From Gemmatimonadota bacterium (GTDB taxonomy: Bacteria; Gemmatimonadota; Gemmatimonadetes; Palauibacterales; Palauibacteraceae): 64,000 nucleotides of DNA. How positions within the stretch are numbered: position 1 is the first letter of the stretch; every line of letters starts with the position of its first letter. The notes beneath the pieces were generated by a model. The model saw only the letters and a list, made by a program, of their open reading frames with translations, had not been told where the DNA came from and ran no database searches. Made by a program: the position numbers and the translations under genes. Of the stretch, positions 1-64,000 are shown piece by piece. The DNA lies in the NCBI GenBank assembly GCA_039584255.1, contig JBDGYE010000005.1:1869-65868 (forward strand). Reading direction: 5' to 3'.

Positions 1-358
1 AGGCGCCCTTGACGTTGATGTCGAAGTGCCGGTCGAACAGTTCGGGCGTCGTCTGACCGAATGGCGAAGGCGTTGCCACGCCCGCGTTCACGAACAGCGC
101 GTCAACACCGCCAAACCGTTCCTTCACGTCGTCGAACAGATGCTGAAGGTCGGCCTCGTTCGTCACATCACCCTGGATCGCGATCGCGCCGCCGTCTCCA
201 TTCAGCTCGGACACTGCTGCCTGCAGCGTCTCCGCATTGCGGCCGAAGATCGCAACCTGCGCGCCCTCACGAACGAAGGCGCGTGCGGCCGAGAGGCCGA
301 TACCACTGTTCCCGCCCGTCACCACCGCTACCTTCCCATTCATCCGCTTCATGGTCAT
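1..358 (-). CDS. SDR family oxidoreductase (short-chain dehydrogenase/reductase), 3' end runs off window
   Basis: Reverse-complement translation from 358 reads MTMKRMNGKVAVVTGGNSGIGLSAARAFVREGAQVAIFGRNAETLQAAVSELNGDGGAIAIQGDVTNEADL... This is the classic TGxxxGxG Rossmann motif with SDR N-terminal organisation. It is absent from the ORF track because there is no stop inside the window. Confidence 0.75.
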   Translation of the reverse strand, partial: MTMKRMNGKVAVVTGGNSGIGLSAARAFVREGAQVAIFGRNAETLQAAVSELNGDGGAIAIQGDVTNEADLQHLFDDVKERFGGVDALFVNAGVATPSPFGQTTPELFDRHFDINVKGA

Positions 359-444
359 CTCCTTTGGGTTTCGCCGACCGGCCTCGTACCGGCCTTATTG
401 GATCATTCGGTCAAAAATAGGATCAAATAATAAGGACCCCGTGG

Positions 445-1026
445 CTACTCGAGCAGCCGCCGGGTCGTCGCGAGCACGTCGCGTGCATACGTTGGGCTTG
501 ACGCCACCTTTCCGACCACGGCCAGTCCCTGGCCGGTGATCGTGATCGTGCGGGCGAGGGCGCGCGGGTCCCGGTCCGCGGAGAGCTCTCCCTGCTCCTG
601 GGCCCGGCGCAGGGCAGTATAGATCGCGTCCTCCATCTTCTGGAGCATCCGGTCGAGCCGGGCTTTGATTTTCGCGTCCCGCACTCCCAGCTCGGCCATC
701 GAGTTGACCATCAGGCAGCCCCGGAACTCGGGATCCGACCAGTTCGCTTCCCACGCGTCGAGCAGGGCACGAACGTTTCCCAGAGGGGAGCCCGGTGCCT
801 CCAGAAGCTCGATCAACATTCCGAGACGCTCGCACGAGTATCGGTCGAGAGCCTGCACGAACAGCGCCTTCTTGTCGCCGAACGCGTTGTACATGCTCTG
901 GCGCCCGATTTGGCACCGATCGGAGAGCTCGGCGATTCCGGTCGCTCCATAGCCCTGCTCCCAGAACAGGTCCATGGCCGTCTCGAGGACGGTGTCAGTG
1001 TCGAATTCCCGCGGCCTTCCAGTCAT
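445..1026 (-). CDS. TetR/AcrR family transcriptional regulator
   Basis: Track ORF 445..1083(-). An internal Met gives MTGRPREFDTDTVLETAMDLFWEQGYGATGIAELSDRCQIGRQSMYNAFGDKKALF, a typical TetR N-terminal HTH. It lies directly upstream of the SDR gene on the same strand. Confidence 0.8.
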   Translation of the reverse strand: MTGRPREFDTDTVLETAMDLFWEQGYGATGIAELSDRCQIGRQSMYNAFGDKKALFVQALDRYSCERLGMLIELLEAPGSPLGNVRALLDAWEANWSDPEFRGCLMVNSMAELGVRDAKIKARLDRMLQKMEDAIYTALRRAQEQGELSADRDPRALARTITITGQGLAVVGKVASSPTYARDVLATTRRLLE

Positions 1027-1122
1027 GGGAGACAGGATACACGTTGTTGAACGAGCTGTCAAGTATGAGGCATAACCAACCAACTGGTGGGGGTCCAGCT
1101 GCCCGACATGCCTAGGCCTGCT

Positions 1123-1623
1123 TCACTCGTCGCCGGCTGGGACCGCTACCGAAGGTTGATTCCACATCCACCGCCAGATGTGCCAGGCGCCGTCCGGCCC
1201 ACGTTGGTAGAGCGCGGACCACTTCCCGTTCGCAGCTTGGACCTCGGCGCCGGCTTCGGGTGTCGGATTGAGATTCCAGGTGCCGCGGCCGTAGGCATGG
1301 TCGCCGATCATCATGGCCTCGTCGACCGTGGCGGTCTGCTGGAGCAGCGCGACGTCATATCCATCGGCCATCGTCGCGAGGATCGCATCACGACCCTGGA
1401 GCACCGGTCCCTCCGGTTGCATGAGGACGGCGTCTTCCGCAACCATCGCACCAAGCACGGCCATGTCCGCCGTGTTCCACGCGGACACGAACTGGTCGAC
1501 ATGAGCGCGGACGGCTTCGGCATCGGCTGCCGTGGCCTCGGTGGTGTCCGCTGCCGGCTGCTGAGCGCAGGCCGCAAGGACGAGAACAAGGGCTGAACCG
1601 AGTACCCGATTACGATGCTTCAT
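1123..1623 (-). CDS. SnoaL-like/NTF2-like (DUF4440-type) lipoprotein
   Basis: MKHRNRVLGSALVLVLAAC is a lipobox-type signal. The remainder has an NTF2-like pattern (VDQFVSAWNTADMAVLGAMVAEDAVLMQPEGPVLQGRDAI...). Confidence 0.55.
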   Translation of the reverse strand: MKHRNRVLGSALVLVLAACAQQPAADTTEATAADAEAVRAHVDQFVSAWNTADMAVLGAMVAEDAVLMQPEGPVLQGRDAILATMADGYDVALLQQTATVDEAMMIGDHAYGRGTWNLNPTPEAGAEVQAANGKWSALYQRGPDGAWHIWRWMWNQPSVAVPAGDE

Positions 1624-1804
1624 TGGAGCCTCCCCCTGACGCTGCAGGTTGCGGATTCAGCTGGAGTATGCGCACTAAGACTCACCGGCTCGTGGCCAGG
1701 CAACAGTCCTTCCGGCATGGATTGGTACCACGATGCTCACCGGGAGCGTGAGCAGCAAGGACCAGATGCTCGTTCTGGCTCTCCCTTGTCACCGGAAACG
1801 TGCT

Positions 1805-2434
1805 TCACGAGTTTCTCGCGCCCTGCGTGCCCAACAGCTGATCTGGCCCTTCGCGGCAATCTCCCAACCGGCCAAGGACTGCCTCCCCGCGGGGGGACAA
1901 CCGATACCCCACCGGGAGACTCTCGGTGAGGCCGAGACCCTTCAGCTTGCGGACGCTGGACTTTAAGTCGGCCTTATCCATCCCGAAATCCCTGGCCAGG
2001 TCAGCGGCGCGCTCCCCGGGCCTTTCGTGGAGAAGCTTCAGAACGCGACAGGTCCACGGGCCGGGGGCGCCCCGCGAGTCGAGGCGCCCCAGACGCTGCA
2101 GAATCGATTCCAGCTCTGCCTCGTCGGGGATCTTCTCGCGCAGGGCGATGCGCGGATCGGGACCGGCTAGAGAGAGTCGAACTCGGTAGACATCACCCAC
2201 CGCGCGCCGCGACAACTGGAAGCGAAGCGAATCGAGATCCTGAAACCCGGCCGCCGCTGCTTCGGATTCCGTGATTCCTTCCAGGTCCACCCTATCCACG
2301 GCCTCGATCGCCAGCTGGCCGACTGACGTGAGGAGCGTTCCGCCGGCCTTCACGGTGGGGCGCCGCCACCTTCGAAACGCCAGGGTGATGGAGCCGCTCT
2401 CGATCCCTCTCAGAGTCTCCTGCTTCAGCAGCAT
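1805..2434 (-). CDS. ASCH (PUA-like) domain protein with C-terminal winged-helix
   Basis: N-terminus ...GSITLAFRRWRRPTVKAGG... resembles ASCH/EVE-type PUA-like domains. The C-terminal part (ADLARDFGMDKADLKSSVRKLKGLGL) looks like a wHTH. Confidence 0.45.
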   Translation of the reverse strand: MLLKQETLRGIESGSITLAFRRWRRPTVKAGGTLLTSVGQLAIEAVDRVDLEGITESEAAAAGFQDLDSLRFQLSRRAVGDVYRVRLSLAGPDPRIALREKIPDEAELESILQRLGRLDSRGAPGPWTCRVLKLLHERPGERAADLARDFGMDKADLKSSVRKLKGLGLTESLPVGYRLSPRGEAVLGRLGDCREGPDQLLGTQGARNS

Positions 2435-2494
2435 CTCATCAGCACCGTGGGGTGCGCGCCAACTCCTACTCGACGACCGAATCCGAAGCGCGGA

Positions 2495-2823
2495 TCAGTC
2501 TGTTCGCGGCATTAGCACTTGCCCTTTAGGTGTCTCCTCGTCTACTCCATCGACCGTGAAGTTCTCTCCGAAGCTCCCCCAAGAGAGCTCACTGTTTCCT
2601 AGCTCGTCCCTCCAGTAGTCATAGTGCCGGGTAGGAAGACGTAGACCGCCTTCGTGGGACCACCGTGTACCGAAAGGTCGGCCTGTCGGTCGCCCTCGAG
2701 ATTGTGCCCCCGAAGCGCCACCGGGCCGTCCACCGGTGCCTTGAATATGCCGGTCGTCACTGTCCTGCCTTTCCAAGTGACTTCGCGAGGAAGCCCGACG
2801 TTGACAGAGACTAGCCTTGCCAT
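2495..2823 (-). pseudogene. MOSC (YiiM-like) domain gene remnant, frameshifted and C-terminally truncated
   Basis: ORF 2599..2823(-) MARLVSVNVGLPREVTWKGRTVTTGIFKAPVDGPVALRGHNLEGDRQADLSVHGGPTKAVYVF matches the MOSC N-terminus. The continuation ...PTRHYDYWRDELGNSELSWGSFGENFTVDGVDEET is in a different frame (ORF 2495..2863). The break maps to ~2630-2640 (gtcttcCTAccc). The protein stops ~100 aa short of a full MOSC domain. Confidence 0.6.
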
Positions 2824-2914
2824 GAGTTCGCTCTCGTCGATCGAATGGGAAGCCTGACCGCAATCCGATGGCCGAGTCCGAAGGCGCTGAGAGGGAACGG
2901 TCCGCCGGAGAAGC

Positions 2915-3532
2915 TCACCCGCCGCTAGCTGAGATGCCGAGCTGATCGGCCGAGTCGTCTGCCGCCGATTGCTCCTCTTCCGCGAGGGGCGATTCGGCCA
3001 GCAGGCGGTCGTCTGGAAGCGACAGCTCCTTGGCGCTGATCTTGTCGATCCCGTCGACCGTGATCGCCAGTTGTCCGGAGTAGAGGGTTTCGATCCAGCC
3101 GCGCTGCTTCAGATACCAGATGGGAAACTCCAGGTGCTCGCGGGGAACCCCGAGCATCCTCTCCAGATGAACCGGGCCGAGGCCCCCCGACTCCGGGTCT
3201 CGCCGCCGTGCGACGTAGAGCAGCGAGAGCATGCCGTTGAAGATCCGCTGATCCTCCTCACGGCCGCCAAGCGCCGCGTCCTGCTCGAAGATCTCCCACT
3301 GCAGGCTCTTGTGCTTGTCATACTGGACGTCGAACTGGGCGCGCCGCTCCGGGTCCAACAGGACTTGGTAGGCCGTGTGCACCTCTCGAAACCTCTCCGC
3401 ATCTCCGGACGCCCCATTGTCCGGGTGGTAGCGCTTGGCGAGCAGCCGATAGACGCGTTCGATCGTCTCGGCATCCGCATTCTGGCTGAGCTGCAGGACT
3501 TCGTAATGGTCGACCAACGGGCTTTCGTTCAC
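2915..3532 (-). CDS. J-domain (DnaJ-like) protein
   Basis: DHYEVLQLSQNADAETIERVYRLLAKRYHPDNGASGDAERFREVHTAYQVL is a J domain with the HPD motif. Confidence 0.75.
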   Translation of the reverse strand: MNESPLVDHYEVLQLSQNADAETIERVYRLLAKRYHPDNGASGDAERFREVHTAYQVLLDPERRAQFDVQYDKHKSLQWEIFEQDAALGGREEDQRIFNGMLSLLYVARRRDPESGGLGPVHLERMLGVPREHLEFPIWYLKQRGWIETLYSGQLAITVDGIDKISAKELSLPDDRLLAESPLAEEEQSAADDSADQLGISASGG

Positions 3533-4174
3533 CAGATCTTCCTCTCACGTGTACGTTGTCGTTCGAGACGGCAGTCGCCAGCATGCCAGGCAAGACATGG
3601 CACGATGAGCCTGCAGCCGAGCGTACCGCCCGCTGAGCAGGCCGCTGGGAACTTGCTTCCAAGGTACTCAAGCGGCACAAGGTGACGAAATCCCGAGATA
3701 CCCAGTGCGATGAAGTCAATTGGGACTTGAGGTGGAGCGGCCCGTTTGCGGCGGCTGCAGTCCGGGGGCTATGCTGATAGCCAAGAGGGCGGTGCCGTGA
3801 GAGGTCGGATCGCGTTAACGGGAGGGCCTCCTGCCCTACAACAACACCCAGTCCGAGTCGCCAGCGGCCCTACGGCTCGACAGCCGGAAGGGGAGCGTGT
3901 GCGAACCGCGATAGACTTTCATTTCCAGCGCAGTTTCGTTACGCCCGTATCGGCCACATGGATACCGTGCGCCGAGTTCTGTATCCGCGGTATCGGCGAA
4001 GGCAGCCTGAAGACGACGGACGCGGCACCGGTTCCCCCGGGTCAAGAGCCCAGGAACGTTGGCGAAGTGATGGACGCTTTGCGACTGTGGGCGTTCTGAT
4101 CCAGCTCTCATTCCGTCGATCCCGACACCTGTGGTGACTTCCGCCGTCGACTTTGAGGCCGAAAGGGAACGCGA

Positions 4175-5743
4175 TTGCGCAAACTGAGAATCGGCATCGT
4201 AGATCTCGTCGCCCGGGCGCCGACTCGGACACTGTATGCCCGGTTGATGCACGCGAACCTGGCGAGCATCATGCCACAGGTCCTCGCGGTGTGGTGCGAG
4301 GAAGAGGGCCACGACGTTCGCCTGGTCTGCTATACGGGGTTAGAGGACCTCCTCGAGGAGCTTCCAGGGGACATCGACCTGCTCATCATAGGTGCGTTCT
4401 CACAGGCTGCTCAGCTCTCCTATGCGATCAGCGCCATGTTCCGCGGACGCGGGGTGGTGACCTGTCTCGGCGGGCCGCACGCGCGCTGCTACCCCGAGGA
4501 CGCGCAGAAGTACTTCGACTACGTCCTTGGTTTCACCGATAAGGCAGTGCTGAAAGACGTCCTGGACGACTGCACGCCCCACCGGCCGCTGGGTCAGTCT
4601 CTTTCCGCCTCCCAGCAACCGCTGGAGCTTCCGGGGTTGAGGGAGCGGTGGACGTACATCGAGGCCACCCTCCGCAAGAGCCCCGTTCTGAAGATCGTCC
4701 CGATGCTGGGTAGCCTCGGTTGCCCGTACACGTGCGCCTTTTGCATCGACTCGGAGGTGAAGTACCAGCCGCTCGACTTCGTCCAGATGCGGGACGATCT
4801 CAGTTTCCTGCTTACGAAGTGGAAGCGGCCCAAGGTGGCATGGCACGATCCCAACTTCGGCGTGAGATTCGACGACTACCTCGGGACGATCGAGGAAGCC
4901 GTTCCGCCCGGAAGCATAGACTTCATCGCGGAGAGCAGCCTCTCTCTTCTGTCGGAGCCCCGTCTGGAGCGCCTTCGGAGAAACGGGTTCGGGGCACTCC
5001 TGCCCGGTGTCGAGTCCTGGTACGACCTGGGGAACAAGGCGAGTACGGGCAGAAAGCAGGGGATCGAAAAGGTCCGGCAGGTCTCCGAGATGACGAACCT
5101 CATCGTCGATTACATTCCCTATCTGCAGGTCAACATGGTCCTCGGCCTCGACAGCGATGAGGGCCCCGAGCCGTTCGAGCTCACCAAACAGTACGTTGAC
5201 ATGTGTCCGGCCGCCTTTCCGGGCTATTCCCTGCTCACGGCTTTCGGTCAGGCGGCACCCCTGAATCTGGAGTACCAGCGGGACGACCGCGTGCTCCCGT
5301 TCCCGTTCCACTTCCTCAACAACCATCACGCCATGAACGTCCGGCCGAAGAACTACGAGTGGCCGGAGTTCTACGACCGGGTCATCGATCTGACGAAGCA
5401 CACCTTCTCCAGGCGCTCGATCGTGCGCCGCCTGCGAGCCAATCGTGGGGTGATTCCACGCATGATGAACGTCGTCCGGGCCATCTCTTCAGAGGGATAC
5501 GGGCGGATCAAGTACTTCAGCGAGGTACGCGACCGCCTCTCGACCGATTCGCTGTTTCGCGCTTACTTCGAGGGCGAGACGACCCGCCTGCCGGACTTCT
5601 TCCGACAGAGGGTCAAGCGCGACCTGGGCCCGCTGTGGGAGTTCCTGCCGGAGGGCGCTCTGGAACACGATCCCCGCGCCTACCTGCGGAAGGAGACTGC
5701 CGCTCAGAAACCCCTTGTTCAACTGAAGGTGGCCGGGGCGTAG
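4175..5743 (+). CDS. B12-binding domain radical SAM protein (class B rSAM, DUF4070-type C-terminus)
   Basis: N-terminal cobalamin-binding-like region (RIGIVDLV...LIIGAFSQ) is followed by the CPYTCAFC (CxxxCxxC) radical SAM cluster motif. It is 522 aa. Confidence 0.8.
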   Translation: MRKLRIGIVDLVARAPTRTLYARLMHANLASIMPQVLAVWCEEEGHDVRLVCYTGLEDLLEELPGDIDLLIIGAFSQAAQLSYAISAMFRGRGVVTCLGGPHARCYPEDAQKYFDYVLGFTDKAVLKDVLDDCTPHRPLGQSLSASQQPLELPGLRERWTYIEATLRKSPVLKIVPMLGSLGCPYTCAFCIDSEVKYQPLDFVQMRDDLSFLLTKWKRPKVAWHDPNFGVRFDDYLGTIEEAVPPGSIDFIAESSLSLLSEPRLERLRRNGFGALLPGVESWYDLGNKASTGRKQGIEKVRQVSEMTNLIVDYIPYLQVNMVLGLDSDEGPEPFELTKQYVDMCPAAFPGYSLLTAFGQAAPLNLEYQRDDRVLPFPFHFLNNHHAMNVRPKNYEWPEFYDRVIDLTKHTFSRRSIVRRLRANRGVIPRMMNVVRAISSEGYGRIKYFSEVRDRLSTDSLFRAYFEGETTRLPDFFRQRVKRDLGPLWEFLPEGALEHDPRAYLRKETAAQKPLVQLKVAGA

Positions 5744-5747
5744 GCCC

Positions 5748-6533
5748 TCACCCGGCCTGATTCAGAATTTCCTTCCTCAGTATGTTCTTGAATCGTCCCT
5801 TGCTCACGTAGTGATCGGATAGCAGCCGCCCGTTCCACACCAGGCTGAAGACACCGTAGTACGAGGGCGCGTTTTGCGCCTCGCGGGCGCTCTCGAGAAC
5901 GGTCACGTTCAGGTCCAGGCCGTGTTCGGCCGCCATGTCCGACAGGTCGTTCACCGACTTGGGCAGGTAAGGGCACTGGGCGGCATACACGATGTGCAGC
6001 CCCCGGTACTTCGCCAGGTTCGCGCCGATGTCGCGGAAGCGTGGCGGTGGCCCGTCCTTCAGCCGGTGAATCACGAGCTGGAAGCGATCGCTCTCCGCGA
6101 CCTGCTCGAATCCATTTCGGAGAAACACCTCTTTTCCCGCCATCCAGGGGCCGTCGCTCACCATGGCCGCAACGCCCCTGACGCCTGCCTTGCGCGCTTC
6201 CTCTATGCAGGCCTGGATCAGACGGCTTCCCAGCCTGCCCACCGGCTTCCCTCTGGGATAGACCCACAGGCAGTGGACGAACAGCCAGCCCTCGGCATCC
6301 ACCGGCCGCCACGCGTACGCGCCCGGCACGTATTCAAGGAAAGCGAGCGGCCTCCCCTCTTCGTCACGGAACACCAGGAAGCGTAGGCCCTCGGCGAACC
6401 GCGCATTGAGCCATTCGACTTTGGGTGTGTGGCCCTCATGCCTCGGATTCGTAATACAGCCGATGCCACAGTTCGACAGGTTGCCGGGCCCGACCTCTTC
6501 TAGGGTGGCCTCAGGCGTTCCTCGCTGCTTCAT
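5748..6533 (-). CDS. GNAT family N-acetyltransferase (YoaP-like C-terminal domain)
   Basis: The 261-aa ORF has acetyltransferase-like core GKPVGRLGSRLIQACIEEARKAGVRGVAAMV. It is convergent with the rSAM gene with a 4-bp gap. Confidence 0.55.
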   Translation of the reverse strand: MKQRGTPEATLEEVGPGNLSNCGIGCITNPRHEGHTPKVEWLNARFAEGLRFLVFRDEEGRPLAFLEYVPGAYAWRPVDAEGWLFVHCLWVYPRGKPVGRLGSRLIQACIEEARKAGVRGVAAMVSDGPWMAGKEVFLRNGFEQVAESDRFQLVIHRLKDGPPPRFRDIGANLAKYRGLHIVYAAQCPYLPKSVNDLSDMAAEHGLDLNVTVLESAREAQNAPSYYGVFSLVWNGRLLSDHYVSKGRFKNILRKEILNQAG

Positions 6534-6693
6534 GGATCTGCTCCGGACGATGGAGAACCCGGCCCATAGATTGAGCGCCGTCCTCGGGTCGCTACGGGAA
6601 GCGTCGCGGTCCTAAGATACAAGGCACCCGGGGGTTGCGTTTAGCTCCCCGACCCCCTCCCTTGCTTCGAGTCCGATCACGAGCGAGTCGACT

Positions 6694-7176
6694 GTGAGCG
6701 AGCGCGAGATGCAGCCAGCGGAGAGAGTCGACTGTCCGGCGCACAACGCCAGGGCGGCGGTATGGCCGGGGAGGTCACTGCGCCGTTGGATATACGCTCT
6801 GCTGGGCATCGTTTCGGTGGGGCTCGCCTTCCTCGGGGTCATCGTGCCCGGCCTCCCGACCACGATATTCCTGATCCTCGCATCGTATCTCTTTACCCGG
6901 AGCTGCCCCTGGCTCGAGGAGAAGCTAGTGCGGGCTCGCATCTTCAGGCCGTATCTGCGTTACCTCGACGGTGAGCGCGCGATGCCGCTAAGGGCGCGAA
7001 TCGGCACGATAGCCCTGATCTGGGTGGCCGTGGGGATCAGCTTCGCGGTGATGCTCGCGAGAGGCGCCCTGGAGCTCTGGTTCGTCGCCGTGGTCGGCGG
7101 CGCGGCGGTCGTGGGCTCGTGCGTGGTGGCGCTCGTCTTCCGGGAACCGCGCGGGACGGCCCGGGCGGCGGACTGA
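6694..7176 (+). CDS. YbaN/DUF454 family inner-membrane protein
   Basis: RRWIYALLGIVSVGLAFLGVIVPGLPTTIFLILASYLFTRSCPWLEEKL matches the DUF454 signature (LP-TT-F, F-RSSPR-W). The start may be at the internal Met 6709. Confidence 0.65.
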   Translation: MSEREMQPAERVDCPAHNARAAVWPGRSLRRWIYALLGIVSVGLAFLGVIVPGLPTTIFLILASYLFTRSCPWLEEKLVRARIFRPYLRYLDGERAMPLRARIGTIALIWVAVGISFAVMLARGALELWFVAVVGGAAVVGSCVVALVFREPRGTARAAD

Positions 7177-7280
7177 GTCCGGCGAGTCCGTTCCGCCTGA
7201 CCAGAAGGCTGCGCCGGTCGGGCCTGCGCATACCCCCCACTGGGCGAAGAATGCGGAGAAGTGCTCGCTGCTCCTCCCGC

Positions 7281-7754
7281 CTAGCCGATCGTCATCTCGG
7301 GTGGAGGTAGCTCAGACAGGTACAGCACTTCGAGCGCGCTGTCGGTCTCGGGCATGTGGAAGTAGCAGAACTCGCCTAGCTCTCCCAAGTCACCGCTCTG
7401 GATCATCTGACGGCCCTGTCCGGCCAGCTGGTCCCTCGCCTGCCGCATGGCCTCACGACTCGGGTAGAAGATGCAAGTGTGATGAAAGCCCTCGCCCTTC
7501 GCCTCCAAGTGCTCGACGTAGACGCTCCGGCCCGTCAGCGGCTCGATCAGCTCGAGGTTCGAATCTCCCACCGGTGCGATCGCGACTTTGAAAGAATAGG
7601 GGACTTCCTGCCCGTGCACCGTGTACCCGACGGGCTCGATCGTCCACACGCTCCACTGTATGGAAAGGGAATCCGCGAGCGCTTTCGCCGCTTTCTCCAG
7701 GTCGCGCACGACCCAGGCCGTATGATGAAACGTGCCCGAATCCCCTACTCCCAT
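7281..7754 (-). CDS. VOC family protein (glyoxalase/bleomycin resistance/dioxygenase fold)
   Basis: FHHTAWVVRDLEKAAKALADSLSIQWSVWTIEPVGY...GEGFHHTCIFYP shows typical paired βαβββ modules with metal-ligand His/Glu. Confidence 0.65.
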   Translation of the reverse strand: MGVGDSGTFHHTAWVVRDLEKAAKALADSLSIQWSVWTIEPVGYTVHGQEVPYSFKVAIAPVGDSNLELIEPLTGRSVYVEHLEAKGEGFHHTCIFYPSREAMRQARDQLAGQGRQMIQSGDLGELGEFCYFHMPETDSALEVLYLSELPPPEMTIG

Positions 7755-7910
7755 TCTTGCCTCCTGTTTCTTCGTCCCTCGAGTGTCCGGTGGCTCTCGA
7801 GGCCGACCTCAGGAACTCACGCTGCCACCGGAATGTGCTAGCCGTACGGATCCGGCGGACGTTCACGAGAAGGCGACGGCATGGTCCACCGCCCCGGGTC
7901 GCCCTGTCGT

Positions 7911-8192
7911 TCAGAGCGCCCGCCGGTTCTCCGTCGCTTCGAGGCCGCTGGCGAACTGCAGGAGCTGGTCGGCGCGTTCACGGAGAAGACGCGCCAACGC
8001 TAGTTTCCAACCCTCAGGCGGATCCAGGCGCCGCGGATCAAACCGGTCTGCCAGCGCCCTTTCGAGATCCTCTTTCGTGAGCCCGAGCGCTGTCGCCACC
8101 TGGGCCTCCGACACGAGGGAGAGTTCCTCCAGTCGTGCTACCGCATGCACGAAGTCCACTGATCCCTCCCCATTGAATGAGGCGTGTCTCAC
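7911..8192 (-). CDS. hypothetical small protein (possible HTH, low confidence)
   Basis: The 93-aa ORF (...VHAVARLEELSLVSEAQVATALGLTKEDLERAL...) shows no family motif I can name. It could also be antisense noise. Confidence 0.2.
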   Translation of the reverse strand: MRHASFNGEGSVDFVHAVARLEELSLVSEAQVATALGLTKEDLERALADRFDPRRLDPPEGWKLALARLLRERADQLLQFASGLEATENRRAL

Positions 8193-8389
8193 TCATTCCC
8201 ACCTCTGCGAAGATTGGGGGAGGTGGGGCGCGCCGCGGAAACTACCTGCCAGCTTCACGTGTGGCCAACGAAGGACAGTCACAAGCGCCTGGGCTGCCCT
8301 AACGCTCGCTCTCGCGGAGCTCCAGCAGCTTCTCGACGGCGTTCTGGTTCTCGGGGTCGACCTCGAGCGACTTCTCGTATCCGATCCCG

Positions 8390-8607
8390 GGCTCGAGGGA
8401 TTCCTGATGCGCGATGCCTGGGTTCAGAACCAGCCCGAGCTTCGGGGGCGTATCGCAGCGGCCAACGAGCTCCGGGGAGTCTCGCTTTCCGATGCCGAGG
8501 TCGCGGATCTGTTAGCGTTCCTGGAGAGTCTGACCGATCCCTCTTCGCGGGACCTCTCCGGCGTAGTCCCGGAGACCGTGCCGAGCGGGCTGTCGGTCGC
8601 GGACTGA
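8390..8607 (+). pseudogene. 3' fragment of a di-haem cytochrome c peroxidase/MauG-like gene (C-terminal ~65 aa only)
   Basis: The end of plus ORF 7732..8607 reads ...RIAAANELRGVSLSDAEVADLLAFLESLTDPS. This matches the conserved CCP C-terminal '...LSDEEIADLVAFLKTLTD' motif. The upstream 600 bp in any frame lacks CXXCH motifs and is low-complexity, so only a remnant survives. Confidence 0.35.
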
Positions 8608-8653
8608 GGCGGGCCGGGCTGTCGGTCGGCGAGCGGAGTGGGCGTGGCGCCGA

Positions 8654-9658
8654 CTATCGCTCGCGCTCCTCGCGCGGCGTGGCACCGATCTCCGCGGCGC
8701 TGAGGCCGAGTCCGACCGGCACATGAAGCCTCCACCAGTCGCGCGCCTCGTTGCGGCTCCAGGTCTCTGTGGCGGGGCAGGCGGACAGCCTGTCGGCGAG
8801 TTCCTCCGCGGTGCCCGGACGGCGGTCGGGATCCTTCTCCAGGCACGCGAGGATGACCCGTTCCAGGTCGTCCGGAACCTCGAGCTCGGTCCGCAGGGAT
8901 GGCCGGACGGGAGCGTCCTGCACGTGCTGCAGTACCGTTGCTAGGGGCGTTTCTGCGTCGAACACGGGCTGGCCTGTGAGCAGCCAGTATCCCACGCACC
9001 CGAGGGCGTACAGGTCCGCCCGGCCGTCCACCGGCGTCCCCGTGGCCACCTCGGGAGCCATGAAGGCGGGCGTGCCCACAACTACGTTCTCCGCCGTCAG
9101 ATCCCCTTTACCGGCCAGGAGGTCCTCCTTCGCCTTTACCAGGCCGAAGTCGAGCACCTTCACGAAGTCGTGGTCCGGGCCCTGGCGGCAGGCGAAGATG
9201 TTGGCGGGCTTGATGTCCCGATGGACCATTCCGGCATCGTGCGCCTCGCTCAGTGAATGACACACCTGGCGCAGCAGGTAGATCGACCTCCCGGCCGGCA
9301 TAGGACCGAAGCTCCGGACTAGCTCCGCCAGGCTGAGGCCGTCCAGCAGCTCCATGATGTAGTAGAAGGCCCCCTCTTCAGTTACGCCGAAATCGTGGAG
9401 CTCAATGGTGTGATGCGATCGGAGCGCGGCCGTCGCCCGGGCCTCGCGGACGAAGCGCCTCACGACCTGACGGCGGCTGTTCTCGTCCGCACCAAGCGCC
9501 TCCGGACGGATCATCTTCACCGCCGCGGGCCGGTCGAGCATACGGTGCCTGGCTACCCAGACCTCGCCCATGCCTCCCGCCCCGAGTGGACCCTCGAGCC
9601 GGTAGCAGCAGATCTCGCGGCCTGCCTCGAGGGGACCGCTGTACTTTTCCTTCGCCAT
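8654..9658 (-). CDS. Hanks-type serine/threonine protein kinase (kinase domain only)
   Basis: Gly-rich loop LGAGGMGEVWVA, AVK lysine (AAVKMI), catalytic HRDIKPANIF, DFG (DFGLV) and APE (APEV) are present. The start is taken at MAKEKYSG. Confidence 0.85.
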   Translation of the reverse strand: MAKEKYSGPLEAGREICCYRLEGPLGAGGMGEVWVARHRMLDRPAAVKMIRPEALGADENSRRQVVRRFVREARATAALRSHHTIELHDFGVTEEGAFYYIMELLDGLSLAELVRSFGPMPAGRSIYLLRQVCHSLSEAHDAGMVHRDIKPANIFACRQGPDHDFVKVLDFGLVKAKEDLLAGKGDLTAENVVVGTPAFMAPEVATGTPVDGRADLYALGCVGYWLLTGQPVFDAETPLATVLQHVQDAPVRPSLRTELEVPDDLERVILACLEKDPDRRPGTAEELADRLSACPATETWSRNEARDWWRLHVPVGLGLSAAEIGATPREERER

Positions 9659-9764
9659 GGTCAGCGGGGTTAAAGGGAGAGGACTCACATGGAAAGGAAC
9701 CTCCCGCCGTACCGTTCACAAGCTAAGCGGGTGCGGGGAGGGGAACGGGTGCCATCCTCCCCGC

Positions 9765-10268
9765 TCACTCTGCGCAGGCGACGCGGCGGTACGGGAAGTC
9801 GAAGCCACGGTCGCCCTCGCCGGCGTCGGCTCGGGCGACGAGGGAGTCCGCCCCCCTCCGCACGTACCGGATCCGGCGCGGGAAATCGTGCGCCGGGTTC
9901 TCGAAGGTCGCGCGCGAGGACGTCACCTCGGTCGCCTCGAACTCGGCGGGCGCCTGGCCCGACGGATGGGCCTCGAGAACCAGGCCCGACTCCGATTCCC
10001 GGAGGATGAGGAGCTCGTAGCCGGCGGTGCGTCCGCCCCGGATCACGCGGTTCATTCCGAGCATCGTCCCACCTCGCGGCGCCATCCACTGCTCTTCGAT
10101 CGACATGCCCTCGACCGACATCTCCCAGCAGCCGGCGAGCCATGACACATTCTCCAACGCCGGTGCCTCCTGGGGCGCCGCCTGCCGATGTCCAGTGGCG
10201 GCGGCGGTGCCTACCGCGGACATTCCGAGCGTCAACCTTGCCGCCAGCGGCCACGCGTTCACCCTCAT
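9765..10268 (-). CDS. DUF6265 family secreted protein
   Basis: Signal peptide followed by AGCWEM...EEQWM...GTMLGM...YELLILRE...AHPSGQ...FENPAHDFPRRIRY, the DUF6265 pattern. Confidence 0.5.
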   Translation of the reverse strand: MRVNAWPLAARLTLGMSAVGTAAATGHRQAAPQEAPALENVSWLAGCWEMSVEGMSIEEQWMAPRGGTMLGMNRVIRGGRTAGYELLILRESESGLVLEAHPSGQAPAEFEATEVTSSRATFENPAHDFPRRIRYVRRGADSLVARADAGEGDRGFDFPYRRVACAE

Positions 10269-10310
10269 GGTCCCGACTCCTACTTCTTGGCCTTTCCTCT
10301 GCTTCCGGTC

Positions 10311-11237
10311 CTACCGCCCGCTCGCGAGCAGGAGCTCCAGACGCTCGCGCCGCGGAAGGGAAGGACGCGCACCTCGCGCCGTCGCGGCCACCGCTCCCGC
10401 CGCGCAAGCGAAGCGAACGGCCTCCGCCAATGACGGCCCCTCCGCCAGGGCCACGGCGAGAGCGCCGCTGAAGGCGTCGCCCGCCGCGGTAGTGTCAACG
10501 GCATCAACAGAGAAGCCTTCTACGAGCTGCTCCTCTCCGGCCCGAGTGATGACGAGCGCTCCCGCGGCGCCGAGTGTGACCACGATCCGCCGCACGCCCC
10601 TCTCCAACAGTCTGCCCGCAGTCGCCTCGCGTGTCGCATCATCGCCCGGCAGCGCCGCCAGCAGCCGTGCCTCGCCTTCGTTCGGCGTCAGGACATCGAC
10701 CCGATAGAGCAGCGAGTCCGGCAGCGGCTGGGCCGGCGCGGGGTTCAGGATCACGGTCACGCCGGCGGCGGCGGCTACGGCCGCTGCACGCTCGACCGTC
10801 GGCAGCGGCGTCTCGAGCTGCAGAAGGAGCACGTCCGCGGTCTCGATCGCCCCGCCGGCCCTTTCCACGTCGTCTTCCGAGAGGGCGGCGTTGGCTCCGG
10901 GGGCCACCGCGATGGCGTTCTCTCCTCGCTCGTCCACGAAGATCAGCGCGACCCCCGAAGGCTCTTTCTCGTCGCGCGACACGTGGCTCACGTCGATTCC
11001 CTCATCGCGAAGTCCGGCGACCGCCCTCTCTCCCAGCTCATCGGCTCCGACGCGCCCGACGAAGGTGACCTCGGCGCCCAGGCGCGCCGCGGCCACCGCC
11101 TGGTTCGCGCCCTTCCCGCCGTCAGCGCGCAGGAACGAGCCACCCAACACCGTCTCGCCCGCCTCCGGGATGCGCGGGAGCCGGACGACCATGTCCGTGT
11201 TCGAGCTTCCGACGACGACTATTCTGGGAGACATCAT
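10311..11237 (-). CDS. rbsK: ribokinase
   Basis: MMSPRIVVVGSSNTDMVV...GGKGANQAVAAARLG...DTTAAGDAFSGALAVALAEG. These are the PfkB/ribokinase signatures (GG dipeptide, NxxE, DTxGAGD anion hole). The ORF-track N-terminal 167 aa is low-complexity read-through; the true start is 11237. Confidence 0.85.
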   Translation of the reverse strand: MMSPRIVVVGSSNTDMVVRLPRIPEAGETVLGGSFLRADGGKGANQAVAAARLGAEVTFVGRVGADELGERAVAGLRDEGIDVSHVSRDEKEPSGVALIFVDERGENAIAVAPGANAALSEDDVERAGGAIETADVLLLQLETPLPTVERAAAVAAAAGVTVILNPAPAQPLPDSLLYRVDVLTPNEGEARLLAALPGDDATREATAGRLLERGVRRIVVTLGAAGALVITRAGEEQLVEGFSVDAVDTTAAGDAFSGALAVALAEGPSLAEAVRFACAAGAVAATARGARPSLPRRERLELLLASGR

Positions 11238-11269
11238 GCATCTCGATGCTGAGGGAGTCTGTCCCGGGC

Positions 11270-12195
11270 CTATCTCAGAACGGAGTACAGCAGCTCCTTC
11301 CAGGCCGGGATGTCGATCTCCCAGCACACGGAGGCGTTGGGGTCTCGCCCGAGGAGCTCCGCCCACACTGGCGCGTTCCGCTCGTCGTCCACCACGTCGA
11401 GCGCGTCCACCACGGTCATCCCACGGGTGAGATCGCTCTCGGTCTCGACGTCGACGTAGTGGCGGGAGCTGCGGGTACAGATATCGGGATCGATGGCGAT
11501 CGCCATCGCCACGGGATCGGGGAGTGGAAGGCCCTTCTCGCCGGACTGGATGCGGGCGGCCTCCAGGGCCATCGAGTTGCAGTCGATGGCGAAGTGGGCT
11601 AGCGGCGTGTCGAAGGCTTTCACCATCGCCATCTCCTCGTGCGACAGGGTCGCCTCGCCGCGGCACAGCTCCCACCCGACCATCTCGATGGGAAGTCCAG
11701 AGTGGAAGACGGTGCTGGCCGCGTCCGGGTCGACCCACACATTATATTCCGCCGCCGGGGTCACGTTGCCCACCGTGCAGGCCGCTCCTCCCATCACGAC
11801 GCACCGGCTGACGTCGCCTGCGATATCGGGCTCTGCCATGAGGGGATCCCCGGATTGGCCATGATGGTCTCGATGAGGACCTCCACGGCATCGACCTCGC
11901 CGGGCGTGCCTAGCGGAGGGGGGTAGTCGTGGTCCCCGAGGCCGTCCAGGCCGTGGAAGAACTGCGCGACCTGCAGATCCCGGTACAGCGGCTTTGCGGC
12001 GCCCTTGTGCACCGGAACCTCGGCAGCGGCCAGCTCGACCGTGTACAAGGCGTTCCTGACTGCCTGGTCCAGCTCGACGTTGCCGGCGACGACGGTGATC
12101 GCCTCCACCCGGACATTGGGATTCCGCAGCGCCATCAGCAGCGCCACGGCGTCGTCCGAGGCGGTGTCGGTATCGATGATGAAAGATCGGGGCAT
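11270..12195 (-). pseudogene. nucleoside hydrolase (IunH/RihA family), frameshifted (possibly with small deletion)
   Basis: N-terminal part [23 protein letters not shown] (DxDxxxDD Ca-site motif) is in ORF 11794..12288 (start 12195) and stops at 11794. The C-terminal part ...[28 protein letters not shown]... continues in another frame (ORF 11270..12244). The junction lies ~11830-11860, and about 15 residues of the expected ITLVATGPLTN segment appear to be missing. Confidence 0.7.
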
Positions 12196-12197
12196 GA

Positions 12198-12671
12198 TCA
12201 GGGAGCGTCTCGCTGCTCCATGTACTCCGCGGCGCGCCTGGCAATCTCGTCGACTGTCATATCTTCCTGGTCGGTCGACACAATCCACAGGTGTCCGAAC
12301 GGATCGGCCAGCCGCCCGGCGCGATCGCCGTAGAACTGGTCGCTCACCGGAATCAGAACCTCCGCGCCCGCTTCGACAGCCCGGCTGGTCAGCGCGTCAA
12401 CGTCCTCCACGTAGAGATGAACGGCCGCCGAGGAACCGCCCAGCGTGCTGGGGCTGAGGTTCCCCCACTCCGGCGATTCCTCGGAGATCATGATCACCGA
12501 GTCGCCGACCTTGATTTCGGCGTGCATTACGTTCCCGGCCGGATCCGCCAGACGCATTACCTCGGCGGCGCCGAAGGCCTGCCTGTAGAAGTCGATGGCG
12601 GCTGCCGCGTCCCTGATAATCAGATAGGGCGTGGCGCTATGGTATCCCTCCGGGATCGGGCTCACTGACAT
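12198..12671 (-). CDS. VOC family protein (PhnB/glyoxalase-like)
   Basis: [65 protein letters not shown] is the classic PhnB-like VOC fold. It is tightly linked downstream of... upstream of the nucleoside hydrolase (stop 12198, hydrolase start 12195). Confidence 0.7.
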
Positions 12672-12781
12672 GGCCGTGTTCTCCTGGTGCGGGAGTCGTG
12701 CCTCTAACTGAAGGAGTCCCGTTCGGGTCCTGGAGGGTCGCCGGACTCGTCCTGGCTCTCCTCCTCCTCGACCGTGATTTC

Positions 12782-12967
12782 CTAGACCTGCTGGATTCCG
12801 GGATCGAACACCGAATGCATCTCCAGCATGTGGTAGACCGCACCCCGCGCGCGACCCTTGGTCCGCCGGTAGAAGATCAACCCCATCCTTTCGGCCCACA
12901 GCAGCAGGCGGTCCACCACGACCGCCGCCACCAGGACAGCGATTGCCCACACGAGCAGCCTGGGCAT
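12782..12967 (-). CDS. hypothetical small membrane protein with Met/His-rich tail, translationally coupled to copCD
   Basis: The 61-aa ORF has an N-terminal TM helix (LLVWAIAVLVAAVVV) and C-terminal VYHMLEMHSVF. Its ATG overlaps the CopCD stop (ATGA) at 12965-12969. Confidence 0.35.
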   Translation of the reverse strand: MPRLLVWAIAVLVAAVVVDRLLLWAERMGLIFYRRTKGRARGAVYHMLEMHSVFDPGIQQV

Positions 12968-14394
12968 CAGTGGCCCGCCGGAGGAGTGATCCGGGCCAGG
13001 TAGGCTGCCAAAAGGACGACCAGGAGCATCACGATCATTTCCAGTCGCACGGAGCGTCGCAGCGAGCCTCCGTGCGGGTCCTCCCCGGACCTGACGGCGG
13101 GCAGCAGGCGGAGGCGGTGGTAGGCACCGAACAGCACCAGGGCCACCAGTCCGATCACCTTGAGCACAACCGCCCAGCCGTACCGGGTCCCGAAGTACTC
13201 GCCGAGGCCGCCCACGAACAGGAAGGACTGAACGATACCGGAGCCGGTAACCAGAAGGACTGCGAGCAGCGCGGCAGCCGAAACGGCCTTGGCTACGTCC
13301 CTATAGCGCCATCGGTCCGAGTCGTCCTCCGCCTCGATCGACGGACCGTCCGGGCAGAGGATCAACAGCGACAATCCGCCGGCCCAGATCGCCGCCGCAC
13401 CTAGGTGAAGGCCGTTCGCGGGAACCGCCACGTACGGAGAGATGCCGGCCGGATGTCCGCTGAGCGCGCCCGCCACCACGGCCAGGAGTGCCAGGAATGC
13501 GGCAGCCCTGCCCCTCGACCCGAGTAGCGAGAGGACAGCGACGACGACCAGAAGAAGCTTGACCAGGCCCACGACGCCGCTGCGCGTGCCCAGGGCCGTT
13601 CCGAGGCCATCGAGCCCTGAGCCAGGCGGGGTCACCTGAGCCGTCCACGTCGCCAGCCCCAGGGCCATCAGGACTGCCGCCCCGGTGCCCAGCACGAGCG
13701 CCGCGCGCCTGAGCCTCGATTCAGCCGCCAGTGCACCGGTTCCGGTGAACCACAGCAGGCCCGCGAAAGCCAGCAGAAGGGCCATCCCCAAGCCGCCGAC
13801 GAGTGTCTCTCCAAGCCCCGGCCTCTCGTCGGCGTCGACGGCGGCCTCCGCGACCGCCTCCGTGCCCGCCTCGACCTCGGCGGCCCCTGCGTCGACCTCC
13901 GCCTCGCTGCCGGCCTGAACGGCTACGGCGTCCACGACAGAGGCCGCCTCCTCCGCGACGTGGAAGGTGATCGTGCCGCTCACCGGGTGACCATCGACCG
14001 ACACCGTCTGCCAGCGCAGGGTGTGTCGACCCGCCGCCAGAAGCGGTGCATCAGCCAGGAGAACGTGTGCACTGTCGTCAGAACTATACGGGGTAAGCTT
14101 GGCCGCTTCCCCACCGGGAACTTCCAGCTCCAGGGAGCTCAGTTGAGCATTCACTTCGCTGCTGAACACGAGCCGGAAGCGCTCTAGAAACGCGCGAACC
14201 GTGTCATCGCTCGCCGGTACGGAGGAAACCAGCCGCGTGTGAATCGTCCACACCGAGGCTTCCGGAGTAGAGGCGCGCGCCACGGAACTGGAGGTTGTCC
14301 CGGCTGCGAGCCCAACGAGGGCCAGGAGCACGGCCGGGGCGATCGAACTCACGAAAGGCGCCCGGATGGGGCGTCGCCTGCCTGCCGTCTTCAT
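12967..14394 (-). CDS. copCD: copper resistance protein CopC-CopD fusion
   Basis: Signal peptide MKTAGRRRPIRAPFVSSIAPAVLLALVGLAAG is followed by a CopC-like periplasmic domain (VWTIHTRLVSSVPASDDTV...VNAQLSSLELEV...HTLRWQTVSVDGHPVSGTITFHV). After a linker comes an 8-TM CopD-like domain. Confidence 0.8.
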   Translation of the reverse strand: MKTAGRRRPIRAPFVSSIAPAVLLALVGLAAGTTSSSVARASTPEASVWTIHTRLVSSVPASDDTVRAFLERFRLVFSSEVNAQLSSLELEVPGGEAAKLTPYSSDDSAHVLLADAPLLAAGRHTLRWQTVSVDGHPVSGTITFHVAEEAASVVDAVAVQAGSEAEVDAGAAEVEAGTEAVAEAAVDADERPGLGETLVGGLGMALLLAFAGLLWFTGTGALAAESRLRRAALVLGTGAAVLMALGLATWTAQVTPPGSGLDGLGTALGTRSGVVGLVKLLLVVVAVLSLLGSRGRAAAFLALLAVVAGALSGHPAGISPYVAVPANGLHLGAAAIWAGGLSLLILCPDGPSIEAEDDSDRWRYRDVAKAVSAAALLAVLLVTGSGIVQSFLFVGGLGEYFGTRYGWAVVLKVIGLVALVLFGAYHRLRLLPAVRSGEDPHGGSLRRSVRLEMIVMLLVVLLAAYLARITPPAGH

Positions 14395-14643
14395 CAGGTT
14401 CCTTCGAGCCATGTACATCGGGAGGGGGAAGGATCCCGGTCGCTGCATCTCAGTCCCGGGGCACGCCGCCGCCGGATACGCCGCGCGGGTATCGTAGCCG
14501 GCCGTGTGGGAACCGGCAATCGAGCCCCGCTGTTCGTGGGAACGACTGGCCCGGGCCGGTTTAGAACAGCGATCGAATCCCTCCCGGGGCACCGAGGCGC
14601 TCCGGCGCGGGGCATCCGACAGCGCGAGCAGGGAGATACGGAC

Positions 14644-16410
14644 GTGATCTCAGCCACGCGGGGCGGACTCAGCCTCTCTCTCGTCGTCACGGCCGGCGTA
14701 CTGGCTGCGGCCTGCAGTGGCAACGAGGGTCCGGCGCCGTCCGATCCGACGACCACGATCCAGGTCCAGTTCTCGCCGGCCAGCATCGACTTCGGAGACA
14801 CGCGGATGGCCACGGTCGAGGTTCGAAACGCGGGGCAGGCGACGGTCGGACCGGTCGAGCTGGTCGCGGGCACCGTCCGCGACGCCGGGGGCGCGGCAAT
14901 CGCCGGATCGCGACTGGCTGTCACGCCGTCCGAGATCCCGACACTCGCCTCCGGGGCGACCCGAGAGGTGGCACTCGAACTCTCGCTCGGCACGGACATC
15001 GGTCCGGGAGAATACACCGTAGGTCTCGAGGCGCGCGTGGGCGGCGAGCTGGCCGCCTCGCTGGGCGCCGGCTTTTCAGTGTCGCCGGGAGGGCCGCCGA
15101 TCGGCTTCCTCAGCATCAGCGGACCGTCCTCCTCCTCCCAGGGCGATGTGTTCGCCATCACGGTCGAGGCCCGGGACGCGGCCGGCCAGCCGGTGGAAGA
15201 CCCCGAGATCGCCTGGTCGGTATCTCCCGTGTCCGCGGGCTTCGTCAGCGCCGACGGTAGGTTCGTGGGCTACACGCCAGTCACGGCGCGCGTGTCAGCC
15301 GAGGCCGGAAGCGTGGCCGACACGATCGAGGTGACCGTCACTCCCCGCAGCGTACCGCAGGGAGTCTTCCAGGTGCGTGCACAGGGTCTGGTGTCGAGTC
15401 GCTTCACCTCGGACCACTGGGAACACGGAAGGGCCGCGTACACAGGCACGTGGAGCTGCCGGGACGGCGGTGCGTGCGGTAACACGCTCTACGTTTGGGA
15501 CGTGATCGACCCCGCATCCCCCGTGCTCTCAGACTCCGTCCGCGTCGATGCTCGCGTGGTGAACGACGTCAAAGTCCGCGACGGTGGAGACCTGGCGATC
15601 ATCACCCACGAGTCGTCGCTGGATGGGCTGAACGGCATCACGCTGCTCGACGTGACGGATCCCCTCCATCCCGTCGAGATCACACGGTTCACGGCACCCG
15701 ACCTCAGCCCCGGCATTCACAACGTCTGGATCGACGGCGACTACGCCTACCTCGTGGTGGACGGAGCCATGACCTCCGCGGGCCTGCGGGTATTGGACAT
15801 ATCCGACCCGGCGAATCCGAGCATCGTGGCCAGCTTCTACGGCGGCTCGAGCTTCCTGCACGACGTCTACGTTCGCGACGGGCTGGCCTTCCTGTCGCAC
15901 TGGTCGGCGGGCCTGATCGTGCTCGACGTCGGGAACGGAATCGCGGGCGGCTCGCCCACGAGCCCGAGAGAGGTGAGCCGGATCGTCATCCCGGGCTACC
16001 GGGTGCACAACACTTGGTACTGGCCGGGGTCGGGATACGCCTTCGTCGGCGACGAGATAGGGGTACCCGGCGCCGTCCAGGTGATCGACCTCACGGATCT
16101 ACGGAATCCGCGGTGGGTCGCCACGTTCACGCTTCCCGCAGCGGCTCCGCACAACTTCTGGGTCGACGAGGCTCGCGAGATCGCCTACTTCGCCTGGTAC
16201 GAGAACGGCGTACAGGCGGTAGACGCCTCCGGCGAGCTACTGGGAGCGCTCGAAGAGCAGGGTCGGCAGATCGCAGGCCTCCAATACGGAACCGGCAACT
16301 TCTGCTTCGGCTCGGGAGGAACATGCACTTGGGCGCCGCAGCTTCACGACGGCCACATCTTCGTCTCGGACCTGAACACCGGGCTGTGGGTGCTCCAGCC
16401 CACGTTCTGA
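14644..16410 (+). CDS. LVIVD-repeat beta-propeller lipoprotein
   Basis: GTG start with RBS AGGGAGA, lipobox LVVTAGVLAAACSG, and repeated LAIITHE/LVVDGA/LIVLDVG/VQVIDL units characteristic of LVIVD repeats. The upstream 135 aa of track ORF 14239..16410 is low-complexity read-through. Confidence 0.6.
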   Translation: MISATRGGLSLSLVVTAGVLAAACSGNEGPAPSDPTTTIQVQFSPASIDFGDTRMATVEVRNAGQATVGPVELVAGTVRDAGGAAIAGSRLAVTPSEIPTLASGATREVALELSLGTDIGPGEYTVGLEARVGGELAASLGAGFSVSPGGPPIGFLSISGPSSSSQGDVFAITVEARDAAGQPVEDPEIAWSVSPVSAGFVSADGRFVGYTPVTARVSAEAGSVADTIEVTVTPRSVPQGVFQVRAQGLVSSRFTSDHWEHGRAAYTGTWSCRDGGACGNTLYVWDVIDPASPVLSDSVRVDARVVNDVKVRDGGDLAIITHESSLDGLNGITLLDVTDPLHPVEITRFTAPDLSPGIHNVWIDGDYAYLVVDGAMTSAGLRVLDISDPANPSIVASFYGGSSFLHDVYVRDGLAFLSHWSAGLIVLDVGNGIAGGSPTSPREVSRIVIPGYRVHNTWYWPGSGYAFVGDEIGVPGAVQVIDLTDLRNPRWVATFTLPAAAPHNFWVDEAREIAYFAWYENGVQAVDASGELLGALEEQGRQIAGLQYGTGNFCFGSGGTCTWAPQLHDGHIFVSDLNTGLWVLQPTF

Positions 16411-18308
16411 TCGACCGACCCGGCGACCGGTGGAGGGCCCGCGGCTCCGGCGGCCCGACGCGCCTGGTCATACTTGCGCTCGCCTTCGGCTCGCTGGCCT
16501 GCGAAGGCTCCTCGGCGCCGCCGCCCGGCGCCGTGCTCTGGCTCTCGGCAGATTCCCTGGGAGCCGAAGCCGGTACGTACGTCGAGGCGTGGCCTGACGC
16601 GTCCGGGTATGGCCATGACGTGGCGGTCGTGCCTTTTCCCCCCGGCATCAGGCCGAGTGGCGATCCGCCGGACAGGCGCCCCCGTCTTACCCCTCCGGAA
16701 GAGGGACTGGCCGGTCATTCCGTGGCCAGGTTCGACGGCGCGGATGATCTGCTGGGCATTGCCGACGCGGACCTGCTCAACGTGGGCGGCCCCTATGGGC
16801 GGCGGACCATATTCCTCGCGTTTCGAACCGGTGTGGATGTGCGGCGCCGGCAGATGCTCTTCGAGACCGGCGGAGACCTGCGCGGGTTCAACGTCTATCT
16901 GGACGAGGGCGTGCTTCGTCTGGGGGTCTACAACCTGTGGAACGACGACCGGGGAAGCACGACCCCGTTCGGACCCCTGACCATCTTCGCTCCGATTCGG
17001 CCCGGCACGGGCTACCTGGTCACCCTGGAGCTGGACCAGCCGCGCGGCTTGCTGCGGGGCTGGCTGAACGAACGGCCCATCGGCTCGGTGGCCGGTGCGG
17101 GCCGCGTATTCGTCCACCATGAGGACATCGGCATCGGCGCCATCAACGAAGACACCTACTACCACGACGGAGTCCGGCAAGGGGTGCCCACCGGCGATTT
17201 CTTCGCCGGGGATGTAGCCGAGATCCTCGTCTATAACGACGTCCTGACCGACCGTGCGCGAAGAGCTACGGAACGGTACCTGGGCGGAAAGTACGGCCTC
17301 GGGCGACAGTCGAGTCCGGCCGCCCCGGATTCCGGCTCCCGCCTGTACGCCGCCTCGGGCATTACCGACGAGATCCTGAGGCTGGATCCCGCCGACGGCT
17401 CGCGCACGGGCACCGTCGACGTGGACCGGCGCCGGGGAGAGGTGGACGAGCCGCATGGAGTGGCAGTCGGCCCCGAGGGGCTTCACTGGTACGCCACCCT
17501 CTCCCACGGCGAGCCGACGCTCTGGAAGTTCGAGCTGGCCGGCGACCGCCTCGTCGGCCGCGTCCGGCTCCCGACCGCGGGCGCGGCGCGAATCGGCATC
17601 ACGCCGGACGGGAAGCGGGCATTCATCCCCGACTATGACCGCAGCAGGCCCGGACACCCTGGCAAGGTCGCCGTAGTAGGACTCGCGGATCTCTCCATCG
17701 AGGCTACGCTTAGCCCGTGCGCCGGTCCGCATCACGCGGCGCCCGATCCGACCGGCCGGCTCGTCGCCGTGGCCTGCAGCCTCAGCGATGAGGTCGTGAT
17801 CCTCGACGCGCGGACGCTGGAGGAGGTGCGCCGGTTCCCTGTTGACGAGAGCCCGGGCCCTCCCGGCGCCCCAGGCTTCAAGCCGCTGAACCTCGCCTGG
17901 TCCACGGACGGCGCGACGCTGTACGTGGCGATGCACCTCACGGATGCGATCCGGGCCTTCGACCGCGACGGCAACGTCGTGGGCACCGTCACCGTCGGCG
18001 ACGGACCGGCCCAGATCGCCGTCAGTCCCGACGGGCGGACCCTGGTGTCGGCGAACAGGCGCGACGGCAGCCTGTCCGTGGTCGCGGTTCCGGATCTGAT
18101 CGAGCAAAAGAGGGTCGCGCTGGACACGGCGCGCCCCCACGGCGTGGCACTGGATACGGCCGGCGCCACGGCCTTCGTCACCTGTGAGGGGACGCCGGAG
18201 AGCCGAGCGCGTGTGGTCGCCGTCGATCTGGAAGCCGGTCGAGTAAAGTGGACGGCGGACGGGGGCGGATACGCGCTCGGAATCGCCTACGCTGCCGGCC
18301 CCCGGTAG
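16386..18308 (+). CDS. secreted LamG (concanavalin-A-like) domain + YVTN-family beta-propeller repeat protein
   Basis: Start tentatively at in-frame GTG 16386, overlapping the previous gene by 25 nt. Lipoprotein-like signal ...RLVILALAFGSLAC. The LamG-like region ends ...FAGDVAEILVYNDVLTDRARRATERYLGGKYGL. The C-terminus has YVTN-type repeats (RLYAASGITDEILRLDPADG, HGVAVGPEG, RIGITPDGKRAF, VAVACSLSDEVVILDARTLE, AQIAVSPDGRTLVSANRRDGSLSVV). Confidence 0.6.
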   Translation: MGAPAHVLIDRPGDRWRARGSGGPTRLVILALAFGSLACEGSSAPPPGAVLWLSADSLGAEAGTYVEAWPDASGYGHDVAVVPFPPGIRPSGDPPDRRPRLTPPEEGLAGHSVARFDGADDLLGIADADLLNVGGPYGRRTIFLAFRTGVDVRRRQMLFETGGDLRGFNVYLDEGVLRLGVYNLWNDDRGSTTPFGPLTIFAPIRPGTGYLVTLELDQPRGLLRGWLNERPIGSVAGAGRVFVHHEDIGIGAINEDTYYHDGVRQGVPTGDFFAGDVAEILVYNDVLTDRARRATERYLGGKYGLGRQSSPAAPDSGSRLYAASGITDEILRLDPADGSRTGTVDVDRRRGEVDEPHGVAVGPEGLHWYATLSHGEPTLWKFELAGDRLVGRVRLPTAGAARIGITPDGKRAFIPDYDRSRPGHPGKVAVVGLADLSIEATLSPCAGPHHAAPDPTGRLVAVACSLSDEVVILDARTLEEVRRFPVDESPGPPGAPGFKPLNLAWSTDGATLYVAMHLTDAIRAFDRDGNVVGTVTVGDGPAQIAVSPDGRTLVSANRRDGSLSVVAVPDLIEQKRVALDTARPHGVALDTAGATAFVTCEGTPESRARVVAVDLEAGRVKWTADGGGYALGIAYAAGPR

Positions 18309-18338
18309 CTCGACGGCCGGGATCGCCGCCGGGGCTGG

Positions 18339-18734
18339 CTACAGCGACGCGATCGCTCTCTGCAGCCCTTCCTCGGCCCCATCCGCGACTGGCCGGATGG
18401 AATCGGACTCGGCCACATCCATCATCGAACGCGGACGCGCGATCGCCACCTCGGAGCCGCCATCCGTCTCGGCCACCACCACGTTGCACGGCAGCACGAG
18501 CCCAATGGAGTCCTCTGTGGTGAGGGCGCGGTGGGCCAGGGACGGGTTGCACGCCCCGAGGATCACGTAAGGCCGGAAGCCGACATCCAGCTTCTGCCTG
18601 AGCGTATCGCGCACGTCGATGGTGGTGAGGATGCCGAACCCTTCGTCCTTCAGAGCCTCGGTCACGCGTTCGACGGCCTCCTCGTAGCCCACTCCAGGCA
18701 GTTCTCTGTACATGTTGTAGCCCGTCTGCTTCAT
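18339..18734 (-). CDS. DUF302 domain protein
   Basis: MKQTGYNMYRELPGVGYEEAVERVTEALKDEGFGILTTIDVRDTLRQKLDVGFRPYVILGACNP is the DUF302 consensus. The upstream part of the track ORF is read-through. Confidence 0.7.
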   Translation of the reverse strand: MKQTGYNMYRELPGVGYEEAVERVTEALKDEGFGILTTIDVRDTLRQKLDVGFRPYVILGACNPSLAHRALTTEDSIGLVLPCNVVVAETDGGSEVAIARPRSMMDVAESDSIRPVADGAEEGLQRAIASL

Positions 18735-18864
18735 CGATCCGCTCCTGGCAGTCCGTGTCGCGCCGCCATCCGGGAAGCCACTACGGCCCACTATCGTAAT
18801 GCCGTCGCCGCCTCCGTCAAACCCGTACTTGCGCGTTCGCCATAACGGCTGTCTACTCTGGGGT

Positions 18865-19518
18865 ATGCCAGTCTCTCCGCAGTCCGGGCGCTGTGTCCAA
18901 CGGCCCGGCGGGTTCCCGCCCACTACCGCCCTGCTGGGGTTCGTCTTGCTCTCGGCCTGCGCCGGCTCCTCGCCTCCGCCGATGACATCCGCGTCGGAGG
19001 GCTGGACCGAGGAGGGGGTCGCTTCGTGGTACGGGCCGGGGTTCGATGGGAAGCGAACGGCCTCCGGCGAGGTCTACGACATGGAGGCCATGACAGCCGC
19101 CCACAGGCGCCTGCCGTTCGGGACGCGGGTCAGGGTGAACAACCTGGACAACGGGCGGCGGACGGAAGTGCGCGTTAACGACCGCGGACCGTTCGTGGAC
19201 GACAGGATCATCGATCTGTCGCGGGCCGCCGCCAGGGAGATCGGCATGCTGGGCTCGGGAACCGCCCGCGTGCGGATCATCGTTGTCGAGATGTCGGAGC
19301 TGCTCCAGTGTAGCGTGGTCCAGGTGGGGGCGTTCTCGGAACGGTCCAACGCTGAGGCCCTGGAGCTCCGTCTCCGCTCCGCCGGAGAGCCGGTTCGCAT
19401 CCTGCGCGGAGGCGACGGCATGAGCCGCGTCCTGCTGGGACCGTACGACGATCTGGAGACCGCCGAGAGCGTGAGCAGGCGCTACGAAGGCATGTTGAGG
19501 CCCTGCGAGTCGGTTTGA
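18865..19518 (+). CDS. rlpA: septal ring lytic transglycosylase RlpA family protein (DPBB + SPOR domains)
   Basis: Lipobox LLSACAG. The DPBB is GVASWYGPGFDGKRTASGEVYDMEAMTAAHRRLPFGTRVRVNNLDNGRRTEVRVNDRGPFVDDRIIDLSRAAA. The C-terminal SPOR-like is CSVVQVGAFSERSNAEALELRL. Confidence 0.8.
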   Translation: MPVSPQSGRCVQRPGGFPPTTALLGFVLLSACAGSSPPPMTSASEGWTEEGVASWYGPGFDGKRTASGEVYDMEAMTAAHRRLPFGTRVRVNNLDNGRRTEVRVNDRGPFVDDRIIDLSRAAAREIGMLGSGTARVRIIVVEMSELLQCSVVQVGAFSERSNAEALELRLRSAGEPVRILRGGDGMSRVLLGPYDDLETAESVSRRYEGMLRPCESV

Positions 19519-19636
19519 GTCGAACGACAGAAACACGGCCGCCTTTCGGAGTGTATGGAAGGGGCCGCTAGAGATGACGGAAGATGATGGACGGACGATC
19601 GACCAGCCTCGAGCGCCCGATCCGAGGGAGGATGGA

Positions 19637-22600
19637 ATGACACGTGGGCCTATCCGTTACCGGTCACTCCTCGTTGCCGGCGCCCTGCTCCTGGCAGGGG
19701 CCGCGCTTCCCGCGACCGCGGAGGCTCAGTACTTCGGGCGCAACAAGGTCCAGTACGAGAGTTTCGATTTCGAGGTCCTCAAGACCGAGCACTTCGACAT
19801 CTACTACTACGACGAAGGGGAGGAGGTCATCCGGGAGGCGGCCCGCATGGCGGAGCGCTGGTACGCACGCATCGCGCGCCTTCTCGACCATCAGCTGAGG
19901 GGCCAGCAGCCGCTGATCCTGTATGTCAGCCATCCTCACTTCGAGCAGACGAACGCGATCTTCGGAGAGATCGGCGAGTCGACGGGCGGCGTCACGGAGG
20001 TGCTGAAGCGGAGGATCGTGCTCCCGCTCGCCGGCCCGCTGAAGGAGTCCGATCACGTCCTGGGCCACGAGCTGGTCCACGCCTTCCAGTTCGACATCAC
20101 CGCCTTCTCGGGCGACGGAGGAGTCGGCTTCCGGGGGCCGACGGCGCTCCTGCTTCCGCTGTGGTTCATCGAGGGGATGGCCGAGTACCTGTCCGTGGGA
20201 CCCTTGGACGCCCACACCGCCATGTGGATGCGCGACGCCGCCAGCGGGTGCTGCGAGCTGCCCACACTCATGGACCTGACGCAGAACCCTTACAGGTACT
20301 TTCCGTACCGCTGGGGACAGGCCTTCTGGGCTTTCGTGGCGGGCAACTGGGGAGATGAAGCGATCGGCAAGATCCTCAAGGTCGCGGGGCGCAACGGAAA
20401 CACCATCGGTGCCATCGAGGCGGTGCTCCAGGTGCCGGTCGATTCGCTGACGGCGGAGTGGCACCGGGCGATCATCGATATGTACGCTGAGGTGGCGGAG
20501 GACGATGAGGGAGCCCTGGCGGGGCTAGAGGCCAGGCAACCGGACGCCGAGGTGCCGGAAGGCGAGGAGGGCGACCGGCCGGAACCGCTCGACGACGAAG
20601 AGATGCTGGCAGTCTTCGCCGCTCAGCACGGCGGGGCCACCCCGCTGGTCTCGAAGCGCACCGGGGCCGGAGGTCTGAACGTCGGTCCGGCCCTCAGCCC
20701 GGACGGAAGCCGGGTCGTCTTCCTGTCGGAGAAGGACCTGTTCTCGATCGAGATGTTCCTGGCCGACGCACAGACCGGGGAAGTCATCCGGCGCCTGACC
20801 AAGGCCGCTTCGGACCCGCATTTCGAGAGCCTCCAGTTCATCAACTCATCGGGCGCCTGGAGCTACGACAGCCGCCACTTCGCCTACGCTTTTGTCACCG
20901 CCGGACGGCCGGCGATAATCATCATCGAGGCGGAGACCGGGAAGAAGGTGAGGGAACTCCGCTTCGAGACGCTGGGCGAGATCTTCACCCCGACCTTCTC
21001 GCCGGACGGGCGGTCGCTAGCCTTCTCGGCCATCGTGAACGGCTACACGGACCTGTTCGTCGTGGACATCGAGACCGAGGAGCTACGGCGCCTGACCAGC
21101 GACATGTTCGCCGACCTGCAGCCAGCCTGGTCCCCGGACGGGGCGGCGATCGCCTTCGTCACCGATCGCTTCTCGAGCGACCTCGGCACGCTCGAGTACG
21201 GCAACTACCGGCTGGCGATCATTGACCCGGCCACGTCCGAGATTCAAGCCCTGCCGGTGTTCGGCGTCGGAAAGCACATCGACCCTCAGTGGTCGGCCGA
21301 CGGCCAGAGCATCTACTTCGTGACCGACGTGAGCGGGATCTCGAACGTCTACCGGTTCGAGTTCCAGGGAGGCAACCTGTACCAGGTCACCGACCTGAAC
21401 ACGGGCGTGAGCGGCATCACCGCGTTGAGCCCCGCCATCTCCGCCGCGGCCGCGTCGGACAAGCTGGTGTACACCGCGTTCGAGGGCGGCGACTACAACC
21501 TCTACGCCATCGATGATCCGGCCCGGCTGGAAGGTGAACCCATCGAGGCGGCCATCGCCGGGGTGAGCCCGGCGATGCTGCCGCCGCAGGACAGGTCCGC
21601 GGGGCTGGTGAGTGTGCTCATGGACGAGCCGGAGCTGGGTCTCGCGGACACCCTCACGTTCACCGCCGACAACTACCGGCCGGGCCTGGCCCTGGATTAC
21701 GTGAGCCAACCCCAGCTTGCGGCTGGTGCCGACCGGTACGGGGCCTTCCTCGCGGGCGGGATATCGCTCTTCTTCAGCGACATGCTGGGGAACCGCAACC
21801 TGGGCACCGTGGTGAACATCAACACCGCCGCCGGCGACATCCTCAGGAGCTCGTCGCTGGTCGTGAGCTATCAGAACCGGCGGACGCGCTGGAACTGGGG
21901 CATCGAGGCCGGACAGGTTCCGTTTGTCACGAGCCAATTCCGGCTATTGGACCTCGGCAACGGCTTATTCCAACAGGAAGAGCTCAGGCAGTGGCAGATC
22001 AACCGCCTGGTCACGACGGGAGTCTCCTATCCGTTCAGCAGGGCGTCACGCGTGGAGTTCGGCGCCGGGTTCCAGGGGATCGACTTCGCGAACGAGATCC
22101 GGCGCACCGTCTTCGATAGCTTTGGCGTCCAGGTCAGCGAAACGGAGAAGGAAGAGTTGCCGTCCCCGGAGACGCTTCTCATGGGGATCTTCACGGCGGC
22201 GCTGGTCTACGACAACACGCTGTTCGGAGGGACCGGGCCGATCCTGGGGCAGCGCTACCGGCTCGAGATCTCGCCCAGGGTCGGGGACCTGAACTACTAC
22301 ACGCCCTTGGTGGACTACCGCCGTTACTTCATGCCGGTGAGACCCACGACGTTAGCGTTCCGACTCCTCGGATTCGGCCGCTTTGGTCAGGACGCGGAGG
22401 ACATCCGGCTGTCCTCATTGTACCTCGGGTACCCATCGCTGATGCGGGGATACAATGACGGATCGTACTCCTTCGACGAGTGCGAGGGCGGCGTCACGGA
22501 TCAGGGACTGACCTCGTGCCCCGCCTTCGACCAGTTGTTCGGGAGCCGGATCGCCGTCGCCAACTTCGAGTACCGGATCCCGCTGCTCGGCTTCTTCGGT

Positions 22601-22864
22601 TTGATCCCGTCCGCAGGAGCTCCGCCGGTTGAGACGGCGCTGTTCTTCGACGCCGGAGTTGCCTGGAATAGAGCCCTCGATCCCACTTTCTCCTGCGCCA
22701 GCGACCTCACCGCCGGTGTCGACTGCCGGGAGGTGGTTACGAGCCACGGGATCGCCATGCGCGTGAACCTGCTGGGGCTGCTGCTCATGGAGCTGGACTT
22801 CGTGCACCCCAACAACCGGCCGAGGGGCTGGTACTGGCAGTTCAGCCTGGTCCCGTCGTTCTGA
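19637..22864 (+). CDS. large secreted protein: peptidase-MA-like (HExxH) domain + TolB-like PD40 beta-propeller repeats + C-terminal outer-membrane beta-barrel
   Basis: RBS GGGAGGATGG. The signal peptide ends AEAQ. HELVHAF zinc-metalloprotease motif is present. PD40-type repeats are seen (SPDGSRVVFLSEKD, SPDGRSLAFSA, SPDGAAIAFVTDR, SADGQSIYFVTD). The last ~400 aa have alternating β-strand patterns ending ...WYWQFSLVPSF with a terminal Phe typical of OM barrels. Confidence 0.55.
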   Translation: MTRGPIRYRSLLVAGALLLAGAALPATAEAQYFGRNKVQYESFDFEVLKTEHFDIYYYDEGEEVIREAARMAERWYARIARLLDHQLRGQQPLILYVSHPHFEQTNAIFGEIGESTGGVTEVLKRRIVLPLAGPLKESDHVLGHELVHAFQFDITAFSGDGGVGFRGPTALLLPLWFIEGMAEYLSVGPLDAHTAMWMRDAASGCCELPTLMDLTQNPYRYFPYRWGQAFWAFVAGNWGDEAIGKILKVAGRNGNTIGAIEAVLQVPVDSLTAEWHRAIIDMYAEVAEDDEGALAGLEARQPDAEVPEGEEGDRPEPLDDEEMLAVFAAQHGGATPLVSKRTGAGGLNVGPALSPDGSRVVFLSEKDLFSIEMFLADAQTGEVIRRLTKAASDPHFESLQFINSSGAWSYDSRHFAYAFVTAGRPAIIIIEAETGKKVRELRFETLGEIFTPTFSPDGRSLAFSAIVNGYTDLFVVDIETEELRRLTSDMFADLQPAWSPDGAAIAFVTDRFSSDLGTLEYGNYRLAIIDPATSEIQALPVFGVGKHIDPQWSADGQSIYFVTDVSGISNVYRFEFQGGNLYQVTDLNTGVSGITALSPAISAAAASDKLVYTAFEGGDYNLYAIDDPARLEGEPIEAAIAGVSPAMLPPQDRSAGLVSVLMDEPELGLADTLTFTADNYRPGLALDYVSQPQLAAGADRYGAFLAGGISLFFSDMLGNRNLGTVVNINTAAGDILRSSSLVVSYQNRRTRWNWGIEAGQVPFVTSQFRLLDLGNGLFQQEELRQWQINRLVTTGVSYPFSRASRVEFGAGFQGIDFANEIRRTVFDSFGVQVSETEKEELPSPETLLMGIFTAALVYDNTLFGGTGPILGQRYRLEISPRVGDLNYYTPLVDYRRYFMPVRPTTLAFRLLGFGRFGQDAEDIRLSSLYLGYPSLMRGYNDGSYSFDECEGGVTDQGLTSCPAFDQLFGSRIAVANFEYRIPLLGFFGLIPSAGAPPVETALFFDAGVAWNRALDPTFSCASDLTAGVDCREVVTSHGIAMRVNLLGLLLMELDFVHPNNRPRGWYWQFSLVPSF

Positions 22865-22923
22865 TCGACTGCGACGGGCCACGCCGGTAGGCATTTGCGT
22901 GGCTCTTCTCCTCCGGAGGGTGT

Positions 22924-23271
22924 TTGAAGCTTGTCCTGAAATGGCTAATCAACGCCGCCGCTCTCTACGTGGCGGAGCGCCTGGTCCCCGGGATCCAGGT
23001 CGACGATACCGGTTCTCTTCTTCTGGCGGCGGCGGTAATCGGCTTGGTGAACGCGGGTCTCAAGCCGCTGGCAGTCGTGCTTACGCTCCCCGTCACGGTC
23101 CTGACCCTCGGGTTGTTTTATCTTGTGGTTAACGGAGCGATGCTCTATCTGGCGGCCGCGCTGACTCCCGGCTTCGAACTGAGCGGATTCGGCGCCGCCG
23201 TTCTGGGGGCGCTGGTGATGTCGATCGTCGCCATGCTTCTGAGCGGAATCGTAGATGCCGAAGCGGATTGA
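22924..23271 (+). CDS. phage holin family protein (DUF360/holin superfamily IV-like 4-TM membrane protein)
   Basis: TTG start with GGAGGG RBS 4 nt upstream. MKLVLKWLINAAALYVAERLVPGIQVD...GLVNAGLKPL... matches the DUF360 pattern; it is 115 aa. Confidence 0.55.
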   Translation: MKLVLKWLINAAALYVAERLVPGIQVDDTGSLLLAAAVIGLVNAGLKPLAVVLTLPVTVLTLGLFYLVVNGAMLYLAAALTPGFELSGFGAAVLGALVMSIVAMLLSGIVDAEAD

Positions 23272-23295
23272 CACGCCAACCTGAGCCCCGTCCTC

Positions 23296-24486
23296 GTGAC
23301 GGGTCCATGCGGCTTTCGGGCGAAAGGAGCCGTGGCCATCGTGGATTACTTCGGACGAGATCACCTCAGAGAACTGTTCGAAATCGAAGACGGATACGCC
23401 GTCTCCATCTACATGCCCACCCACCGACGCGGCGCCGACGTGGCGGCCCAGTCGCTGCGGCTCAGGGCGGCGCTGAAGGAGGCACGAGACCTCATCGGCG
23501 CGGACGGTGCGGCCGACGGAAGACGGGTGCTGGAAGCGTTCGAGCCATTGGTGGCGGATAACGAGTTCTGGCGCCACCAGGCGGACGGGCTGGCGCTGTT
23601 CGCCTGCAGGGGGTTCGAGAGGCTGTACAGGCTCCCGGTCCAGGTGCCCGAGCTCGTGGTGGTCGGGCCCACGTTCCATACCAAGCCACTCATCGAGTTC
23701 CTCCAGGCCCCGGATCGCTTTTGGGTCCTGGCGCTCACGCAGAAAGAAGTGCGCCTGTGGGAGGGATCGACGACTGGGCTCGCACCCGTGAACCTGGCCA
23801 CGGTCCCCACCAGCCTCCAGGAAGTCCTCGGGACGCCGATCGAAAAGGACCAGCTGTCGGTACGAAGCCCTCGGGGGCCGAACAGCACCGCCTACTTCCA
23901 CGGTCACGGGGCCGGAAAGGACGACAGCAAGCAGGAGCTCGAAAAGTACTTCCGGCATGTCGACTATGGGGTGAACGCGCTGCTGGAGGATGAGATAGGA
24001 CCGATCGTCCTGGCGGCCGTCGACTACTACCACCCCATCTACCAGGGCATCAGCAAGCTGGAAAACCTGGCCGCCGATGGGATCGTCGGGAACGTCACCG
24101 ACTGGGACGAGGCGCGCATACACGCGTCTGCATGGCCCATCGCGAGGAAAGTGGTGGACCGGAAGATCGACAAAGCCCTGAACCTGTGGGAGACCTCGTA
24201 CGGGCGAGGCAAGGTCGAGTCGGACGTCTCGGCGGCAGGCCGCCTGGCCGTCGCGGGCCGGGTCCGGCTGCTGCTGGCGGAGAAGAGCAGGCGAGTCTGG
24301 GGTCGTCTGGACCGAGTCACTGGGGCCGTGGAGGTCATCCGCGAGAACGGCAAGGACCCGGGGAACGAGATCGTCGACCTGCTGGACGAGCTGGCGGAGA
24401 TCACGATCAAGTACGGGGGACGGGCTCTAGTGCTTCCCCCGGAGAGGATGCCGACGGGGACGGGGCTGGCGGCGGTGCTTCGGTAG
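23296..24486 (+). CDS. bacterial eRF1/Pelota-like (baeRF family) protein
   Basis: The 396-aa protein has N-terminal ...VSIYMPTHRRG... and a central ...FHTKPLIEFLQAPDRFWVLALTQKEVRLWEG... The C-terminal domain ends ...GRALVLPPERMPTGTGLAAVLR, resembling eRF1/Pelota domain 3 (archaeal Pelota ends ...GGIAAILRF). No GGQ motif is seen. A GTG start at 23296 or 23341 is possible. Confidence 0.45.
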   Translation: MTGPCGFRAKGAVAIVDYFGRDHLRELFEIEDGYAVSIYMPTHRRGADVAAQSLRLRAALKEARDLIGADGAADGRRVLEAFEPLVADNEFWRHQADGLALFACRGFERLYRLPVQVPELVVVGPTFHTKPLIEFLQAPDRFWVLALTQKEVRLWEGSTTGLAPVNLATVPTSLQEVLGTPIEKDQLSVRSPRGPNSTAYFHGHGAGKDDSKQELEKYFRHVDYGVNALLEDEIGPIVLAAVDYYHPIYQGISKLENLAADGIVGNVTDWDEARIHASAWPIARKVVDRKIDKALNLWETSYGRGKVESDVSAAGRLAVAGRVRLLLAEKSRRVWGRLDRVTGAVEVIRENGKDPGNEIVDLLDELAEITIKYGGRALVLPPERMPTGTGLAAVLR

Positions 24487-24628
24487 GGCATGGGGCGCCG
24501 GCGCCCGCGTGACAAACAGGACTGCGCGCGCCGATTTCATCCCAGACAGCGAGCGGCCCGCCCGGGGGCGCGCCGCTCGTCGTGTCAAGTAAGTTGTGTG
24601 GCCTGGGCTCCTTGGCCCCTAATGCGGC

Positions 24629-25954
24629 TCAGTTCGCCGTGATGACCTCCGTGTCGATTTCCTCGGGGTCGCCGATGACCCCGAAGCGGTAGCCACCCAC
24701 GTAGTTGTTCGCTACGCGACGGACATCCTCGGGAGTCACGGAGCGGAGCTTCCCCTGGAAGTCGAGGGAGTTCTCCCAGCCGCCTCCGACGACCTCGTAG
24801 GTGGCCAGCATGCTGGCCTGCCCCATGTTCGTCTCCTGCCCCATCCAGTATCCAGTGAGGTAGGGATTGATGAACTCACCCACTGCCTCCGGCGTCATGG
24901 TCTCGTTCTGGAGGCGGTCCACCTCGTGGAACATCACCTTGATCGTCGTGTCGGGATCGACCGCGGTGACGTAGAGGAGCCCGTAGTTCGCCTCGCGCTG
25001 CGACATGCCTGCCCCAACCGCGTAGCTCAGGCTCCGCTTCGTGCGCACCTCCTCCCACAACCGTCGCGACAGCGTCGTGATCGCGGCCTGCATCGCCGGA
25101 TAGTCCGGGTCGTCGAGGCTGGGAGCCGGGAACTGGCCCCGGATGTAGTTAGTAGGGATCTCCCGGTCGACGATCTCCAGCTCCTCCGCTCCCGGCGCGG
25201 AGGGCGGAGCCGTTTGGGCCGTTCCCCCCGTTGCGGGAAGCGAGCCGAAGGCGTCGGCGATCTTCGACTCCAGGTCGGCGCGGTCGACGTTTCCGACGAC
25301 CACGAACACGAGGTTCTCCTTCGTCAGCCGCTCGCTGTGCCAGCCGACCAGGTCGTCGCGCGTCAGCGCCTCGATGCTCTCCACGGTCCCCCGCGGATCC
25401 AGCTCGTAGGGGTGACCGGCGTAGAAGAGGTTGTTCGCCAGAACCTCCAGGTAGTCGTCCGGGTCGTCGACGCGCTGCCGAAGCCCGTCCAGGATCTGCC
25501 CCCGTGCCAGCTCGACCTCCTCCTCGGGGAAGGTCGGCCGGAGGATCGCCTCCGTGAACAGCCCCCACGAGACGTCCCAGTGATCACGGACCGCCTGCAG
25601 TGTGGCCACGGAGTAGTCATGGAGCGCCTGCCCGCCGATCTGCGTTCCCGTGGCCTGTGCGCGCGCCGCGAACTCGTCCTTCGCGTAGTTCTCGGTCCCT
25701 CGTGTGAGTAGCATTCCGATGAAGGACTCGATTCCCTGGGTCTCCGGAGTCAGGTTGGCGCTGCCGCCCCGGAGTACGGCCCGGATCGCGATGACGTCGT
25801 TCGCCTCGATCGGCTTGTAGATCACGGGGATGCCCGCCACCTCGAATTCCACGACGCCGGCGTCGCCGGTCGGTTCCTCGGCCGGCGTGCAGCCCGCCAT
25901 CGAGCAGGCGACGAGGGCGGTGCCGGCGAGCAGGAAGTTCTTCGAGCGCCTCAT
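24629..25954 (-). CDS. M16 family peptidase-like lipoprotein (non-catalytic partner subunit; no HxxEH)
   Basis: Lipobox LVACSMAGC. The M16 fold pattern ...NYAKDEFAARAQATG...FYAGHPYELDPRGT... is present but the inverzincin HxxEH is absent. It overlaps the upstream M16 gene by ATGA. Confidence 0.75.
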   Translation of the reverse strand: MRRSKNFLLAGTALVACSMAGCTPAEEPTGDAGVVEFEVAGIPVIYKPIEANDVIAIRAVLRGGSANLTPETQGIESFIGMLLTRGTENYAKDEFAARAQATGTQIGGQALHDYSVATLQAVRDHWDVSWGLFTEAILRPTFPEEEVELARGQILDGLRQRVDDPDDYLEVLANNLFYAGHPYELDPRGTVESIEALTRDDLVGWHSERLTKENLVFVVVGNVDRADLESKIADAFGSLPATGGTAQTAPPSAPGAEELEIVDREIPTNYIRGQFPAPSLDDPDYPAMQAAITTLSRRLWEEVRTKRSLSYAVGAGMSQREANYGLLYVTAVDPDTTIKVMFHEVDRLQNETMTPEAVGEFINPYLTGYWMGQETNMGQASMLATYEVVGGGWENSLDFQGKLRSVTPEDVRRVANNYVGGYRFGVIGDPEEIDTEVITAN

Positions 25955-27321
25955 GAGATCACCTCCTCGGCCAGCAGCGCCTCAGTCGTCAGCCCGGTCT
26001 CGGCTCGGGCCTCCGGGCTGATCAGCACGCCGGACACGTACGGCTTGTCCTTCAGGTACGTGCCGACGAAGCGGGCGATGTCGTCCCGCGTCACCTGCTG
26101 GATGTTGTCTATGTAGTCCTTGTAATAGTCGATTCCGGCCACGGCCCACCAGAAACCGACGGTATGAGCGATCTGGCTGCTGCTCTCGCGGCTGTATGTC
26201 TCGTTGATCGCCATCTGGGCCTTCGCCGAGGACATGTCCTCATCGCTGAAGTAGTCGGGGTCGTCCAGACGCGCGATCTCCTCGTGGATGGCCCGGTGCA
26301 GGCCAACGACGTTCTCCGGCGTGGTCTGGGCGAACACCGAGATCGGCCCGACGTGGGAAAGGGTGTAATAGCTGAAGTTGACACCGACTCCGAGCCCGCT
26401 GTCGACCAGCGCCTTCTGAAACGGGCTGCCCTGTCGGTTCAGCATGTAGATCATGAGGTCGGCGGCATAGGTGGCCCCGGGATCCTCGTCCACGCTCGGG
26501 CCGTGCCACTGGACCATGGCGGCCGTTGCCTGGACCGGCAGCTCCACGATCACCGCGTCCGCCCTCTCGAGCGCCGGCGGGTCACCCACGGGCTCGGCGA
26601 ACGGGTCGGGGCCGCGGGCCCAGTCGCCGAACACCTGCTCGGCCAGCCGGAAGCCCTCCTCCGGGGTGATGTCGCCGGAGAGAATGAGCGCCGAGTTGTT
26701 CGGCACGTAGTACCTCTCCTGGACGGCGAACATCTTCTCCTGGGTCGCGGTGCTGATGATCTCGCGATCTCCGATGACGTTCTTCCGCGAGAAATACTCG
26801 GGCGACCACGTCTTCTCGCCGACCGCCTGGAACAGGTGAAAGAACGGGCTCGCCTCGTTGCGGTCGTACTCACCGAGGACGACCGGCCGTTCCCGCTCCA
26901 GCTCGTCCTGGAGGAAGAGCGGGTACCGGATCGCGTCCTCCATGAACTCCAGGCCCGCCCGCAGGCTGTCCACGCCCAGCGTGAAGTAGTAATTCACCCG
27001 CTCCTCGCTCGTGGTCCCGTTGAACACGGCTCCGAGCTGGCGGACGCGCGCCATATACGATTCCTGGTCTGGAATCGTGCGGTTCGCCTTGAAGAACATG
27101 TGCTCGTAGAGGTGAGAAAGTCCGTCGTACTCCGGGCTCTCGGTGTAGGCGCCGTTCCGCACGTCCATCTCGACGGTCACGAGGGGGACCGAGTGGTTCT
27201 CGATCACGATCACCTCGAGTCCGTTGTCGAGTACGGTGGTCGCGATGTCCTGAGCCGCCAGCGGCGCGGCCAGGTACGCGACTGCGAGACAGACGCCTCC
27301 GGCTAGTGTCCAGAAGCGCAT
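25951..27321 (-). CDS. M16 family zinc peptidase (pitrilysin/insulinase-like), catalytic subunit
   Basis: Signal peptide MRFWTLAGGVCLAVAYLAAPLAAQD. The inverted zinc motif HLYEHMFFK (HxxEH) is present, with ...E...NAYT downstream. Confidence 0.85.
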   Translation of the reverse strand: MRFWTLAGGVCLAVAYLAAPLAAQDIATTVLDNGLEVIVIENHSVPLVTVEMDVRNGAYTESPEYDGLSHLYEHMFFKANRTIPDQESYMARVRQLGAVFNGTTSEERVNYYFTLGVDSLRAGLEFMEDAIRYPLFLQDELERERPVVLGEYDRNEASPFFHLFQAVGEKTWSPEYFSRKNVIGDREIISTATQEKMFAVQERYYVPNNSALILSGDITPEEGFRLAEQVFGDWARGPDPFAEPVGDPPALERADAVIVELPVQATAAMVQWHGPSVDEDPGATYAADLMIYMLNRQGSPFQKALVDSGLGVGVNFSYYTLSHVGPISVFAQTTPENVVGLHRAIHEEIARLDDPDYFSDEDMSSAKAQMAINETYSRESSSQIAHTVGFWWAVAGIDYYKDYIDNIQQVTRDDIARFVGTYLKDKPYVSGVLISPEARAETGLTTEALLAEEVIS

Positions 27322-27477
27322 CGATATACCTCCGGTTATGAATTAGAGACTCCGACGGGGGGGTGTCCGCCGCCTCCTCCACACCCCATGAGATTCGGGG
27401 TTCGCGCGCCAAAAGTCAAAAGAACGAAGCACCGAATACTGTCGTGGGCCGGCGAGAGACGGAACCGGCCTGCCGCT

Positions 27478-28056
27478 CTAGTAATACGGGTTCACGCCCG
27501 CCTCGTGGTTGGTCACGTCGACGATGTCCTCGATCTCCGGCACGGTCTCCACGAGTATCCGCCTGATGCCCTGGGCCAGCGTCACCGCCGCCATTCCACA
27601 TCCCTGACAGCCGCCCTGCATCTCTAGATAGACGACGTTGCCGCGGACCTCGATCAGGGTCACGGCACCTCCATGGCCGGCGATCGCCGGATTGATCTGA
27701 TAGTCGATCACCTGGCGAACCCGATCCGCGAGCGGGCCCTCGGCCGTACTCTCGCCAATCGGCCTGATGTTGGGGTTCTCGATCTTGAAGCCCCCTCCCT
27801 GAATCGTCTCGACCCAGTCCACCGTGGAACCGCCGAGCAGCTCGGCGCTGTCGGGATCCACGACGACCTGGAACTCGCCCAGGTCGAAGACGATGTCATC
27901 TTCCTCCCGCTCCGATTGGTCGATCAGAGACAGATCATACCGTGGCGCCAGGGGGCTCGAGTCGAGCAACCGTATGCGGACGGCCAGCGGCTCGTCCTCC
28001 AGCTCCATGAACGCCCGGACATGCTCGCGGGCCTCATCTGTGAAAGTGACCACCAT
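27478..28056 (-). CDS. nfuA: Fe-S biogenesis protein NfuA-like (A-type carrier-like N-domain + Nfu domain)
   Basis: The start is at MVVTFTDEAREHVRAF (28056), with a HesB/IscA-like N-terminus. The C-terminal Nfu domain is ...GHGGAVTLIEVRGNVVYLEMQGGCQGCGMAAVTL, containing the CxxC. Confidence 0.7.
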   Translation of the reverse strand: MVVTFTDEAREHVRAFMELEDEPLAVRIRLLDSSPLAPRYDLSLIDQSEREEDDIVFDLGEFQVVVDPDSAELLGGSTVDWVETIQGGGFKIENPNIRPIGESTAEGPLADRVRQVIDYQINPAIAGHGGAVTLIEVRGNVVYLEMQGGCQGCGMAAVTLAQGIRRILVETVPEIEDIVDVTNHEAGVNPYY

Positions 28057-28067
28057 CCGTTTCCTTC

Positions 28068-28979
28068 CTAGTCGCCCAGCGCCGCCCGGACCACAAACAG
28101 CAGGTTCGCGGGGCGCTCCGCCATGCGGCGCATGAAATACGAGTACCACTGCGATCCGTACGGCAGGTAGATCCGCATGTTCAGCCCGTTGTGCACGAGC
28201 CGTTTCTGGTAATCCCGCCGCACGCCGTACAGCATCTGGAGCTCGAACGCGTCGTCGGGTATCCCTCTCCTTTGAGCGTGCTCCAGGGTGGCATCGATCA
28301 TCCGCTCGTCGTGTGTGGCGATGGCCGTCGGAGAGCCTCCGTCGAGCAACATCCGCATGAGGCGCACGAAGTTGTCGTCCACGTCCTTCTTCGACTGGAA
28401 GGCTACCGATTCATGCTCCGCGTACGCTCCCTTGCACAGCCGCACCGGGGCGCCCAGGCGCACCAGCTCGGAGATATCGTCCTCGCTTCTGTACAGATAA
28501 GACTGAATGACGATCCCTACGTTCCTGTACTCGGCGAACACCTTGTAGAAGATGTCGAGCGTCGGCCCGGTATGTTCCGAGCTCTCCATGTCTATCCGCA
28601 CGAAGTTGTCGAGCTCGGCGGCCCGCCGGACGATGCCCAGCAGGTTCTCGCGGCAGAAGTCGGGGTCGATTTCGAGCCCGAGCTGGGTGAGCTTCAGCGA
28701 GATGGTCGAAACGGCGTCGCTGGCGCAGATCTCCTCGAGGCTCTCGCGGTACTCGCTGGCGGCCCGTTCGGCGGTGGAGCGATCGGACACGCTCTCTCCG
28801 AGCAGGTCGAGGGTCACCCGGAAACCCTCTTCGTTCAGCCTCTTCGCGGCGGCCAGCGCCTCGTCCGAAGTGTCGCCGGCGACGAATCGGCCCGACATCT
28901 GGCGAGCGAAGGGGAGTCGAATGAGCACGTTCTTGAGATCGTCGTGCTCGCTGAGGAAGAGCAGAGTGTGCCTAAGCAT
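28068..28979 (-). CDS. proline dehydrogenase (PRODH, monofunctional PutA-like)
   Basis: MLRHTLLFLSEHDDLKNVLIRLPFARQMSGRFVAGDT...RIDMESSEHTG...IVIQSYLYRSEDD...LCKGAY... is the typical PRODH β8α8 barrel signature. Confidence 0.8.
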   Translation of the reverse strand: MLRHTLLFLSEHDDLKNVLIRLPFARQMSGRFVAGDTSDEALAAAKRLNEEGFRVTLDLLGESVSDRSTAERAASEYRESLEEICASDAVSTISLKLTQLGLEIDPDFCRENLLGIVRRAAELDNFVRIDMESSEHTGPTLDIFYKVFAEYRNVGIVIQSYLYRSEDDISELVRLGAPVRLCKGAYAEHESVAFQSKKDVDDNFVRLMRMLLDGGSPTAIATHDERMIDATLEHAQRRGIPDDAFELQMLYGVRRDYQKRLVHNGLNMRIYLPYGSQWYSYFMRRMAERPANLLFVVRAALGD

Positions 28980-29547
28980 CCGCCTTTTCTTGTAGTGACA
29001 GTTGGGCCTTGAACTCGTCCACACCGTACAGGGTGAGGACCCGGTGTCCCTCCGCCTCGATCGTCTCCCGGCCCCCCTCCTGCCGGTCGACAGCCGCCAG
29101 CACCGCCAGGACCATGCCGTTCTCCTCGCGCACCGCCTCGCACGCCTGCAGGGCGGATCCGCCCGTAGTGATGACGTCCTCCACGACCACCGCCCGGGCC
29201 CCGGCCTCGAAACATCCTTCGATCCGGCGTCCTGTGCCGTGGCGCTTGGGCCGCTTGCGAACCGAGAAGGCGTGGATAGGCGTGCCGCGTCTATGGCTCT
29301 CGCCGGCGATGGCGTAGGCCAGGGGGTCGGCTCCCATTGTCAGGCCACCGATCACGTCCGGCTGCAGCCCCGCTTCCTCGAGCTTGTCGAGGCCGACCAC
29401 GCCCAGGAGGGCGTGTCCCTCGGCATGCATGGTCGTCGTCCGGCAGTCGACATAGAACTCGCTGTGCCGCCCCGACGTCAGAACGAAATCTCCGATGCGG
29501 AACGAGCGTTCGACGAACAGGCTCAAGAGCCTCTCTCGCGGAGTCAT
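28972..29547 (-). CDS. pyrE: orotate phosphoribosyltransferase
   Basis: MTPRERLLSLFVERSFRIGDFVLTSGRHSEFYVDCR...VVVEDVITTGGSALQA contains the PRPP-binding motif. Confidence 0.85.
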   Translation of the reverse strand: MTPRERLLSLFVERSFRIGDFVLTSGRHSEFYVDCRTTTMHAEGHALLGVVGLDKLEEAGLQPDVIGGLTMGADPLAYAIAGESHRRGTPIHAFSVRKRPKRHGTGRRIEGCFEAGARAVVVEDVITTGGSALQACEAVREENGMVLAVLAAVDRQEGGRETIEAEGHRVLTLYGVDEFKAQLSLQEKADA

Positions 29548-29572
29548 TGGAAACCCGTGGGTTGGAGGTGCT

Positions 29573-30025
29573 TCAGTCGTTCCGGTACGCCTCGCGTGTC
29601 TCCCGGCAAGCCTCCTGCTCGCCGCAGGTGCCGAAGATCTTGATCTGCCTCGTAATCGCCTCGAAGCCCAGAGAATCTGCGACTTCCGCTAGGATCCGCT
29701 CCAGCCCCGGATGCTGGAACTGGACTACCTGTCCGCAGGCCGTGCAGATCAGGTGGTCGTGGTGCGCCGCTCCCACCTGCAGCTGATACCGCTTGAAGCC
29801 CTCGTCGAAATCGTGCTCCGTGGCCAATCCCAGTTCGACGAGGAGGGCGAGCGTACGGTAAACGGTAGCCTTTCCGATATGCTCCCCGCGTCCGCGCAGC
29901 TCTTCGGCGACGTCGTCGGCCGAGAGATGACGGGTCGATTCGAACAAGACCTGTGCTATGGCCTCGCGCTGATGCGTGAACGGGAGCTCCCGCTCGCGCA
30001 GCTCGCCACGGAGCACTTCCATCAT
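29573..30025 (-). CDS. Fur family transcriptional regulator (Fur/Zur/PerR)
   Basis: ...REAIAQVLFESTRHLSADDVAEELRGRGEHIGKATVYRTLALLVELGL... is the wHTH. The metal sites are HHDHLICTACGQVVQF...C(x)C. The start is taken at MMEVL. Confidence 0.8.
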   Translation of the reverse strand: MMEVLRGELRERELPFTHQREAIAQVLFESTRHLSADDVAEELRGRGEHIGKATVYRTLALLVELGLATEHDFDEGFKRYQLQVGAAHHDHLICTACGQVVQFQHPGLERILAEVADSLGFEAITRQIKIFGTCGEQEACRETREAYRND

Positions 30026-30219
30026 GACCGCCGCGCATCCCAGAGGCGGGCGGGTGGACACGATCGTCGAAGGACTTTGCATGATCTGAACAGCGCGGAT
30101 TCGTAAGGTCTAGAGAGCGTGCGGCGGGCCCGGAGCGACCCCGCGCGCGGACATTCTCAATCGATTGAGAATATATCCTCGTTGAGGCTGGTTCTCAATG
30201 AGGGCAGTTGGCCGCCCGC

Positions 30220-31656
30220 TCAGCCTTTGACCACTCCGATCGGCCGCAGCTTTACGACGGGCCGCCCGATGCCTGCGGAGGCCACCACACGCACCACGTC
30301 CTCGACGTCCTTGTAGGCCTCGGGGACCTCCTCGGCGACGGTCCGGTCCTTGGCGGAGCGGATCTCGATACCCCGCCGGTGGAACTCTTGCTTGATGTTC
30401 CTGCCGTGCATGCTCTTTCGCGCCTTCGTGCGGCTCATCCTTCGGCCGGCGCCATGGCAGCTCGAGCCCAGCGCCTCGTCGAATCCGGCCTCCGTGGCGA
30501 CGGCGACGAACGAGTACCGGCCCATGTCGCCGGGGACGAGGACCGGCTGGCCCGTAGCGCGGTAGCGTGGCGGAAGCTCTTCGTGGCCGGCGGGAAAGGC
30601 GCGCGTGGCCCCCTTGCGGTGCACGCAGACTTCCCGCCGCTCGCCCTCGAACGTGTGCTCCTCGAACTTCGCGATGTTGTGGCATACGTCGTAGACGGTG
30701 CGCATTCCTGCTGCCACGGACTCGCCGAACACCCTCCCGAAAACCTCGCGCGCCCGCGCGGTAAGCATCTGCCGGTTCCCAAAGGCGAAGTTGGCGGCGG
30801 CGTTCATTCCCCCCAGGTACCACTGCCCTTCGGGTGAGGGAATGGGAGCACAGCAGAGCTGCCGGTCCGGGAGTTTGATCCCGTACTTGGCCGCCGCGTC
30901 GAGCATCGTCTCGAGCGAGTCGTCGCACACCTGGTACCCCAGTCCGCGAGAGCCGCAGTGAATCATGAACGCCACGGATCCGGGCTCCAGGCCGAAGGCC
31001 GACGCTGTATCGGGGTCGTGCACCTCCTCCACGACCTGAATCTCGGCGAAGTGGTTGCCGGAGCCGAGGGTGCCGAGCTGGTCGCGGCCGCGCTTCCGGG
31101 CACGCTCCGAAAGGGCTTCGGGATCTGCGCCGGGGAGGCGGCCACGGCTCTCGATCGCCTCCAGGTCGTCCTCGTTGCCCAGTCCCCGCGCGACGACCCA
31201 ACCCGCTCCCTCGGCGAGGACTCCTCTGAGGTCGGCGGGCTTGAGAACGAAGTCGGTCCGCCGCGACCCGACCCCGCTCGGAAGATCGCGGAACAGGCGG
31301 TCCATGAGCGTGTCCAGCCTCGACCGGACCTCAGCCTCGGTCAGGTCGGATCGGAGCAGCCTCACGCCGCAGTTGATGTCGTAGCCGACACCGCCGGGCG
31401 AGATGACGCCGTCCTCGACGTCGAAGGCGGCCACACCCCCGATCGGAAAACCGTATCCCCAGTGAATGTCGGGCATGGCGAGGGATTTCCCGACGATACC
31501 CGGAAGGCAGGCCACGTTCGCCACCTGCTCCAGGGCCTTGTCGTGGCGCAGGGTCTCCATAAGCCGGTCGTCGGCGAACACGAGGCCGTCCGTCAGCATG
31601 TCGCCGGAGCGGGGAATGAGCCACCGGGAGTCGTCGAGCCTCTCGAGAGTTACCAT
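30220..31656 (-). CDS. rtcB: RtcB family RNA ligase
   Basis: MVTLERLDDSRWLIPRSGDM...LPGIVGKSLAMPDIHWGYGFPIGG...GYDINCGVRL...GSGNHFAEIQVV...HCGSRGLG...SSCHGAGR carries all the RtcB metal/GTP site motifs. The true start is 31656; the track N-terminal 100 aa is read-through. Confidence 0.9.
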   Translation of the reverse strand: MVTLERLDDSRWLIPRSGDMLTDGLVFADDRLMETLRHDKALEQVANVACLPGIVGKSLAMPDIHWGYGFPIGGVAAFDVEDGVISPGGVGYDINCGVRLLRSDLTEAEVRSRLDTLMDRLFRDLPSGVGSRRTDFVLKPADLRGVLAEGAGWVVARGLGNEDDLEAIESRGRLPGADPEALSERARKRGRDQLGTLGSGNHFAEIQVVEEVHDPDTASAFGLEPGSVAFMIHCGSRGLGYQVCDDSLETMLDAAAKYGIKLPDRQLCCAPIPSPEGQWYLGGMNAAANFAFGNRQMLTARAREVFGRVFGESVAAGMRTVYDVCHNIAKFEEHTFEGERREVCVHRKGATRAFPAGHEELPPRYRATGQPVLVPGDMGRYSFVAVATEAGFDEALGSSCHGAGRRMSRTKARKSMHGRNIKQEFHRRGIEIRSAKDRTVAEEVPEAYKDVEDVVRVVASAGIGRPVVKLRPIGVVKG

Positions 31657-31718
31657 GGTCTGCCGCCTCCTCACCAGAGCCTCGCCGGCGGCACGGGAGC
31701 GCCGCTGGCCGGTGCCCG

Positions 31719-32162
31719 TCAGACGTCGAATAATACCCGGGCGCACCACATGTCGCCGCGCCGCTCCACGCGGAGCCCGTGATAGGTGACCGCCTTTACC
31801 TCGCGGGTCGGTCCCTCTCCGGAGGTCCAGCGTACGCGCGCCGTGAGGCCGAAGCGTCCGCCTTGCGCCGAGGGAACGTGGGTCCCGACGGACAGGCCTT
31901 CGAAGAAGGGCGTTGCCCGCTCCACCTGTGCGGTCACGAGCAGCTCGCGCAGCCACGCCACCAGCAGCCGCTCGAGGTCGGGGCGCTCGAGCACGATCTC
32001 CTCGGCCTCACCTGAGCCTCGCGCCTCAGCGTCAAGTAGCCCCAGGGCCTGGGTCAGCCCGAGTCCCGCCAGCTCGAAGAGCTCATCGAGCGAGTGGGCC
32101 TCGATCTCGAAGCCGACGTCGGCGTCGTGCTCGAACTCACGCAGAGTGGATCGCCTGCTCAC
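31719..32162 (-). CDS. archease (RtcB activator)
   Basis: MSRRSTLREFEHDADVGFEIEAHSLDELFELAG...REVKAVTYHGLRVERRGDMWCARVLFDV is the archease fold signature. It sits directly upstream of rtcB. Confidence 0.8.
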   Translation of the reverse strand: MSRRSTLREFEHDADVGFEIEAHSLDELFELAGLGLTQALGLLDAEARGSGEAEEIVLERPDLERLLVAWLRELLVTAQVERATPFFEGLSVGTHVPSAQGGRFGLTARVRWTSGEGPTREVKAVTYHGLRVERRGDMWCARVLFDV

Positions 32163-32302
32163 CTCGGAGTGTACCCTCCATCGATGCGCCGCGGTCCCGG
32201 TGCGGCCGTTCGTTCAGCGGGTTGCGACCCTGCCCGGTGAGCACATCTTGCGGTCTGACGGACTTCGATCTTCACCCTTTACTCTACCCGACGAAAGCTG
32301 CC

Positions 32303-32833
32303 ATGATCAACGCTATGTCTCTGCTCCTAGGCTGCGTGACCCTCATTGCGTCGATCTGTCTCACGGGCTGCGACGGTGCGGCCGGCGGATCGTCCTCGGG
32401 CGGCTCCACGACAGCGACCGCTGGAACCGCGGATCAGGAGCCCGCGGGCACCCAACCTCGGCTGGGCGCTGACGGGCAACTAGTGCGGACGACGCAGATA
32501 CGGCTCGGAGGGATCGCGGTGACGGCCGAGATCGCCGACACCCCGGAGCTGCGCCAGCGTGGCCTCATGTACCGTGACTCGCTTCCCGACGACTATGGCA
32601 TGTTTTTCGTATATCCCGATGAGACGGTCCGCTCCTTCTGGATGCGGAACGTGAAGATCCCGCTCGACATAGCGTTCATCGACCGCTCCGGCCACATCAT
32701 CAGCATCGAGCAGATGGAGCCCCAGGACGACATGAACTACTACTCCCAGGGACCCATGATGTATGCGCTCGAGATGCGGCTGAACTGGTTCACCGACAAC
32801 GGCATCGAGCCGGGAGCACGCATAGAGTTCTGA
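32303..32833 (+). CDS. DUF192 domain lipoprotein
   Basis: The start is at MINAMSLLLGCVTLIASICLTGC (lipobox). The DUF192 core is ...IAVTAEIADTPELRQRGLMYRDSLPDDYGMFFVYPDETVRSFWMRNVKIPLDIAFID... Confidence 0.65.
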   Translation: MINAMSLLLGCVTLIASICLTGCDGAAGGSSSGGSTTATAGTADQEPAGTQPRLGADGQLVRTTQIRLGGIAVTAEIADTPELRQRGLMYRDSLPDDYGMFFVYPDETVRSFWMRNVKIPLDIAFIDRSGHIISIEQMEPQDDMNYYSQGPMMYALEMRLNWFTDNGIEPGARIEF

Positions 32834-32845
32834 GCAAAGGCGGGT

Positions 32846-34249
32846 ATGACCATGTCGCAGCACCGAGAGGAACGGGACTCGATGGGTCCCGTCAGAATCC
32901 CGGCTGAAATGCTCTACGGCGCGCAGACCGAGCGCGCTCGCCAGAATTTCCCGATCAGCAAGCTCCGCTTCGACCGGCGCTTCCTGTACGCGCTGGCGGC
33001 GATCAAGCGAGCGGCGGCCGAGGTGAACGAGGAGCTTGGCCTTCTCGACTCCGAGCGAGCCGATGCGATAAAGCAGGCCGCGCAGGAGATGATGGACGGG
33101 GAGCTCGACGAGAACTTCGTCCTCGACATCTTCCAGACCGGCTCCGGCACCTCGACCAACATGAACGCCAACGAGGTGCTGGCGAACCGGGCGATCCAGA
33201 TCCTCGGGGGCGAGGTCGGCTCGAAGAGCCCCGTCCATCCGAACGATCACGTCAACATGGGCCAGTCCAGCAACGACGTGATTCCCACCGCCGTCCACGT
33301 CTCGGCGCTGGTGGCCGTCGAGAACGAGCTGATCCCCGCGCTCCGCTACCTTCAGGAAGCCCTCGAGGTCAAGCGCGACGAATTCGACGATGTCTACAAG
33401 GCGGGGCGCACGCACCTGCAGGACGCCACCCCGATCCGCCTGGGTCAGGAGTTCGGCGGCTACGCCAGCCAGGTCGAGCACGGCGTCCGCCGTGTGGAGA
33501 TGGCCCGCGAGTCCCTGCGCGAGCTGGCGATCGGCGGCACGGCCGTGGGCACGGGGATCAACACGCACCCCGAGTTCGGGCGGCGCATGGCCGAGCGCAT
33601 CAGCGCGATCACCGGGGTCGACTTCCTCGAGGCCGATGACCACTTCGAGGCGCAGTCGGCACGTGACGCAACGGTCGAGGCGAGCGGTATGCTCAAGGTG
33701 GTGGCCTGCAGCCTCATGAAGATCGCCAACGATATCAGGTGGCTGGCGTGCGGTCCGCGTACGGGAATCGGCGAGCTCAACCTTCCGGAGCTCCAGCCGG
33801 GTTCCTCCATCATGCCGGGGAAGGTGAATCCGGTGATGTCGGAGATGGTGACGATGGTGGCGGCGCAGGTGATCGGGAACGACGCGGCGATCACGATCGG
33901 CGGCGAGCGCGGCAATTTCGAGCTGAACGTCATGATCCCGATCATGATCCACAATCTGCTGGAGTCGATAGAGATCCTTTCGACGGGCAGCCGCACCTTC
34001 GCCGACCGTTGCGTGACGGGGATCACCGCAAACGTAGAGCGCTGCCAGCGTAACGCCGAGTCGACGGGCGCGCTGTCGACGGCGCTCGCGCCGCACATCG
34101 GCTACGACAAGGCGGCCGAGGTGGCGAAGAAGTCGCTCAAGGAGGACAAGACGCTGCGCGAGGTCGTGCGGGAGATGGACCTGATGAGCGACGAGGAACT
34201 CGACGAGATCATAGACTTCGCCAGAATGACGGCTCCGAACGTTAGCTGA
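32846..34249 (+). CDS. fumC: class II fumarate hydratase
   Basis: FQTGSGTSTNMNANEV...VHPNDHVNMGQSSND...GSSIMPGKVNP is the lyase-1 SS-loop signature. The C-terminus ...APHIGYDKAAEVAKKSLKEDKTLREV... matches fumC better than aspA (QTGSGT rather than QGGAGT). Confidence 0.85.
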   Translation: MTMSQHREERDSMGPVRIPAEMLYGAQTERARQNFPISKLRFDRRFLYALAAIKRAAAEVNEELGLLDSERADAIKQAAQEMMDGELDENFVLDIFQTGSGTSTNMNANEVLANRAIQILGGEVGSKSPVHPNDHVNMGQSSNDVIPTAVHVSALVAVENELIPALRYLQEALEVKRDEFDDVYKAGRTHLQDATPIRLGQEFGGYASQVEHGVRRVEMARESLRELAIGGTAVGTGINTHPEFGRRMAERISAITGVDFLEADDHFEAQSARDATVEASGMLKVVACSLMKIANDIRWLACGPRTGIGELNLPELQPGSSIMPGKVNPVMSEMVTMVAAQVIGNDAAITIGGERGNFELNVMIPIMIHNLLESIEILSTGSRTFADRCVTGITANVERCQRNAESTGALSTALAPHIGYDKAAEVAKKSLKEDKTLREVVREMDLMSDEELDEIIDFARMTAPNVS

Positions 34250-34323
34250 GGAGACGGCGGGTTCGGTCCCGCGACCACCACTCCTCGGCGCGGATGAACT
34301 CGCGGCGGCCCTGCTTTACCGGG

Positions 34324-35259
34324 CTATTCGCCCAGCAGCTCTTCCCGCTCCGGCAGCAGTTGCCTGGTGAGAGACACGCTCAACGTGTACATCAGCGGGC
34401 GGTCCGCCCGCCGGACAAGGAAGTTGGGAGGCTCGTCCGGAAGCACGAAGAGGAGCGACAGCACGGGAATCGCTCTTGTGGTGCCGGGCTGGGTCTCGAA
34501 AATGTCCAGAACGGCGAAAGGCCGGTCGAAGTCTGCCGCCAGGATCTGCGAATCGGAAGGGAACCCCGAGGCACGCAAGTCGGCGACCGTCTCCAGCACC
34601 CGGCCGGCGAGGGCCGAATCCGCCGGCGCTCCGTCGACGCTCCAACGTGCGAGCGAGTCCGCTCGCGTGCGCGATACGCTCAGCTCATCCGAGTCGCGGC
34701 GGATGCGGTACCACGCCACGGCAGCGGTGTCCACGGAGGCGATGGCTCGATCCCGCCAGTCGTCCAGTCCGCGGTCGAACCACCGGACCGCTTCGGCGGC
34801 CACCACGTAGACCTCCGGTGAATCGGGCAGCCGGACGTACCGGCCCTCCCGGCCCGAGTCGCCCAGGTAGAACTGGAGAACGGGCTCTTCGGGGAGGCCG
34901 ACCCCCACCAGGCGCGAAGCACCCTCGGCGACCCCGAGTCGTTCGTGGTTCGATATGCTGCGCGCGACCAGACGACCGGTGCGCGCCGTGTCCAGGTCCG
35001 CCAGCGCCTGCCGAATGATCGCCGTGTCGGCGGGATAGCCGTTGACCGTCCAGACGCCGTCCTTCAGCTGCAGCCGGATCGAGTCGGCCGGCTCCGCGGT
35101 GGTGATGCGAACGAGGTCGGCGGTGGTGTCCACGTAGGCACCGATGTCGGGCCCCCCGGCCGCCGGCCGCTCCGTGGAACCGACCACCTGAAGGCCCAGG
35201 TAGATGAGCAACAGGACGCCCAGGGACCCGAAGATGATGCCCAGATGACGCCGGCTCAC
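34324..35259 (-). CDS. DUF4340 domain protein (GldG-associated)
   Basis: N-terminal TM anchor. It is the last gene of the ABC-2/GldG operon and overlaps the GldG stop by ATGA, typical of DUF4340 partners of GldG. Confidence 0.55.
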   Translation of the reverse strand: MSRRHLGIIFGSLGVLLLIYLGLQVVGSTERPAAGGPDIGAYVDTTADLVRITTAEPADSIRLQLKDGVWTVNGYPADTAIIRQALADLDTARTGRLVARSISNHERLGVAEGASRLVGVGLPEEPVLQFYLGDSGREGRYVRLPDSPEVYVVAAEAVRWFDRGLDDWRDRAIASVDTAAVAWYRIRRDSDELSVSRTRADSLARWSVDGAPADSALAGRVLETVADLRASGFPSDSQILAADFDRPFAVLDIFETQPGTTRAIPVLSLLFVLPDEPPNFLVRRADRPLMYTLSVSLTRQLLPEREELLGE

Positions 35260-37559
35260 CCCGCCGTCTCCTTGCCGGTCTCGTCATCACGTGGTGCCAC
35301 TGGGGCAGCCCCACCTGCCGACAAGGGCACATACGGCAGGCTCTGAAGTCGCCGACGCCTCACGAGCCGCACGGCGCCGATGAGCACGAACAGCAACGGG
35401 ATTCCTATCAGATTCCCGTACTTGGCGAGATCGCGAGAGCCTTCCGACGAATAGAGCAGCGACGGCGCCTGTCTGGCCTTGGATCGGATTGCGATCAGCG
35501 ACTCGTCCTGAGCCAGCCAGTCGACGGCGTTCTGCGCGAAGAGCACATTCTCGGGGTTCGCCTGCAGGAAGCGGTTGGTGACGAAGTCGGCGTCGCCCAC
35601 AACGACAAGCCTTCCTCTCGAGCCGCCCCCATCCTCGGATCCGGCTCCGTCAGGCGGCAGAACCGCTGCCGCGATCGGCATGGGCCTCATGTCCGAGGCC
35701 ACCGAATTCCAGTCGAACTGGGGACTGATCGGAAAGGCGCCCGTCAGGTGGCCACCGAACTCGGTCGTGGAGAGCAGCGGGATCACGGTCGCCGAGTCCG
35801 CCTGCGACAGATCCAACGGACTCGTCCAGGCCGTCAGAACGCTGCTGAGGCCCTCGACGATAGTGTGCGGAGACGCGGGGAGCGCTCTCGGCCACAACGG
35901 ATACGGAACCAGCAGAGCCATGCCCCCGGCGCCCGGCATCGTGACCCGGCCGTTGGAGCGAATGTCGAACACCATTCCATCGGCGACCCGCACGCCGTAT
36001 GGGGCGACCAGCGAGTCCAGCACCGGATGCGGTGCCGGGTTGCTGAACAGTCGCGTGTCGTCGATGGAAACGGCCTGAACCAGCAAGAACAAGTTCCCGC
36101 CACGGTCCAGGAATTGAGCCAGCTTTCGGCCCTCTTCCGGGGCCAACGGAGTCTGCGGCCCTGGAACCACCAGCACGCCCACCGAGTCGGCGATCGCTGC
36201 CGTGTCGGCGGCGATGTTCACCGCCAGCACACTGTAGGTTTCGCGTAGTATCTCGCCGAGACCCGAGAGCTCACCGACGATGTCTGGCTCGCCGTGTCCG
36301 GTGAGGAACCCCACGGCGGTGCTGGTGGGGCTGGTCATGCCCATGATGGAGCTGGTGAGGCGATACTCCAGGTCGTCCGACCGCCCGACGAAGGGGATGA
36401 TCTCGGTCGCCTCGGCGTATTGGATCGCTATCCCCAGGTACCCCTGCTTGACCTGGAACTCCTCCTGCCCGAGGACGTTGAACTGGATCGACGGAATGCC
36501 CAGGCGCTCCGCCTCGCTCCGATCCTCGTCCTCCCCAGACGGCGCGTATCGCCTCAGCTGCAGGTTGTCGCCGGCCACCGCCTCGTAGTCGGCCAGGATG
36601 TCTTCGACGTCCCGACGGACGATCTCCGCCTGCGGCGGCAGCTCCCGTGAGGCGAAGAAGCTCACGGTGACCACGTCCTCCAGTCCCTCGAGCGTCGAGC
36701 GGGTGGTCTCCGAGAGCGTGTAGGCCTTTCCCGGCGTGAGATCCAGTCGGCCGCGGATGTCGCGGCCCAGAAGGTTGAGGACGACGCAGATGGCCAGAAG
36801 GCCCAGGGTTCCCAGCTGCAGCGTGCGGTAGGTGCGGCCCCTGGGGCTGAGGCGGCCCCGCTGTATGCTCAGGTACGCGAGCGCGAGGAAGGCGACGGTC
36901 ACGCTGGCGAAGTAGACCAGATCCCTGAGATCCAGTACGCCTCGCGTGATATTGGAGAAGTGCGTCAGCAGTCCCAGTCGAGTGGCCGCGGCGGCCAGGA
37001 ACGGCGGCAACCCGATCAGGACTATCTCCATCGTGAGCGCCATCAGGACGAAGGTGGTGGCCACCGCCGTGATGAAAGCCGTGATCTGGTTGCGTGTGAG
37101 CGAGGAAGCCCAGAGCCCGATCGCTACCAGGGCGCTGGCGAACAGCAACGCGCCCACGTACTGCGCTACGATCACGCCCAGGAAAGGCTCTCCGCCCATA
37201 CGCAGCGCCACCGCCGCTCCCAGCGTTCCGCCCATCGCCACCGAGAGGAATCCCATGATGCCCAGGAACTTCCCGAGCAAGTACTCGCTCTCGCGGATCG
37301 GCTGCGCCAGTACGAGCTCCTCCGTTCCGCGCGACCGCTCCTCGGCCAGCGATCGCATCGAGACCGCCGGCGCGAAGAAGAGCAGCAGCCACGGAAGCAG
37401 CTCGAACATCGGCCGTAGGCTCGCCTCGCCGGTGACGAAGACGGTCCGGAAGTAGAAGAAGAAGTTGATGGCCAGGAAGACGACCAGCAGGATGTAGGCG
37501 GTCGCCTGGTCGAAGTAGCTCCGAAACTCCCGGCCGGCTATGGCGCGAACGTTCCCCAT
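35256..37559 (-). CDS. ABC-2 type permease fused to GldG-like auxiliary domain (gliding-motility-associated ABC transporter GldF/GldG-like)
   Basis: The start is at MGNVRAIAGREFRSYF (37559, ATGA overlap with the ATPase stop). The N-terminal ~250 aa form a 6-TM ABC-2 permease. After ~270 aa comes a large periplasmic GldG-like domain and a C-terminal TM. Confidence 0.7.
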   Translation of the reverse strand: MGNVRAIAGREFRSYFDQATAYILLVVFLAINFFFYFRTVFVTGEASLRPMFELLPWLLLFFAPAVSMRSLAEERSRGTEELVLAQPIRESEYLLGKFLGIMGFLSVAMGGTLGAAVALRMGGEPFLGVIVAQYVGALLFASALVAIGLWASSLTRNQITAFITAVATTFVLMALTMEIVLIGLPPFLAAAATRLGLLTHFSNITRGVLDLRDLVYFASVTVAFLALAYLSIQRGRLSPRGRTYRTLQLGTLGLLAICVVLNLLGRDIRGRLDLTPGKAYTLSETTRSTLEGLEDVVTVSFFASRELPPQAEIVRRDVEDILADYEAVAGDNLQLRRYAPSGEDEDRSEAERLGIPSIQFNVLGQEEFQVKQGYLGIAIQYAEATEIIPFVGRSDDLEYRLTSSIMGMTSPTSTAVGFLTGHGEPDIVGELSGLGEILRETYSVLAVNIAADTAAIADSVGVLVVPGPQTPLAPEEGRKLAQFLDRGGNLFLLVQAVSIDDTRLFSNPAPHPVLDSLVAPYGVRVADGMVFDIRSNGRVTMPGAGGMALLVPYPLWPRALPASPHTIVEGLSSVLTAWTSPLDLSQADSATVIPLLSTTEFGGHLTGAFPISPQFDWNSVASDMRPMPIAAAVLPPDGAGSEDGGGSRGRLVVVGDADFVTNRFLQANPENVLFAQNAVDWLAQDESLIAIRSKARQAPSLLYSSEGSRDLAKYGNLIGIPLLFVLIGAVRLVRRRRLQSLPYVPLSAGGAAPVAPRDDETGKETAG

Positions 37560-38497
37560 CACCCGGACTCCGTGAGCTCCCGGAAGAACTGCTCGAGGTT
37601 CTCCTGTTCGCGCCTCATCTCCCACAGAACCCAGCCGCGCTCGCGTGCCAGTGAAAAGACCTCCGGCCTGGGATCGGCCCCGGCGCTGCCCACGACCAGG
37701 TAGCGTGGCCGCGAGGCCTCTTGTCCCGCCGGGTGAACCCTCGATACGCCGGGGATGTTCTCCAGAGCCTGCCGCACCTCCGCGGCGTCGCCCTCCATCT
37801 CGACCGTTACCCGAAGGCCCCGCCCCTCTCCGGCCAGCAGCGATCCGACACCTCCATCCGCGATGATGGCGCCCTGATGGATTATGAGCAGCCTGTCACA
37901 GACCGCCTGGACCTCCTGCATGACGTGAGTGCTGAGCAGGACCGTATGATCCTGCCCCAGCCGCGTGATGAGCTTGCGGATCTCCACCCGCTGGTTGGGA
38001 TCCAGACCTTCCGTCGGCTCGTCCAGTATCAATACGTCGGGCTCGGCCAGAATCGCCTGCGCCAGGCCGACCCGCTGGCGGAATCCCTTGGAGAGGTGTC
38101 CGATCGGCCGGTTGAACACCTCTCCGATACCGGTCTGCTTCACGGTCGGGTCGATACGGTGAGCCAGATCGGCATCCGAGATCCCCTTGAGACGGCCCAC
38201 GTAAGCCAGAAACTCTCCCACCAGCATCTCGTCGTAGAGCGGGTTGGTCTCCGGTAGGTACCCGATGCGGCGGCGTGCTTCCAGCGGGGACTCCTCCACG
38301 GAGCGTCCATCGATCTCGACCCATCCCGAGTCGGGCTGCAGCGCCTGCGTAATGAGCCGCATGGTCGTCGTCTTTCCGGCGCCGTTGGGCCCGAGAAACC
38401 CCACGACCTCGCCACGGTCGATCGAGAACGAGACGTGGTCGACGGCCTTTATACCGTCGAAGCTCTTTGCGACCTCGTGCAGGCGAACCAGCGACAT
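37559..38497 (-). CDS. ABC transporter ATP-binding protein (GldA-like)
   Basis: Walker A GPNGAGKTT, signature LSKGFRQRV, Walker B ILILDEPTEGLD and H-loop are present. The start is at MSLVRLHEVAKSF. Confidence 0.9.
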   Translation of the reverse strand: MSLVRLHEVAKSFDGIKAVDHVSFSIDRGEVVGFLGPNGAGKTTTMRLITQALQPDSGWVEIDGRSVEESPLEARRRIGYLPETNPLYDEMLVGEFLAYVGRLKGISDADLAHRIDPTVKQTGIGEVFNRPIGHLSKGFRQRVGLAQAILAEPDVLILDEPTEGLDPNQRVEIRKLITRLGQDHTVLLSTHVMQEVQAVCDRLLIIHQGAIIADGGVGSLLAGEGRGLRVTVEMEGDAAEVRQALENIPGVSRVHPAGQEASRPRYLVVGSAGADPRPEVFSLARERGWVLWEMRREQENLEQFFRELTESG

Positions 38498-38683
38498 ACC
38501 GACCTCTGGAATCCGTAGGTTGGGGCCCGGCAAAGTACGCCCGACCGCGGTACTGTCAAGATGGACACCTGGGTCTCATCCGGAGGTTGCCGCTGAGGAC
38601 GCGCGAGGCGAGTTTTCCGTGCTCGGCGGGGCGGTTCCTCGCCCCGTGGGGAGGCAGCAGATACGTCCGGAGGTTGATTCCCC

Positions 38684-39676
38684 ATGCGTATACTTGTCGG
38701 GACGAAGGGCGGGCTCCACGTGGTGCGGTGGGTTCACGGCGAGCGCGCGGCCAAGATCGAAAAGAAGGAGTTCGTCGGTCAGGACGTGACATCGATCGTC
38801 CCCGCCGGCGACGGCCTCTATGTCGCGGTGGCCGGGGCAGGAGTGTTCAGGAGCGACGACGACGCAGATAGCTGGCACCGTGTGACGGCCAACCTCGATG
38901 GCCACAAGGTAAGCACAGTCACCGTCTCGCCTCGGGACCCGTTACTGCTCTACGCCGGAACGGAGCCGCCGGCTATACACATCTCCCGAGACGGCGGCGA
39001 AACCTGGGAGGAGCTCAAGGAGTTCCGCGTTCTGGGCGTGCGCGAGGGCTGGCGGGACTACGGAACTGGGGCAGCGCATGTGCAGTCCATTGCCTGCGAT
39101 CCTCACGAGCGGCGTCGGGTGTACGCCGGCGTAGAGATCGGCGGGGCGTACCGGAGTGACAACGGGGGCCAGACCTGGAAGCCGATCAACGAGGGCCTGT
39201 TCGACGACATCCACCAGCTCGTCGTCGATCCGCGGGATGGCAGCCGGCTCTACGCCGCCACGGGAGGCGGACTCTTCATGAGCAAGGACCGGGGGTCCCA
39301 CTGGAAGGCCCATCCCGAGGAGCTGGCCGAGCGCTACTGCATTCGCCTGGAGGCGGTGGTGGAGCAGGGAACCGACCGTTCGGCGGTGGTGATTGTAACG
39401 GCCGCCGGCCCGCCGGGTACCTGGGAAGGGAGCAAGGGAAACGCGCACCCGCGGCTTCACCTGAGTCGGGACGCCGGCGAGAGATGGGAAGAGTTCGATA
39501 CGCGAGGGATGTCAGAGAAGGGCGCGTTCACGGCACTGGCCGCCGACCCGACGGCCCGTCAGGCAGGCTTCATCGGCACCAGCACGGGGCGCCTCTATTA
39601 CGGGAGCGCCGGAGCCAGCCGATGGTCGAAGATCCTGTACGGACTCCCGCCCGTGAGGGTGCTACGTCTGCTTTGA
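38684..39676 (+). CDS. BNR/Ycf48-like (sortilin-type) beta-propeller repeat protein
   Basis: Repeated S-x-D-x-G-x-T-W motifs are present (SRDGGETWEEL, SDNGGQTWKPI, SKDRGSHWKA, SRDAGERWEEF). Confidence 0.55.
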   Translation: MRILVGTKGGLHVVRWVHGERAAKIEKKEFVGQDVTSIVPAGDGLYVAVAGAGVFRSDDDADSWHRVTANLDGHKVSTVTVSPRDPLLLYAGTEPPAIHISRDGGETWEELKEFRVLGVREGWRDYGTGAAHVQSIACDPHERRRVYAGVEIGGAYRSDNGGQTWKPINEGLFDDIHQLVVDPRDGSRLYAATGGGLFMSKDRGSHWKAHPEELAERYCIRLEAVVEQGTDRSAVVIVTAAGPPGTWEGSKGNAHPRLHLSRDAGERWEEFDTRGMSEKGAFTALAADPTARQAGFIGTSTGRLYYGSAGASRWSKILYGLPPVRVLRLL

Positions 39677-39695
39677 GCCGAAGGGTGCACCTAGC

Positions 39696-41981
39696 ATGAT
39701 GGGCCGCGGTCGGACAATGGCTGCGACGCGATGGGTGGCGCCAGCGCTGGCGGCGATGTGCCTGCCGGCTCTTCCGCTGGTCGGGGATGCCCAGACACCG
39801 GACGACGCTCTCACGGTAGAGCGCATCTACGGCAGCGACTACTTCGACGGCGACTCGATTTCGCTGCGCTGGATGCCTGATGGGCGTCACTGGACCACGG
39901 TCGAGCAGGACATGGAGGGGCGGGACGAGCTGTGGAGGGTCGACGCCCAAAGCGGAAGCCGCCAGAAGCTCATCTCGGCGGTCGAGCTGGTTCCCGAGGC
40001 GGGTCAGGATCCCATCGCCATCGAGGGGCACCAACTCTCGGAGGACGGTCGGCGGGTCCTCATCTTCACGAACTCGCAGCAGGTGTGGAGGCAGCGGACG
40101 AAGGGCGAGTACTACGTCTTCGAGTTCGACTCCCGCCGCCTGAGCCCGGTCAGCGCAGGTACGGGCTGGCAGATGTTCGCGAAGCTCTCTCCCGACGGCC
40201 ACCGGGCAGCGTTCGTGCGCGACCACGACCTCTACCTGGTGGACCTCACCACGGGCGCTGAACGCCAGCTCACCTTCGACGGCAGCGAGACCGTCGTCAA
40301 CGGCACCTCTGACTGGGTCTACGAGGAGGAGCTGCGCCTCCGCGACGCCTTCCGCTGGAGCACCGACGGCGAGCGGATCGCCTACTGGCGGTTCGATCAG
40401 AGCCCTGTACGGCCGTATCCGCTAGTGGATCATTCGCCGCTCTATCCGGAGCTCAAGCAGATCAGGTACCCGAAGGCCGGAGAGGCCAACTCGAGAGTGC
40501 AGGTCGGCTCGCTCGAGCTCTCCACCGGCCGCACCACCTGGTTCGACATCGGCCCGGAGGAGGACATCTATATCGCCCGGATGGAGTGGGCCGAGTCGCC
40601 CCACGAGGTGGTCATCCAGCGCCTCAACCGGTGGCAGAACCGGCTCGACCTCCTGCTGGGCGACGCTCACACCGGCGAGACCACGCTGCTGTTCAGCGAG
40701 GAGGACGACGCCTGGGTCGACGCGAACGACGACCTCCGCTGGATCGACGGCGGTAGCCGGTTCACGTGGACAAGCGAACGCGACGGCTACCGTCACGTCT
40801 ACCTGTATCATCGTAGCGGCCGGCTGGTGCGGCAGCTGACCCGCGGGCCCTGGGACGTGATCGCGTTCCACGGAGCGGACCAGGTGTCGGGCCGCATCTT
40901 CTTCACCGCTGCCTCCGAGACGCCGCTCACCAGAACCGTGCACTCGGTGTCGCTGGAAGGCACCGACATGCTCACGCTCGCCGGCGGACGCGGAAGCCAC
41001 TCGGCGGGTTTCAGCCCCGACTTCGAGCTCTTCGGCAACACGCATTCCACAATCGGTAGCCCCCCAACCACTGCTTTGCGCAGAGCCGCAGACGGCTCGC
41101 TGGTGCGGATTCTGGTGAACAACGCCGAGCTCGCGAGCCGCATCGACGCACTCGGCCTCCGCGAGCCGGAGTTCTTCACGATCGGAGCTGCCGACGGAAT
41201 CCCGCTGAACGGCTGGATCATCAAGCCACGCGACTTCGATCCGGGACGGGCCTATCCCCTCCTGCTGTACGTCTACGGTGGGCCCGGATCGCAGACGGTG
41301 CGAGACTCGTGGGGCGGAAGCCGCTATCTGTGGCACCAGATGCTTGTACGTCAGGGGATGCTCGTGGCGAGCATCGACAACCGGGGGACCGGGGCGAGAG
41401 GCCGCGACTTCAAGAAGCAGGTCTACATGCGGCTGGGGATGCTGGAGCCTGCCGACCAGCTGGCAGCCATCCGCCAGCTCACCGAGCAGTCGTACGTCGA
41501 CGAGTCACGAATCGGCGTGTGGGGATGGAGCTACGGCGGCTACTTGACGCTCATGACCTCTCTCCTGGGGGAGGGCGCCGTATCGGTCGCGGTGGCGGGG
41601 GCGCCGGTAACGTCGTGGGAGCTGTACGACACGATTTACACCGAGCGTTTCATGAGGACACCGGCCGAGAACCCGGAGGGATACCGGCTCGGTGCCCCCC
41701 TCGGCTATGCCGACCGCCTCGAAGCGGACCTGCTGATCATCCATGGAACGGCGGACGATAACGTTCACCCCCAGAACACCATGCGCATGGTGCAGACCCT
41801 GGAAGAGGCGGGGAAGCAGTTCCGAATGCGCCTGTACCCGGGCCAGCGGCATGGATTCGCCGGATCGGACATTCTCGTGAACCTGTGGCAGCTCGTCTCC
41901 GACTTCCTGGTCGAGCATCTGGTGGGCTCGCCGTCCGGCACACGTACCGCAGGCCCGGTGGCGCCGCCTCCGATTCCATAG
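39696..41981 (+). CDS. S9 family peptidase, dipeptidyl-peptidase IV-like
   Basis: An N-terminal DPP-IV β-propeller region is followed by an α/β hydrolase with GWSYGGY (nucleophile Ser), ...HGTADDNVH... (Asp/His). The signal peptide is present. Confidence 0.85.
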   Translation: MMGRGRTMAATRWVAPALAAMCLPALPLVGDAQTPDDALTVERIYGSDYFDGDSISLRWMPDGRHWTTVEQDMEGRDELWRVDAQSGSRQKLISAVELVPEAGQDPIAIEGHQLSEDGRRVLIFTNSQQVWRQRTKGEYYVFEFDSRRLSPVSAGTGWQMFAKLSPDGHRAAFVRDHDLYLVDLTTGAERQLTFDGSETVVNGTSDWVYEEELRLRDAFRWSTDGERIAYWRFDQSPVRPYPLVDHSPLYPELKQIRYPKAGEANSRVQVGSLELSTGRTTWFDIGPEEDIYIARMEWAESPHEVVIQRLNRWQNRLDLLLGDAHTGETTLLFSEEDDAWVDANDDLRWIDGGSRFTWTSERDGYRHVYLYHRSGRLVRQLTRGPWDVIAFHGADQVSGRIFFTAASETPLTRTVHSVSLEGTDMLTLAGGRGSHSAGFSPDFELFGNTHSTIGSPPTTALRRAADGSLVRILVNNAELASRIDALGLREPEFFTIGAADGIPLNGWIIKPRDFDPGRAYPLLLYVYGGPGSQTVRDSWGGSRYLWHQMLVRQGMLVASIDNRGTGARGRDFKKQVYMRLGMLEPADQLAAIRQLTEQSYVDESRIGVWGWSYGGYLTLMTSLLGEGAVSVAVAGAPVTSWELYDTIYTERFMRTPAENPEGYRLGAPLGYADRLEADLLIIHGTADDNVHPQNTMRMVQTLEEAGKQFRMRLYPGQRHGFAGSDILVNLWQLVSDFLVEHLVGSPSGTRTAGPVAPPPIP

Positions 41982-41984
41982 TCG

Positions 41985-42626
41985 ATGCGCATCACAGAGG
42001 TCTTCTTCTCGATACAGGGTGAATCGACGTACGCCGGCCGGCCCTGCGTCTTCGTGCGCACCACGGGCTGTAACCTCCGCTGCGTGTGGTGCGACACCGA
42101 GTATGCCTTCCATGGTGGCACCGACATGACGGTGGATGAGATCGTCGCCGAGGTCGGTCGCCTGGGCGGCTCGTGCCGGCTGGTCGAGCTGACCGGCGGC
42201 GAGCCGCTGCTCCAGCACGAGATCGGAGAGCTGGCAGAGCGTCTGCTGGCCGATGGATACACGGTGATGTGCGAGACCAGCGGCAGCATCCCCGTCGACA
42301 GGGTGCCCTCGGAGGTGATCAGAATCGTCGACTTCAAAGCCCCGGGAAGCGGCGAAGAGGAGGCCAACGACTGGTCCAACCTCGAACTGCTGGACCCTGC
42401 CCGCGACGAGCTGAAGTTCGTCATCGCCGATCGTGCCGACTACGAGTGGGCGGCTCGTCAGATACGCGACAGAGGCCTCGACCGCTTCGTCGTGCATTTC
42501 TCGCCGGAGTTTAGCGGGATGGACCGGCGGACCCTGGCGGAGTGGATACTGGAGGACGGTCTTCCGGTCCGCCTCCAGCTACAGCTTCACAGGTTCTTGT
42601 GGGATCCCGACGCCCGGGGGGTGTAA
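41985..42626 (+). CDS. queE: 7-carboxy-7-deazaguanine synthase
   Basis: MRITEVFFSIQGESTYAGRPCVFVRTTGCNLRCVWCDTEYAF is the QueE-type CxxxCxxC-variant radical SAM motif. The size is 213 aa. Confidence 0.85.
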   Translation: MRITEVFFSIQGESTYAGRPCVFVRTTGCNLRCVWCDTEYAFHGGTDMTVDEIVAEVGRLGGSCRLVELTGGEPLLQHEIGELAERLLADGYTVMCETSGSIPVDRVPSEVIRIVDFKAPGSGEEEANDWSNLELLDPARDELKFVIADRADYEWAARQIRDRGLDRFVVHFSPEFSGMDRRTLAEWILEDGLPVRLQLQLHRFLWDPDARGV

Positions 42627-42633
42627 GCCCGGG

Positions 42634-43833
42634 TCAGCCTGCGGTCGAAGGCTCCGCCGGCGCCGACTCCTCGGAGGCCGACCACGGAGGGAGCACTTTC
42701 ACGAGCGCCCACAGGATCAAGAAGGGCAGGAGCATGAGCGCCGCAGCCATCAGCAGGCCCTCGAACCCGAACAGCTCCAGTCGGTAGAGCGTCAAACCTC
42801 GCAAGCTCTTCGAGAACAGCTGGCCGCCGATGACGACATTCCACCGGATGCTGAAGATGCCTATCTGCACGAGGATCGCGCTGCCCAGGTAGATCAGTCG
42901 TCGAACCTCGGGCGGCACGCGGTCCGACGCCTTCCTTCTCAGGGCAGGCGAAGTGATCCACAAAGCGACGAGCGGAACCAGCGTTCCGATTACGATCTGG
43001 AGTACGATCAGGCTGATGAACAGCCGACTCTCGATCATCTGCGAGAGGATCTCGATCGACTCCTCCGACTCGTAGAGACGGTGAATGAAGTCCAGCATCT
43101 CCAACGAGAAGTCGACCACCATGGCGTAGAACAGGAAGGACGCGAGCTTGTCCGCGCACTTCATGTCGACGGCCTTCCCCCGGAGAAGGGTCGACAGCAG
43201 GTAGAGTATCAGGACGAGGGCGATGCCGGATACGATCGCGGAGAACAGGAACACCACCGGCATGAGGACGCTGCTCCACCACGGGTTCGCCTTCACCGAG
43301 CCGAAGATGAAGCCGACATACCCGTGCAGCAGAAACGCCGACGGGATGCCGATGATCGTGATCCAGCGGCCGGCGGAGTCGTCGAAGCGGAGGGAGTCCT
43401 CCGAGAGGTCAGTCGCCCCAAGCGTCAGTAAGTAGTGAAGCCACTTCTTCGGCCCGCGCTCGCCGCGCGCCCACAGCACGAGGTCCTTCCGGTACTCGAA
43501 CCAGATCTCGAGAAGCAGCACCACCGCCAGGTACCACGCGTAGACGAAGCCGAACATGGCCATCGCCGATTGGCGGTTGGGCGTGAGGAAGATCTCGTAC
43601 GAGCGCTCCGGATGTCCGAGGTGAGCCAACAGCGGGAGCGGTGCCACGAGCAGGAAAGCCAGCGCGGTCAGAAGCGCGAGGCGATACGTCGGCTCGACCT
43701 CCTTGACGTTGAACACCCTCTCCAGCGAGGCAAGGATGAAGGCACCCGCCACGAGCCCTGTGAGGTACGGGTAGAGCACGATGAGAAGGCTCCACCGGAG
43801 CTCGAACTCGTTAGGATAGATGTAGCCCTGCAT
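42634..43833 (-). CDS. NrfD/PsrC family polytopic membrane subunit (ActF-like?)
   Basis: The 399-aa protein has ~8-10 TM helices. NrfD-type pattern: ...YPYLTGLVAGAFIL...HLGHPERSYEIF... Confidence 0.8.
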   Translation of the reverse strand: MQGYIYPNEFELRWSLLIVLYPYLTGLVAGAFILASLERVFNVKEVEPTYRLALLTALAFLLVAPLPLLAHLGHPERSYEIFLTPNRQSAMAMFGFVYAWYLAVVLLLEIWFEYRKDLVLWARGERGPKKWLHYLLTLGATDLSEDSLRFDDSAGRWITIIGIPSAFLLHGYVGFIFGSVKANPWWSSVLMPVVFLFSAIVSGIALVLILYLLSTLLRGKAVDMKCADKLASFLFYAMVVDFSLEMLDFIHRLYESEESIEILSQMIESRLFISLIVLQIVIGTLVPLVALWITSPALRRKASDRVPPEVRRLIYLGSAILVQIGIFSIRWNVVIGGQLFSKSLRGLTLYRLELFGFEGLLMAAALMLLPFLILWALVKVLPPWSASEESAPAEPSTAG

Positions 43834-43836
43834 CGG

Positions 43837-44643
43837 CTAGCTCACCTCTCCGTCCAGATGGGCGTAATAGACCTTGGGCTTGGTGTTCAGGTGCGACTTC
43901 AGGACCTGGATCTCGTTGTGGCGCATGAACCTGGCGAGTGGGGTGGCACGGTGCTCCACTTCGCCGAAGATCCTGGCGGCGGTCGGGCAGACTTCAACGC
44001 AGGCCGGCACGAGGCCCTCTGCCAACCGGTGGTAGCAGAAGGTGCACTTCGCGGCGACGCGTTTCTCGGGATGGAACCACCTGGCTCCGTATGGGCAGGC
44101 CTGGATGCAGTACCCGCAGCCGATGCAGTACTCCTCGTCCACCAGGACCACGCCGTCTTCGGTCGTGAACGTAGCCCCCACCGGGCAGACCTGGACGCAG
44201 GGGGCGTCCTCGCAGTGATTGCAGAGCTTGGGGACGAAGAACGTCCGCAGAATGCCACCTTCGCTCTGCGTCGTCGGGAATCCGTCGATACCTCCGTTGG
44301 GGCTGTCGACCACCACCTCGCCGTCGGTGCGGATCTGGTACCTCTCGACCCACGTATTGAAGTAATACGGTTCGTGGGGGACGTCGTTCTCGGCCTTGCA
44401 GGCGTGGGCACAGCGGCCGCACCCGATGCACTTCGAGATGTCGACACCCATCCCGTAGTAGTGCTCGGATGCGTCGTACCCTTCCTGGATCCCGCCCGCG
44501 CAGAGGTCACCGACGCGGACCACACCCAAAACGATCGGCACGCCGAGACTGGCCTTCAGCGCCTCGCGCACGAATTCCCGGCGGGCTACGGCTTGAGCGT
44601 CCGCATCCGGATCCCGTCGTAGCCGCTCTCGCCCCGCCGCCAT
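43837..44643 (-). CDS. Tat-exported 4Fe-4S ferredoxin-type iron-sulfur subunit (NrfC/PsrB-like)
   Basis: Tat motif ARREFVREALKASLG. Four Cys clusters are present (CIGCGRCAHAC, CNHCEDAPCVQVCP, CIGCGYCIQACP, CTFCYHRL...C). The start at MAAG (44643) overlaps the octahaem stop. Confidence 0.8.
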   Translation of the reverse strand: MAAGRERLRRDPDADAQAVARREFVREALKASLGVPIVLGVVRVGDLCAGGIQEGYDASEHYYGMGVDISKCIGCGRCAHACKAENDVPHEPYYFNTWVERYQIRTDGEVVVDSPNGGIDGFPTTQSEGGILRTFFVPKLCNHCEDAPCVQVCPVGATFTTEDGVVLVDEEYCIGCGYCIQACPYGARWFHPEKRVAAKCTFCYHRLAEGLVPACVEVCPTAARIFGEVEHRATPLARFMRHNEIQVLKSHLNTKPKVYYAHLDGEVS

Positions 44644-45371
44644 CACTCGGTCTCCGGGTAGTGCGGGTAATGACACTGCCAGCACAGGTAGTCATCTCCG
44701 TGTGTCGAGAGACTGATCCTTGGCACGTGCGAGGGACTCGGAGCACCCTCGCCATGGCAAATGCCGCAGAAGCCGCGATCCGTGGGCTTCCCCGGCCTGA
44801 CCGCGCGTGGCGTCACCTTGTGCTCGTCAGGAGTCTCGTGACAGATCTCGCAGGGCAGGGTGGCGTGGTGCGAGACCGTCTTCTGCCGGCCGATCTGTCC
44901 GTGGCAGGCGGTGCACTCGCCGGGGACCACGGGCGGTTCGGGTGCGTGCGGGTCGTGGCAGGACATGCACGGAACGAGAGGATTGTGCGCCACCGGGTCG
45001 ATCTGTGGGAAGCCGGTCGGGCGCGAGGCATCGTAGCCGTGGCAGAGCGGGCAGAAGCCACGCTCCCTGGGGGCAGGTGGCTTCACCTCGCCGGGGGACG
45101 CCACGTGTGTTGCGGCGGGCCCGTGGCACACCTCGCAGGACACCCCGCGGTGGTTTGATGTCTCCCGCTTCTCAGCGATCCGTGTGTGGCACACCCCGCA
45201 TATGTCGCGGCCCGCGTACTTGATCGGGTGCGCGACGATGGAGTCTACGGCAGCCGCCCGGTAGTGACCGGTCTCGCCAAACGTCTCCGGGACCAAAACC
45301 TCCCGCCCGACGACGAACAGGGCCGCCAGCAGGGCGAACGCTACCGCGAGACGCACGACTTGTTGAGGCAT
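44643..45371 (-). CDS. octahaem c-type cytochrome with N-terminal membrane anchor
   Basis: Eight CXXCH motifs (CGVCH, CEVCH, CPLCH, CMSCH, CTACH, CEICH, CGICH, CWQCH) occur in ~240 aa. N-terminal TM VVRLAVAFALLAALFVV. Confidence 0.8.
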   Translation of the reverse strand: MPQQVVRLAVAFALLAALFVVGREVLVPETFGETGHYRAAAVDSIVAHPIKYAGRDICGVCHTRIAEKRETSNHRGVSCEVCHGPAATHVASPGEVKPPAPRERGFCPLCHGYDASRPTGFPQIDPVAHNPLVPCMSCHDPHAPEPPVVPGECTACHGQIGRQKTVSHHATLPCEICHETPDEHKVTPRAVRPGKPTDRGFCGICHGEGAPSPSHVPRISLSTHGDDYLCWQCHYPHYPETE

Positions 45372-45680
45372 GGCTTGGAGTCGGCTCGGAAGCCCTTTTC
45401 CCTTTCGGTGCCGGATCCGTTTCCGCTTCCGCCGCTCTTCGCAGCGCCGGCTCCTGGGGGGCAAGTTCGGTGCCGCATAGCCTGAGCTCGCCCATCAGTT
45501 CGCCCGATGACTCAAATCGCGACCCGACCGCCAGCTCGTAACGGCCACGCGGGGATCAGTTTGGGACACTGCGTCACGGGACGTGGCAGAATGACCGCTC
45601 GCGGGAGGGCTCGAAACGCGCGTGAGCGCCCGCACGGCAACTAGCTGTCGCACTGCGACGGAGCCGAGGTGGATCGCGCC

Positions 45681-46901
45681 TCAGAGACCTTCCCGGGCGG
45701 GGGCGGCCATCTCTCTCAGGTAGGCCGAGAGGTCTAGCATCTCCCGCCCTTCAAAGCGTGGCCAGTCCTCATGCTCCAGCTGCACCAGGCCGTACATGGC
45801 TGGGGCGTGGTTCCACATCGAGGTGGCCAGTCCGAGCGGCGTGAGTATGGCTTGTGACTGCGAAAGATCAGGACCGAGCGACGCCTGCTCACCGCTGGCG
45901 TGGCAGTTGGAGCACCTCTTGCGCACGAAGACGAGCTCGCCGTCCCGCACATCTCCGCCCGTCTCGTAAAAGCGAAGGTAGTACAGAAACGCGATGAGGT
46001 CTGCCATCTCCGCGCCCTCGAACTGCGGAAATGCTATTCCCCGCTGCTCCATGGCGGCCGCCATCTGAAACGAGTGGTTCCACAGCTCGCCTGAGATCTC
46101 CGACACGCTCAGCCGTTCGGTGGCCGTTCCTAGGTCGGGCCCGAAAGATGTGCCGCCTCCGGCGCTTCCATGGCAAGCCTGGCACCCCTTGGAGTGGAAG
46201 AGGCGCCGGCCCAAGTCGGGATCGGGCGGCTGGAGGAAGACGGCCTGGCGCCCGCGCAGGGCTGAAGACTCACGGATGAATGCGTGGATGTCTGCCAGTT
46301 CCCTTTCGACGAATACAGGCATGGGGATGGCCCGTGCGCGCTGTTGTGCGCGCATCGCGGGCCCGTGATTCCACATCCCCTGGGCCAGCGCGATGGGCGC
46401 GATGTAGCGCGCGTAGTCATCGAGCGGTAAGCTGCCACTGCCAGGCGCCTCTCCGATCGAATGGCATGCCGCGCACCGCTTCTCCCGGAACCACCTCTCT
46501 CCCCTCTCGGGATCCCCGGGCTCGTCGAACAGCTTTATGTAGTAGATGTAGCTGATGATGTTCGCGAGCTCGGATTCGGTGAACGTGGGCCATTCGAACC
46601 CCCTGTCCCTAACCGTTTCTATCATCCGGGGCGTGTGGTTCCAAAACAGACCTGCGAGCTGATGAAGGCTCCGCCCTGCACCGACAACCGCGAAGTCTGG
46701 TCCGAGGGTCCCACCGTTGCCCCAGATCGAGTGGCAGCGGATGCAGTCCCGCTCGACGAACAGCTGCCGGCCGGCTATCGGATCGCCCGGGTAGGAAGAA
46801 GCAGGCTGGGCAGACGTCGCTGCCGGCCCGATTAGCCATACCGGGGCGACGGTAGCCACCAGGACCACCGTCCGCGTCAGGACGGAGAGTGAATCACTCA
46901 T
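45681..46901 (-). CDS. c-type cytochrome with four class-I monohaem domains (4 x CXXCH)
   Basis: Signal peptide, then four ~100-aa repeats. Each has G..LF...C..CH...G.GG..GPDL, then ...MWNH/LWNH..M... and ...E..DL.A(F/Y)L (CIRCH, CAACH, CQACH, CSNCH). It is paralogous to 55066..56280. Confidence 0.75.
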   Translation of the reverse strand: MSDSLSVLTRTVVLVATVAPVWLIGPAATSAQPASSYPGDPIAGRQLFVERDCIRCHSIWGNGGTLGPDFAVVGAGRSLHQLAGLFWNHTPRMIETVRDRGFEWPTFTESELANIISYIYYIKLFDEPGDPERGERWFREKRCAACHSIGEAPGSGSLPLDDYARYIAPIALAQGMWNHGPAMRAQQRARAIPMPVFVERELADIHAFIRESSALRGRQAVFLQPPDPDLGRRLFHSKGCQACHGSAGGGTSFGPDLGTATERLSVSEISGELWNHSFQMAAAMEQRGIAFPQFEGAEMADLIAFLYYLRFYETGGDVRDGELVFVRKRCSNCHASGEQASLGPDLSQSQAILTPLGLATSMWNHAPAMYGLVQLEHEDWPRFEGREMLDLSAYLREMAAPAREGL

Positions 46902-48270
46902 CGCCAGCCTCCGCTGCAGCCACCGAAGGGGCGCCGGGCAAGTATCCCGCCACCCGTTCCGCGACCTCCTGCACTGATTCTTCACGTCCCTCCTTCATCT
47001 CCCAGATCGAGACGATCGGGAAAAACTTGGTGGCGACCATGTACAGCAGGATGAAGCCGGAGAACGTTGCGGCCATGATAGACAGCTCAATCCAGGACGG
47101 CGCGTATCGGCCTATCCCCTCGAACTCCCAGCGCGGGTTCACCGAGGTCGGGACGACGATGTTGAACCGCTCAAGCCACATTCCGATGAGAACGGCCACG
47201 CCGGCCACCAGCGTTCCCGCCGGCGTGCGAGTAGACCGCCGCCACATCAGGATCAGCGGAATGAAGAAACAGCCGGCGACCATCGTCCAGAACGGGATGG
47301 CGAAAGGTCCGGCCAGCTTGGCCCAGAGCGCCCTCATCTCGGCGGGCTCACCGCCGTAGAAGGCCGTCAGGTACTCCGCGAAAGTGAAGTAGAACCACAG
47401 CAGGCTGAAGATGAGAAGGAGTCGCCCCATGTAGTCGAAATGGACCGGCTTGAAGTAGTCCTCCAGGTGGTACACGCGCCTCAGCACGACCATGGCGACG
47501 AGCAGGGCGGCGATCCCCGAGTAGATGGCTCCCATCACGAAATAGGGGCCGAAGATGGTGCTGTGCCACATCGGCCGCAGCGTCATGGCGAAGATCCAGC
47601 CGATGATCGTGTGCACGGATACAGCGACCGGGATCACGGCTATCGCCAGAACGCCGATGACTCGCTCGAGACGTCTTCGCTGTTCCGGCGTGTGCTGGTA
47701 ACCTGCGGCCAGCAATCTGTATAGGCGCGGGGCCTTGATGCCCGAGTCGCGGATGATCGCCAGATCCGGCAGCATCGGAACGTACAGGTAGATGGAGCTC
47801 GCGGTGAAATACACGCCTATGCTGACCACGTCCCACAGGAGCGGAGAGAGCCCCTGGGCGTGGAGAATGACGTTCAGCACCCGGTCCGGGCGTCCGAGAT
47901 CAATGATCGGCTGAATCGCTCCGAATCCGAGAACGAGGACAGTGATGAACTCCGCCGAGCGGGTAATCGCCCGGCGCCATTCCGCCTGGCTGATTCTCAA
48001 GATCGCGGAGATGAGAGTACCGGCGTGGCTGATCCCGATGAAGAAGACGAAGCAGATGATATAGATGCCCCAGTACTCGGGCCGGTTGAGTCCCGTGCGG
48101 CCGAGGCCGTATCGGACCTGAAGGTAGTAGGCGAACGCGCCCCACAGAGTGATCGCTCCCAGCACGGCCGCGGCGAGGTAGAACCCGCGCGACGTCTCGA
48201 CCAGAGGTCGAAGGAGTGTCTGTTCATCCGGCGACAGACGAGCGAATCTCTCGGCTACGCCGTGGCGCAT
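46894..48270 (-). CDS. NrfD/PsrC family membrane quinol-interacting subunit (ActC-like)
   Basis: The start is at MRHGVAERF, 1 nt after the FeS gene stop. About 10 TM helices with the NrfD pattern. Confidence 0.8.
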   Translation of the reverse strand: MRHGVAERFARLSPDEQTLLRPLVETSRGFYLAAAVLGAITLWGAFAYYLQVRYGLGRTGLNRPEYWGIYIICFVFFIGISHAGTLISAILRISQAEWRRAITRSAEFITVLVLGFGAIQPIIDLGRPDRVLNVILHAQGLSPLLWDVVSIGVYFTASSIYLYVPMLPDLAIIRDSGIKAPRLYRLLAAGYQHTPEQRRRLERVIGVLAIAVIPVAVSVHTIIGWIFAMTLRPMWHSTIFGPYFVMGAIYSGIAALLVAMVVLRRVYHLEDYFKPVHFDYMGRLLLIFSLLWFYFTFAEYLTAFYGGEPAEMRALWAKLAGPFAIPFWTMVAGCFFIPLILMWRRSTRTPAGTLVAGVAVLIGMWLERFNIVVPTSVNPRWEFEGIGRYAPSWIELSIMAATFSGFILLYMVATKFFPIVSIWEMKEGREESVQEVAERVAGYLPGAPSVAAAEAGDE

Positions 48271-48271
48271 C

Positions 48272-48955
48272 TCATTCCCTCGAAGCCAGATAGTAGACCT
48301 TGGGCTCGGTTCCAAGTTCTTCCATGATGCGCATCGCCCGCGACTCCTCCGCGAGTTGCGCTACGCGGTGCTCCGGATTGTCCAGGTCGCCGAAGACGAT
48401 GGCTTCGGTCGGGCACACTTCGGCGCACGCGGGCTGGTAGTCCTCCTCGCGAAGCGGCCGGCCGTCGGCGCGAGCGGCCTCGCGGGCCTTCTGGAGACGA
48501 TGATGGCAGAAGGTGCACTTCTCGATGACGCCCTTGGGCCGAACGGATACGTCGGGATTGAGATGCCGGCGCTCCGACTCGGCCCACTCCGGTCCGTACC
48601 AGTTGAAATACTTGACCACGTAGGGACAGGCGTTCGCGCAATAGCGGCAGCCGATGCAGCGCGGGTAGATCTGTCCGACGATTCCCTCATCGCTGATGTA
48701 GGTTGCCTCGACCGGACACACCTTGGTGCACGGCGGGTTGTCGCAGTGCATGCAGGGCCGCGGGTAGAACCTCATGGCCGTGTCGGGGAAATCGCCCTCG
48801 ATTTCCGTCACGACCGTCATCCAGCTCATGGCGCGACCGATCTCGGCCTGCCCGGGCGATACCGTGGGAATGTTGTTCTCGCTCTTGCACGCCACTTCGC
48901 AGGCCAAGCAGCCCGTGCAGCGGTCGAGGTCGATCACCATGCCCCATCGCGTCAT
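48272..48955 (-). CDS. 4Fe-4S dicluster iron-sulfur subunit (PsrB/DmsB/ActB2-like)
   Basis: MTRWGMVIDLDRCTGCLACEVACKSEN...CMHCDNPPCTKVCP...CIGCRYCANACP...CTFCHHRL...CAEVCP are four ferredoxin-type Cys clusters. Confidence 0.85.
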   Translation of the reverse strand: MTRWGMVIDLDRCTGCLACEVACKSENNIPTVSPGQAEIGRAMSWMTVVTEIEGDFPDTAMRFYPRPCMHCDNPPCTKVCPVEATYISDEGIVGQIYPRCIGCRYCANACPYVVKYFNWYGPEWAESERRHLNPDVSVRPKGVIEKCTFCHHRLQKAREAARADGRPLREEDYQPACAEVCPTEAIVFGDLDNPEHRVAQLAEESRAMRIMEELGTEPKVYYLASRE

Positions 48956-48968
48956 CGTCGCCAGCCTC

Positions 48969-51332
48969 TCACACCCGTTGGAGGCGCACGAAGGTCGTCG
49001 ACCAGGACTGAACACCCGTCAGGGGGTCGATCGAGCCATCGAGCACGCTGAGCGGGTTTGCGATTTCGCCGTCGGGGTGGCGGAGCCCGTAGGGTGCGCA
49101 AACGTGATCCGGGGGCGCACCCAAGAACAGCTTCAGCCGAGCGCGGTATCTGCCGCGTGACGACTCGACCCAGACCTGGGTGTCGTCCTCCAGACCTAGC
49201 GAGCGGGCCGTAGCCGGGTTCACCTCCACCCACGGATCCCAGTGAACTTCGGGGAACAGGCCGGGCTTTTCGGCGAGCCAACGCTCGAGGGCGAGGCTTC
49301 CGGATGCGAGCGTCGACACGCGGTACGGGACAAGACGCAGCGGGAAGCCATCGGTCGGGGCCACACCCCTGCTTCCCACATCGATGTAGGGCCGCCGCGG
49401 TCTGCCTTGGGCGTCCAGTACGACCGGCAGCCCCGGCGGCATCAGCTGGACGCGGCCATCAGACGTTCGGGCCAGGCGGCCGGGATCTGTGTGATCGTAG
49501 AACAGGTCCGTCCAGCCGCCTCTCTCCGTGAGCGCATCCCAGAACTCATCGAACTCCGTGTGCTGCGGCAGCCACCAGCCGCGCGACTCCATCTGCTCGT
49601 AATGCCTGCTCTCGAAGTCGCTTCTGAATGTCATGCCACGGCGTGCCGCGAACAGCCCTCGGGCGCGCTCTCTGAGCAGCGTTTCCACGCCGTCGTACGG
49701 AAGCGCCTCACGAACACCTCCGCCGAGCGCCCGCGCGATCTCGAGGACGGCATCGATCGTGTGCGTTCCACCCTCGTGCGGCGCAACGAGCGGCTGCGCG
49801 AGACCCCACACGGGATACGGGTAGGACTGTGGTGTGGGGGCGTCCTGCCAGCGCTCGTACGGAAGCAGGTCCGGCAACACGAGGTCTGCGTGCCGCGTGG
49901 TCTCGTCGAGGAAAGGCGAGAAGCTCACCACGTAGTCGATCATCTCCAATGCCTCACGCCAGACGTCAGGCGCGACCGACGAGGCGATCGGATTCGAATA
50001 GTAGAGGAAGAGGACTTCGACCTGTGCCGCGGCGCTTCCGACGATGGCCTCGGCGAATCGGTCGCGCTGGCCACCCGCCCCGAAGGCCGGAAGCGGGCCG
50101 GCCACACGCTCCCGGTCCAATCCGCGGCGCGCGGTATCGTCCAGAACCAGCGGCGCCAGCGGAGCGAGCGGCAGATCGTCCCCGAGCAGCACCCCGCCCG
50201 GCCGGTTGAGGTTGGCCGTGATCACGTTGACGCTGTGCACGGCCATGCCGGCGAGAAGTCCGTTCGGCGCAGCTGTGACGTCGCTCCCACAAATCGCAAC
50301 CGCTGCCGGGCTCTCGGCGTACGTCCTCGCCAGGGAGGTGATTCTCTCCACCGGCACACCGGTGATCGCCGATACCTCTTCTGTGCGGAAATTCCGGCTC
50401 ACGATAGACCGGTAGCCCTCTTGCAGCTGGCCTTCCACGTCCGTGAAGTCCTCGAAGCCGGACACTCGCTCGGCTATGAAGTCGAGTTCGAGCAGCTCGT
50501 CTCGGATCAGCACGTACGCGATCCCGAGTGCTAGGACCGCGTGGGTCCCCGGCCGGACACCCACCCACTCATGTGCTCGCGCCGCCGTCCTTGAGAAGCG
50601 CGTGTCCACCTGAATGAAACGGGAGCGCCGCGTTTCGTCGGATTCCGGATGGGCAAAACCCACGAAGGCCTGAAGGGGCGACCACCACGCCTCGAAGAGG
50701 GGGGCACCGAAGGAGAGCACCAGCTCTGAGTGGCCGAGATCGTAGCTCGGCCGCCGCTCGACCCCGTGCATCAGGGCCATCACCCCGTCGGTTCCGTCGC
50801 GGTAGTCATCGGCTATGTAATTCGGAGAGCCGAAAGCGGTGAGGAATTGGCGCCAGACATCCTCAACGGAGCCAGCACAGTATCCGGCGAGCAGGGCCAG
50901 CGCCTCGGGCCGGTCGGCCGCCCGCAGGCCCTTCAGGCGCTCAGCGATCAGAGCGAGAGCTTCATCGCGAGTCACCTGCCGCCACTGTCCTGAGCCCCGC
51001 GGGCCGTCTCTCACGATGGGTCCCGTGAGCCGCTGCGGATGGTAGAGTACCTGTACTCCCGCGATGCCACGCGGGCAGATACCCCCACGGCTCATCGGGT
51101 GAAGCGGGTTTCCGGCGATGCCTACGAGACGGCCGTCGACCAATCTGCCCCGAATGCCGCAACGCGCCGGGCAGAGCAAGCACGTCGACGCGCGAGCCTC
51201 CTCGAGCCCGGGCTCCCAGCCCTCGTATCCGTCCTGGTCCTGCGGCCACAAGACCTCCGGGACCCCCTGGAACGCCACGGCAGCCGCGGCCGCGCTGGCC
51301 GTCCAGAAGAACTCGCGACGAGTAGGGCTCAT
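48969..51332 (-). CDS. Tat-exported molybdopterin-oxidoreductase-family catalytic/large subunit (PsrA/PhsA/TtrA-like or cofactor-less ActB1-like)
   Basis: GGAGG RBS. The Tat signal is MSPTRREFFWTASAAAAAVAF. N-terminal Cys cluster C-x2-C-x3-C-x27-C (CLLCPARCGIRG...GGICPRG). Total ~787 aa. Confidence 0.8.
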   Translation of the reverse strand: MSPTRREFFWTASAAAAAVAFQGVPEVLWPQDQDGYEGWEPGLEEARASTCLLCPARCGIRGRLVDGRLVGIAGNPLHPMSRGGICPRGIAGVQVLYHPQRLTGPIVRDGPRGSGQWRQVTRDEALALIAERLKGLRAADRPEALALLAGYCAGSVEDVWRQFLTAFGSPNYIADDYRDGTDGVMALMHGVERRPSYDLGHSELVLSFGAPLFEAWWSPLQAFVGFAHPESDETRRSRFIQVDTRFSRTAARAHEWVGVRPGTHAVLALGIAYVLIRDELLELDFIAERVSGFEDFTDVEGQLQEGYRSIVSRNFRTEEVSAITGVPVERITSLARTYAESPAAVAICGSDVTAAPNGLLAGMAVHSVNVITANLNRPGGVLLGDDLPLAPLAPLVLDDTARRGLDRERVAGPLPAFGAGGQRDRFAEAIVGSAAAQVEVLFLYYSNPIASSVAPDVWREALEMIDYVVSFSPFLDETTRHADLVLPDLLPYERWQDAPTPQSYPYPVWGLAQPLVAPHEGGTHTIDAVLEIARALGGGVREALPYDGVETLLRERARGLFAARRGMTFRSDFESRHYEQMESRGWWLPQHTEFDEFWDALTERGGWTDLFYDHTDPGRLARTSDGRVQLMPPGLPVVLDAQGRPRRPYIDVGSRGVAPTDGFPLRLVPYRVSTLASGSLALERWLAEKPGLFPEVHWDPWVEVNPATARSLGLEDDTQVWVESSRGRYRARLKLFLGAPPDHVCAPYGLRHPDGEIANPLSVLDGSIDPLTGVQSWSTTFVRLQRV

Positions 51333-51355
51333 CCGTAACCTCCAGCCTCTATTCT

Positions 51356-51874
51356 CTATCGATGGCAGGCGTTGCAGTCGAGCGTAGCCCCCCGCTCGAG
51401 ATGGCAATCCATGCAGAAATCCATCGTCATCTCCACCAGCGGCCGGTTTGGTGGCCTAGTGGTCTCTGCTATCCTGCCGTGACATTCCTCGCACGGGAGC
51501 TCGGCGATTCCGACGTGCCGGCGGTGCGTGTAGAAGACGTGAGGTTCGAGCCGGAAAAGCTTGTTGAATCTCAGCGGGTCACCCTGGGCGATCAGTTCCG
51601 TGACCCGGGCGGCCTCTGGCGATGTCCCCTGCACGGTCTCGTGGCAGGCCGAACACGTTTCGGCGTCCGGAAGCCCGGCGTGGGCACCGGTGCCCACGTA
51701 AGGGTGGCAGAAGTCGCAGGCCATCTGGAACTCCCCGGCGTGTTTCAAATGGTTGAATTGAACGGGCTGGGGCACACGCGGACCGGGCGCAGCGACCAGG
51801 GATACTACCGACGCGATGACGACAATCGTCACGAAGACCACGACTCTTCGGCGCGAGATGCTGCGTCGCTTCAC
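51356..51874 (-). CDS. pentahaem c-type cytochrome with N-terminal TM anchor (ActA-like)
   Basis: N-terminal TM RRVVVFVTIVVIASVVSLVAA. Five CXXCH motifs (CDFCH, CSACH, CEECH, CMDCH, CNACH) in 172 aa. It is the first gene of the operon. Confidence 0.75.
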   Translation of the reverse strand: MKRRSISRRRVVVFVTIVVIASVVSLVAAPGPRVPQPVQFNHLKHAGEFQMACDFCHPYVGTGAHAGLPDAETCSACHETVQGTSPEAARVTELIAQGDPLRFNKLFRLEPHVFYTHRRHVGIAELPCEECHGRIAETTRPPNRPLVEMTMDFCMDCHLERGATLDCNACHR

Positions 51875-52188
51875 GCCAGCTTCCTTCCTTAACGTCGCCA
51901 GGAGAGACCGGACCGGTGAGCATCATGTCCGGCGTCGCAATGCCTAGGCACAAGCAATGCCGATGCCAGCATGTCCGTTGAATGAACGATTACGATAATA
52001 CCATATCATAAAACACGTTACCATTACAACTGTCGCACTCCATCTCGCCGGGGCCACAACAACGCGTGTCAGATTATGTGCCGTTATGACCCACGTCATC
52101 GCGCATGTGGGAGAGCTGTCCAGCGGGTGTCGGTGGGGTCCAGCTTCCGAGCGGAGTCGGGAACCGGGCTGCAAGCGCGGCCCCGCCG
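51875..52188 (-). promoter_or_regulatory. AT-rich intergenic region, putative promoter/regulatory region of the pentahaem-Mo-FeS-NrfD operon
   Basis: There is a local GC drop (…cgattacgataataccatatcataaaacacgttaccattacaactgtcgcac…). On the coding strand it contains TTGTAA...TATTAT-like hexamers. It shares a 10-mer CTGTCGCACT with the 45640 region. Confidence 0.3.
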
Positions 52189-53286
52189 TCAGACGGTGGG
52201 GCTGGCCGTGTAACCCAGAATAGTGAGCACGATGATATAGACTATGATGCCGACACCTATCCACGTGAACAGGTGGCTTCGCTCGCCACGTGCAGACCCT
52301 CGATCCAGGAAGGGAATGATCAGAAGGAGGAGCCCGGCCAGGGCAAACGCCATCGCGCCCACGACTTCGCCCTCGAACACGAGAATGTGGCTAGGGAGCA
52401 GCTTCAAGGTGTGGAACATGAACATGAAGTACCACTCGGGCTTGATGCCGATCGGAGCGGGCGCGAAAGGATCCGCCTTCGTTCCGAGCTCCGCCGGCAC
52501 GAAGGCCGCGAGCGCGGCAAGCACGCCGAGGGCGGCGAGCCAACCCACGAGGTCTCGGAGGAGGAAGTTGGGAACGAACGGAAGGCTCCGCCTGGTCTCC
52601 CTTTTCTCGGCGACATCTGGCGGAATGCTCATGCCGTGCCGCTGAACCATGAACAGGTGCAAGCCTATGAGAAGGACGGTGATAGAGGGAAGAATCGCAA
52701 CGTGGATCGCGTAGAAACGCGTCAGCGTCGCGCCTGACACATCTTCGCCTCCGCGCAGGAGTTGTTTGGCGAACGACCCCACCAGCGGGAAGACCCCCAC
52801 GATCTCGGTGCCGACTCTCGTGGCGAAGAACGCGAGCTCATTCCACGGCAGAAGGTAGCCCGTGAAGCCGAACGCCAGAGCCAGAACCAGCAGTCCGACA
52901 CCCGACAGCCACGTGATCTCCCGCGGCGGCCGGTAAGCCTTCAGAAGCAGTACGCTGAAGAGATGGATGAATACCGTGAAGATCATCAGGTTCGCCGCCC
53001 AGGAGTGCAGCGAGCGCACCAGCCAGCCGAATTCCACTTCGGCCATCAAGAACTGAACCGACTCGTACGCCTCCTCTGCGCTGGGCCGATAATAGAACAG
53101 AAGCAGCACGCCGGTGACCACCTGCACCAGGAAGAGAAACAGCGTCATTCCTCCCAGGTAATACCAGACGCTGTGCCGGTGGACCGGTACCTCTTTCTTC
53201 CTGGCGAGCTCGGCGAACGGAGCGAAGCCGATGCGATCGTCCAGCCACTTCCAGAGGTCACTCAGCGCCTGCCGGGATCTTCCCAT
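52189..53286 (-). CDS. cytochrome b (cytochrome bc complex, fused b6+subunit IV-type)
   Basis: The start [21 protein letters not shown] overlaps the Rieske stop (ATGA). The motifs ...[26 protein letters not shown]...[24 protein letters not shown]...[13 protein letters not shown] are canonical haem bL/bH His positions. Confidence 0.85.
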
Positions 53287-53288
53287 GC

Positions 53289-53744
53289 TCACGCCCCCCG
53301 GCTCACAACTATCTGATCGCCTCGCACGTTGACTTCGAAGGCATCGAGCGGTCGGGGTGGCGGGCCGGCGACGTTTCGACCGCTGAGGTCGAAGTGGCCG
53401 TTGTGGCAGGCACACCAGATGCGGCTGATGTCGTCGCGGTACTGCACGGTGCACTCGAGGTGAGAGCACACGGCCGAGAAGGCGCGGAGCTCTCCGTCTG
53501 GCGTGCGGACCAAGATTCCGGCCCGGTTGCCGAATCTGAACAGCCGGCCGTTGTTCGGAGCGATTTCCTCCGGCGCGAACGGCAACACGACCGAGCTCGC
53601 CGCCGATTCGGCGCTCGCGGGTGGAATGAGGTACCTGGTCACCGGGTAAAAGATCGCCAGCAGAATCCCCCCCACACCGGTCCCGAGGATCCAGTTGACG
53701 AACCTCCGTCGGGAAGCTCCGCCGGACTGTGAGGCTCCGCTCAT
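53289..53744 (-). CDS. Rieske [2Fe-2S] iron-sulfur subunit
   Basis: Tat-like [11 protein letters not shown] plus a TM. Box I CSHLEC and box [10 protein letters not shown] are present. Confidence 0.85.
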
Positions 53745-53782
53745 CAGTGCTCTCTCCTCCGCGAATCCAGAGGTTCGGGTGC

Positions 53783-55069
53783 TCAGGTCGTGCGACCTGC
53801 GGTGTGCCTTCCCTCGATCTGATGGATCTTCATCACAAGCCCGACTATCAGCACGATGATGACGATCACCGATGCGGCGAGGCCCATCCGACGGACCTGC
53901 AGATCGCGCAGCGCCCGAACGCCGCGCTCGACGCCCTCGGCGGCGATCTCCAGTCCTCCCTCGACTTCCGCACCGACAACGTCGGGGTTGAAGGCGTGAA
54001 CGGCCGCTCTGGCCTTTACGAGACCATCGTGGGCCCCCGTCATCTCGAATTGAGCCTGGCCGACCTCCATGCCGGCGTTCTCCGCTCGCGACAGGACCCA
54101 TTCCGCCGAATCCACAACGGTGCGCAACGAGTCGATCATGGCACGCATTGCCGCGGCGGCCTGACCGCCGGGATCATCCGCGGAATGGCATTGACTGCAT
54201 ACCGCATCGTCGGCCAGGCCGAGCATCGCGTCGCCGGCTTCGCCGATGTCGTGATTCCGGTGGCAGGTGGCGCACCCGGGAGTGCCGAGCAGGGTGAAGA
54301 CTTCTGCGTGGCGGGACTCTACGAAGTGGCCTGCCATCACGGCGTGACACTGCCCGCAGACATTGCCCACCCAAGAGATCCCGGGTGGGGCCGCGCCGTG
54401 ATTGCCGTGACAGTCGTTACAGGTAGGGGCCGAGAGGTCGCCCTCCTCGGACAGCATCCGCCAGTGCAGGCTGCGGTCGTACTTGTCCACCTGGTCCGAA
54501 GGCAGGCCGTACGGCTCCATGCGTTCCGGGTCTGCGTGACACTTCCCGCAAGTCTCCGTAACCCGTAGGGGGTGGACGCTCGAATTCGGGTCCGTCGGCC
54601 GCAGAATCTCGTGAGCGGGGTGACAGCTGATACATGTCGCAACGTTCGGGTCTCCGAGCTCCGTCAATCGGCGACCATGGGTGGAGGTCGCGTATTCCGC
54701 CAACTGGTCCACGCGGAGAGAGGGATTGTACCGCCTCATGAACTCAGCGTCCGCGTGGCACCGACCGCAAACCTCGAGGACCTGCCTGTGATCCGGAACG
54801 CCGATGTACCCCTTCATCGGGTCCATGGCCTCCAGTCCAGCCAACGTGGCGTCTCCCCCGTGGCACGCGATACAGCCGAATCCCTTGGCGGCGTGCACGT
54901 CCCGGGGGTAGCTCTCGGCCGGAGCGGCGAGACGCCCGCCGAGGGCTGCATGGCAGGTCAGGCACGTGCCGGTGGGCGGCTGGGCTTCCTGGCCCGGCGA
55001 TGCCGTTGGCCAGCCGGCAGCCGCGACGGCGATGGTCAGCAGACCGGCCCCTCTGTTGAGCCTCCTCAT
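53783..55069 (-). CDS. nonahaem c-type cytochrome with C-terminal membrane anchor
   Basis: Signal peptide. Nine CXXCH motifs (CLTCH, CIACH, CGRCH, CISCH, CGKCH, CNDCH, CGQCH, CATCH, CSQCH). C-terminal [23 protein letters not shown] overlap with the upstream cytochrome gene. Confidence 0.8.
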
Positions 55070-56280
55070 CGCGGCACCGCCAGAGATTCCAGAAACGCCC
55101 CTAGATCTGCCATCTCGCTTGGCGTAAAAGTAGGCCAGACTTCCCCGATGCCCGACTCGTACATAGCCGGGGCATGGTTCCAGAGCGAGGCAGCCATTCC
55201 GCCCGGAGAGTCGACGCCTCTCACCGCGGCCAGGTCCGGAGCGTTCGTCCCCCCGCGGCCGTTCAACGAATGACAGGCGAGGCAGCCCTTATCCCTCAAC
55301 AGGAGTCGTCCGCGGTCCGGATCGCCGGAATCCGCGAAGTACTGGACAGAGTGGAGGTATGCCACGAGATCCGCCATCTGTACGGCCGACAGCTTGGGGA
55401 CCGACAGCCCTCTGGCCCTCAACGCGCGGCGCATCGCCGGAGCTTTGTTAAGCATAGCCGCAGCGAACTCGGTCATGCTCCGCCTGCCCCGGCCCCCTGC
55501 CAGATCGGGACCGAGCCGTCCTCCTCGGCCCAGGATGCTGTGGCAATCGATGCAACCCTTCTCCACGACCAGCCGCCTTCCCTCGTCCGCCCGCCCGGGC
55601 AATACGTGCAGAGGGCCTTGTGGCCAATCCCCCGCGGCGGATTCCAGGTAAGAGATCAGGTCGATGAGCTCGCTGCCCGAGACAGACGACCGCTCGATGC
55701 CGAGAGCGTTCATCGCTTCGTCCATGGCCGGCCCGTGGTTCCACATCGCCGCCGCGACCTGGATCGGCGATCCGAAGTAGCTCACGAACTCGAGGTTCGG
55801 ACCGATTACGCCGCCCACGCCGCCGACCTGATGGCACATCACGCAGCGCTTTTCCGTGAACAGCTCCCGGCCGTGCGCGGCATCGCCGGGAGGATCGAAG
55901 TAGTCGAGCGTGAACAGGAAGGCGATGAGATCGCTCGTCTCCTGCGCCGTCATCTGTGGCCGGTCGATGCCGAGGCTCCCCATGCGTTCGACCATCCGTG
56001 GAACGTGGTTCCACATGTGCGCGGCCAGCTCATAGAACGTCTTCCTCTCGGAAGAGGCTCCCAGATCCGGGCCCTCGTCTCCGCCGAGCCCGCGGACGGC
56101 GTGGCACTTCACGCAACCCTTTTCCCCGAAGACCTGCGCTCCGGCGAAGGCGTTCTGAGCCGGTCCCGCCGGCGTCTGCGCAAGGCTCGCCGTAGTGGCT
56201 CCGAACAGCGCAAGTACGGCAGCCAGGGGGACGATGATGGACCGGTGCGGATGCCCCATGCGGATACTCTCGTCAGTCAT
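55066..56280 (-). CDS. c-type cytochrome with four class-I monohaem domains (paralog of 45681..46901)
   Basis: CVKCH, CVMCH, CIDCH, CLACH, each followed by the G.GG..GP(D/N)L and MWNH/LWNH motifs. Signal peptide present. Confidence 0.75.
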   Translation of the reverse strand: MTDESIRMGHPHRSIIVPLAAVLALFGATTASLAQTPAGPAQNAFAGAQVFGEKGCVKCHAVRGLGGDEGPDLGASSERKTFYELAAHMWNHVPRMVERMGSLGIDRPQMTAQETSDLIAFLFTLDYFDPPGDAAHGRELFTEKRCVMCHQVGGVGGVIGPNLEFVSYFGSPIQVAAAMWNHGPAMDEAMNALGIERSSVSGSELIDLISYLESAAGDWPQGPLHVLPGRADEGRRLVVEKGCIDCHSILGRGGRLGPDLAGGRGRRSMTEFAAAMLNKAPAMRRALRARGLSVPKLSAVQMADLVAYLHSVQYFADSGDPDRGRLLLRDKGCLACHSLNGRGGTNAPDLAAVRGVDSPGGMAASLWNHAPAMYESGIGEVWPTFTPSEMADLGAFLESLAVPR

Positions 56281-56528
56281 GGTGTACCAACCTGCATATC
56301 GACCGCGGACAGCTTAAGGGCAAGAATGGCAGATGCTGCGAAGGCTTATAATGAGCGGCTGTCGCCCCCATACGCCAGACCCGTGAGGCCGCGGTCCGGA
56401 CAGCGGTCGAGCTTTCGTCCATCGGGGCCCGTTGGTATCGTAATTGCGAGGGCACACGGTGACACACGGCCGCCAGGGCCGAACGGTCTGTAGACCAGGC
56501 CGGGAGCTCGACAACAAGGAGAGCGAGC

Positions 56529-56924
56529 ATGAGGAGAGCGCTGAGTTTGATGCTGGGCCTGACCCTTGTCTTCGGTTTCGGCTTGCAGGCCGCGGCCGCA
56601 CAGGAGTCTGGCAAGCCGGCTGCCGTGACCCACGATCTCGAGGGCAAGGACAACTGCCTGATGTGCCACAAGACCGGGGTCATGGAAGCTCCGGTCGCGC
56701 CCGAGAGCCATGCCGACCGCACGAGCGACGTGTGCCTGCTATGCCACGGCGAGGGCTCGCCGATGCAGACAGCGGATGCGGGAGCGATCCCCCACGATCT
56801 CGAGGGCAAGGACAACTGCCTGATGTGCCACAAGACCGGGGTCATGGAGGCGACGAAGATTTCGGAGAATCACGGCGAGGTGGCGAACGAGCAGTGTCAG
56901 CTCTGCCATACGCCGGCCGGCTGA
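56529..56924 (+). CDS. small periplasmic tetrahaem c-type cytochrome (tandem dihaem modules)
   Basis: The signal peptide is MRRALSLMLGLTLVFGFGLQAAAAQE. Four CXXCH motifs (CLMCH, CLLCH, CLMCH, CQLCH) occur in a ~105-aa mature protein. Confidence 0.75.
   Translation: MRRALSLMLGLTLVFGFGLQAAAAQESGKPAAVTHDLEGKDNCLMCHKTGVMEAPVAPESHADRTSDVCLLCHGEGSPMQTADAGAIPHDLEGKDNCLMCHKTGVMEATKISENHGEVANEQCQLCHTPAG
56631..56849 (+). repeat. 162-bp-period tandem duplication inside the tetrahaem gene; first ~57 bp of each unit identical except 1 nt
   Basis: cacgatctcgagggcaaggacaactgcctgatgtgccacaagaccggggtcatgga(a/g)g occurs at 56631-56687 and 56793-56849 (HDLEGKDNCLMCHKTGVMEA twice). The rest of each unit has diverged (ESHADRTSDVCLLCHGEG vs ENHGEVANEQCQLCHTPAG). 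Confidence 0.85.
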
Positions 56925-57075
56925 GCCGGACCCTCCGACTCCTGGAGGCAAGCGCTTCCGGAGTCGCAAGTAGGGAGTAGATAGACTCATAAACTCAGAT
57001 CGCCGCGGCGCCTGACCGACGCCGCGGCGATCTTCTTTGTTGTCCGCAGGGCTTTGAGCCCCCTGCCCGATACCT

Positions 57076-58470
57076 CTACGGCGAGTCCAGCTGGAATCCG
57101 AAGTGGCAGATGCCGCAGGACATCTCGCTCTTCTCCCGGACGTGCTCGGGGTCGAAGTCGGGCCCGTGTGGGTTGATCCGGAAGCCTTCCTTCGCCGAGT
57201 GGCAGCGTAGACACGAATCCTGCTGGTGGCAGGAGACGCAGGTCTCCAGGTTCTGTCGGGCCGCCTGCCCGTGGCTCTGAAACCAGTTCGGATCCGCGTC
57301 GTGGTAGCCGCCGGCGGTCCTTTCGTCCTGGCCGGCACCCTGGCTCTCATGGCAGTTCCGGCAGAAGACCTCGCGCGAGTGGCACTCGGCGCATTCCATC
57401 GGCGCGGCCCAGGCCTCCGCGGGGTGACGCTGGACGAAGTTCACCGGATGAAAGACGGGCCGCCCCGCTCCGTCGTGACAGTCGATGCAGAACGTCTCGG
57501 CATGGCAGGCGGAGCACTTTGGAGTCGCCGCCACGGCCGCCTCGCCGTGCGCCACCGCGAAGGTCGGTCCGTGACCGGGAACTTCCCCGCTGGCCGGCAC
57601 GGCTCTGGCAGAAGCTCCGTGGGCCTCCGGGAAGCCGTCGGTCACGCGGTCACCCGTGTCGAGGTGACAGGCAGAGCACGTCTCCGCCGCGTGGCAGGTG
57701 GAGCAGCTCTGAGGCGAGGTCTCCGCAAGCGCGGAGTGCGTCATCTGCCAGTCGGACGCCTGGTGGCTCGGCGGAATCGGCCAGCTTCCCTCGCGGCCGG
57801 TAACCATCTCGGCCACGCGCCCGTCCGCGGCGAGAGCCATGATTGGCGCCACCGCCGCGGCGTTGGCGTGGCAGCGGGTGCAGCTCTCCCGGGCGTGGCA
57901 GACTGAGCACCGGGCCACGTCGTCAAGGGCCGCTGCGCCGTGCTGGAAGGCGAAGTCGGCCGACCCGTGATCCGGTGGCGCGGAAAACGCCGCGATCGTG
58001 GCCGCCGTCATCGCCGGCGCCTCGGAGAGTGTCATGTGGCACTGTGCACACGGCACGCCCGCGGCCTGGTGATCCTCCGTGCCGGGCGCGTGGCAGGCCA
58101 TGCAGGCCTCGGCGGCGGCGGCCTGAACCTCCATCTCGCCGCCGGTGCCGGGAGTCTGGTGGCAGGCGCCGCAGGGGAGCTCCGGGTGGCCCGGGTGGAC
58201 CGTCTTAAGGTTCCCCGCCGGTTGCTCGGCCCGGCCCTCCCACGCAACCGCCGGGAGGTTGGTGCCATCGTGGCATCCGCCGCACAGCGTCGGCTCGACG
58301 GATACCGACTGCTCCGGCTCTCCCGCCTCGATGCCTTCGTGACACGCGGTGCAGGTGGGGAAGATCCCCTGATGCCGCGCGTGCGGGAACGGCGTCTCCT
58401 GTGGGCGCGAGAGCATGACCCCCACACCGAACAGCAGCCCGACGGAAGCTAGCAACGCCGCTCGTTTCAT
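57076..58470 (-). CDS. 16-haem c-type cytochrome (secreted; very high haem density)
   Basis: The start MKRAALLASVGLLFGVGVML (58470) overlaps the stop of the upstream beta-barrel gene (ATGA). Sixteen CXXCH motifs occur in ~464 aa, about 1 per 29 aa. Confidence 0.8.
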   Translation of the reverse strand: MKRAALLASVGLLFGVGVMLSRPQETPFPHARHQGIFPTCTACHEGIEAGEPEQSVSVEPTLCGGCHDGTNLPAVAWEGRAEQPAGNLKTVHPGHPELPCGACHQTPGTGGEMEVQAAAAEACMACHAPGTEDHQAAGVPCAQCHMTLSEAPAMTAATIAAFSAPPDHGSADFAFQHGAAALDDVARCSVCHARESCTRCHANAAAVAPIMALAADGRVAEMVTGREGSWPIPPSHQASDWQMTHSALAETSPQSCSTCHAAETCSACHLDTGDRVTDGFPEAHGASARAVPASGEVPGHGPTFAVAHGEAAVAATPKCSACHAETFCIDCHDGAGRPVFHPVNFVQRHPAEAWAAPMECAECHSREVFCRNCHESQGAGQDERTAGGYHDADPNWFQSHGQAARQNLETCVSCHQQDSCLRCHSAKEGFRINPHGPDFDPEHVREKSEMSCGICHFGFQLDSP

Positions 58471-59942
58471 CAGTAGCCTCCGATTCCCCGCAGCGAGGTG
58501 CGCGGCTGGGCCGCCATGGTGCCGAAGCGGTAACCGAGCGACAGGTGGGCCCGCGCCTGAGTCCAATCCGGGCTGTCCGGTCGCTTGTCGTACGTCATTC
58601 GGTAAAGGCCACCGCTTCCCGACACGGAAAACGTCCCGACATTCCAGGAGAAGTCGAGCCCGCCGCCGGAGGCGACCTGCTCACCGACGCGAAACTCGCC
58701 GAACGTCTGGGTGACGGTACCGTGCAGTGCCAGCCTGATATCGGGTCCGAAGGTTCGGCCCACGGTGAGATCACCTCCGTAGCGCGCGGCGCCGAAGCCG
58801 GTCTCCGACCGGTAGCCCCCGTCGACGAACCAGTCGCGTCCCCGCCACCGCCCACCGGCCAGAAGGCGCCAGCCGTCGGTCTTCATGGGTGCTAATTCTG
58901 CGCCCGCGTTGGCCTTCTCGTAGTCGCGGTATCCGCCTCCCACCTCCAGCGTCAGGGTCGAGCCGGGGAGGGTCCAGCTCAGCAGTCCACGGCCCTCCTT
59001 GAATCCGACCGGAGTAAAGGCGCCCCAGATCGTCCACAGCTCGAAGAAAGGAGTGTAGTGCCTTCCCTCCAGCGTCAGGTGGAAGCCTTTCGGAAGCGGG
59101 GCGGCGGCGGCCAGCCGGGCCGAGTTGACCTCCTTGTAGGCCAGGTCATAAGCCAGTGAGCCGTCGATCACGACCTGCGGCAGCATCAGCCGCGCATCTG
59201 CAGCGATCCGCTCGGAGTAGAGGGCCAGGCGATCGGTGCGGATCTCGCGCTGGTACAGGCCGCTGAGGAAGAATTTCCTCTGGACGTCGACTCCGGCCTC
59301 GAAGCCGTAGATCAGGGCCCGCTTGTCCGGCGCGAAGACGTCGTTCTCGCTGAGCAACTTCCCGCTTCGCGGAGCGTTCGTGCCCGGGTAGAGGCTCCAA
59401 CCTCCCCAGGCCTCCAGCCGGAGCACGTCGAGTCCCTTCCAGAGAACCGACCCTCCATCGAAGTTGCGGTAGCCCAGGCTGCTCGCTCGCAGCAGCCGGC
59501 CCGCCGTGGCGCGCCACCCGGCCCGCTCGTACCGCGCGTAGCCCGTGATCAGGTCGAACTCCTGGCTCGACTTCGGCCACACCTCGTCGCTCAGAAAGCG
59601 GGTCCGCATCTGGCTGTGCACGGAGAGTCCTTCCACCCCGAGCCAGGCCGCGAACCGGATGTCGCCGTAGGTCGGAGTGACCGTCTGCACATCGCCAGCA
59701 CGGTACCAGCGGCAGAAGTCGTCGGTGAGGCAGGTAACGATGGTGCCGTTCGCGAGCCGTCTCTGAAGCCCGTCGCCAGGAACGCTGCTCTCCGGGACGC
59801 TGTCTCGCACCAGGCCGCGCAGCTCGAGCACGTCTCCCCGTACCCTTACCTCGGCCTGGTATCCCTGAGCGGCGAGTGAAAGTGGACTCAGCGGGGCTGC
59901 CAGGAGGAGGAGAGCGAGCGCCCGTCGATGGACGGTCATCAT
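58470..59942 (-). CDS. outer-membrane beta-barrel protein (candidate cytochrome-associated porin, MtrB/OmbB-like role)
   Basis: Signal peptide MMTVHRRALALLLLAAPLSPLSLAAQG. About 490 aa with abundant alternating hydrophobic/polar β-strand segments (…GLDFSWNVGTFSVSGSGGLYRMTY…, …HLSLGYRFG…). The C-terminal residue is Tyr. An N-terminal C-x5-C (CLTDDFC) is present. Confidence 0.55.
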   Translation of the reverse strand: MMTVHRRALALLLLAAPLSPLSLAAQGYQAEVRVRGDVLELRGLVRDSVPESSVPGDGLQRRLANGTIVTCLTDDFCRWYRAGDVQTVTPTYGDIRFAAWLGVEGLSVHSQMRTRFLSDEVWPKSSQEFDLITGYARYERAGWRATAGRLLRASSLGYRNFDGGSVLWKGLDVLRLEAWGGWSLYPGTNAPRSGKLLSENDVFAPDKRALIYGFEAGVDVQRKFFLSGLYQREIRTDRLALYSERIAADARLMLPQVVIDGSLAYDLAYKEVNSARLAAAAPLPKGFHLTLEGRHYTPFFELWTIWGAFTPVGFKEGRGLLSWTLPGSTLTLEVGGGYRDYEKANAGAELAPMKTDGWRLLAGGRWRGRDWFVDGGYRSETGFGAARYGGDLTVGRTFGPDIRLALHGTVTQTFGEFRVGEQVASGGGLDFSWNVGTFSVSGSGGLYRMTYDKRPDSPDWTQARAHLSLGYRFGTMAAQPRTSLRGIGGY

Positions 59943-60087
59943 GCATGCTCCGGGGAGTGTGGGTTCAACCACCGTCGAGTCCCGCTATTCGGCTGCCTCA
60001 ACTTGATGTACGCTTCCCAATGCATCAACCCCGCCGGGGGACGGCTCAGTGACCGGTCCCCGGGGAGCCACCTGATATGGCCGCGGC

Positions 60088-62922
60088 TCACCGATAGCCG
60101 AACAGCGCCGAGTACACGATGAGGAGGATCAGAAAGGTCCCAACGCCCAGCATCGTGAATCCGAAGATCCGGAACGCCAGCTCCACTCTTTGCGGGTAAG
60201 GCACCACGAGTCGCTGTTCGAACTCACCCTGCGCGACCATCCGCTCGTACTCGCGTGGCTTGTCGCGTCTGAGCTCCTCCACCGAGACCCGGCCCGTGAA
60301 GATCACCGGATCCATGGGAAACTTGTCGAGTCGGAAGTGCGTGTTGAAGAAGTGGATGGTGAAGATAAACGCCACCGCAAGTAGCGCTTCGTCGCTGTGG
60401 ATGATCGTCGCCACGTTCACCAGCTTCCCCGGAAGGAGGATCGTGAAGAACTCGGGAAACCAGAGCAGAAGCCCCGTCGAGCCGATCACGAACATCCCCC
60501 AGAACACGGCGAAGTAGTCGAACTTCTCCCAGTATGTGTAGCGCCCGTACTTCGGTCGTGGCCCCCGCCCGAGGAACCACTTGACCGAGGCCATGAACTC
60601 CCGGACGTCGTCCATGTTGAACACCAGGGAGTCGCGGGACTTGATCAACTCCAACCAGGTCTGGCCGGCGCGCTTCTTCTGCTTACGTACATCGATGAGG
60701 TGAATAATGAACACCGCGATCAGCGCCACGGCTCCGAGCCGGTGCCATACTCCCAGGGCCCCGAAGCCGCCCAAGAGCCACGCGAAACTCTGGGCCCAGC
60801 CCATGTGCGAGAACTTGAGTGCCATCCCGGTCGCCGCGAGCGTCATGAAGCTGAGCATCATGACTATGTGGAGCGAGCGCTGGAACGTCGTGAACCGGCG
60901 GTACTCCTTCCGGGACCTAGCCGCGGCGTCCACCGTCTCAGGTGCCTTCCACTCGTCCGGTGAGCGCCACAACCGCCACAGCCAGGCGGCCGTATGGGTC
61001 GTAGCGACGGTCAACGTGCCGATCAGCAGGCTCGCCATGAACCAGAAGGTCCAGAACAGGAAGGGGTACCGATCCGGATCGTGGTGCGTGGCGTGCGTCA
61101 GGTAGCCCGTGAACCTTCTGTTGGCTCCTCGGTGACATTGCCCGCACGTGTCGACGATGTGACGGCGGCTCAGGGTGGAAGCCGGCTCGCTGGGCGGGAG
61201 GATGGAGTGCGTTCCGTGGCAGTCGTAGCACTTCGCGGCCCGCTCTTCCCCGAGGCGCGAGACCTTGCCATGGTACGTGTCGAAGAAGGTCTCGGCCTCA
61301 CTCTCATGGCAGCGGCCGCACTGGTCCATCATCAGCAGCCTGAAGTCGGCCCTGTCCGTGCGGCTGATGGTGTGCGATGTGTGACAGTCCTCGCAGGTCG
61401 GCAGCTCGTGCTCCCCGGTGGGCTCGCCCACTCCCGGCCAGTGGATGCTCCCCCGGAACTGCTCTTCGATCCCGTGGTGACACTCGCCGCATGTGATGGC
61501 GACGTTCGCGGGGTGCACCTTCGAGCCCTCGTCCTCGGCCGGGAGCTCACTGTGCGCGCCGTGGCAGCTCGTGCAAGTGGCCGTGACCACGAGGCCGCTC
61601 TCGATGAGCCCCTTCCCGTGGATGCTCATCTCGTAGGAGCCGACGATGTCGCCGAAGCGACTCGGGATTCGGGTCGCAGCCGCCTCGCCGGGCCGATGAC
61701 AGCGTGCGCACAGGTCCGGTACGTTCCTCGGGTAGGTGGGCGAGGTCGGCACCCGCTTGTCCATCTCGGCGTGCTTGTCGTGGCAGTCGTAGCACGTAGG
61801 GGCATCCGCGTCGCCCTGCGCCGCCAGGGTGCCGTGTGCGCTCCTCTCGTACTCCGCCATCACGTCGGCGTGGCAGATTCCGCAATCGACGGGCGACTCT
61901 ATCGTCTCACAGGGTCGCTCGTCGTAGAGCGCCGTCACCTCGACGTGACACTGCGCACACGAGGTGCCCGAATGATCCGACTCGTTGAAGGCCTCCTCGT
62001 CCACGTGCATGGACACATGCTGGACGCCTCTCCGGTCGACCACGAGGTTCGGGTCGGCGTGGCAGCGCATGCAGTCCTGGTTGGAGACCCCCGCGTCGTA
62101 GAACACCTGCCGGATCCTGTGCGGCGAGTGACAGTCCACGCAGGCCGGGATGACCTCGGGCTCCTCCTCCCACAGGTGCCCCTCGATGACCTGGACATGC
62201 ACCTCCTCGATCCGCCCGTGGCACCGCGTGCAGGTGGCGGCGACGTTGTCGAGGTGGATGCTGGAGCGCGGATCGGTATGCGGCAGAATCCGGTGCGACG
62301 TATGGCATGACGTGCAAACCGCCGTGACCGTGAGTCCCTGCCGGAACAGCCCGGTTCCGTGAATCGAGAGTGAGTAGTTCTCGAGGATCCTGTCCTCCGG
62401 GATGTCCCTCGTGCGCGAGACCTCCGTTCCTTCGTGGTGGCATTCCCCGCACAGCAAGGGGATGTTCATCACCGCGGTCGGAGACTCCGGGTCCGAGCTC
62501 CGGAGGACATCGTGCCTGCCGTGGCAGTCGGAGCAGCTCGGAGCGAGGGGGTCTCCCCTGGCCGCCGCCCGCCCGTGTAGCGACTCGCTGTGCTCTCGGT
62601 CCTGGATCGAGTGACAGCGCCCGCAGTCGGCCGGCGCGCGGTCCTCAGGATGGGGGAAGGAGAGTCCTGCGTGGCAGTCGGTGCACCCGAGGCGGGCGTG
62701 AACCGATCCGTCGAGCTGGTCCTGGGTGATCACGAAGCGCTGCCCGTCGGCCCGGGTCTGCCAGAACTCGGGGTTCTGGTGGCACATCAGACAGGCCGCG
62801 TTGTCCTGCGCGCGCGCCGGGGTCACGGCCGTCAGTAGAACCGCGAGCGTCAGGCACAGCGGCAGGATGCCTGAGGACAGGCGGATCCACCTGTTCCATC
62901 TATGCCCGAATCGAGACGTCAT
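60088..62922 (-). CDS. 19-haem c-type cytochrome fused to a C-terminal HydC/FdnI-like dihaem b-type cytochrome membrane domain (CbcL-like)
   Basis: The start is at MTSRFG (or MRNGPRDR, 62946), followed by a signal/anchor. There are 19 CXXCH motifs in the first ~640 aa. The last ~330 aa are 4-5 TM and clearly paralogous to ORF 63273..63983 (e.g. RFTTFQRSLHIVMMLSFMTLAATGMALKFSH vs VFFQRSELIQHMLLAVSFIVLVITGFALRYPD; ...YWEKFDYFAVFWGMFVIGSTGLLLWFP... vs ...YWALIWGTLLMVFTGLVLWFP...). Confidence 0.8.
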   Translation of the reverse strand: MTSRFGHRWNRWIRLSSGILPLCLTLAVLLTAVTPARAQDNAACLMCHQNPEFWQTRADGQRFVITQDQLDGSVHARLGCTDCHAGLSFPHPEDRAPADCGRCHSIQDREHSESLHGRAAARGDPLAPSCSDCHGRHDVLRSSDPESPTAVMNIPLLCGECHHEGTEVSRTRDIPEDRILENYSLSIHGTGLFRQGLTVTAVCTSCHTSHRILPHTDPRSSIHLDNVAATCTRCHGRIEEVHVQVIEGHLWEEEPEVIPACVDCHSPHRIRQVFYDAGVSNQDCMRCHADPNLVVDRRGVQHVSMHVDEEAFNESDHSGTSCAQCHVEVTALYDERPCETIESPVDCGICHADVMAEYERSAHGTLAAQGDADAPTCYDCHDKHAEMDKRVPTSPTYPRNVPDLCARCHRPGEAAATRIPSRFGDIVGSYEMSIHGKGLIESGLVVTATCTSCHGAHSELPAEDEGSKVHPANVAITCGECHHGIEEQFRGSIHWPGVGEPTGEHELPTCEDCHTSHTISRTDRADFRLLMMDQCGRCHESEAETFFDTYHGKVSRLGEERAAKCYDCHGTHSILPPSEPASTLSRRHIVDTCGQCHRGANRRFTGYLTHATHHDPDRYPFLFWTFWFMASLLIGTLTVATTHTAAWLWRLWRSPDEWKAPETVDAAARSRKEYRRFTTFQRSLHIVMMLSFMTLAATGMALKFSHMGWAQSFAWLLGGFGALGVWHRLGAVALIAVFIIHLIDVRKQKKRAGQTWLELIKSRDSLVFNMDDVREFMASVKWFLGRGPRPKYGRYTYWEKFDYFAVFWGMFVIGSTGLLLWFPEFFTILLPGKLVNVATIIHSDEALLAVAFIFTIHFFNTHFRLDKFPMDPVIFTGRVSVEELRRDKPREYERMVAQGEFEQRLVVPYPQRVELAFRIFGFTMLGVGTFLILLIVYSALFGYR

Positions 62923-63272
62923 TCGATCTCTCGGTCCGTTTCTCATCCGCACGACCGGTTGGCAGGGCAGGTCGTGCCTAATCCATGTAGCTGCAAGAAG
63001 CGGACTCGGTCGAGCGGAGGTGGCCGCTGGGCATTGTGCCGCTTCGGGACGGGGAATCTGCTGGTTGGCCGATCGGGTCGCGCGCCCTTTCCGCACAACG
63101 GCGCGCGGGTCGCGGGGTCAATGTGTCACATCATGTTCGTGAAAGACCGCGCAGGAGTGTAGTGAGAACAGCCGCAAGGCTGTAACGCCATGCTGCAGAT
63201 CCGGTTGTGGCCCTCAGAATGGGCCCGGGGCCCAACCGGGCGCCCGGCGGCCCCCCGTCCATCGAATGATCC

Positions 63273-63983
63273 TCAGCTTCCGCTCATCTGCGAGGGCTTG
63301 ACTTCCTCCTCGTACCACTCGCTGTGGTGCTCCTTTACCTCTTCCTCCGGCATCCGACCCGTCAGCCAGGTCCAGCTCATCGGATATACGTCGGGATGGA
63401 AAATCACGAAGAAGAAGTGCCACACGACGATGGCCAGGGTCGCCAGCCAGGCCTCATAGAAGTGCACCGTCTGAGAAGCCGAGACGATCCAGTACGGAAA
63501 AATCCGCACCGAGGCCTGCGGAAACCACAGCACCAGCCCGGTAAACACCATGAGCAGCGTTCCCCAGATGAGGGCCCAGTACTCCGCCTTCGCTGGATAC
63601 CCAAAGCGACCGAAGCGAGCCTTGTCACGGCTCCGCCAGGTGTGGAAGCGGATGTTGTCGGCCAGATCCCGGAAGTCCTTCATCGCCGGCAGCATATCAC
63701 TTAGAACCCGGCGGCCTCGCCGTATGCTGAGCAGGTACGTGCCATGCCAGACGGACACCACCATCAGAGCGACACCGGCGACGCGATGGACGGTGGAGCG
63801 CACGGTCTCGCCCAGCCCGAGCTCGCCCGCCGCTTGGACCCAGAACGCGTCCGGGTACCGCAGAGCGAATCCCGTAATCACCAGCACGATGAAGGAAACG
63901 GCGAGGAGCATGTGCTGGATGAGCTCGCTCCGCTGGAAGAAGACAATCCCTCCCTCGCGCCGCTCCGCCCGCCGCTTCTCCAC
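63273..63983 (-). CDS. dihaem b-type cytochrome, HydC/FdnI/PhsC-like (Ni/Fe-hydrogenase / formate dehydrogenase gamma-subunit family)
   Basis: Four TM helices with conserved His positions (…HMLLAVSF…H.VAGVALMVVSVWHG… …HFYEAWLATLAIVVWHFFF). A GTG start at 63981-63983 is possible. The ORF is open to the window edge, so the true start may be outside. Confidence 0.65.
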   Translation of the reverse strand: MEKRRAERREGGIVFFQRSELIQHMLLAVSFIVLVITGFALRYPDAFWVQAAGELGLGETVRSTVHRVAGVALMVVSVWHGTYLLSIRRGRRVLSDMLPAMKDFRDLADNIRFHTWRSRDKARFGRFGYPAKAEYWALIWGTLLMVFTGLVLWFPQASVRIFPYWIVSASQTVHFYEAWLATLAIVVWHFFFVIFHPDVYPMSWTWLTGRMPEEEVKEHHSEWYEEEVKPSQMSGS

Positions 63984-64000
63984 CAGGTAGTAGTTGATGA

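Follow-up and report, generated by a model that had tools for sequence, protein, structure and literature searches.

A 64,000-nucleotide stretch of genomic DNA from a Gemmatimonadota bacterium (contig JBDGYE010000005.1, assembly GCA_039584255.1; hereafter the window) encodes, directly adjacent and on the same strand, a small membrane protein of a family named after phage holins and a protein resembling the eRF1/Pelota family of translation factors. This arrangement raises the question of what the release factor-like protein does and whether its membrane neighbour takes part in it.

Gene models and spacer

Both open reading frames were confirmed on the + strand. The upstream gene (positions 22924–23271, +) starts with TTG, encodes 115 amino acids including an acidic C-terminus, and is preceded by a Shine-Dalgarno-like GGAGGG (22915–22920, +) that is separated from the start codon by 3 nt (GTG), as read from the sequence. 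The longest reading frame of the downstream gene begins with the GTG at position 23296 (23296–24486, 396 aa), which is the protein length given in the original prediction together with a spacer of 25 bp. However, nearly all homologues comprise 380–384 aa and start with MDYFGR, and an AAGGAG motif (23324–23329) is located 11 nt upstream of a second GTG at position 23341. As both features favour the latter start, the gene likely spans positions 23341–24486 (+) and encodes 381 aa, leaving a spacer of 69 nt (23272–23340, +) that carries the AAGGAG motif. The reading frame and the C-terminus quoted in the original prediction were thus correct, while the length of the protein and of the spacer had to be revised.

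A terminator scan identified no terminator-like site in this spacer, and a promoter scan, which is uninformative for this phylum, identified no sigma-70-like promoter around the gene pair. No matches were obtained when the entire window was scanned for Rfam families and tRNAs. A hairpin or RNA thermometer sequestering the Shine-Dalgarno sequence was considered and rejected: the alignment fold reached -4 kcal/mol with an unfavourable covariation term, and the spacer of the window was not more stably folded than its shuffled versions (z = -1.07). Spacers of the ~70–84-nt class contain a C/U-rich stretch ahead of the Shine-Dalgarno sequence.

The downstream gene encodes a Balon-family protein

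The downstream gene encodes a three-domain aeRF1-like protein of the Balon family, the closest relatives of which are Balon of P. urativorans and the mycobacterial proteins Msmeg1130 and Rv2629. Comparison with eRF1 and baeRF profiles, as proposed in the original prediction, yielded matches to Pfam baeRF families 3, 7 and 6 at about 1e-33 (PF18845/PF18849), which cover residues 141–322 of the 396-aa reading frame; baeRF_family3 is likewise the top Pfam family of bona fide Balon. When searched against the PDB with phmmer, the protein matched solely Balon (8RD8_B/8RDV/8RDW; E 2.5e-11), and did so over its full length (residues 24–395 vs 5–367). A profile built from the family matched Balon with an E-value of 1.3e-50 and Msmeg1130 with 3e-11. 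The alignment with P. urativorans Balon (AOC03_06830; 8RD8/8RDV/8RDW) and with Msmeg1130 and Rv2629 (8V9J/K/L) is collinear and full length and the three-domain fold is the same, at sequence identities of about 21% to Psychrobacter Balon and 15–17% to the mycobacterial Balons.

The structural comparison agrees with this assignment. A Foldseek search with the AF2 model of the protein (pLDDT 88, pTM 0.80) ranked Balon first (E 5e-25, TM 0.61–0.65), followed by Msmeg1130 (TM 0.65–0.68), while Rv2629 reached a TM of 0.59–0.61. The Balons (TM 0.59–0.68) outscored aRF1/eRF1 (about 0.4; aRF1 about 0.42) and Pelota/Dom34, which have the same three-domain architecture and match significantly (E 1e-15 to 1e-5), but with a TM of only about 0.2–0.45. 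Furthermore, a motif search of the protein found neither GGQ nor NIKS. Profile, fold and motif searches hence all bear out the predicted eRF1/Pelota-like (baeRF) protein without GGQ. Contrastingly, the accompanying description of this protein group as lacking experimental characterisation is out of date, since the nearest solved structures are those of ribosome-bound Balon hibernation factors (PMC10901736).

The NCBIfam model NF052287 ('AOC03_06830 family ribosome hibernation factor') matched the protein over its full length with 145 bits, short of the 330 bits set as the curated cutoff. Balon reaches 507 bits with this model, and cyanobacterial and proteobacterial homologues reach 156–176 bits; the model is narrow, and the window protein is therefore placed outside its equivalog group but inside the wider Balon family. 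Balon proteins have been operationally defined as bacterial proteins of at least 300 aa that can be retrieved from P. urativorans Balon by iterative HMMER searches (PMC10901736), a definition that includes the window protein with its 381 aa and its direct phmmer match to Balon. The gene thus adds an unexceptional member to a known family and is located in a probable facultative stress bicistron. Gemmatimonadota genes of this kind that are annotated as "hypothetical protein" or "baeRF" can consequently be named Balon-family hibernation factors, which extends Balon to a poorly studied and mostly uncultivated phylum.

Domains and conserved motifs

The N-terminal domain comprises approximately residues 1–125 (23341–23715, +), its limits being approximate and taken from AF2 secondary structure and Balon alignments. 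In Balon, this domain binds the decoding centre (PMC10901736). It contains a conserved P-T-H-R segment at residues 26–29, downstream of which the His-Pro of Psychrobacter Balon ('THREHP') aligns with Gly-Ala in the window protein ('THRRGA') in loops of equal length; the comparison presumes that the published N-domain motif, which is given without residue numbers in the text of PMC10901736, is this His-Pro. Proline occupies the respective column in 13 of 48 family members, and the ribosome-binding Msmeg1130 has no His-Pro there either.

The middle domain (approximately residues 126–290; 23716–24210, +), as delimited by the AF2 model, is the part of the protein to which the Pfam baeRF models align. 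At the position of the aeRF1 GGQ motif it contains the loop FHGHGAGKDD (23896–23925, +), which has no glutamine and corresponds to GGSDRS in Psychrobacter Balon. Across phyla, the loop follows the pattern [FY]-H-G-[H/Q]-G, with G188 present in 45/48 sequences and position 189 occupied by histidine in 29/48 and by glutamine in 8/48; its pLDDT is low in both predicted models. The published Balon mechanism gives no account of this strongly conserved loop, and the HGHG stretch offers the Balon field a concrete target for mutagenesis.

Such cross-phylum conservation would be in line with an active ribosome-rescue or peptidyl-tRNA-release factor in which the H-G-[H/Q]-G loop replaces GGQ. Some baeRF families retain a possibly catalytic glutamine according to Burroughs and Aravind (PMC6514570), and the RtcB and archease genes located nearby (see below) would fit a damage-rescue pathway. 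However, the window protein contains neither GGQ nor a glutamine in the loop, its nearest structural matches are non-catalytic Balons, and the equivalent loop is kept out of the catalytic centre in the structures of Balon-ribosome complexes, in which the nascent peptide remains intact (PMC10901736). We therefore regard active release as very unlikely and retain the assignment as a Balon-type hibernation factor.

The C-terminal Pelota-like domain comprises approximately residues 291–381 (24211–24483, +). According to the AF2 model, it has a Balon-type beta-hairpin at residues ~319–335, the strands of which (residues 319–323 and 330–335) are predicted with pLDDT >90 in a stretch that aligns to Balon without gaps. 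This hairpin replaces the aeRF1-type zinc ribbon, as described for baeRF proteins (PMC6514570), and its counterpart in Balon is an insertion that contacts EF-Tu-GDP (PMC10901736). The domain ends in a conserved GLAAVLR tail, which is common to the window protein, Balon (..VTRY) and Msmeg1130 (..AAVLRW).

The upstream gene encodes a DUF360/YvlD-family membrane protein

The 115-aa upstream protein is a small inner-membrane protein of the DUF360/YvlD family (PF04020, 'Phage_holin_4_2'). It matches all 105 positions of the PF04020 profile (1–105) with an E-value of 1.9e-35 and 122 bits (cutoff 28.8), its hydropathy is compatible with three to four transmembrane segments, and 4,741 homologues were retrieved at E ≤1e-5. 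Together with the GGAGGG motif, these features confirm the predicted membrane protein of the DUF360/holin superfamily IV with a ribosome binding site. DUF360/YvlD/LiaZ proteins are members of envelope-stress regulons (PMC12791056, PMC7033496), and their genes are found in Psp/Lia-type operons in Firmicutes. YvlD of B. subtilis (yvlABCD, sigma-W regulon), LiaZ of E. faecalis (liaXYZ) and Lmo2484 share with the window protein the full-length PF04020 domain and a small multi-transmembrane architecture. They are encoded in Psp-like envelope-stress operons, whereas the partner of DUF360 in the window is a ribosome factor, and Pfam searches of the neighbourhood identified no genes for PspC or toastrack (YvlB/YvlC) proteins near it.

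The original prediction read the pair as an abortive-infection-type or stress module. In an abortive-infection or conflict system, the aeRF1-like protein would sense or attack ribosomes and the holin-like protein would permeabilise the membrane, leading to cell death; the Pfam family name 'phage holin', the tight adjacency of the two genes on the same strand and the conflict-related roles proposed for baeRF proteins by Burroughs and Aravind (PMC6514570) are in line with this scenario. Searches for defence and phage genes argue against it: PADLOC-DB v2 contains no match to the DUF360 protein, the Balon-family protein or the product of the gene upstream of them, the sole PHROG match is marginal (E 0.0014), none of its aligned stretches passing the threshold by itself, and no relatives were found on IMG/VR contigs or in a phage genome collection. 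The surroundings are those of an ordinary chromosome, as the window contains genes for respiration and housekeeping but no endolysin, prophage or defence-island genes, and the locus shows conserved synteny and vertical inheritance rather than mobility. Furthermore, either partner persists alone, whereas a sensor and its effector would be expected to occur together, the DUF360 protein has an acidic C-terminus, and the characterised relatives of the two proteins act in hibernation (Balon) and envelope stress (DUF360). An abortive-infection function is thus extremely improbable, while the generic reading as a stress module is plausible. The DUF360 protein is not a lysis holin here, and it is misleading to annotate this chromosomal gene as "phage holin family protein".

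Linkage of the DUF360 and Balon genes across genomes

A genome scan with a narrow alignment (A1) yielded 79 loci, a sample that is biased toward carriers of the motifs FW[RNT][HY]QA[DE]GL or [FY]HGHG. Of the 41 assessable Gemmatimonadota loci, 31 have DUF360 directly upstream of the Balon gene and in the same orientation, while outside this phylum the pair is found in one of 36 loci (Scytonema, L073). Elsewhere, DUF360 is largely unlinked to the baeRF gene, a situation that the original prediction had named as counting against a functional module, the linkage being confined to one Gemmatimonadota clade and one cyanobacterium. A DUF360-type neighbour is reported neither in the Balon paper (PMC10901736) nor in the baeRF paper (PMC6514570), and neither holins nor DUF360 nor Gemmatimonadota appear in the text supplements of the former; the pair documented here thus adds a lineage-specific neighbour to those described for the family.

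Within Gemmatimonadota, the two genes are part of a phylum-wide block with the order SPOR/DPBB – Tricorn/Omp85 – DUF360 – Balon – NifU – ProDH – PRTase. In the window, the conserved upstream neighbour is a Tricorn/PD40/Omp85-like gene (19574–22864, +; 1096 aa), as identified by Pfam and the synteny table. Such a Tricorn/Omp85 gene is found upstream in about 34/41 loci and adjoins the Balon gene directly in lineages without DUF360 (L004, L010, L011). Unrelated flanking genes are as often conserved as DUF360, and the in-phylum linkage of DUF360 and Balon does not exceed general synteny. The Balon gene was kept through at least six or seven losses of DUF360, including one in the nearest sampled relative of the window (L004), and DUF360 orthologues without a Balon gene occupy the same syntenic slot in three further loci (L084–L086). 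Since loss of one gene does not entail loss of the other, the partnership is facultative, and DUF360, though often found next to the Balon gene, is a dispensable and lineage-specific neighbour. Loci with both genes, Balon alone and DUF360 alone in one and the same slot constitute a natural experiment on the relation of DUF360/YvlD to translation shutdown.

Equal conservation of the flanking genes, repeated loss of DUF360, its occurrence without Balon, the scarcity of the pair outside the phylum and the lack of published reports would all be consistent with two functionally unlinked genes, in which case DUF360 acts independently and its adjacency to the Balon gene, the assignment of which would be unaffected, reflects vertical inheritance only. 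Several features of the junction speak for a closer association. The pair remains intact despite changes in the upstream flank (L003, L030, L037, L039, L043, and loci with Macro-gene insertions), and with spacers of 11–216 nt none of the 31 linked loci is interrupted by another gene, whereas both flanking junctions do take insertions. Spacers are as short as 11–25 nt in nine linked loci, and the pair in Scytonema (L073) is of independent origin. In addition, two MAGs each contain two diverged copies of the pair, which is suggestive of paired duplication but could also be produced by binning of mixed populations. On balance, we consider the absence of any functional link possible, albeit rather unlikely.

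Stress-gene context and proposed function

The Balon gene of the window has a stress-response neighbourhood, which serves as supportive context and not as a strict criterion for family membership. Genes for an RtcB RNA ligase (30220–31656, -; PF01139, E 3.7e-170), beginning 5.7 kb downstream, and for archease of the RtcB cofactor family (31719–32162, -; PF01951, E 1.1e-25) are located 5.7–7.7 kb downstream of the Balon gene on the opposite strand. The RtcB of the window is 86% identical to the L004 copy (tblastn). RtcB and archease recur near the Balon gene in the clade, RtcB in nine other loci. RtcB is also a neighbour in the Rv2629–Rv2631 region. A diverged copy of the Balon gene lies inside a Usp-RtcB-archease/CBS cluster, and outside Gemmatimonadota, genes related to stress and membranes (MscS, Usp, CBS, PRC-barrel) are overrepresented next to the homologues. 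Balon genes have been described in stress-response neighbourhoods that include RaiA/HPF, RtcB, Hsp20, Usp and similar proteins, with RtcB as a recurrent neighbour (PMC10901736). In contrast to these, the window gene has DUF360 upstream and no adjacent RaiA/HPF; Pfam searches found no HPF/RaiA gene within about 9 kb of it.

Balon, Msmeg1130 and Rv2629 bind the ribosomal A site (PMC10901736), and Balon of Synechocystis was detected on hibernating ribosomes in their native state (10.64898/2026.07.03.736309). Binding to the A site independently of mRNA, with translation inhibited, is established for the Psychrobacter, mycobacterial and Synechocystis homologues. As in these complexes, the window protein, a three-domain aeRF1-like factor that has lost the motifs for stop-codon reading (NIKS) and peptide release (GGQ), would bind the A site under starvation or stress. 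Occupancy of the A site would be independent of mRNA and would silence and protect the ribosomes, possibly with involvement of EF-Tu-GDP. The DUF360 and Balon genes were passed on together in this Gemmatimonadota lineage and probably form a bicistron that is transcribed as one unit and induced by stress. Overall, we consider it likely that the locus encodes a Balon-family hibernation factor with a YvlD/DUF360 neighbour in a probable facultative stress bicistron.

Beyond this, a further but unlikely reading makes DUF360/YvlD a genuine partner in Balon function within this lineage, either linking stress of the envelope or of membrane energetics to hibernation or tethering hibernating ribosomes to the membrane, in parallel to E. 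coli YqjD with its 'holin-like' neighbour YqjE. By a second, likewise unlikely reading, the [FY]-H-G-[H/Q]-G loop may confer on this Balon subfamily an activity at the peptidyl-transferase centre beyond that described by the Psychrobacter structures.

The yqjD-yqjE-yqjK genes of E. coli resemble this arrangement. The proteins are unrelated on both sides (DUF883 vs aeRF1-like, and PF07332 vs PF04020), and YqjD carries its own membrane anchor, whereas nothing suggests one in the window Balon. The likeness is one of organization: in both cases, the gene for a hibernation factor lies beside a conserved neighbouring gene for a small membrane protein labelled as 'holin' (YqjE, Phage_holin_3_6).

Identity of the larger protein

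The window has a GC content of ~65%, making it high-GC DNA, and its close homologues come from Gemmatimonadota MAGs. Both same-strand open reading frames (ORFs) of the original prediction, a holin-like membrane protein followed by a bacterial eRF1-like (baeRF) protein, were recovered at their predicted place. The first gene (22924..23271, + strand) has a TTG start with GGAGGG in front and encodes a 115-aa product covering the entire PF04020 profile (Phage_holin_4_2, formerly DUF360; Pfam, E 1.9e-35), with hydropathy consistent with 3-4 transmembrane segments and an acidic C-terminus. The longest ORF of the second gene (23296..24486, + strand) comprises the 396 aa originally listed. Because nearly all of 120 close homologues are 380-384 aa long with an MDYFGR N-terminus, and because the GTG at 23341 has AAGGAG 11 nt ahead, the gene most likely spans 23341..24486 and encodes 381 aa, which would place it 69 nt rather than 25 bp behind the DUF360 gene. 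The C-terminus quoted for this protein and its lack of GGQ were both correct.

This second gene encodes a member of the Balon family of ribosome hibernation factors. Pfam baeRF families 3, 7 and 6 match its product at ~1e-33, in agreement with the initial baeRF assignment, and baeRF_family3 is also the top Pfam family for Balon itself. The single full-length NCBIfam match was NF052287 ('AOC03_06830 family ribosome hibernation factor'; 145 bits, below the equivalog cutoff of 330). AOC03_06830 is Balon of Psychrobacter urativorans, a hibernation factor of the aeRF1 superfamily described in 2024 (PMC10901736), and the family is thus not experimentally uncharacterised as had been stated. The NF052287 model is narrow, as it scores Balon at 507 bits versus 156-176 bits for cyanobacterial and proteobacterial homologues, similar to the window protein. 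Among all PDB sequences, phmmer matched only Balon (8RD8/8RDV/8RDW; end-to-end alignment, E 2.5e-11). A family profile built from 48 diverse members matched Balon over residues 2-369 (E 1.3e-50), including a C-terminal tail common to the family and Balon, and also Msmeg1130 (E 3e-11). An AlphaFold2 model from the 48-sequence alignment reached pLDDT 88 and pTM 0.80 (pLDDT 68 with an earlier, shallower alignment). Foldseek searches of the PDB ranked three Psychrobacter Balon models on top (E 5e-25 to 1e-23, TM 0.61-0.65), followed by Msmeg1130 (TM 0.65-0.68); Rv2629 also matched well (TM 0.59-0.61). The structural comparison with Pelota/Dom34 proposed originally did yield matches, but these and aRF1/eRF1 (TM ~0.4) ranked lower, and a separate Foldseek run gave the same order. 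The locus therefore represents a further member of an already known family, which comprises 9,198 representatives (50% clustering) at E<=1e-3.

Comparison with characterised Balon proteins

Like Balon, the window protein is modelled with a three-domain fold and lacks both GGQ and NIKS. The model also contains, with high confidence, the C-domain beta-hairpin of Balon, and the alignment to Balon is gapless there. The 'HP motif' may be missing if it corresponds to the His-Pro of THREHP in Psychrobacter Balon, where the window protein reads THRRGA at equal loop length; the ribosome binder Msmeg1130 also lacks His-Pro at this position. Ribosome binding has been demonstrated for the Psychrobacter and mycobacterial proteins (PMC10901736), and Synechocystis Balon has been seen on native hibernating ribosomes (10.64898/2026.07.03.736309); for the window protein, ribosome binding is predicted.

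At the GGQ position, the family has a strongly conserved [FY]-H-G-[H/Q]-G loop, which follows the pattern [FY]-H-G-[H/Q]-G-x-G-x-[DE]-[DE] across phyla and reads FHGHGAGKDD in the window (23896-23925, + strand; aa 186-195 of the 381-aa protein). Within the 48 sequences, G188 is conserved in 45, and position 189 is H in 29 and Q in 8. Psychrobacter Balon carries a different sequence in this loop, and according to the baeRF paper this loop shows poor conservation within families 1, 2 and 6 (PMC6514570). The published Balon mechanism gives no account of this conserved loop.

The DUF360 protein

With 4,741 matches at E<=1e-5 in the set of scored candidates, PF04020 is a very large family. Its members have been characterised in Firmicutes envelope-stress operons, including the Psp-like yvlABCD of the sigma-W regulon in B. 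subtilis, lmo2484-2487 of Listeria and liaXYZ of E. faecalis (PMC12791056, PMC7033496). 'Holin' is a label of this family and is not evidence of lysis. The suggested abortive-infection-type module found no support: neither protein matched PADLOC defence models, PHROG gave one marginal match, and no relatives were found in IMG/VR contigs or phage genomes. The remaining window genes, which encode cytochromes, Fe-S/NrfD complexes, fumarase, peptidases, FUR and the like, also speak against a role in lysis or defence.

Conservation of the gene pair

Neighbours given in the Balon and baeRF papers include HPF/RaiA, RtcB, Hsp20 and HdeD, and neither paper mentions a DUF360-type neighbour (PMC10901736, PMC6514570). 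Scanning one genome per GTDB species yielded 79 loci, in which all six-frame ORFs were searched with HMMs for both families and negatives were rechecked by tblastn. Of the 41 Gemmatimonadota-type loci that could be assessed, 31 have a same-strand DUF360 gene immediately upstream, and the pair is present in 3/3 metagenomic contigs whose orthologues are 100, 66 and 56% identical, one of these contigs differing in its upstream flank. However, DUF360 is missing in L028, L036, L041, L042, L044 and L045 as well as in L004, L005, L010 and L011, where a Tricorn/Omp85-like gene abuts a Balon gene whose product is 70-77% identical. The losses are scattered over the Balon protein tree, at a minimum of 6-7 distinct positions; one of them is L004, the closest relative of the window in the sample. 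Conversely, L084-L086 retain DUF360 orthologues in the same slot (Tricorn/Omp85 -> DUF360 <- NifU <- ProDH) without a Balon gene. This slot thus occurs in three states in related Gemmatimonadota: both genes, Balon only (L004, L010 and L011, ~5800-6001) and DUF360 only (L084, L085 and L086, each ~4001-4354); in L084/L085 an ATP-grasp gene occupies the would-be Balon position. As a control, the block SPOR/DPBB - Tricorn/Omp85 - [DUF360] - Balon - NifU - ProDH - PRTase is syntenic across the clade, and since its unrelated neighbours are as often conserved as DUF360, co-occurrence within the phylum says little on its own.

Outside Gemmatimonadota, the pair was found at one of 36 loci, a Pfam-confirmed case in Scytonema sp. 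RU_4_4 (L073 5580-7152; PF04020 -> Balon, 34-nt gap). This cyanobacterial pair is independent, and is missing in its closest sampled cyanobacterial relatives. Of 124 ORFs flanking the non-Gemmatimonadota loci, fewer than two belonged to PF04020. The DUF360 gene is hence a lineage-specific, dispensable neighbour of the Balon gene, and genuine functional coupling of the two proteins appears unlikely.

The neighbours of homologues outside the phylum vary, but many are stress- or membrane-related (MscS x6, rhomboid x4, Usp x3, CBS x3, also PRC-barrel/DUF2382 and MgtC), in keeping with a role in stress or hibernation; MscS-channel domains are the commonest family among all flanking ORFs. In the heterocystous cyanobacteria L050, L052, L054, L066 and L080 (~7155-8520), a ~452-aa gene begins 3-5 nt past the Balon stop codon, a gap that suggests translational coupling.

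Transcriptional and stress context

The two genes are probably co-transcribed in Gemmatimonadota, as their junction is never interrupted (spacers 11-216 nt, nine at <=25 nt) whereas both outer junctions repeatedly take insertions, the pair stays intact where its upstream flank has changed, two diverged copies of it occur in each of two MAGs, and a terminator scan found no terminator-like site in the window's spacer. Testing led to the rejection of a conserved RNA structure in the spacer that would sequester the SD.

Insertions include two M16 peptidase genes downstream in the window and a Macro-domain gene upstream elsewhere. The tandem M16 (insulinase-type) genes (24629-27321, - strand) separate Balon from NifU and look like a local insertion, since NifU follows Balon within 13-100 nt in most related loci. 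The divergent Macro-domain gene (PF01661 in L003) occurs in one sub-clade just upstream of the pair, inserted between the pair and the Tricorn/Omp85 gene (L003 4696-5229; L031 4850-5389; L032 3879-4415; L034 336-1007); in L031 and L034 it occurs together with the pair. The Balon copies within each MAG share ~70% nucleotide identity (L031+L034 in CAYVFM01, L032+L033 in CAZEUW01), and three of the four have a visible DUF360 gene of their own. They could be paralogues or reflect mixed-population bins; L033 adjoins an ORF resembling, by eye, an IS3-type transposase.

The gene context fits a role in stress or hibernation, and the pair may be stress-induced. RtcB (PF01139, E 3.7e-170) and archease are encoded 5.7-7.7 kb downstream of Balon on the other strand, and RtcB is a reported neighbour of Balon genes (PMC10901736). 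Furthermore, a 48%-identical Balon copy resides in a compact cluster (L044 2684-7179, L045 3-3575) in which Balon shares its strand with a CBS-domain protein gene, while Usp, RtcB and archease are encoded on the opposite strand; this cluster lacks DUF360. In a parallel case, E. coli yqjD encodes a membrane-anchored hibernation factor with conserved small membrane-protein neighbours (10.1101/2024.08.16.608256). As in the window, a 'holin'-labelled gene lies beside it (yqjD-yqjE-yqjK of E. coli K-12, L087 3376-4377), but YqjE belongs to PF07332 ('Phage_holin_3_6', E 3.5e-21), which is unrelated to PF04020.

No tRNA genes or Rfam matches were found in the whole 64 kb window. Its many genes for multihaem cytochromes c (Cytochrome_C7/c3, paired CXXCH), NrfD and 4Fe-4S dicluster proteins (e.g. 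1-18000 and 35000-64000) suggest respiratory or metal-reducing complexes.

Follow-up and report, generated by a model that had tools for sequence, protein, structure and literature searches.

A 64-kb window of Gemmatimonadota DNA (the whole stretch that was analysed) carries two minus-strand gene units for quinone-linked electron transfer, unit 1 at 45681–51874 and unit 2 at 42634–45371. Unit 1 encodes ActA-, ActB1-, ActB2- and ActC-like subunits of alternative complex III (ACIII) together with a four-domain class-I cytochrome c, and unit 2 encodes an octahaem cytochrome c, a Tat-exported PsrB-like FeS protein and a ~9-TM NrfD protein. Both units are real, conserved variants of known quinone-linked electron-transfer complexes and not a new machine. 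Their products (modules 1 and 2) probably act as two independent quinone-interacting modules, module 1 being a minimal quinol oxidiser of the ACIII/Qrc clade and module 2 a quinol:multihaem-cytochrome oxidoreductase.

Gene content and separability of the two units

The initial annotation described a single respiratory super-operon of nine co-directional genes. The genes that it described are all present and all lie on the minus strand, but their number is eight (Table 1). Junctions are 23, 13, 1 and 6 nt within unit 1, and a 1-nt overlap and a 3-nt gap within unit 2, with 309 nt between the units. GC3 is 0.77–0.88 in each of the eight genes and all have orthologues with identical haem counts in other genomes, so the gene set is not due to chance. 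The start of the octahaem cytochrome was fixed at ATG 45371 because its orthologues begin MPQQV. The 787-aa start of the large (ActB1-like) subunit is backed by about 118 homologues of at least 740 aa; the JGI gene call of 668 aa is too short.

Table 1. Features of the two units and of the neighbouring island
Feature	Position	Strand	Length	Remarks
ActA-like membrane-anchored pentahaem cytochrome c	51356..51874	-	172 aa	5 CxxCH, N-terminal TM
ActB1/QrcB-like large subunit	48969..51332	-	787 aa	Tat signal, FS0 [4Fe-4S] motif, Mo-bisPGD fold, without conserved Mo ligand
ActB2/QrcC-like four-cluster FeS subunit	48272..48955	-	227 aa	16 Cys, without signal peptide
ActC-like 10-TM NrfD-family quinone-interacting subunit	46894..48270	-	458 aa	PDB matches to ActC
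Periplasmic cytochrome c, four class-I monohaem domains	45681..46901	-	~406 aa from ATG 46901	Sec-type signal
Octahaem cytochrome c	44643..45371	-	242 aa	N-terminal TM/signal anchor, 8 CxxCH
Tat-exported four-cluster FeS protein, PsrB/TtrB/NrfC type	43837..44643	-	268 aa	RREF motif
NrfD/PsrC-family membrane subunit	42634..43833	-	399 aa	~9 TM, Pfam NrfD
Putative sigma54-type -24/-12 box TGGCATCGGCATTGC	51954..51968	-		~80 nt upstream of ActA-like start
Second putative sigma54-like box CGGCACCGAACTTGC	45461..45475	-		~90 nt upstream of octahaem start
Upstream operon: four-domain cytochrome c (404 aa), 9-haem cytochrome with C-terminal TM, Rieske, cytochrome b	52189..56280	-		
Tetrahaem c (+ strand), 16-haem c, predicted outer-membrane beta-barrel, 19-haem CbcL-like cytochrome fused to b-type membrane domain	56529..63096			

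The single super-operon did not hold up, as the units are separable in other genomes and each has its own sigma54-type box in the window. The five-gene core of unit 1 (ActA, large subunit, FeS subunit, ActC and four-domain cytochrome) is kept in related loci L002, L003, L005, L009 and L011, the last being the most diverged of the five-gene operons listed (31% identity); the sequences of L004 and L010 stop before the cytochrome gene. The operon is common in Gemmatimonadota, with at least 120 protein clusters at 60–69% identity, and the large subunit also has named relatives in several other phyla. The unit 2 trio is absent within 10 kb of unit 1 in L002–L005, and absent near unit 1 in L009 and L011. 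It is conserved by itself, usually beside a Rieske/cytochrome b operon, and in L006–L008 it adjoins the same four-gene operon that lies upstream of unit 1 in the window.

The two sigma54-type boxes are the sole matches with at most one mismatch in the 64-kb window. TGGCATCGGCATTGC aligns upstream of the unit 1 operon in L002–L005, and a histidine kinase and a sigma54 activator adjoin that operon in L002 and L009. The assignment of CGGCACCGAACTTGC is weaker because no such box is conserved ahead of the trio's orthologues in L006/L008. From these motifs, the units may be under sigma54 control.

Both units belong to a ~21-kb island with 69 haem-c motifs. The neighbourhood at its far end, which is conserved in L012, includes a predicted outer-membrane beta-barrel (58470–59942; AF2 pLDDT 85.8) whose top PDB folds are all outer-membrane barrels, MtrB included.

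Subunits of unit 1 and unit 2

The ActA–ActB1–ActB2–ActC order proposed for the first four genes was confirmed, and for three of the four the best solved relatives are ACIII subunits. [quoted passage not shown] Gene order A-B-C and Tat export of B are as in ACIII, as is a pentahaem ActA with an N-terminal TM, here at residues 11–29; this cytochrome has its best PDB matches in ActA of 6lod, 8k9e, 6btm and 6f0k (3e-19 to 1e-15). The ActB2-like subunit has the full 16 Cys of its four ferredoxin motifs (B2 of ACIII carries one [3Fe-4S] and three [4Fe-4S] clusters), and its top PDB match is the C-terminal half of ActB (6f0k_B, 6e-62), followed by ArrB (5e-42) and PsrB (3e-34). The ActC-like subunit, with ~10 hydrophobic segments, matches ActC of all four ACIII structures, from 1.6e-61 (6f0k_C) to 4e-55; ActF matches in the PDB are weak, and PsrC is not among its PDB matches.

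When compared with the signature residues of R. marinus ActC (list taken from PMC8076601 and PMC5928083), the ActC-like subunit keeps 20 of 23, the changes being H139D, D253I and Y323T. Both proton half-channels, R395/E394 and the hydrophobic quinol pocket are kept as in ACIII, but two of the four polar quinol-site residues are replaced (H139D, D253I/V). Conservation of the half-channel residues suggests charge or proton translocation by module 1, despite the missing ActD and ActF. Because of H139D, D253I/V and the missing ActD, quinone chemistry and energy coupling may differ from those of ACIII.

The initial annotation also had ActD and ActE replaced by a tetra-domain cytochrome, which is borne out. 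No ORF for ActD, a 2-TM subunit in ACIII, was found in the 6-nt gap between ActC and the cytochrome gene, the JGI gene calls for the region include none, ActD is likewise missing from L002–L005, L009 and L011, and a four-haem protein stands in the place of ActE. This protein consists of ~90-aa class-I repeats with four CxxCH (motif CxxCH...GPDL...WNHxPxM), matches the domain models Pfam Cytochrom_C and TIGR02603, and has a Sec signal without a lipobox Cys; no ActE match was found for it in the PDB. Its gene follows ActC in every related operon and is often tandem-duplicated in relatives. His/Met class-I haems are usually high-potential. Unit 1 contains no ActF, which in ACIII is a second 10-TM NrfD-like subunit lacking a quinol site. 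Its ActB1 and ActB2 genes, 13 nt apart, remain split in all related loci.

The large subunit has the Tat motif RREFF, the Cys motif CX2CX3CX27C and the Pfam domains Molybdop_Fe4S4, Molybdopterin and Molydop_binding. The invariant Cys motif predicts an extra [4Fe-4S] cluster, FS0: its Cys never vary among 118 close homologues, and 126–135 of ~140 distant representatives (>90%) keep them. Retention of all Mo ligands, which would have made this a known type of reductase, was not found. The Mo-ligand Cys is missing, with ArrA Cys193 aligned to D179 and PsrA Cys173 to G180, and neither Cys nor Sec stands at the ligand position. Across ~140 family representatives, the Mo-ligand loop has no conserved Cys, Asp or Ser and varies in sequence and length. 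Because this loop is hypervariable across the wider family, the large subunit is most likely cofactor-less, that is, without Mo/W-bisPGD.

In unit 2, the octahaem cytochrome gave only weak c7/c3-type matches, and its orthologues at 66–69% identity retain eight haems. The FeS protein matches PDB PsrB (3.6e-50), and its NCBIfam scores are 197 bits for TtrB (cut-off 416), 175 for DsrO (200) and 157 for NrfC (378). The 399-aa NrfD protein, which is 80–85% identical across Gemmatimonadota, scores 130 bits on Pfam NrfD and 49 on NCBIfam NrfD (cut-off 348), with no curated equivalog. The proposed likeness of this protein to ActF failed, since it has ~9 TM and no PDB sequence match, ActF included. Nor does the second module resemble Qrc as had been suggested: its FeS partner is PsrB/TtrB-like, and it is unit 1 that scores best on Qrc models. 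Module 2 shares with NrfBCD and the nine-haem complex NhcABCD a periplasmic or anchored multihaem c, a Tat-exported four-cluster FeS protein and a cofactor-less NrfD-family subunit; Geobacter CbcSTU-type modules have the same architecture. It differs from NhcABCD in having eight haems rather than nine and no NhcD, the shared architecture not implying orthology.

Proposed electron flow and alternatives

By analogy with the solved ACIII structures, the ActC-like subunit would oxidise menaquinol on its periplasmic side. The ActB2-like subunit, a separate polypeptide, would take up the electrons at its proximal FeS cluster and hand them on to the five haems of the ActA-like cytochrome, from which they would leave through the co-encoded four-domain periplasmic cytochrome in the place of ActE. 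The onward acceptor would be high-potential and could be a terminal oxidase, an N-oxide reductase or one of the other island cytochromes; the window contains no terminal oxidase or reductase. The ActB1-like subunit would be Tat-exported, presumably carrying the signal-less FeS subunit along, and with FS0 kept and most likely no Mo/W-bisPGD it would serve mainly as a scaffold. As a counterpoint to a scaffold role, FS0 and the clade-invariant Asp179 are both kept, and ActB1 may have a redox role. In module 2, electrons would run from the ~9-TM NrfD through the PsrB-like four-cluster protein to the membrane-anchored octahaem cytochrome.

The direction of flow through module 1 could be the reverse, with periplasmic or extracellular donors (e.g. 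Fe(II) or an electrode) reducing menaquinone via the island cytochromes in the manner of QrcABCD, the menaquinone reductase of sulfate reducers. The four separate subunits in identical order are those of QrcABCD, and this A, B, C, D-only composition is a counterpoint to module 1 as a quinol oxidiser, as Qrc runs the opposite way. QrcA (82 bits, cut-off 180), QrcB (274/440) and QrcC (313/400) are the best curated models for the first three subunits, in a comparison that is one-sided, there being no ACIII subunit model among the NCBIfam/Pfam matches. In addition, a split actB1 with CX2CX3CX27C typifies the ACIII-like clusters of iron oxidisers (PMC4643136), the island has its predicted barrel beside a 16-haem cytochrome as well as a CbcL-like protein, and polar quinol-site residues are altered. 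However, every Qrc model stays under its cut-off and the membrane subunit is ActC-like, scoring 212 bits as ActC and only 32 on QrcD (cut-off 570). Moreover, module 1 has as its dedicated partner a class-I cytochrome of four domains with Met motifs, unlike the low-potential cytochrome c3 (TpIc3) of Qrc, and no multihaem or barrel genes lie near the operon in L002–L005. We therefore regard reverse flow as unlikely. A cofactor-less Mo-pterin-like B is expected in both unit 1 and Qrc, but unit 1 keeps FS0 whereas QrcB is described as lacking a redox cofactor, a comparison made by description only (PMC13059093, PMC6303296), and the host is a member of Gemmatimonadota with no sulfate-reduction genes in the window.

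Other alternatives concern the large subunit. It is unlikely that, with FS0 under strong selection, the otherwise 'elusive' FeS2–4 wire of ACIII runs on through FS0 to a second working redox site in the ActB1-like subunit. Such a complex would be a living intermediate between a Psr-type molybdoenzyme and ACIII, where electrons could leave or enter at two points, and it would also be the unannotated complex III of Gemmatimonadota. It is very unlikely that the large subunit functions as an Asp-ligated Mo/W-bisPGD enzyme acting on a chalcogen, arsenate or other substrate, module 1 then being a Psr/Arr-type reductase with an acquired pentahaem branch. In PsrABC, PhsABC and ArrAB terms, the family has neither a Mo-ligand Cys or Sec nor any conserved ligand, and the loop is unconserved over ~140 representatives of the same operon type, even though Asp179, aligned to the Mo ligand Cys193 of ArrA, is invariant in the 118 Gemmatimonadota homologues. 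The full four-domain fold is nearest PsrA and ArrA, the Tat signal is present, and CPRG is kept along with FS0, but the active-site RGRY motif of ArrA is not conserved. The best of the curated scores, 224 bits for PhsA, falls far under its cut-off of 694, as do ArrA (144/1600), TtrA (70/1750) and the DmsA family (121/778). Furthermore, the FeS, haem and membrane partners are of ACIII type, no maturation chaperone gene was found in any of the loci examined, and neither a Moco riboswitch nor any other Rfam match was found. AF2 confidence is <50 in loops 212–234 and 247–250, beside the strands that normally hold the dinucleotides, which is weak evidence against the cofactor.

The remaining alternatives touch module 2. 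All eight genes are adjacent and co-directional in the window, the second NrfD is ActF-sized, and in several Gemmatimonadota genomes the trio has the ACIII-like and bc operons as neighbours, as would suit one supercomplex in which this NrfD substitutes for ActF and the octahaem cytochrome lengthens the haem wire. This is highly improbable, given the 309-nt gap with its own sigma54-like box, the trio's own Tat-exported FeS partner, its absence near module 1 in the six loci named above, the varying order and orientation where all are present, and an NrfD with ~9 rather than 10 TM and no sequence match to ActF. That module 2 is an NrfBCD-type donor to cytochrome c nitrite reductase is hardly credible. 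The FeS and membrane subunits of module 2 have NrfC and NrfD among their top models but miss both cut-offs by far, no curated cut-off being reached by the membrane subunit and the FeS protein being nearest PsrB/TtrB; the cytochrome has eight haems and not five, and an equivalent of NrfB is lacking. The initial annotation had allowed for an nrfA nearby, and none was seen: no multihaem reading frame of the 64-kb window has the CxxCK of NrfA, and no NrfA-like gene lies beside the trio in L006–L008.

Relation to known complexes and significance

Two independent modules, the reading that we prefer, leave unit 1 as a variant of ACIII with several departures. ACIII has a single ActB polypeptide where unit 1 has two genes, but a split ActB is a documented ACIII variant (PMC4643136, PMC12342949). 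Unit 1 B1 keeps the FS0 motif, unlike the B1 of R. marinus, which is without a prosthetic group (PMC5928083). ActD, ActF and ActG are absent, ActD being the proposed coupling element of R. marinus ACIII (PMC5928083), a soluble four-domain cytochrome c replaces the monohaem lipoprotein ActE, and the quinol site differs by the H139D and D253I changes.

It is true that this is not a textbook arrangement, as initially annotated, but each departure is already found in genome papers (PMC4643136, PMC12342949, PMC9386147, PMC5317091). Iron oxidisers have ACIII-like clusters of the form actAB1B2CDEF (PMC4643136), and an ACIII-like complex with split ActB1/B2 has been proposed in their iron-oxidation electron chain. 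Nitrospirales clusters are actAB1B2CDE without F/G (PMC12342949), and MBNT15 cluster 4 combines ActABCD with a four-haem ActE-like protein and multihaem/FeS/NrfD operons (PMC9386147). There is thus precedent in the literature for the ActB1/B2 split, for the loss of ActF/G, for ActE-like proteins with four haems and for multihaem/FeS/NrfD modules. Likened by description, unit 1 and its surroundings share with these split-actB clusters collectively the B1/B2 split, an identical B1 CX2CX3CX27C, ActF/G loss, a four-haem ActE substitute and adjacent multihaem/FeS/NrfD modules, but unit 1 also lacks ActD. Neither Gemmatimonadota nor the exact five-gene core is treated in PMC4643136, PMC12342949 or PMC9386147.

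In a genomic survey of the Gemmatimonadota, 23% of genomes had cytochrome b and <10% had ACIII, and the authors suspected complex III modules that had escaped annotation (PMC9426454). Unit 1 may be this 'missing' complex III of many Gemmatimonadota. In public records its subunits are named only 'molybdopterin-dependent oxidoreductase' or 'polysulfide reductase NrfD', and such names could lead metabolic reconstructions to infer sulfur or selenium respiration instead of a complex III equivalent. As a natural minimal ACIII that retains FS0 but has neither ActD (proposed to be the coupling element) nor ActF (which provides the second proton path), unit 1 would be a useful test case for energy conservation in ACIII and Qrc and for the purpose of the extra FeS wire.

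Gene content and gene calls

The region 42634-51874 holds eight co-directional minus-strand genes with a strong GC3 bias, five in module 1 and three in module 2. The initial annotation had counted nine; the shared orientation was borne out and every gene feature it listed is present, but the ninth gene was a miscount. Close homologues of the window proteins are named Gemmatimonadota.

The gene calls were compared with those of JGI for the metagenome contig matching the window (3300041077, Ga0452210_001940). JGI calls the large subunit at 668 aa, so that the Tat signal and the motif of FS0, its [4Fe-4S] site, are missing; the four-haem cytochrome, at 314 aa, lacks haem 1, and the pentahaem protein, at 130 aa, lacks the TM anchor. 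Homologues support lengths of 787 aa, ~406 aa and 172 aa (with the TM helix), respectively. With these three shortened calls, automatic annotation would fail to recognise what the operon is.

Features of the window, with positions in related loci where named
Feature	Position	Strand	Remarks
Pentahaem c	51356-51874	-	N-terminal TM helix
Large subunit, 787 aa	48969-51332	-	Tat signal; CX2CX3CX27C; three molybdopterin-oxidoreductase Pfam domains
FeS protein of module 1		-	16 Cys
NrfD-family protein of module 1 (ActC-like)	46894-48270	-	Family assignment
Four-haem cytochrome	45681-46901	-	Four CxxCH motifs
Module 2	42634-45371	-	Beyond 309-nt gap; octahaem c with TM anchor, Tat FeS protein, 399-aa NrfD
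Sigma54-type -24/-12 box, module 1	51954-51968	-	Pattern match
Sigma54-type -24/-12 box, module 2	45461-45475	-	Pattern match
Rieske/cytochrome b(6)-type operon	52189-56280		L006 11818-15941; L008 11320-15376
Tetrahaem c, 131 aa	56529-56924	+	Signal peptide; sole plus-strand gene inside the cytochrome island
16-haem cytochrome	57076-58566
Predicted large outer-membrane beta-barrel, 490 aa	58470-59942		Unannotated Gemmatimonadota-wide family
19-haem cytochrome fused to FdnI-like b-type membrane domain	60088-63096		CbcL architecture
Fused CopC-CopD copper-resistance-type protein, 541 aa	12967-14592
1096-aa protein	19574-22864		PD40 beta-propeller repeats and Omp85-type barrel domain
Bacterial aeRF1-like protein (baeRF family 3/7)	23296-24486		Recurs near cytochrome cluster in L012
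RtcB RNA ligase	30220-31956		Other strand, ~6 kb from baeRF gene

Affiliation of module 1 and probable loss of the Mo site

The module 1 proteins were searched against PDB sequences. The ActC-like membrane protein matched ActC of all four solved alternative complex III (ACIII) complexes (1.6e-61 to 4e-55), ActF weakly and PsrC not at all. The FeS protein matched the C-terminal (B2) half of ActB (6e-62) better than ArrB (5e-42) or PsrB (3e-34), and the pentahaem protein matched ActA (3e-19). The first four genes had been thought to resemble Psr, Phs and Ttr reductases as much as ACIII, a reading that was rejected. The top curated NCBIfam models for module 1 were QrcA, QrcB and QrcC of the menaquinone reductase Qrc, all under cut-off, and the QrcD model gave only 32 bits; no ACIII model is present among the NCBIfam and Pfam matches, so that this HMM comparison of Qrc with ACIII is one-sided. 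Because of the PDB matches of three subunits and the Qrc scores, we place module 1, by sequence comparison, in the 'ACIII-Qrc clade' of Kato et al. (PMC4643136): its subunit list is that of Qrc, and its membrane and electron-transfer core is of the ACIII type.

Synteny was followed in related loci from other genomes and metagenome contigs (L002-L012). A scan of genome contigs with one protein gave only four close loci, and representative proteins and the contigs encoding them supplied the wider context. The five-gene core (ActA-like, large subunit, FeS, ActC-like and four-domain cytochrome c) is present in Gemmatimonadota L002, L003 and L005, and in two metagenome contigs with large subunits 45% (L009) and 31% (L011) identical; in L004 and L010 the core is partial because the contigs end. 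Where relatives of the large subunit are named, they belong to Acidobacteriota, Aminicenantes, Zixibacteria, Nitrospirota and Ignavibacteria.

The ActC positions that are >95% conserved according to Calisto and Pereira (PMC8076601) were mapped onto the ActC-like subunit. Twenty of the 23 signature residues are identical, including the entire N-side half-channel, E394/R395, S164 and D169. S245 is retained too, as is the hydrophobic quinol pocket seen in the R. marinus structure. The other three positions are changed (H139D, D253I/V and Y323T/S), two of which, H139 and D253, are proposed polar quinol ligands. The same substitutions occur in the orthologues of L002, L009 and even L011, with its distant large subunit, and look like the signature of a subfamily.

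The cytochrome encoded next to ActC is built of four class-I domains of ~90 aa with the common motif CxxCH...GPDL...WNHxPxM; it carries a Sec-type signal but lacks a lipobox. In related genomes ActC is always followed by one or two genes of this kind, and by position and type the protein takes the place of ActE. A paralogue at 35% identity is the first gene of the upstream Rieske/cytochrome b operon. Should the four domains have His/Met class-I chemistry, this would point to a high-potential exit and so favour quinol oxidation.

Unlike R. marinus ACIII, module 1 is without ActF and without ActD, whose Glu122 has been proposed to couple quinol chemistry with proton paths (PMC5928083). All departures of module 1 from canonical ACIII have been described in earlier papers: an actB1/actB2 split, with CX2CX3CX27C (PMC4643136), actAB1B2CDE lacking F/G (PMC12342949), duplicated ActE with F/G lacking (PMC5317091), and a four-haem ActE-like protein beside multihaem/FeS/NrfD operons (PMC9386147). 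The exact five-gene core without ActD, and its prevalence in Gemmatimonadota, were not found described in the literature. In a survey of Gemmatimonadota, <10% of the genomes had ACIII and 23% had cytochrome b; unrecognised modules were suspected (PMC9426454).

Retention of the Mo ligands, which the initial annotation had left to be checked, was examined by aligning the 787-aa subunit to ArrA and PsrA. The ligand Cys is not retained: ArrA Cys193 aligns with Asp179 and PsrA Cys173 with Gly180, and Cys is absent nearby. Across 118 close homologues there is no variation at the four cysteines of FS0, the twin arginines or Asp179. An exhaustive search with the large subunit found 912 representatives under 1e-30, of which the 150 best (mostly 30-45% identity, ~770-830 aa) were taken further; the ~140 of these with at least 650 aa were aligned. 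FS0 is retained in 126-135 of them. In real enzymes the ligand sits on the loop from GSPN to (M/T)QG. Across the ~140 this loop differs in both sequence and length, and no Cys, Asp or Ser in it is conserved. The two distant members with a fully readable operon (L009 and L011) have the same operon type. The whole window, scanned against Rfam at gathering thresholds, gave no Moco riboswitch or match of any other kind, and no maturation chaperone gene accompanies the operon. With the ligand loop unconserved and both riboswitch and chaperone gene lacking, the family as a whole has most likely lost the Mo site and kept FS0. The Mo site is likewise lost in QrcB and ActB (PMC6303296, PMC5928083). Within the loop, Asp179, Tyr177 and His189 are invariant or almost so in the 118 Gemmatimonadota homologues; the same loop is hypervariable in the wider family.

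Module 2 and the separation of the modules

Both modules had been read as one super-operon. However, the octahaem/FeS/NrfD trio that makes up module 2 is missing within 10 kb of module 1 in L002-L005. The trio itself is conserved, its NrfD being 80-85% identical across the phylum, and in L006-L008 it adjoins, in varying order and orientation, a Rieske/cytochrome b operon that also encodes a four-domain c and a 9-haem c. In L006 and L007 the ACIII-like operon lies near the trio on the opposite strand. On this separability in other genomes a single super-operon was rejected; the three quinone modules tend to co-localise, yet are separate units. In L006, the NrfD gene and the cytochrome b gene are each followed by a gene for one of two paralogous 146-aa proteins (11225-11665 and 16062-16502, in that order), which have an N-terminal CPGCG motif and no Pfam match; the window showed no counterpart.

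The FeS protein of module 2 is PsrB/TtrB/NrfC-like (PsrB, 3.6e-50 in the PDB sequence search), and its cytochrome has eight haems and only generic similarity to c7/c3. The membrane subunit has a Pfam NrfD domain and ~9 TM helices but reached no curated equivalog. It had been likened to ActF by size, an identity rejected on the TM count and the lack of any PDB sequence match. In architecture module 2 corresponds to NrfBCD or NhcABC(D) (PMC8076601). The initial annotation had allowed for an NrfBCD donor system with nrfA nearby; the NrfA motif CxxCK is absent from the multihaem reading frames of the window, and no NrfA-like genes were found among the neighbours of the trio in L006-L008. NrfABCD was rejected for want of an nrfA. 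Similar multihaem/FeS/NrfD modules in MBNT15 and Melioribacter have been proposed as quinol:cytochrome reductases (PMC9386147).

In the 64-kb window the sigma54 pattern TGGCAC-N5-TTGC, with one mismatch allowed, matched only twice, in each case 80-90 nt ahead of a module's first gene; ~2.9 matches were expected in the whole window and, by estimate, ~0.007 in the two 150-nt zones. The module 1 box aligns in four other genomes (L002-L005), and a histidine kinase and a sigma54-dependent (NtrC-type) activator adjoin the operon in L002 and L009. The module 2 box is not conserved upstream of the trio in L006 or L008, and the window genes that were scanned include no sigma54 activator. Searches for sigma70 promoters and intrinsic terminators (42-57 kb) gave nothing over shuffled background, and the FNR/CRP box search gave no match.

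The cytochrome island

The multihaem reading frames of the window all lie within 44.6-63.1 kb and carry 69 CxxCH motifs in total. In the Rieske/cytochrome b operon, cytochrome c1 is replaced by a four-domain class-I c together with a 9-haem cytochrome that has a TM at its C-terminus. This four-gene operon is conserved and adjoins the trio in other Gemmatimonadota; its cytochrome b scored 222 bits with the model of ExtP (selenite/tellurite operon), under the cut-off of 290. A 132-aa equivalent of the tetrahaem c occupies the same relative position in L012, where the neighbourhood 57076-63096 is also conserved. The 490-aa protein of this neighbourhood is predicted to form a barrel of ~24-26 strands (pLDDT 85.8), and all of its best-ranking PDB folds are outer-membrane barrels, MtrB among them. 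The 57076-63096 cluster looks like a porin-cytochrome conduit. Module 1 is found also without this cluster (L002-L005). Because of the conduit-like cluster, the electrons of the island's quinone modules may partly reach, or come from, extracellular acceptors.

Follow-up and report, generated by a model that had tools for sequence, protein, structure and literature searches.

Rieske/cytochrome b clusters with multihaem cytochromes are already known from Geobacter and anammox bacteria (PMC2825233; PMC5877670; PMC12954380). Together with PMC5317091, which cites Dibrova 2013, these reports set a precedent for electron transfer from a Rieske protein to a multihaem cytochrome. The Geobacter cluster GSU2930-2937 (ExtKLMNOPQS) encodes the Rieske protein ExtO, the cytochrome b ExtP, the membrane protein ExtQ, and 5-, 12-, 10-, and 2/4-haem cytochromes, and it adjoins the porin ExtI (PMC2825233; PMC5877670). 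In the anammox complexes Kuste4569-4574 and Kustd1480-1485, which have b6f-like cores, cytochrome f gives way to a cytochrome c that has six or eight haems and a transmembrane (TM) helix, and one of these cytochromes wraps the complex with long helices (PMC12954380). [quoted passage not shown] Finally, petB and petC genes inside porin-cytochrome clusters of karst groundwater MAGs are mentioned in one sentence, without a nonahaem cytochrome or further analysis (PMC13264449). Here we describe an operon in which a Rieske/cytochrome b core is encoded together with a membrane-anchored nonahaem cytochrome c, found in the 64-kb stretch of DNA that we analysed ("the window").

Results

Operon organization

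Four ORFs on the minus strand between 52189 and 56280 form a single, tightly packed unit (Table 1), as an earlier note on this DNA had claimed. The first gene encodes a tetra-domain cytochrome c (c4x), followed by the nonahaem cytochrome c, the Rieske protein, and cytochrome b. The ATGA overlap reported between the two cytochrome c genes is present (CGATGAGG), with the ATG of the nonahaem gene overlapping the TGA of c4x. The second ATGA overlap, reported between the Rieske and cytochrome b genes, was a misreading: a 2-nt gap, GC, separates the Rieske stop TGA (53291-53289) from the cytochrome b ATG at 53286 (TGA-GC-ATG), and a GTGA overlap arises only if an alternative GTG start at 53292 is used. 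The spacer between the nonahaem and Rieske genes carries GGAGGAG ≈10 nt upstream of the Rieske ATG. No T-run or terminator-like site was found in this spacer, and its RNA structure is not significant (fold z = -0.93); thus, a terminator between 53744 and 53783 that would argue against co-transcription is absent. Likewise, there is no terminator-like fold directly after cytochrome b (z = -0.13). A sigma-70 consensus was not found in the intergenic region upstream of c4x, and the putative operon promoter is therefore placed there by position.

Table 1. Features of the operon and of the gene clusters on either side, in window positions.
Feature	Position	Strand	Remarks
ACIII-like quinol oxidoreductase operon	45681-51874	-	context, after 314-nt gap
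c4x paralogue (ACIII-like operon)	45681-46985	-	
NrfD-type protein (ACIII-like operon)	46894-48315	-	
4Fe-4S protein (ACIII-like operon)	48272-49015	-	
Molybdopterin-type protein (ACIII-like operon)	48969-51407	-	812 aa
Pentahaem ActA-like protein (ACIII-like operon)	51356-51874	-	
Gap between cytochrome b and ActA-like genes	51875-52188	-	314 nt; AT-rich stretch ~51980-52045
Cytochrome b, b6-like part fused to subunit-IV-like part	52189-53286	-	365 aa; 7 TM helices
Rieske [2Fe-2S] subunit	53289-53744	-	151 aa; N-terminal TM anchor
Nonahaem-Rieske spacer	53745-53782	-	38 nt; Shine-Dalgarno-like GGAGGAG
Nonahaem cytochrome c with C-terminal anchor	53783-55069	-	428 aa; exactly 9 CxxCH
c4x, tetra-domain class-I cytochrome c	55066-56280	-	404 aa; 4 CxxCH; N-terminal signal peptide
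Intergenic region, inferred operon promoter	56281-56528	.	between c4x (-) and divergent small tetrahaem gene (+)
Porin-cytochrome-type cluster	57076-63096	-	context, upstream of operon
16-haem cytochrome	57076-58470	-	
Outer-membrane beta-barrel	58470-59942	-	
19-haem cytochrome fused to b-type membrane domain	60088-63096	-	CbcL-like

The Rieske/cytochrome b core

By sequence matches, the core is b6f-like. The N-terminal 214 residues of cytochrome b (9-222), corresponding to the four-helix part, align end to end with cytochrome b6 (E = 6e-59), residues 246-328 match subunit IV, and Pfam assigns both Cytochrome_B and Cytochrom_B_C. Thus, a PetD-like C-terminal part, which the earlier note had left open, is present. 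The PEWY motif of the Qo site occurs in this protein and in 62 of 63 relatives, in which four His are invariant, and the helix-D pair His195/His210 is spaced like His187/His202 of b6. Unlike in the b6f complexes of cyanobacteria and chloroplasts, the b6 and subunit IV parts are fused, cytochrome f and the small subunits are absent, and the haem-ci cysteine is replaced (YLGG, in a protein with no Cys at all); relatives have YY[LFMIV]GG instead of CxGG. In addition, the window's proteins score below the NCBIfam cut-offs for b6 (237 vs 325 bits) and PetC (72 vs 250 bits), and the second-best NCBIfam match of cytochrome b is ExtP (222 bits). An identical 365-aa protein is already on record, annotated 'cytochrome b6', close relatives occur in Methylomirabilis and Acidobacteriota, and the clade to which this cytochrome b probably belongs has been published.

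The Rieske protein carries a Tat motif (SRRRF, with the twin-arginine RRRF) and the cluster boxes CSHLEC and CACHNGHF with their disulfide cysteines, which are kept across 63 sequences. It matches the Pfam models Rieske (E = 6e-12) and TM_PetC (34 bits), and both its TM anchor and its cluster domain are PetC-like. Its closest matches in the PDB are 8hn2, the Rieske protein of Chlorobaculum (E = 1.8e-14), and cyanobacterial PetC; two Rieske proteins of Kuenenia (9rk4 and 9rk3) give matches at ~1e-10. We infer that the complex uses menaquinone, because of the quinones generally known from Gemmatimonadota and because the Rieske box reads CACHNG instead of CPCHGS. The low-to-mid potential predicted for the published cytochrome b clade (PMC4122944) points to the same quinone.

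The two cytochromes c

The C-terminal TM helix claimed for the nonahaem cytochrome was confirmed (residues 395-413), as were its nine CxxCH motifs, and the N terminus is a signal-like segment. Cytochromes c1 and f have the same topology, with an N-terminal signal and a single C-terminal TM helix. All 62 complete sequences in the orthologue alignment contain 9 CxxCH motifs, and 8 His and 4 Met are conserved beyond these motifs. A single-sequence search of the PDB gave no match, and the family profile gave weak matches to the nonahaem OcwA (6i5b; E = 6e-5), HAO (0.011), and NrfA (0.02). The AF2 model (pLDDT 79.8) has three long C-terminal helices, and its Foldseek matches in the PDB are also weak; HAO (E = 0.013) and octahaem nitrite reductases (probability 0.99 over ~170 residues) rank highest, with TM-scores of ~0.2. 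The nonahaem cytochrome has no solved close relative and belongs to no curated family, and no description of it was found in the literature searched.

c4x is built of four homologous class-I domains of ~90 aa, each with an MWNHxPxM motif containing an invariant Met, and it matches Pfam Cytochrom_C in four stretches (E = 7.5e-35). A paralogue (34% identical) is the last gene of the ACIII-like operon. c4x is a facultative member of the operon. It lies directly 5' of the nonahaem gene in only 38 of the 69 loci with room for it; elsewhere, this position is filled by a 16-haem cytochrome or other multihaem cytochromes. The 9+4-haem complement described in the earlier note is therefore not a fixed set.

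Conservation and gene neighborhoods

The nonahaem gene adjoins the Rieske and cytochrome b genes in 73 of 80 related loci, in the order nonahaem-Rieske-cytochrome b (62 loci) or Rieske-cytochrome b-nonahaem (11 loci). Six of the remaining loci are cut by contig ends, leaving one true exception (L017), where cytochrome b is not adjacent to the nonahaem and Rieske genes. This recurrence, across at least five phyla and with loci from Gemmatimonadota, Methylomirabilota, Acidobacteriota, Binatia, and Deltaproteobacteria, places the arrangement far beyond chance. Pairwise identities of the nonahaem cytochrome co-vary with those of cytochrome b (Mantel r = 0.88) and of the Rieske protein (r = 0.80), and in 999 permutations the observed value was never reached, although part of such co-variation comes from the common genome history of linked genes. 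The conserved neighborhood of these loci contains no c1- or f-like gene, and the pairing with a standard c1 that had been considered was seen in none of the relatives. At least 590 species-level genomes carry a relative of the nonahaem cytochrome, and 524 clusters formed at 50% identity score E ≤ 1e-30. With these numbers, and with the Geobacter and anammox clusters known before, the arrangement cannot be called unusual, as the 9+4-haem complement had been.

The ACIII/Psr-like operon noted as directly beside this operon is indeed adjacent, but it lies beyond a 314-nt gap that probably holds its own promoter, because the gap contains an AT-rich stretch. ACIII-like operons adjoin the Rieske/cytochrome b operon, in varying order, in other loci as well (L002, L014, L022, L037, L042, L062, and L068). 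Upstream, the model of the barrel (AF2 pLDDT 83.9) has at least 24 strands and matches outer-membrane barrels, including MtrB, in Foldseek. The 19-haem/barrel/16-haem trio is kept beside the nonahaem operon in L020, L022, L024, L025, L028, L041, and L044. The window's barrel cluster is a transcription unit of its own; between it and the Rieske/cytochrome b operon lie a hairpin and a gene on the opposite strand.

Multihaem cytochromes are abundant in the related neighborhoods, as are barrels of the outer membrane and MtrA-like decahaems; another cytochrome with at least 8 haems lies within 7 kb in 63 of 80 loci, and a large barrel gene is nearby in 24 of 80. Blastocatellia loci have the order DmsE/MtrA-family decahaem (268 bits), 750-aa putative outer-membrane protein, Rieske, cytochrome b, nonahaem. 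A small decahaem beside a large outer-membrane porin also characterizes the karst petB/petC clusters (PMC13264449) and the PCC-type clusters of Fe(II) oxidisers (PMC5566968). The karst clusters match the Blastocatellia/Pyrinomonadaceae loci in holding decahaem, porin, Rieske, and cytochrome b together; both cluster types resemble the barrel/16-haem/19-haem cluster of the window, which differs from those with petB/petC in being separate from Rieske and cytochrome b. No terminal oxidase or reductase was found in the part of the window covered.

Discussion

We propose, with a probability of roughly 60%, that this operon encodes a menaquinol-oxidising, b6f-like ("green") Rieske/cytochrome b complex in which the membrane-anchored nonahaem cytochrome is the functional equivalent of cytochrome c1 or f, presumably in physical association with the core. 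Quinol would be oxidised at a canonical Qo site formed by the PEWY motif and the Rieske cluster. One electron would travel via both b haems, without haem ci, across the membrane to a Qi site in a proton-motive Q cycle, and the other would pass from the Rieske head, which is mobile, to the nonahaem haem closest to the membrane and along the nine-haem wire to the periplasm. From there, exchangeable partners may take over: the four-domain His/Met cytochrome c4x would probably pass electrons on towards acceptors of high potential, for example oxidases or N-oxide reductases, and other partners may be the neighbours that the operon has in many genomes, namely large multihaem cytochromes and barrel/decahaem modules of the outer membrane. 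Multihaem cytochromes in which most haems are bis-His are often of low potential. Haems of this kind would accept electrons from a Rieske cluster poorly, which counts against this role of the nonahaem cytochrome.

The Chlorobaculum complex shares the long fused cytochrome b with PEWY, a b6f-type Rieske protein, an operon without a c1 or f gene, and a membrane-anchored acceptor. It differs in that its acceptor is an unlinked monohaem cytochrome rather than an operon-encoded nonahaem; the window's complex is not linked to a photosynthetic reaction centre and has an additional tetra-domain cytochrome c. The Geobacter Ext cluster likewise combines a Rieske/cytochrome b core with several multihaem cytochromes near an outer-membrane porin, but its cytochrome b and subunit-IV-like protein are separate, its cytochromes are of other families (ExtM/N/S models are below cut-off; ExtS 48.6 vs 100 bits), and it is linked to selenite/tellurite reduction. 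The anammox complexes are similar in having a multihaem cytochrome c with a TM helix in place of cytochrome f on a b6f-like core. The window's operon lacks several of their features: the division of b6 and SUIV into two proteins with haem cN, the subunit that is an NAD(P) oxidoreductase, and the HAO-like octahaem of one complex.

That HAO-like octahaem, of the Kuste4569-4574 complex, has been proposed to act as a catalytic reductase on a Rieske/cytochrome b core. By analogy, the nonahaem cytochrome could be an enzyme of the NrfA/ONR/HAO/OcwA superfamily that is directly attached to the core and reduces nitrite, hydroxylamine, or metals with electrons from quinol. The profile and Foldseek matches, the nine haems shared with OcwA of Thermincola potens, and the long C-terminal helices, which we take to resemble those of the superfamily, fit this reading, but every match is weak and mostly driven by CxxCH motifs. 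Moreover, unlike these enzymes, the nonahaem cytochrome is membrane-anchored and tied to a Rieske/cytochrome b core; it has no CxxCK motif or other sign of a catalytic five-coordinate haem, and its conserved extra His and Met suffice for six-coordination of all nine haems. We consider a catalytic role very improbable. It is also unlikely, though less so, that the nonahaem cytochrome and c4x are co-transcribed periplasmic carriers rather than subunits, with the core served, like that of green sulfur bacteria, by a small cytochrome encoded elsewhere. The Chlorobaculum complex, the nearest characterized one by Rieske similarity, works in this way, c4x is dispensable in many loci, and in some a small monohaem gene (family f47 or f49) lies 3' of cytochrome b. 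However, these monohaem genes are limited to a few lineages, whereas the nonahaem cytochrome stays beside Rieske and cytochrome b across phyla despite changes in gene order, retains its nine haems and anchor, and co-varies strongly with cytochrome b.

The same complex could also run in reverse, with donors outside the cell or in the periplasm (Fe(II), Mn(II), or reduced humics) feeding electrons through barrel/decahaem and multihaem modules to the nonahaem cytochrome, the Rieske protein, and, uphill, the quinone pool, driven by proton-motive force. In Acidithiobacillus ferrooxidans, the petI bc1 complex has been proposed to carry out such uphill flow, and a c4-type cytochrome gene shares the operon with bc1. 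Consistent with reverse flow, c4-type cytochromes serve this uphill branch, the adjacent operon is ACIII-like and an ACIII is proposed for Fe(II) oxidisers, and the decahaem and putative outer-membrane protein directly 5' of Rieske/cytochrome b in Blastocatellia recall the MtoAB/PioAB-type conduits (decahaem family DmsE/MtrA/PioA) that serve Fe(II) oxidation (PMC5566968). The upstream 19-haem cytochrome is of the CbcL/MtoC type, known from metal reducers and metal oxidisers alike (PMC6295460). Nevertheless, if the quinone is of low potential, as menaquinone is, the uphill step would be very steep, the carrier lineages are mostly known as heterotrophs, and no carbon-fixation or Cyc2-type gene was found in the part of the 64-kb window covered. 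No feature of the sequences discriminates the direction, and we regard reverse flow as a doubtful alternative to menaquinol oxidation, the direction that we favour.

If the complex does oxidise menaquinol through the nonahaem cytochrome, the usual one-haem cytochrome partner of a b6f-like complex has been replaced by a membrane-anchored nine-haem cytochrome that would feed periplasmic and possibly extracellular electron chains. This nonahaem Rieske/cytochrome b arrangement is not rare, but a widespread variant present in hundreds of soil and groundwater bacteria.

The nonahaem cytochrome gene is linked to Rieske and cytochrome b genes

Four closely spaced minus-strand genes within 52189-56280 encode, in order of transcription, a four-domain cytochrome c (c4x), a nine-haem cytochrome c (nonahaem), a Rieske protein, and cytochrome b (cyt b). 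An earlier note on this DNA had reported ATGA overlaps at two of the junctions. The c4x stop codon indeed overlaps the nonahaem start (CGATGAGG), but the overlap reported between the Rieske and cyt b genes was a small misreading: this junction consists of the Rieske TGA, GC, and the cyt b ATG (53286), and a GTGA overlap exists only if an alternative GTG at 53292 is the start. The note had also allowed for a terminator between the nonahaem and Rieske genes; the spacer contains neither a T-run nor significant structure (z = -0.93). Independent transcription of the cytochromes was considered and judged unlikely. Because neither a sigma-70-like promoter nor an intrinsic terminator was detected around the operon, we infer the limits of its transcript.

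Features of the Rieske/cyt b operon and of the surrounding island (window coordinates)
Feature	Coordinates	Strand	Description
19-haem cytochrome + FdnI/HydC-type b domain	60088-63096	-	CbcL/MtoC-like fusion
Outer-membrane beta-barrel protein	58470-59942	-	490 aa, no Pfam family
16-haem cytochrome	57076-58470	-	start overlaps barrel stop by 1 nt
Small tetrahaem cytochrome c	56529-56924	+	secreted, 131 aa, 4 CxxCH; between 16-haem gene and c4x
c4x	55066-56280	-	gene 1; 404 aa, signal peptide, 4 CxxCH
Nonahaem	53783-55069	-	gene 2; 428 aa, exactly 9 CxxCH, signal-like N-terminus
Nonahaem-Rieske spacer	53745-53782	-	38 nt; GGAGGAG ~10 nt before Rieske ATG
Rieske	53289-53744	-	gene 3; 151 aa, SRRRF Tat motif, N-terminal anchor
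Cyt b	52189-53286	-	gene 4; 365 aa
ACIII-like operon	45681-51874	-	atypical; ActB split in two
Octahaem/4Fe-4S/NrfD module	42634-45464	-	quinone-linked; beyond ACIII-like operon
Octahaem cytochrome	44643-45464	-	module gene
4Fe-4S protein	43837-44685	-	module gene
NrfD-type membrane protein	42634-43833	-	module gene

When one genome per species was scanned, at least 590 genomes contained nonahaem relatives. The best 80 loci comprised 45 from Gemmatimonadota, 17 from Acidobacteriota (Blastocatellia/Pyrinomonadaceae, Vicinamibacterales, and others), 5 from Methylomirabilota (NC10/Rokubacteria), 6 of Deltaproteobacteria type, 2 from Binatia, and 5 unclassified or doubtful. The co-conservation that the earlier note had envisaged was borne out: nonahaem adjoins Rieske/cyt b in 73 of these 80 loci, in two gene orders, nonahaem-Rieske-cyt b (62 loci) and Rieske-cyt b-nonahaem (11 loci, chiefly Blastocatellia/Pyrinomonadaceae). 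A contig end interrupts six further loci, and the one exception (L017) has a histidine kinase at the expected place of cyt b. Likewise, the possibility that homologs are paired with a standard cytochrome c1 found no support, as no c1- or f-like gene occurs in the conserved neighbourhood of the 80 related loci. The rarity suspected by the note did not hold; the operon is an ordinary member of a widespread family, with 524 nonahaem relatives among 50%-identity cluster representatives (E <= 1e-30), mostly full-length at about 420 aa.

In L017, a Rokuibacteriota MAG, a histidine kinase and a response regulator replace the expected cyt b at 8650-12800 of the locus; this sole true break in linkage could reflect rearrangement or mis-assembly. 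Another locus (L020) is labelled Akkermansiaceae, yet its entire gene order is of the Gemmatimonadota type (49-71% identity), pointing to mis-binning or recent transfer.

Nonahaem pairwise identities correlate with those of cyt b (Mantel r 0.88) and of Rieske (r 0.80), and 0 of 999 permutations reached the observed r in either case. These values were computed on frame-checked ORFs. In the all-against-all clustering of ORFs, conserved families that were alternative-frame shadows of real genes in GC-rich DNA (families 3-6, 8, 9, 18, 21, 40, and 45) were discarded. Cytochromes c1 and f share a topology of a cleavable N-terminal signal and a C-terminal anchor, and nonahaem has a single C-terminal transmembrane (TM) helix at residues 395-413. 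A linkage that outlasts changes in gene order across phyla, together with this c1/f-like topology, is our main argument that nonahaem would be the third redox subunit of the complex, replacing c1/f.

All 62 complete nonahaem orthologues contain 9 CxxCH motifs, no more or fewer. Eight further His residues (59, 131, 153, 202, 224, 254, 273, and 358) and four Met residues are conserved, which would be enough for nine six-coordinate haems. In an AlphaFold2 model built from 41 sequences (pLDDT 79.8), a haem-binding region of short helices is followed by long helices at 300-331, 337-359, and 362-426, the anchor being part of the last. The single sequence matched no PDB chain at E <= 0.01. The family profile gave weak matches to the nonahaem OcwA (6i5b, E 6e-5), HAO (0.011), and NrfA (0.02), and a Foldseek search with the model placed HAO (E 0.013; TM about 0.24) and octahaem nitrite reductases at the top, with TM-scores near 0.2. 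The Desulfovibrio nine-haem cytochrome c (NhcA) family, which has a structure in the PDB, was not among the PDB sequence or profile matches. Pfam and NCBIfam hold no model specific for the family.

The Rieske/cyt b core is of a green-lineage type

Residues 9-222 of cyt b align end-to-end with cytochrome b6 of b6f complexes (E 6e-59), and residues 246-328 align with subunit IV, confirming the PetD-like C-terminal part raised in the earlier note. Both the N- and C-terminal Pfam cytochrome b domains are present (Cytochrome_B, E 1.4e-52) in one 365-aa polypeptide with seven TM helices and no cysteine, and an identical protein is already on record as 'cytochrome b6'. The four haem-ligand His residues (two pairs in helices B and D, for two b haems) are invariant in 63 cyt b sequences; the Qo-site motif is PEWYF at residue 283, and PEWY is kept in 62 of 63 relatives. 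The haem-ci CxGG site reads YLGG, and Cys occupies the ci position in none of the 63 family sequences. Cyt b scored 155-174 bits against bc1 cyt b over the whole protein, compared to 203 bits against b6 for the b6 part alone; relative HMMER scores were the basis of this placement.

The cyt b family is unusually conserved, with 72-78% identity and a constant 365-aa length across Gemmatimonadota, Rokubacteria, Methylomirabilis, and one Armatimonadota-labelled MAG. Nonahaem (about 60% identity) and c4x (about 50%) have diverged faster than cyt b. Together, these identities suggest that the operon is under strong constraint, has spread laterally, or both.

The Rieske protein (Pfam Rieske, E 6e-12) has the cluster boxes CSHLEC and CACHNGHF, which provide both the cluster ligands and the disulfide cysteines, besides the Tat motif and a membrane anchor (TM helix at 15-36). 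It is closest to the Chlorobaculum tepidum Rieske protein (8hn2, E 1.8e-14) and also to cyanobacterial PetC; anammox Rieske proteins match it at about 1e-10. The features of the bc1/b6f superfamily that were tested, namely the two His pairs, the Rieske boxes, anchor, and export signal, and PEWY, are all present. Residues of the Rieske boxes tune the potential of the cluster. Across the family the second box is CACHNG[HQ][FY], without the Ser of CPCHGS, and the Tyr is also missing in half of the sequences. A low-to-mid potential Rieske protein is predicted for the Chlorobi/NC10/Acidobacteria clade (PMC4122944). Together, these points suggest a cluster of low-to-middle potential, suited to menaquinol.

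On these sequence features, the core is a 'green-lineage' Rieske/cyt b complex, with a fused cyt b as in Chlorobi and no haem ci, and is neither textbook b6f nor bc1. A 'Chlorobi/NC10/Acidobacteria' clade of cyt b appears in published trees (Kao & Hunte 2014; PMC4122944). Compared by features, the window proteins share with it a long PEWY cyt b lacking the ci Cys and a b6f-type Rieske protein, and relatives occur in NC10, Methylomirabilis, and Blastocatellia; the core is thereby a candidate member of this clade. It may also correspond to clade G-prime/J of Dibrova et al. (2017; PMC5600118), in which 'clade G-prime' contains long cytochromes b in large conserved operons, whose function the authors call unknown.

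Unlike b6f sensu stricto, which has separate b6 and subunit IV, the CxGG Cys for haem ci/cn, and cytochrome f as Rieske acceptor, the operon encodes a single cyt b with YLGG and has nonahaem in the place of f. Likewise, bc1 sensu stricto combines an eight-helix cyt b with monohaem c1, whereas cyt b here has seven helices and no c1 gene is present. The combination of a Rieske/cyt b core with multihaem partners is already well established, and the cyt b clade itself is present in published trees. Geobacter has a conserved Rieske/cyt b cluster with 5-, 12-, 10-, and 2/4-haem cytochromes beside a porin (PMC2825233, PMC5877670). Its ExtP and ExtQ are split, whereas the window parts are fused and score below the NCBIfam cut-offs (ExtP, 222 of 290 bits; ExtQ, 20.6 of 150). 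Anammox bacteria have hexa- or octahaem proteins in place of cytochrome f (PMC12954380); the NAD(P)-binding FeS flavoprotein and HAO-like octahaem cytochrome of that type occur in neither the operon nor its conserved neighbourhood. What appears to be new is the nonahaem family and its obligate pairing with Rieske/cyt b, of which we could find no description in the searchable literature.

The operon lies in an island of haem-rich modules

The operon belongs to a 20-kb island of haem-rich, quinone-linked modules that ends near 42.5 kb. In the upstream three-gene cluster, which is of porin-cytochrome type, the 490-aa protein was predicted to form a beta-barrel with at least 24 strands (model pLDDT 83.9), and the model matches outer-membrane barrels, including a 24-strand usher pore and MtrB; its family is nearly confined to Gemmatimonadota. 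GC-rich hairpins at ~56995-57075 (GGGCAGGGGGCTCAAAGCCCTGC; GATCGCCGCGGCG...CGCCGCGGCGATC then TGAGTTTATGAG) lie just past the end of the 16-haem gene and face the small tetrahaem gene; they resemble a bidirectional terminator that would set the barrel cluster apart from the operon. Within the small tetrahaem gene, a direct repeat of about 55 nt yields two copies of HDLEGKDNCLMCHKTGVME. Its homologues (family f48) occur near the operon in four related loci (L041, L044, L045, and L067); a minus-strand ORF at 56273-56845 was rejected as its spurious shadow.

Downstream, a 314-nt gap with an AT-rich stretch separates the operon from the ACIII-like operon. Striking against a genomic GC content of about 65%, this stretch (51980-52045; GTTGTAATGGTAACGTGTTTTATGATATGGTATTATCGTAATCG) between the cyt b and ActA-like genes probably has a promoter or regulatory function. 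In place of a single ActB there are two proteins, one of molybdopterin type (812 aa, Tat-exported), which retains a CxxCxxxC Fe4S4 motif, and an FeS protein of 247 aa. The ACIII-like operon has a single NrfD-type subunit and, at its end, a c4x paralogue instead of monohaem ActE. In about 14 related loci, the octahaem/4Fe-4S/NrfD trio likewise adjoins the nonahaem operon, with varying orientation (e.g., L007, L010-L013, L015, L016, L026, L027, L036, and L067). No terminal oxidase or reductase was found in the part of the 64-kb window that was surveyed.

The c4x protein is built from four class-I cytochrome c domains of ~90 aa that are homologous to one another, and the MWNHxPxM motif of every domain contains an invariant Met; a sequence search against all PDB chains returned nothing. 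Because it is directly upstream of nonahaem in only 38 of the 69 loci with room for it, and a paralogue (34% identical) is the last gene of the ACIII-like operon, c4x looks like an exchangeable periplasmic carrier common to two quinol oxidases.

Among the 80 loci, another cytochrome of 8 or more haems lies within 7 kb in 63 and a large barrel gene is present in 24. In Blastocatellia, the order is a DmsE/MtrA-family decahaem cytochrome (268 bits), a 750-aa protein, Rieske, cyt b, nonahaem, octahaem, and nonahaem; the 750-aa protein, which is putatively outer-membrane from the appearance of its sequence, has no Pfam/NCBIfam family and no profile similarity to the window barrel. In NC10/Rokubacteria loci, cyt b is followed by c7-type trihaem, 13-haem, NrfH-like, and decahaem cytochromes. 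According to a single sentence of a metagenome paper from 2026, petB and petC occur in some porin-cytochrome clusters of karst MAGs (PMC13264449).

Some Gemmatimonadota loci (L002, L007, L013, L014, L016, L027, L036, L040, L047, and L058), but not the window, carry a second, degenerate copy of the module about 10-14 kb (locus coordinates) downstream of cyt b. It encodes an 8-9-haem cytochrome, its own nonahaem, a protein with a Rieske fold in which neither cluster-binding box survives (SPxDGC / SPCxY), and a ~440-aa cyt b paralogue with 41% identity over the b6 part and no PEWY. This module may have arisen from a bc complex and act as a Rieske-less quinol oxidase.

Proposed electron path and its alternatives

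Beyond the cofactor motifs, topology, operon structure, and strict co-conservation, which were observed directly, we propose with a probability of roughly 60% a menaquinol-oxidising Q-cycle complex that delivers electrons through nonahaem to c4x and/or multihaem/barrel modules. Menaquinol would be oxidised at Qo; one electron would pass over the two b haems to Qi in a proton-motive Q cycle, and the other from the Rieske head to a membrane-proximal haem of nonahaem and along the nine haems to the periplasm. There it would be handed to c4x, towards high-potential acceptors, and/or to multihaem/barrel modules, towards the outer membrane.

The complex might instead run in reverse, uphill and fed by extracellular donors, which we consider unlikely. 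We give equally little credence to the cytochromes being carriers, not subunits, as in Chlorobi, whose complex has a fused cyt b like that of the window core; the exchangeable look of c4x would agree with such a role, and the conserved linkage and topology of nonahaem argue for a subunit. The profile and structure matches hint weakly that nonahaem is related to the NrfA/ONR/HAO/OcwA superfamily, and it could on that basis be a catalytic NrfA/HAO-like enzyme; nonahaem contains no CxxCK motif, and we judge this reading very improbable.

The proposed menaquinol-oxidising complex leads to a wider, tentative reading, to which as a whole we assign considerably less than even odds. The complex would serve in the inner membrane as a gateway to extracellular electron transfer that conserves energy through its Q cycle. 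Among quinol oxidases with this role it would be a third type, in addition to CymA/NapC and ImcH/CbcL. Soil and aquifer Gemmatimonadota, Acidobacteriota, and Methylomirabilota would use it to respire high-potential extracellular acceptors, for instance Mn(IV), chelated Fe(III), or oxidised humics, with electrons leaving by the attached barrel/decahaem conduits; lower-potential acceptors would be served by the island's CbcL-like and NrfD-type modules.

Because the nonahaem family comprises 524 clusters at 50% identity and has neither a solved close relative nor a curated model, it is a clear target for structural work, and the complex is a reasonable one for structural and physiological study. 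Soils and aquifers count Gemmatimonadota, Acidobacteriota, and Methylomirabilota/Rokubacteria among their most abundant bacteria, and in these groups 'complex III' often appears to be the nonahaem form. A proposal cited in PMC5317091 holds that the ancestral Rieske acceptors were multihaem cytochromes. If nonahaem replaces c1/f, the complex would be a natural Q-cycle enzyme that discharges to a haem wire, not to a single haem, and would bear on that proposal, on the tuning of the high-potential branch in bc complexes that work with low-potential quinones, and on whether proton translocation at the step of quinol oxidation can be coupled to extracellular electron transfer.
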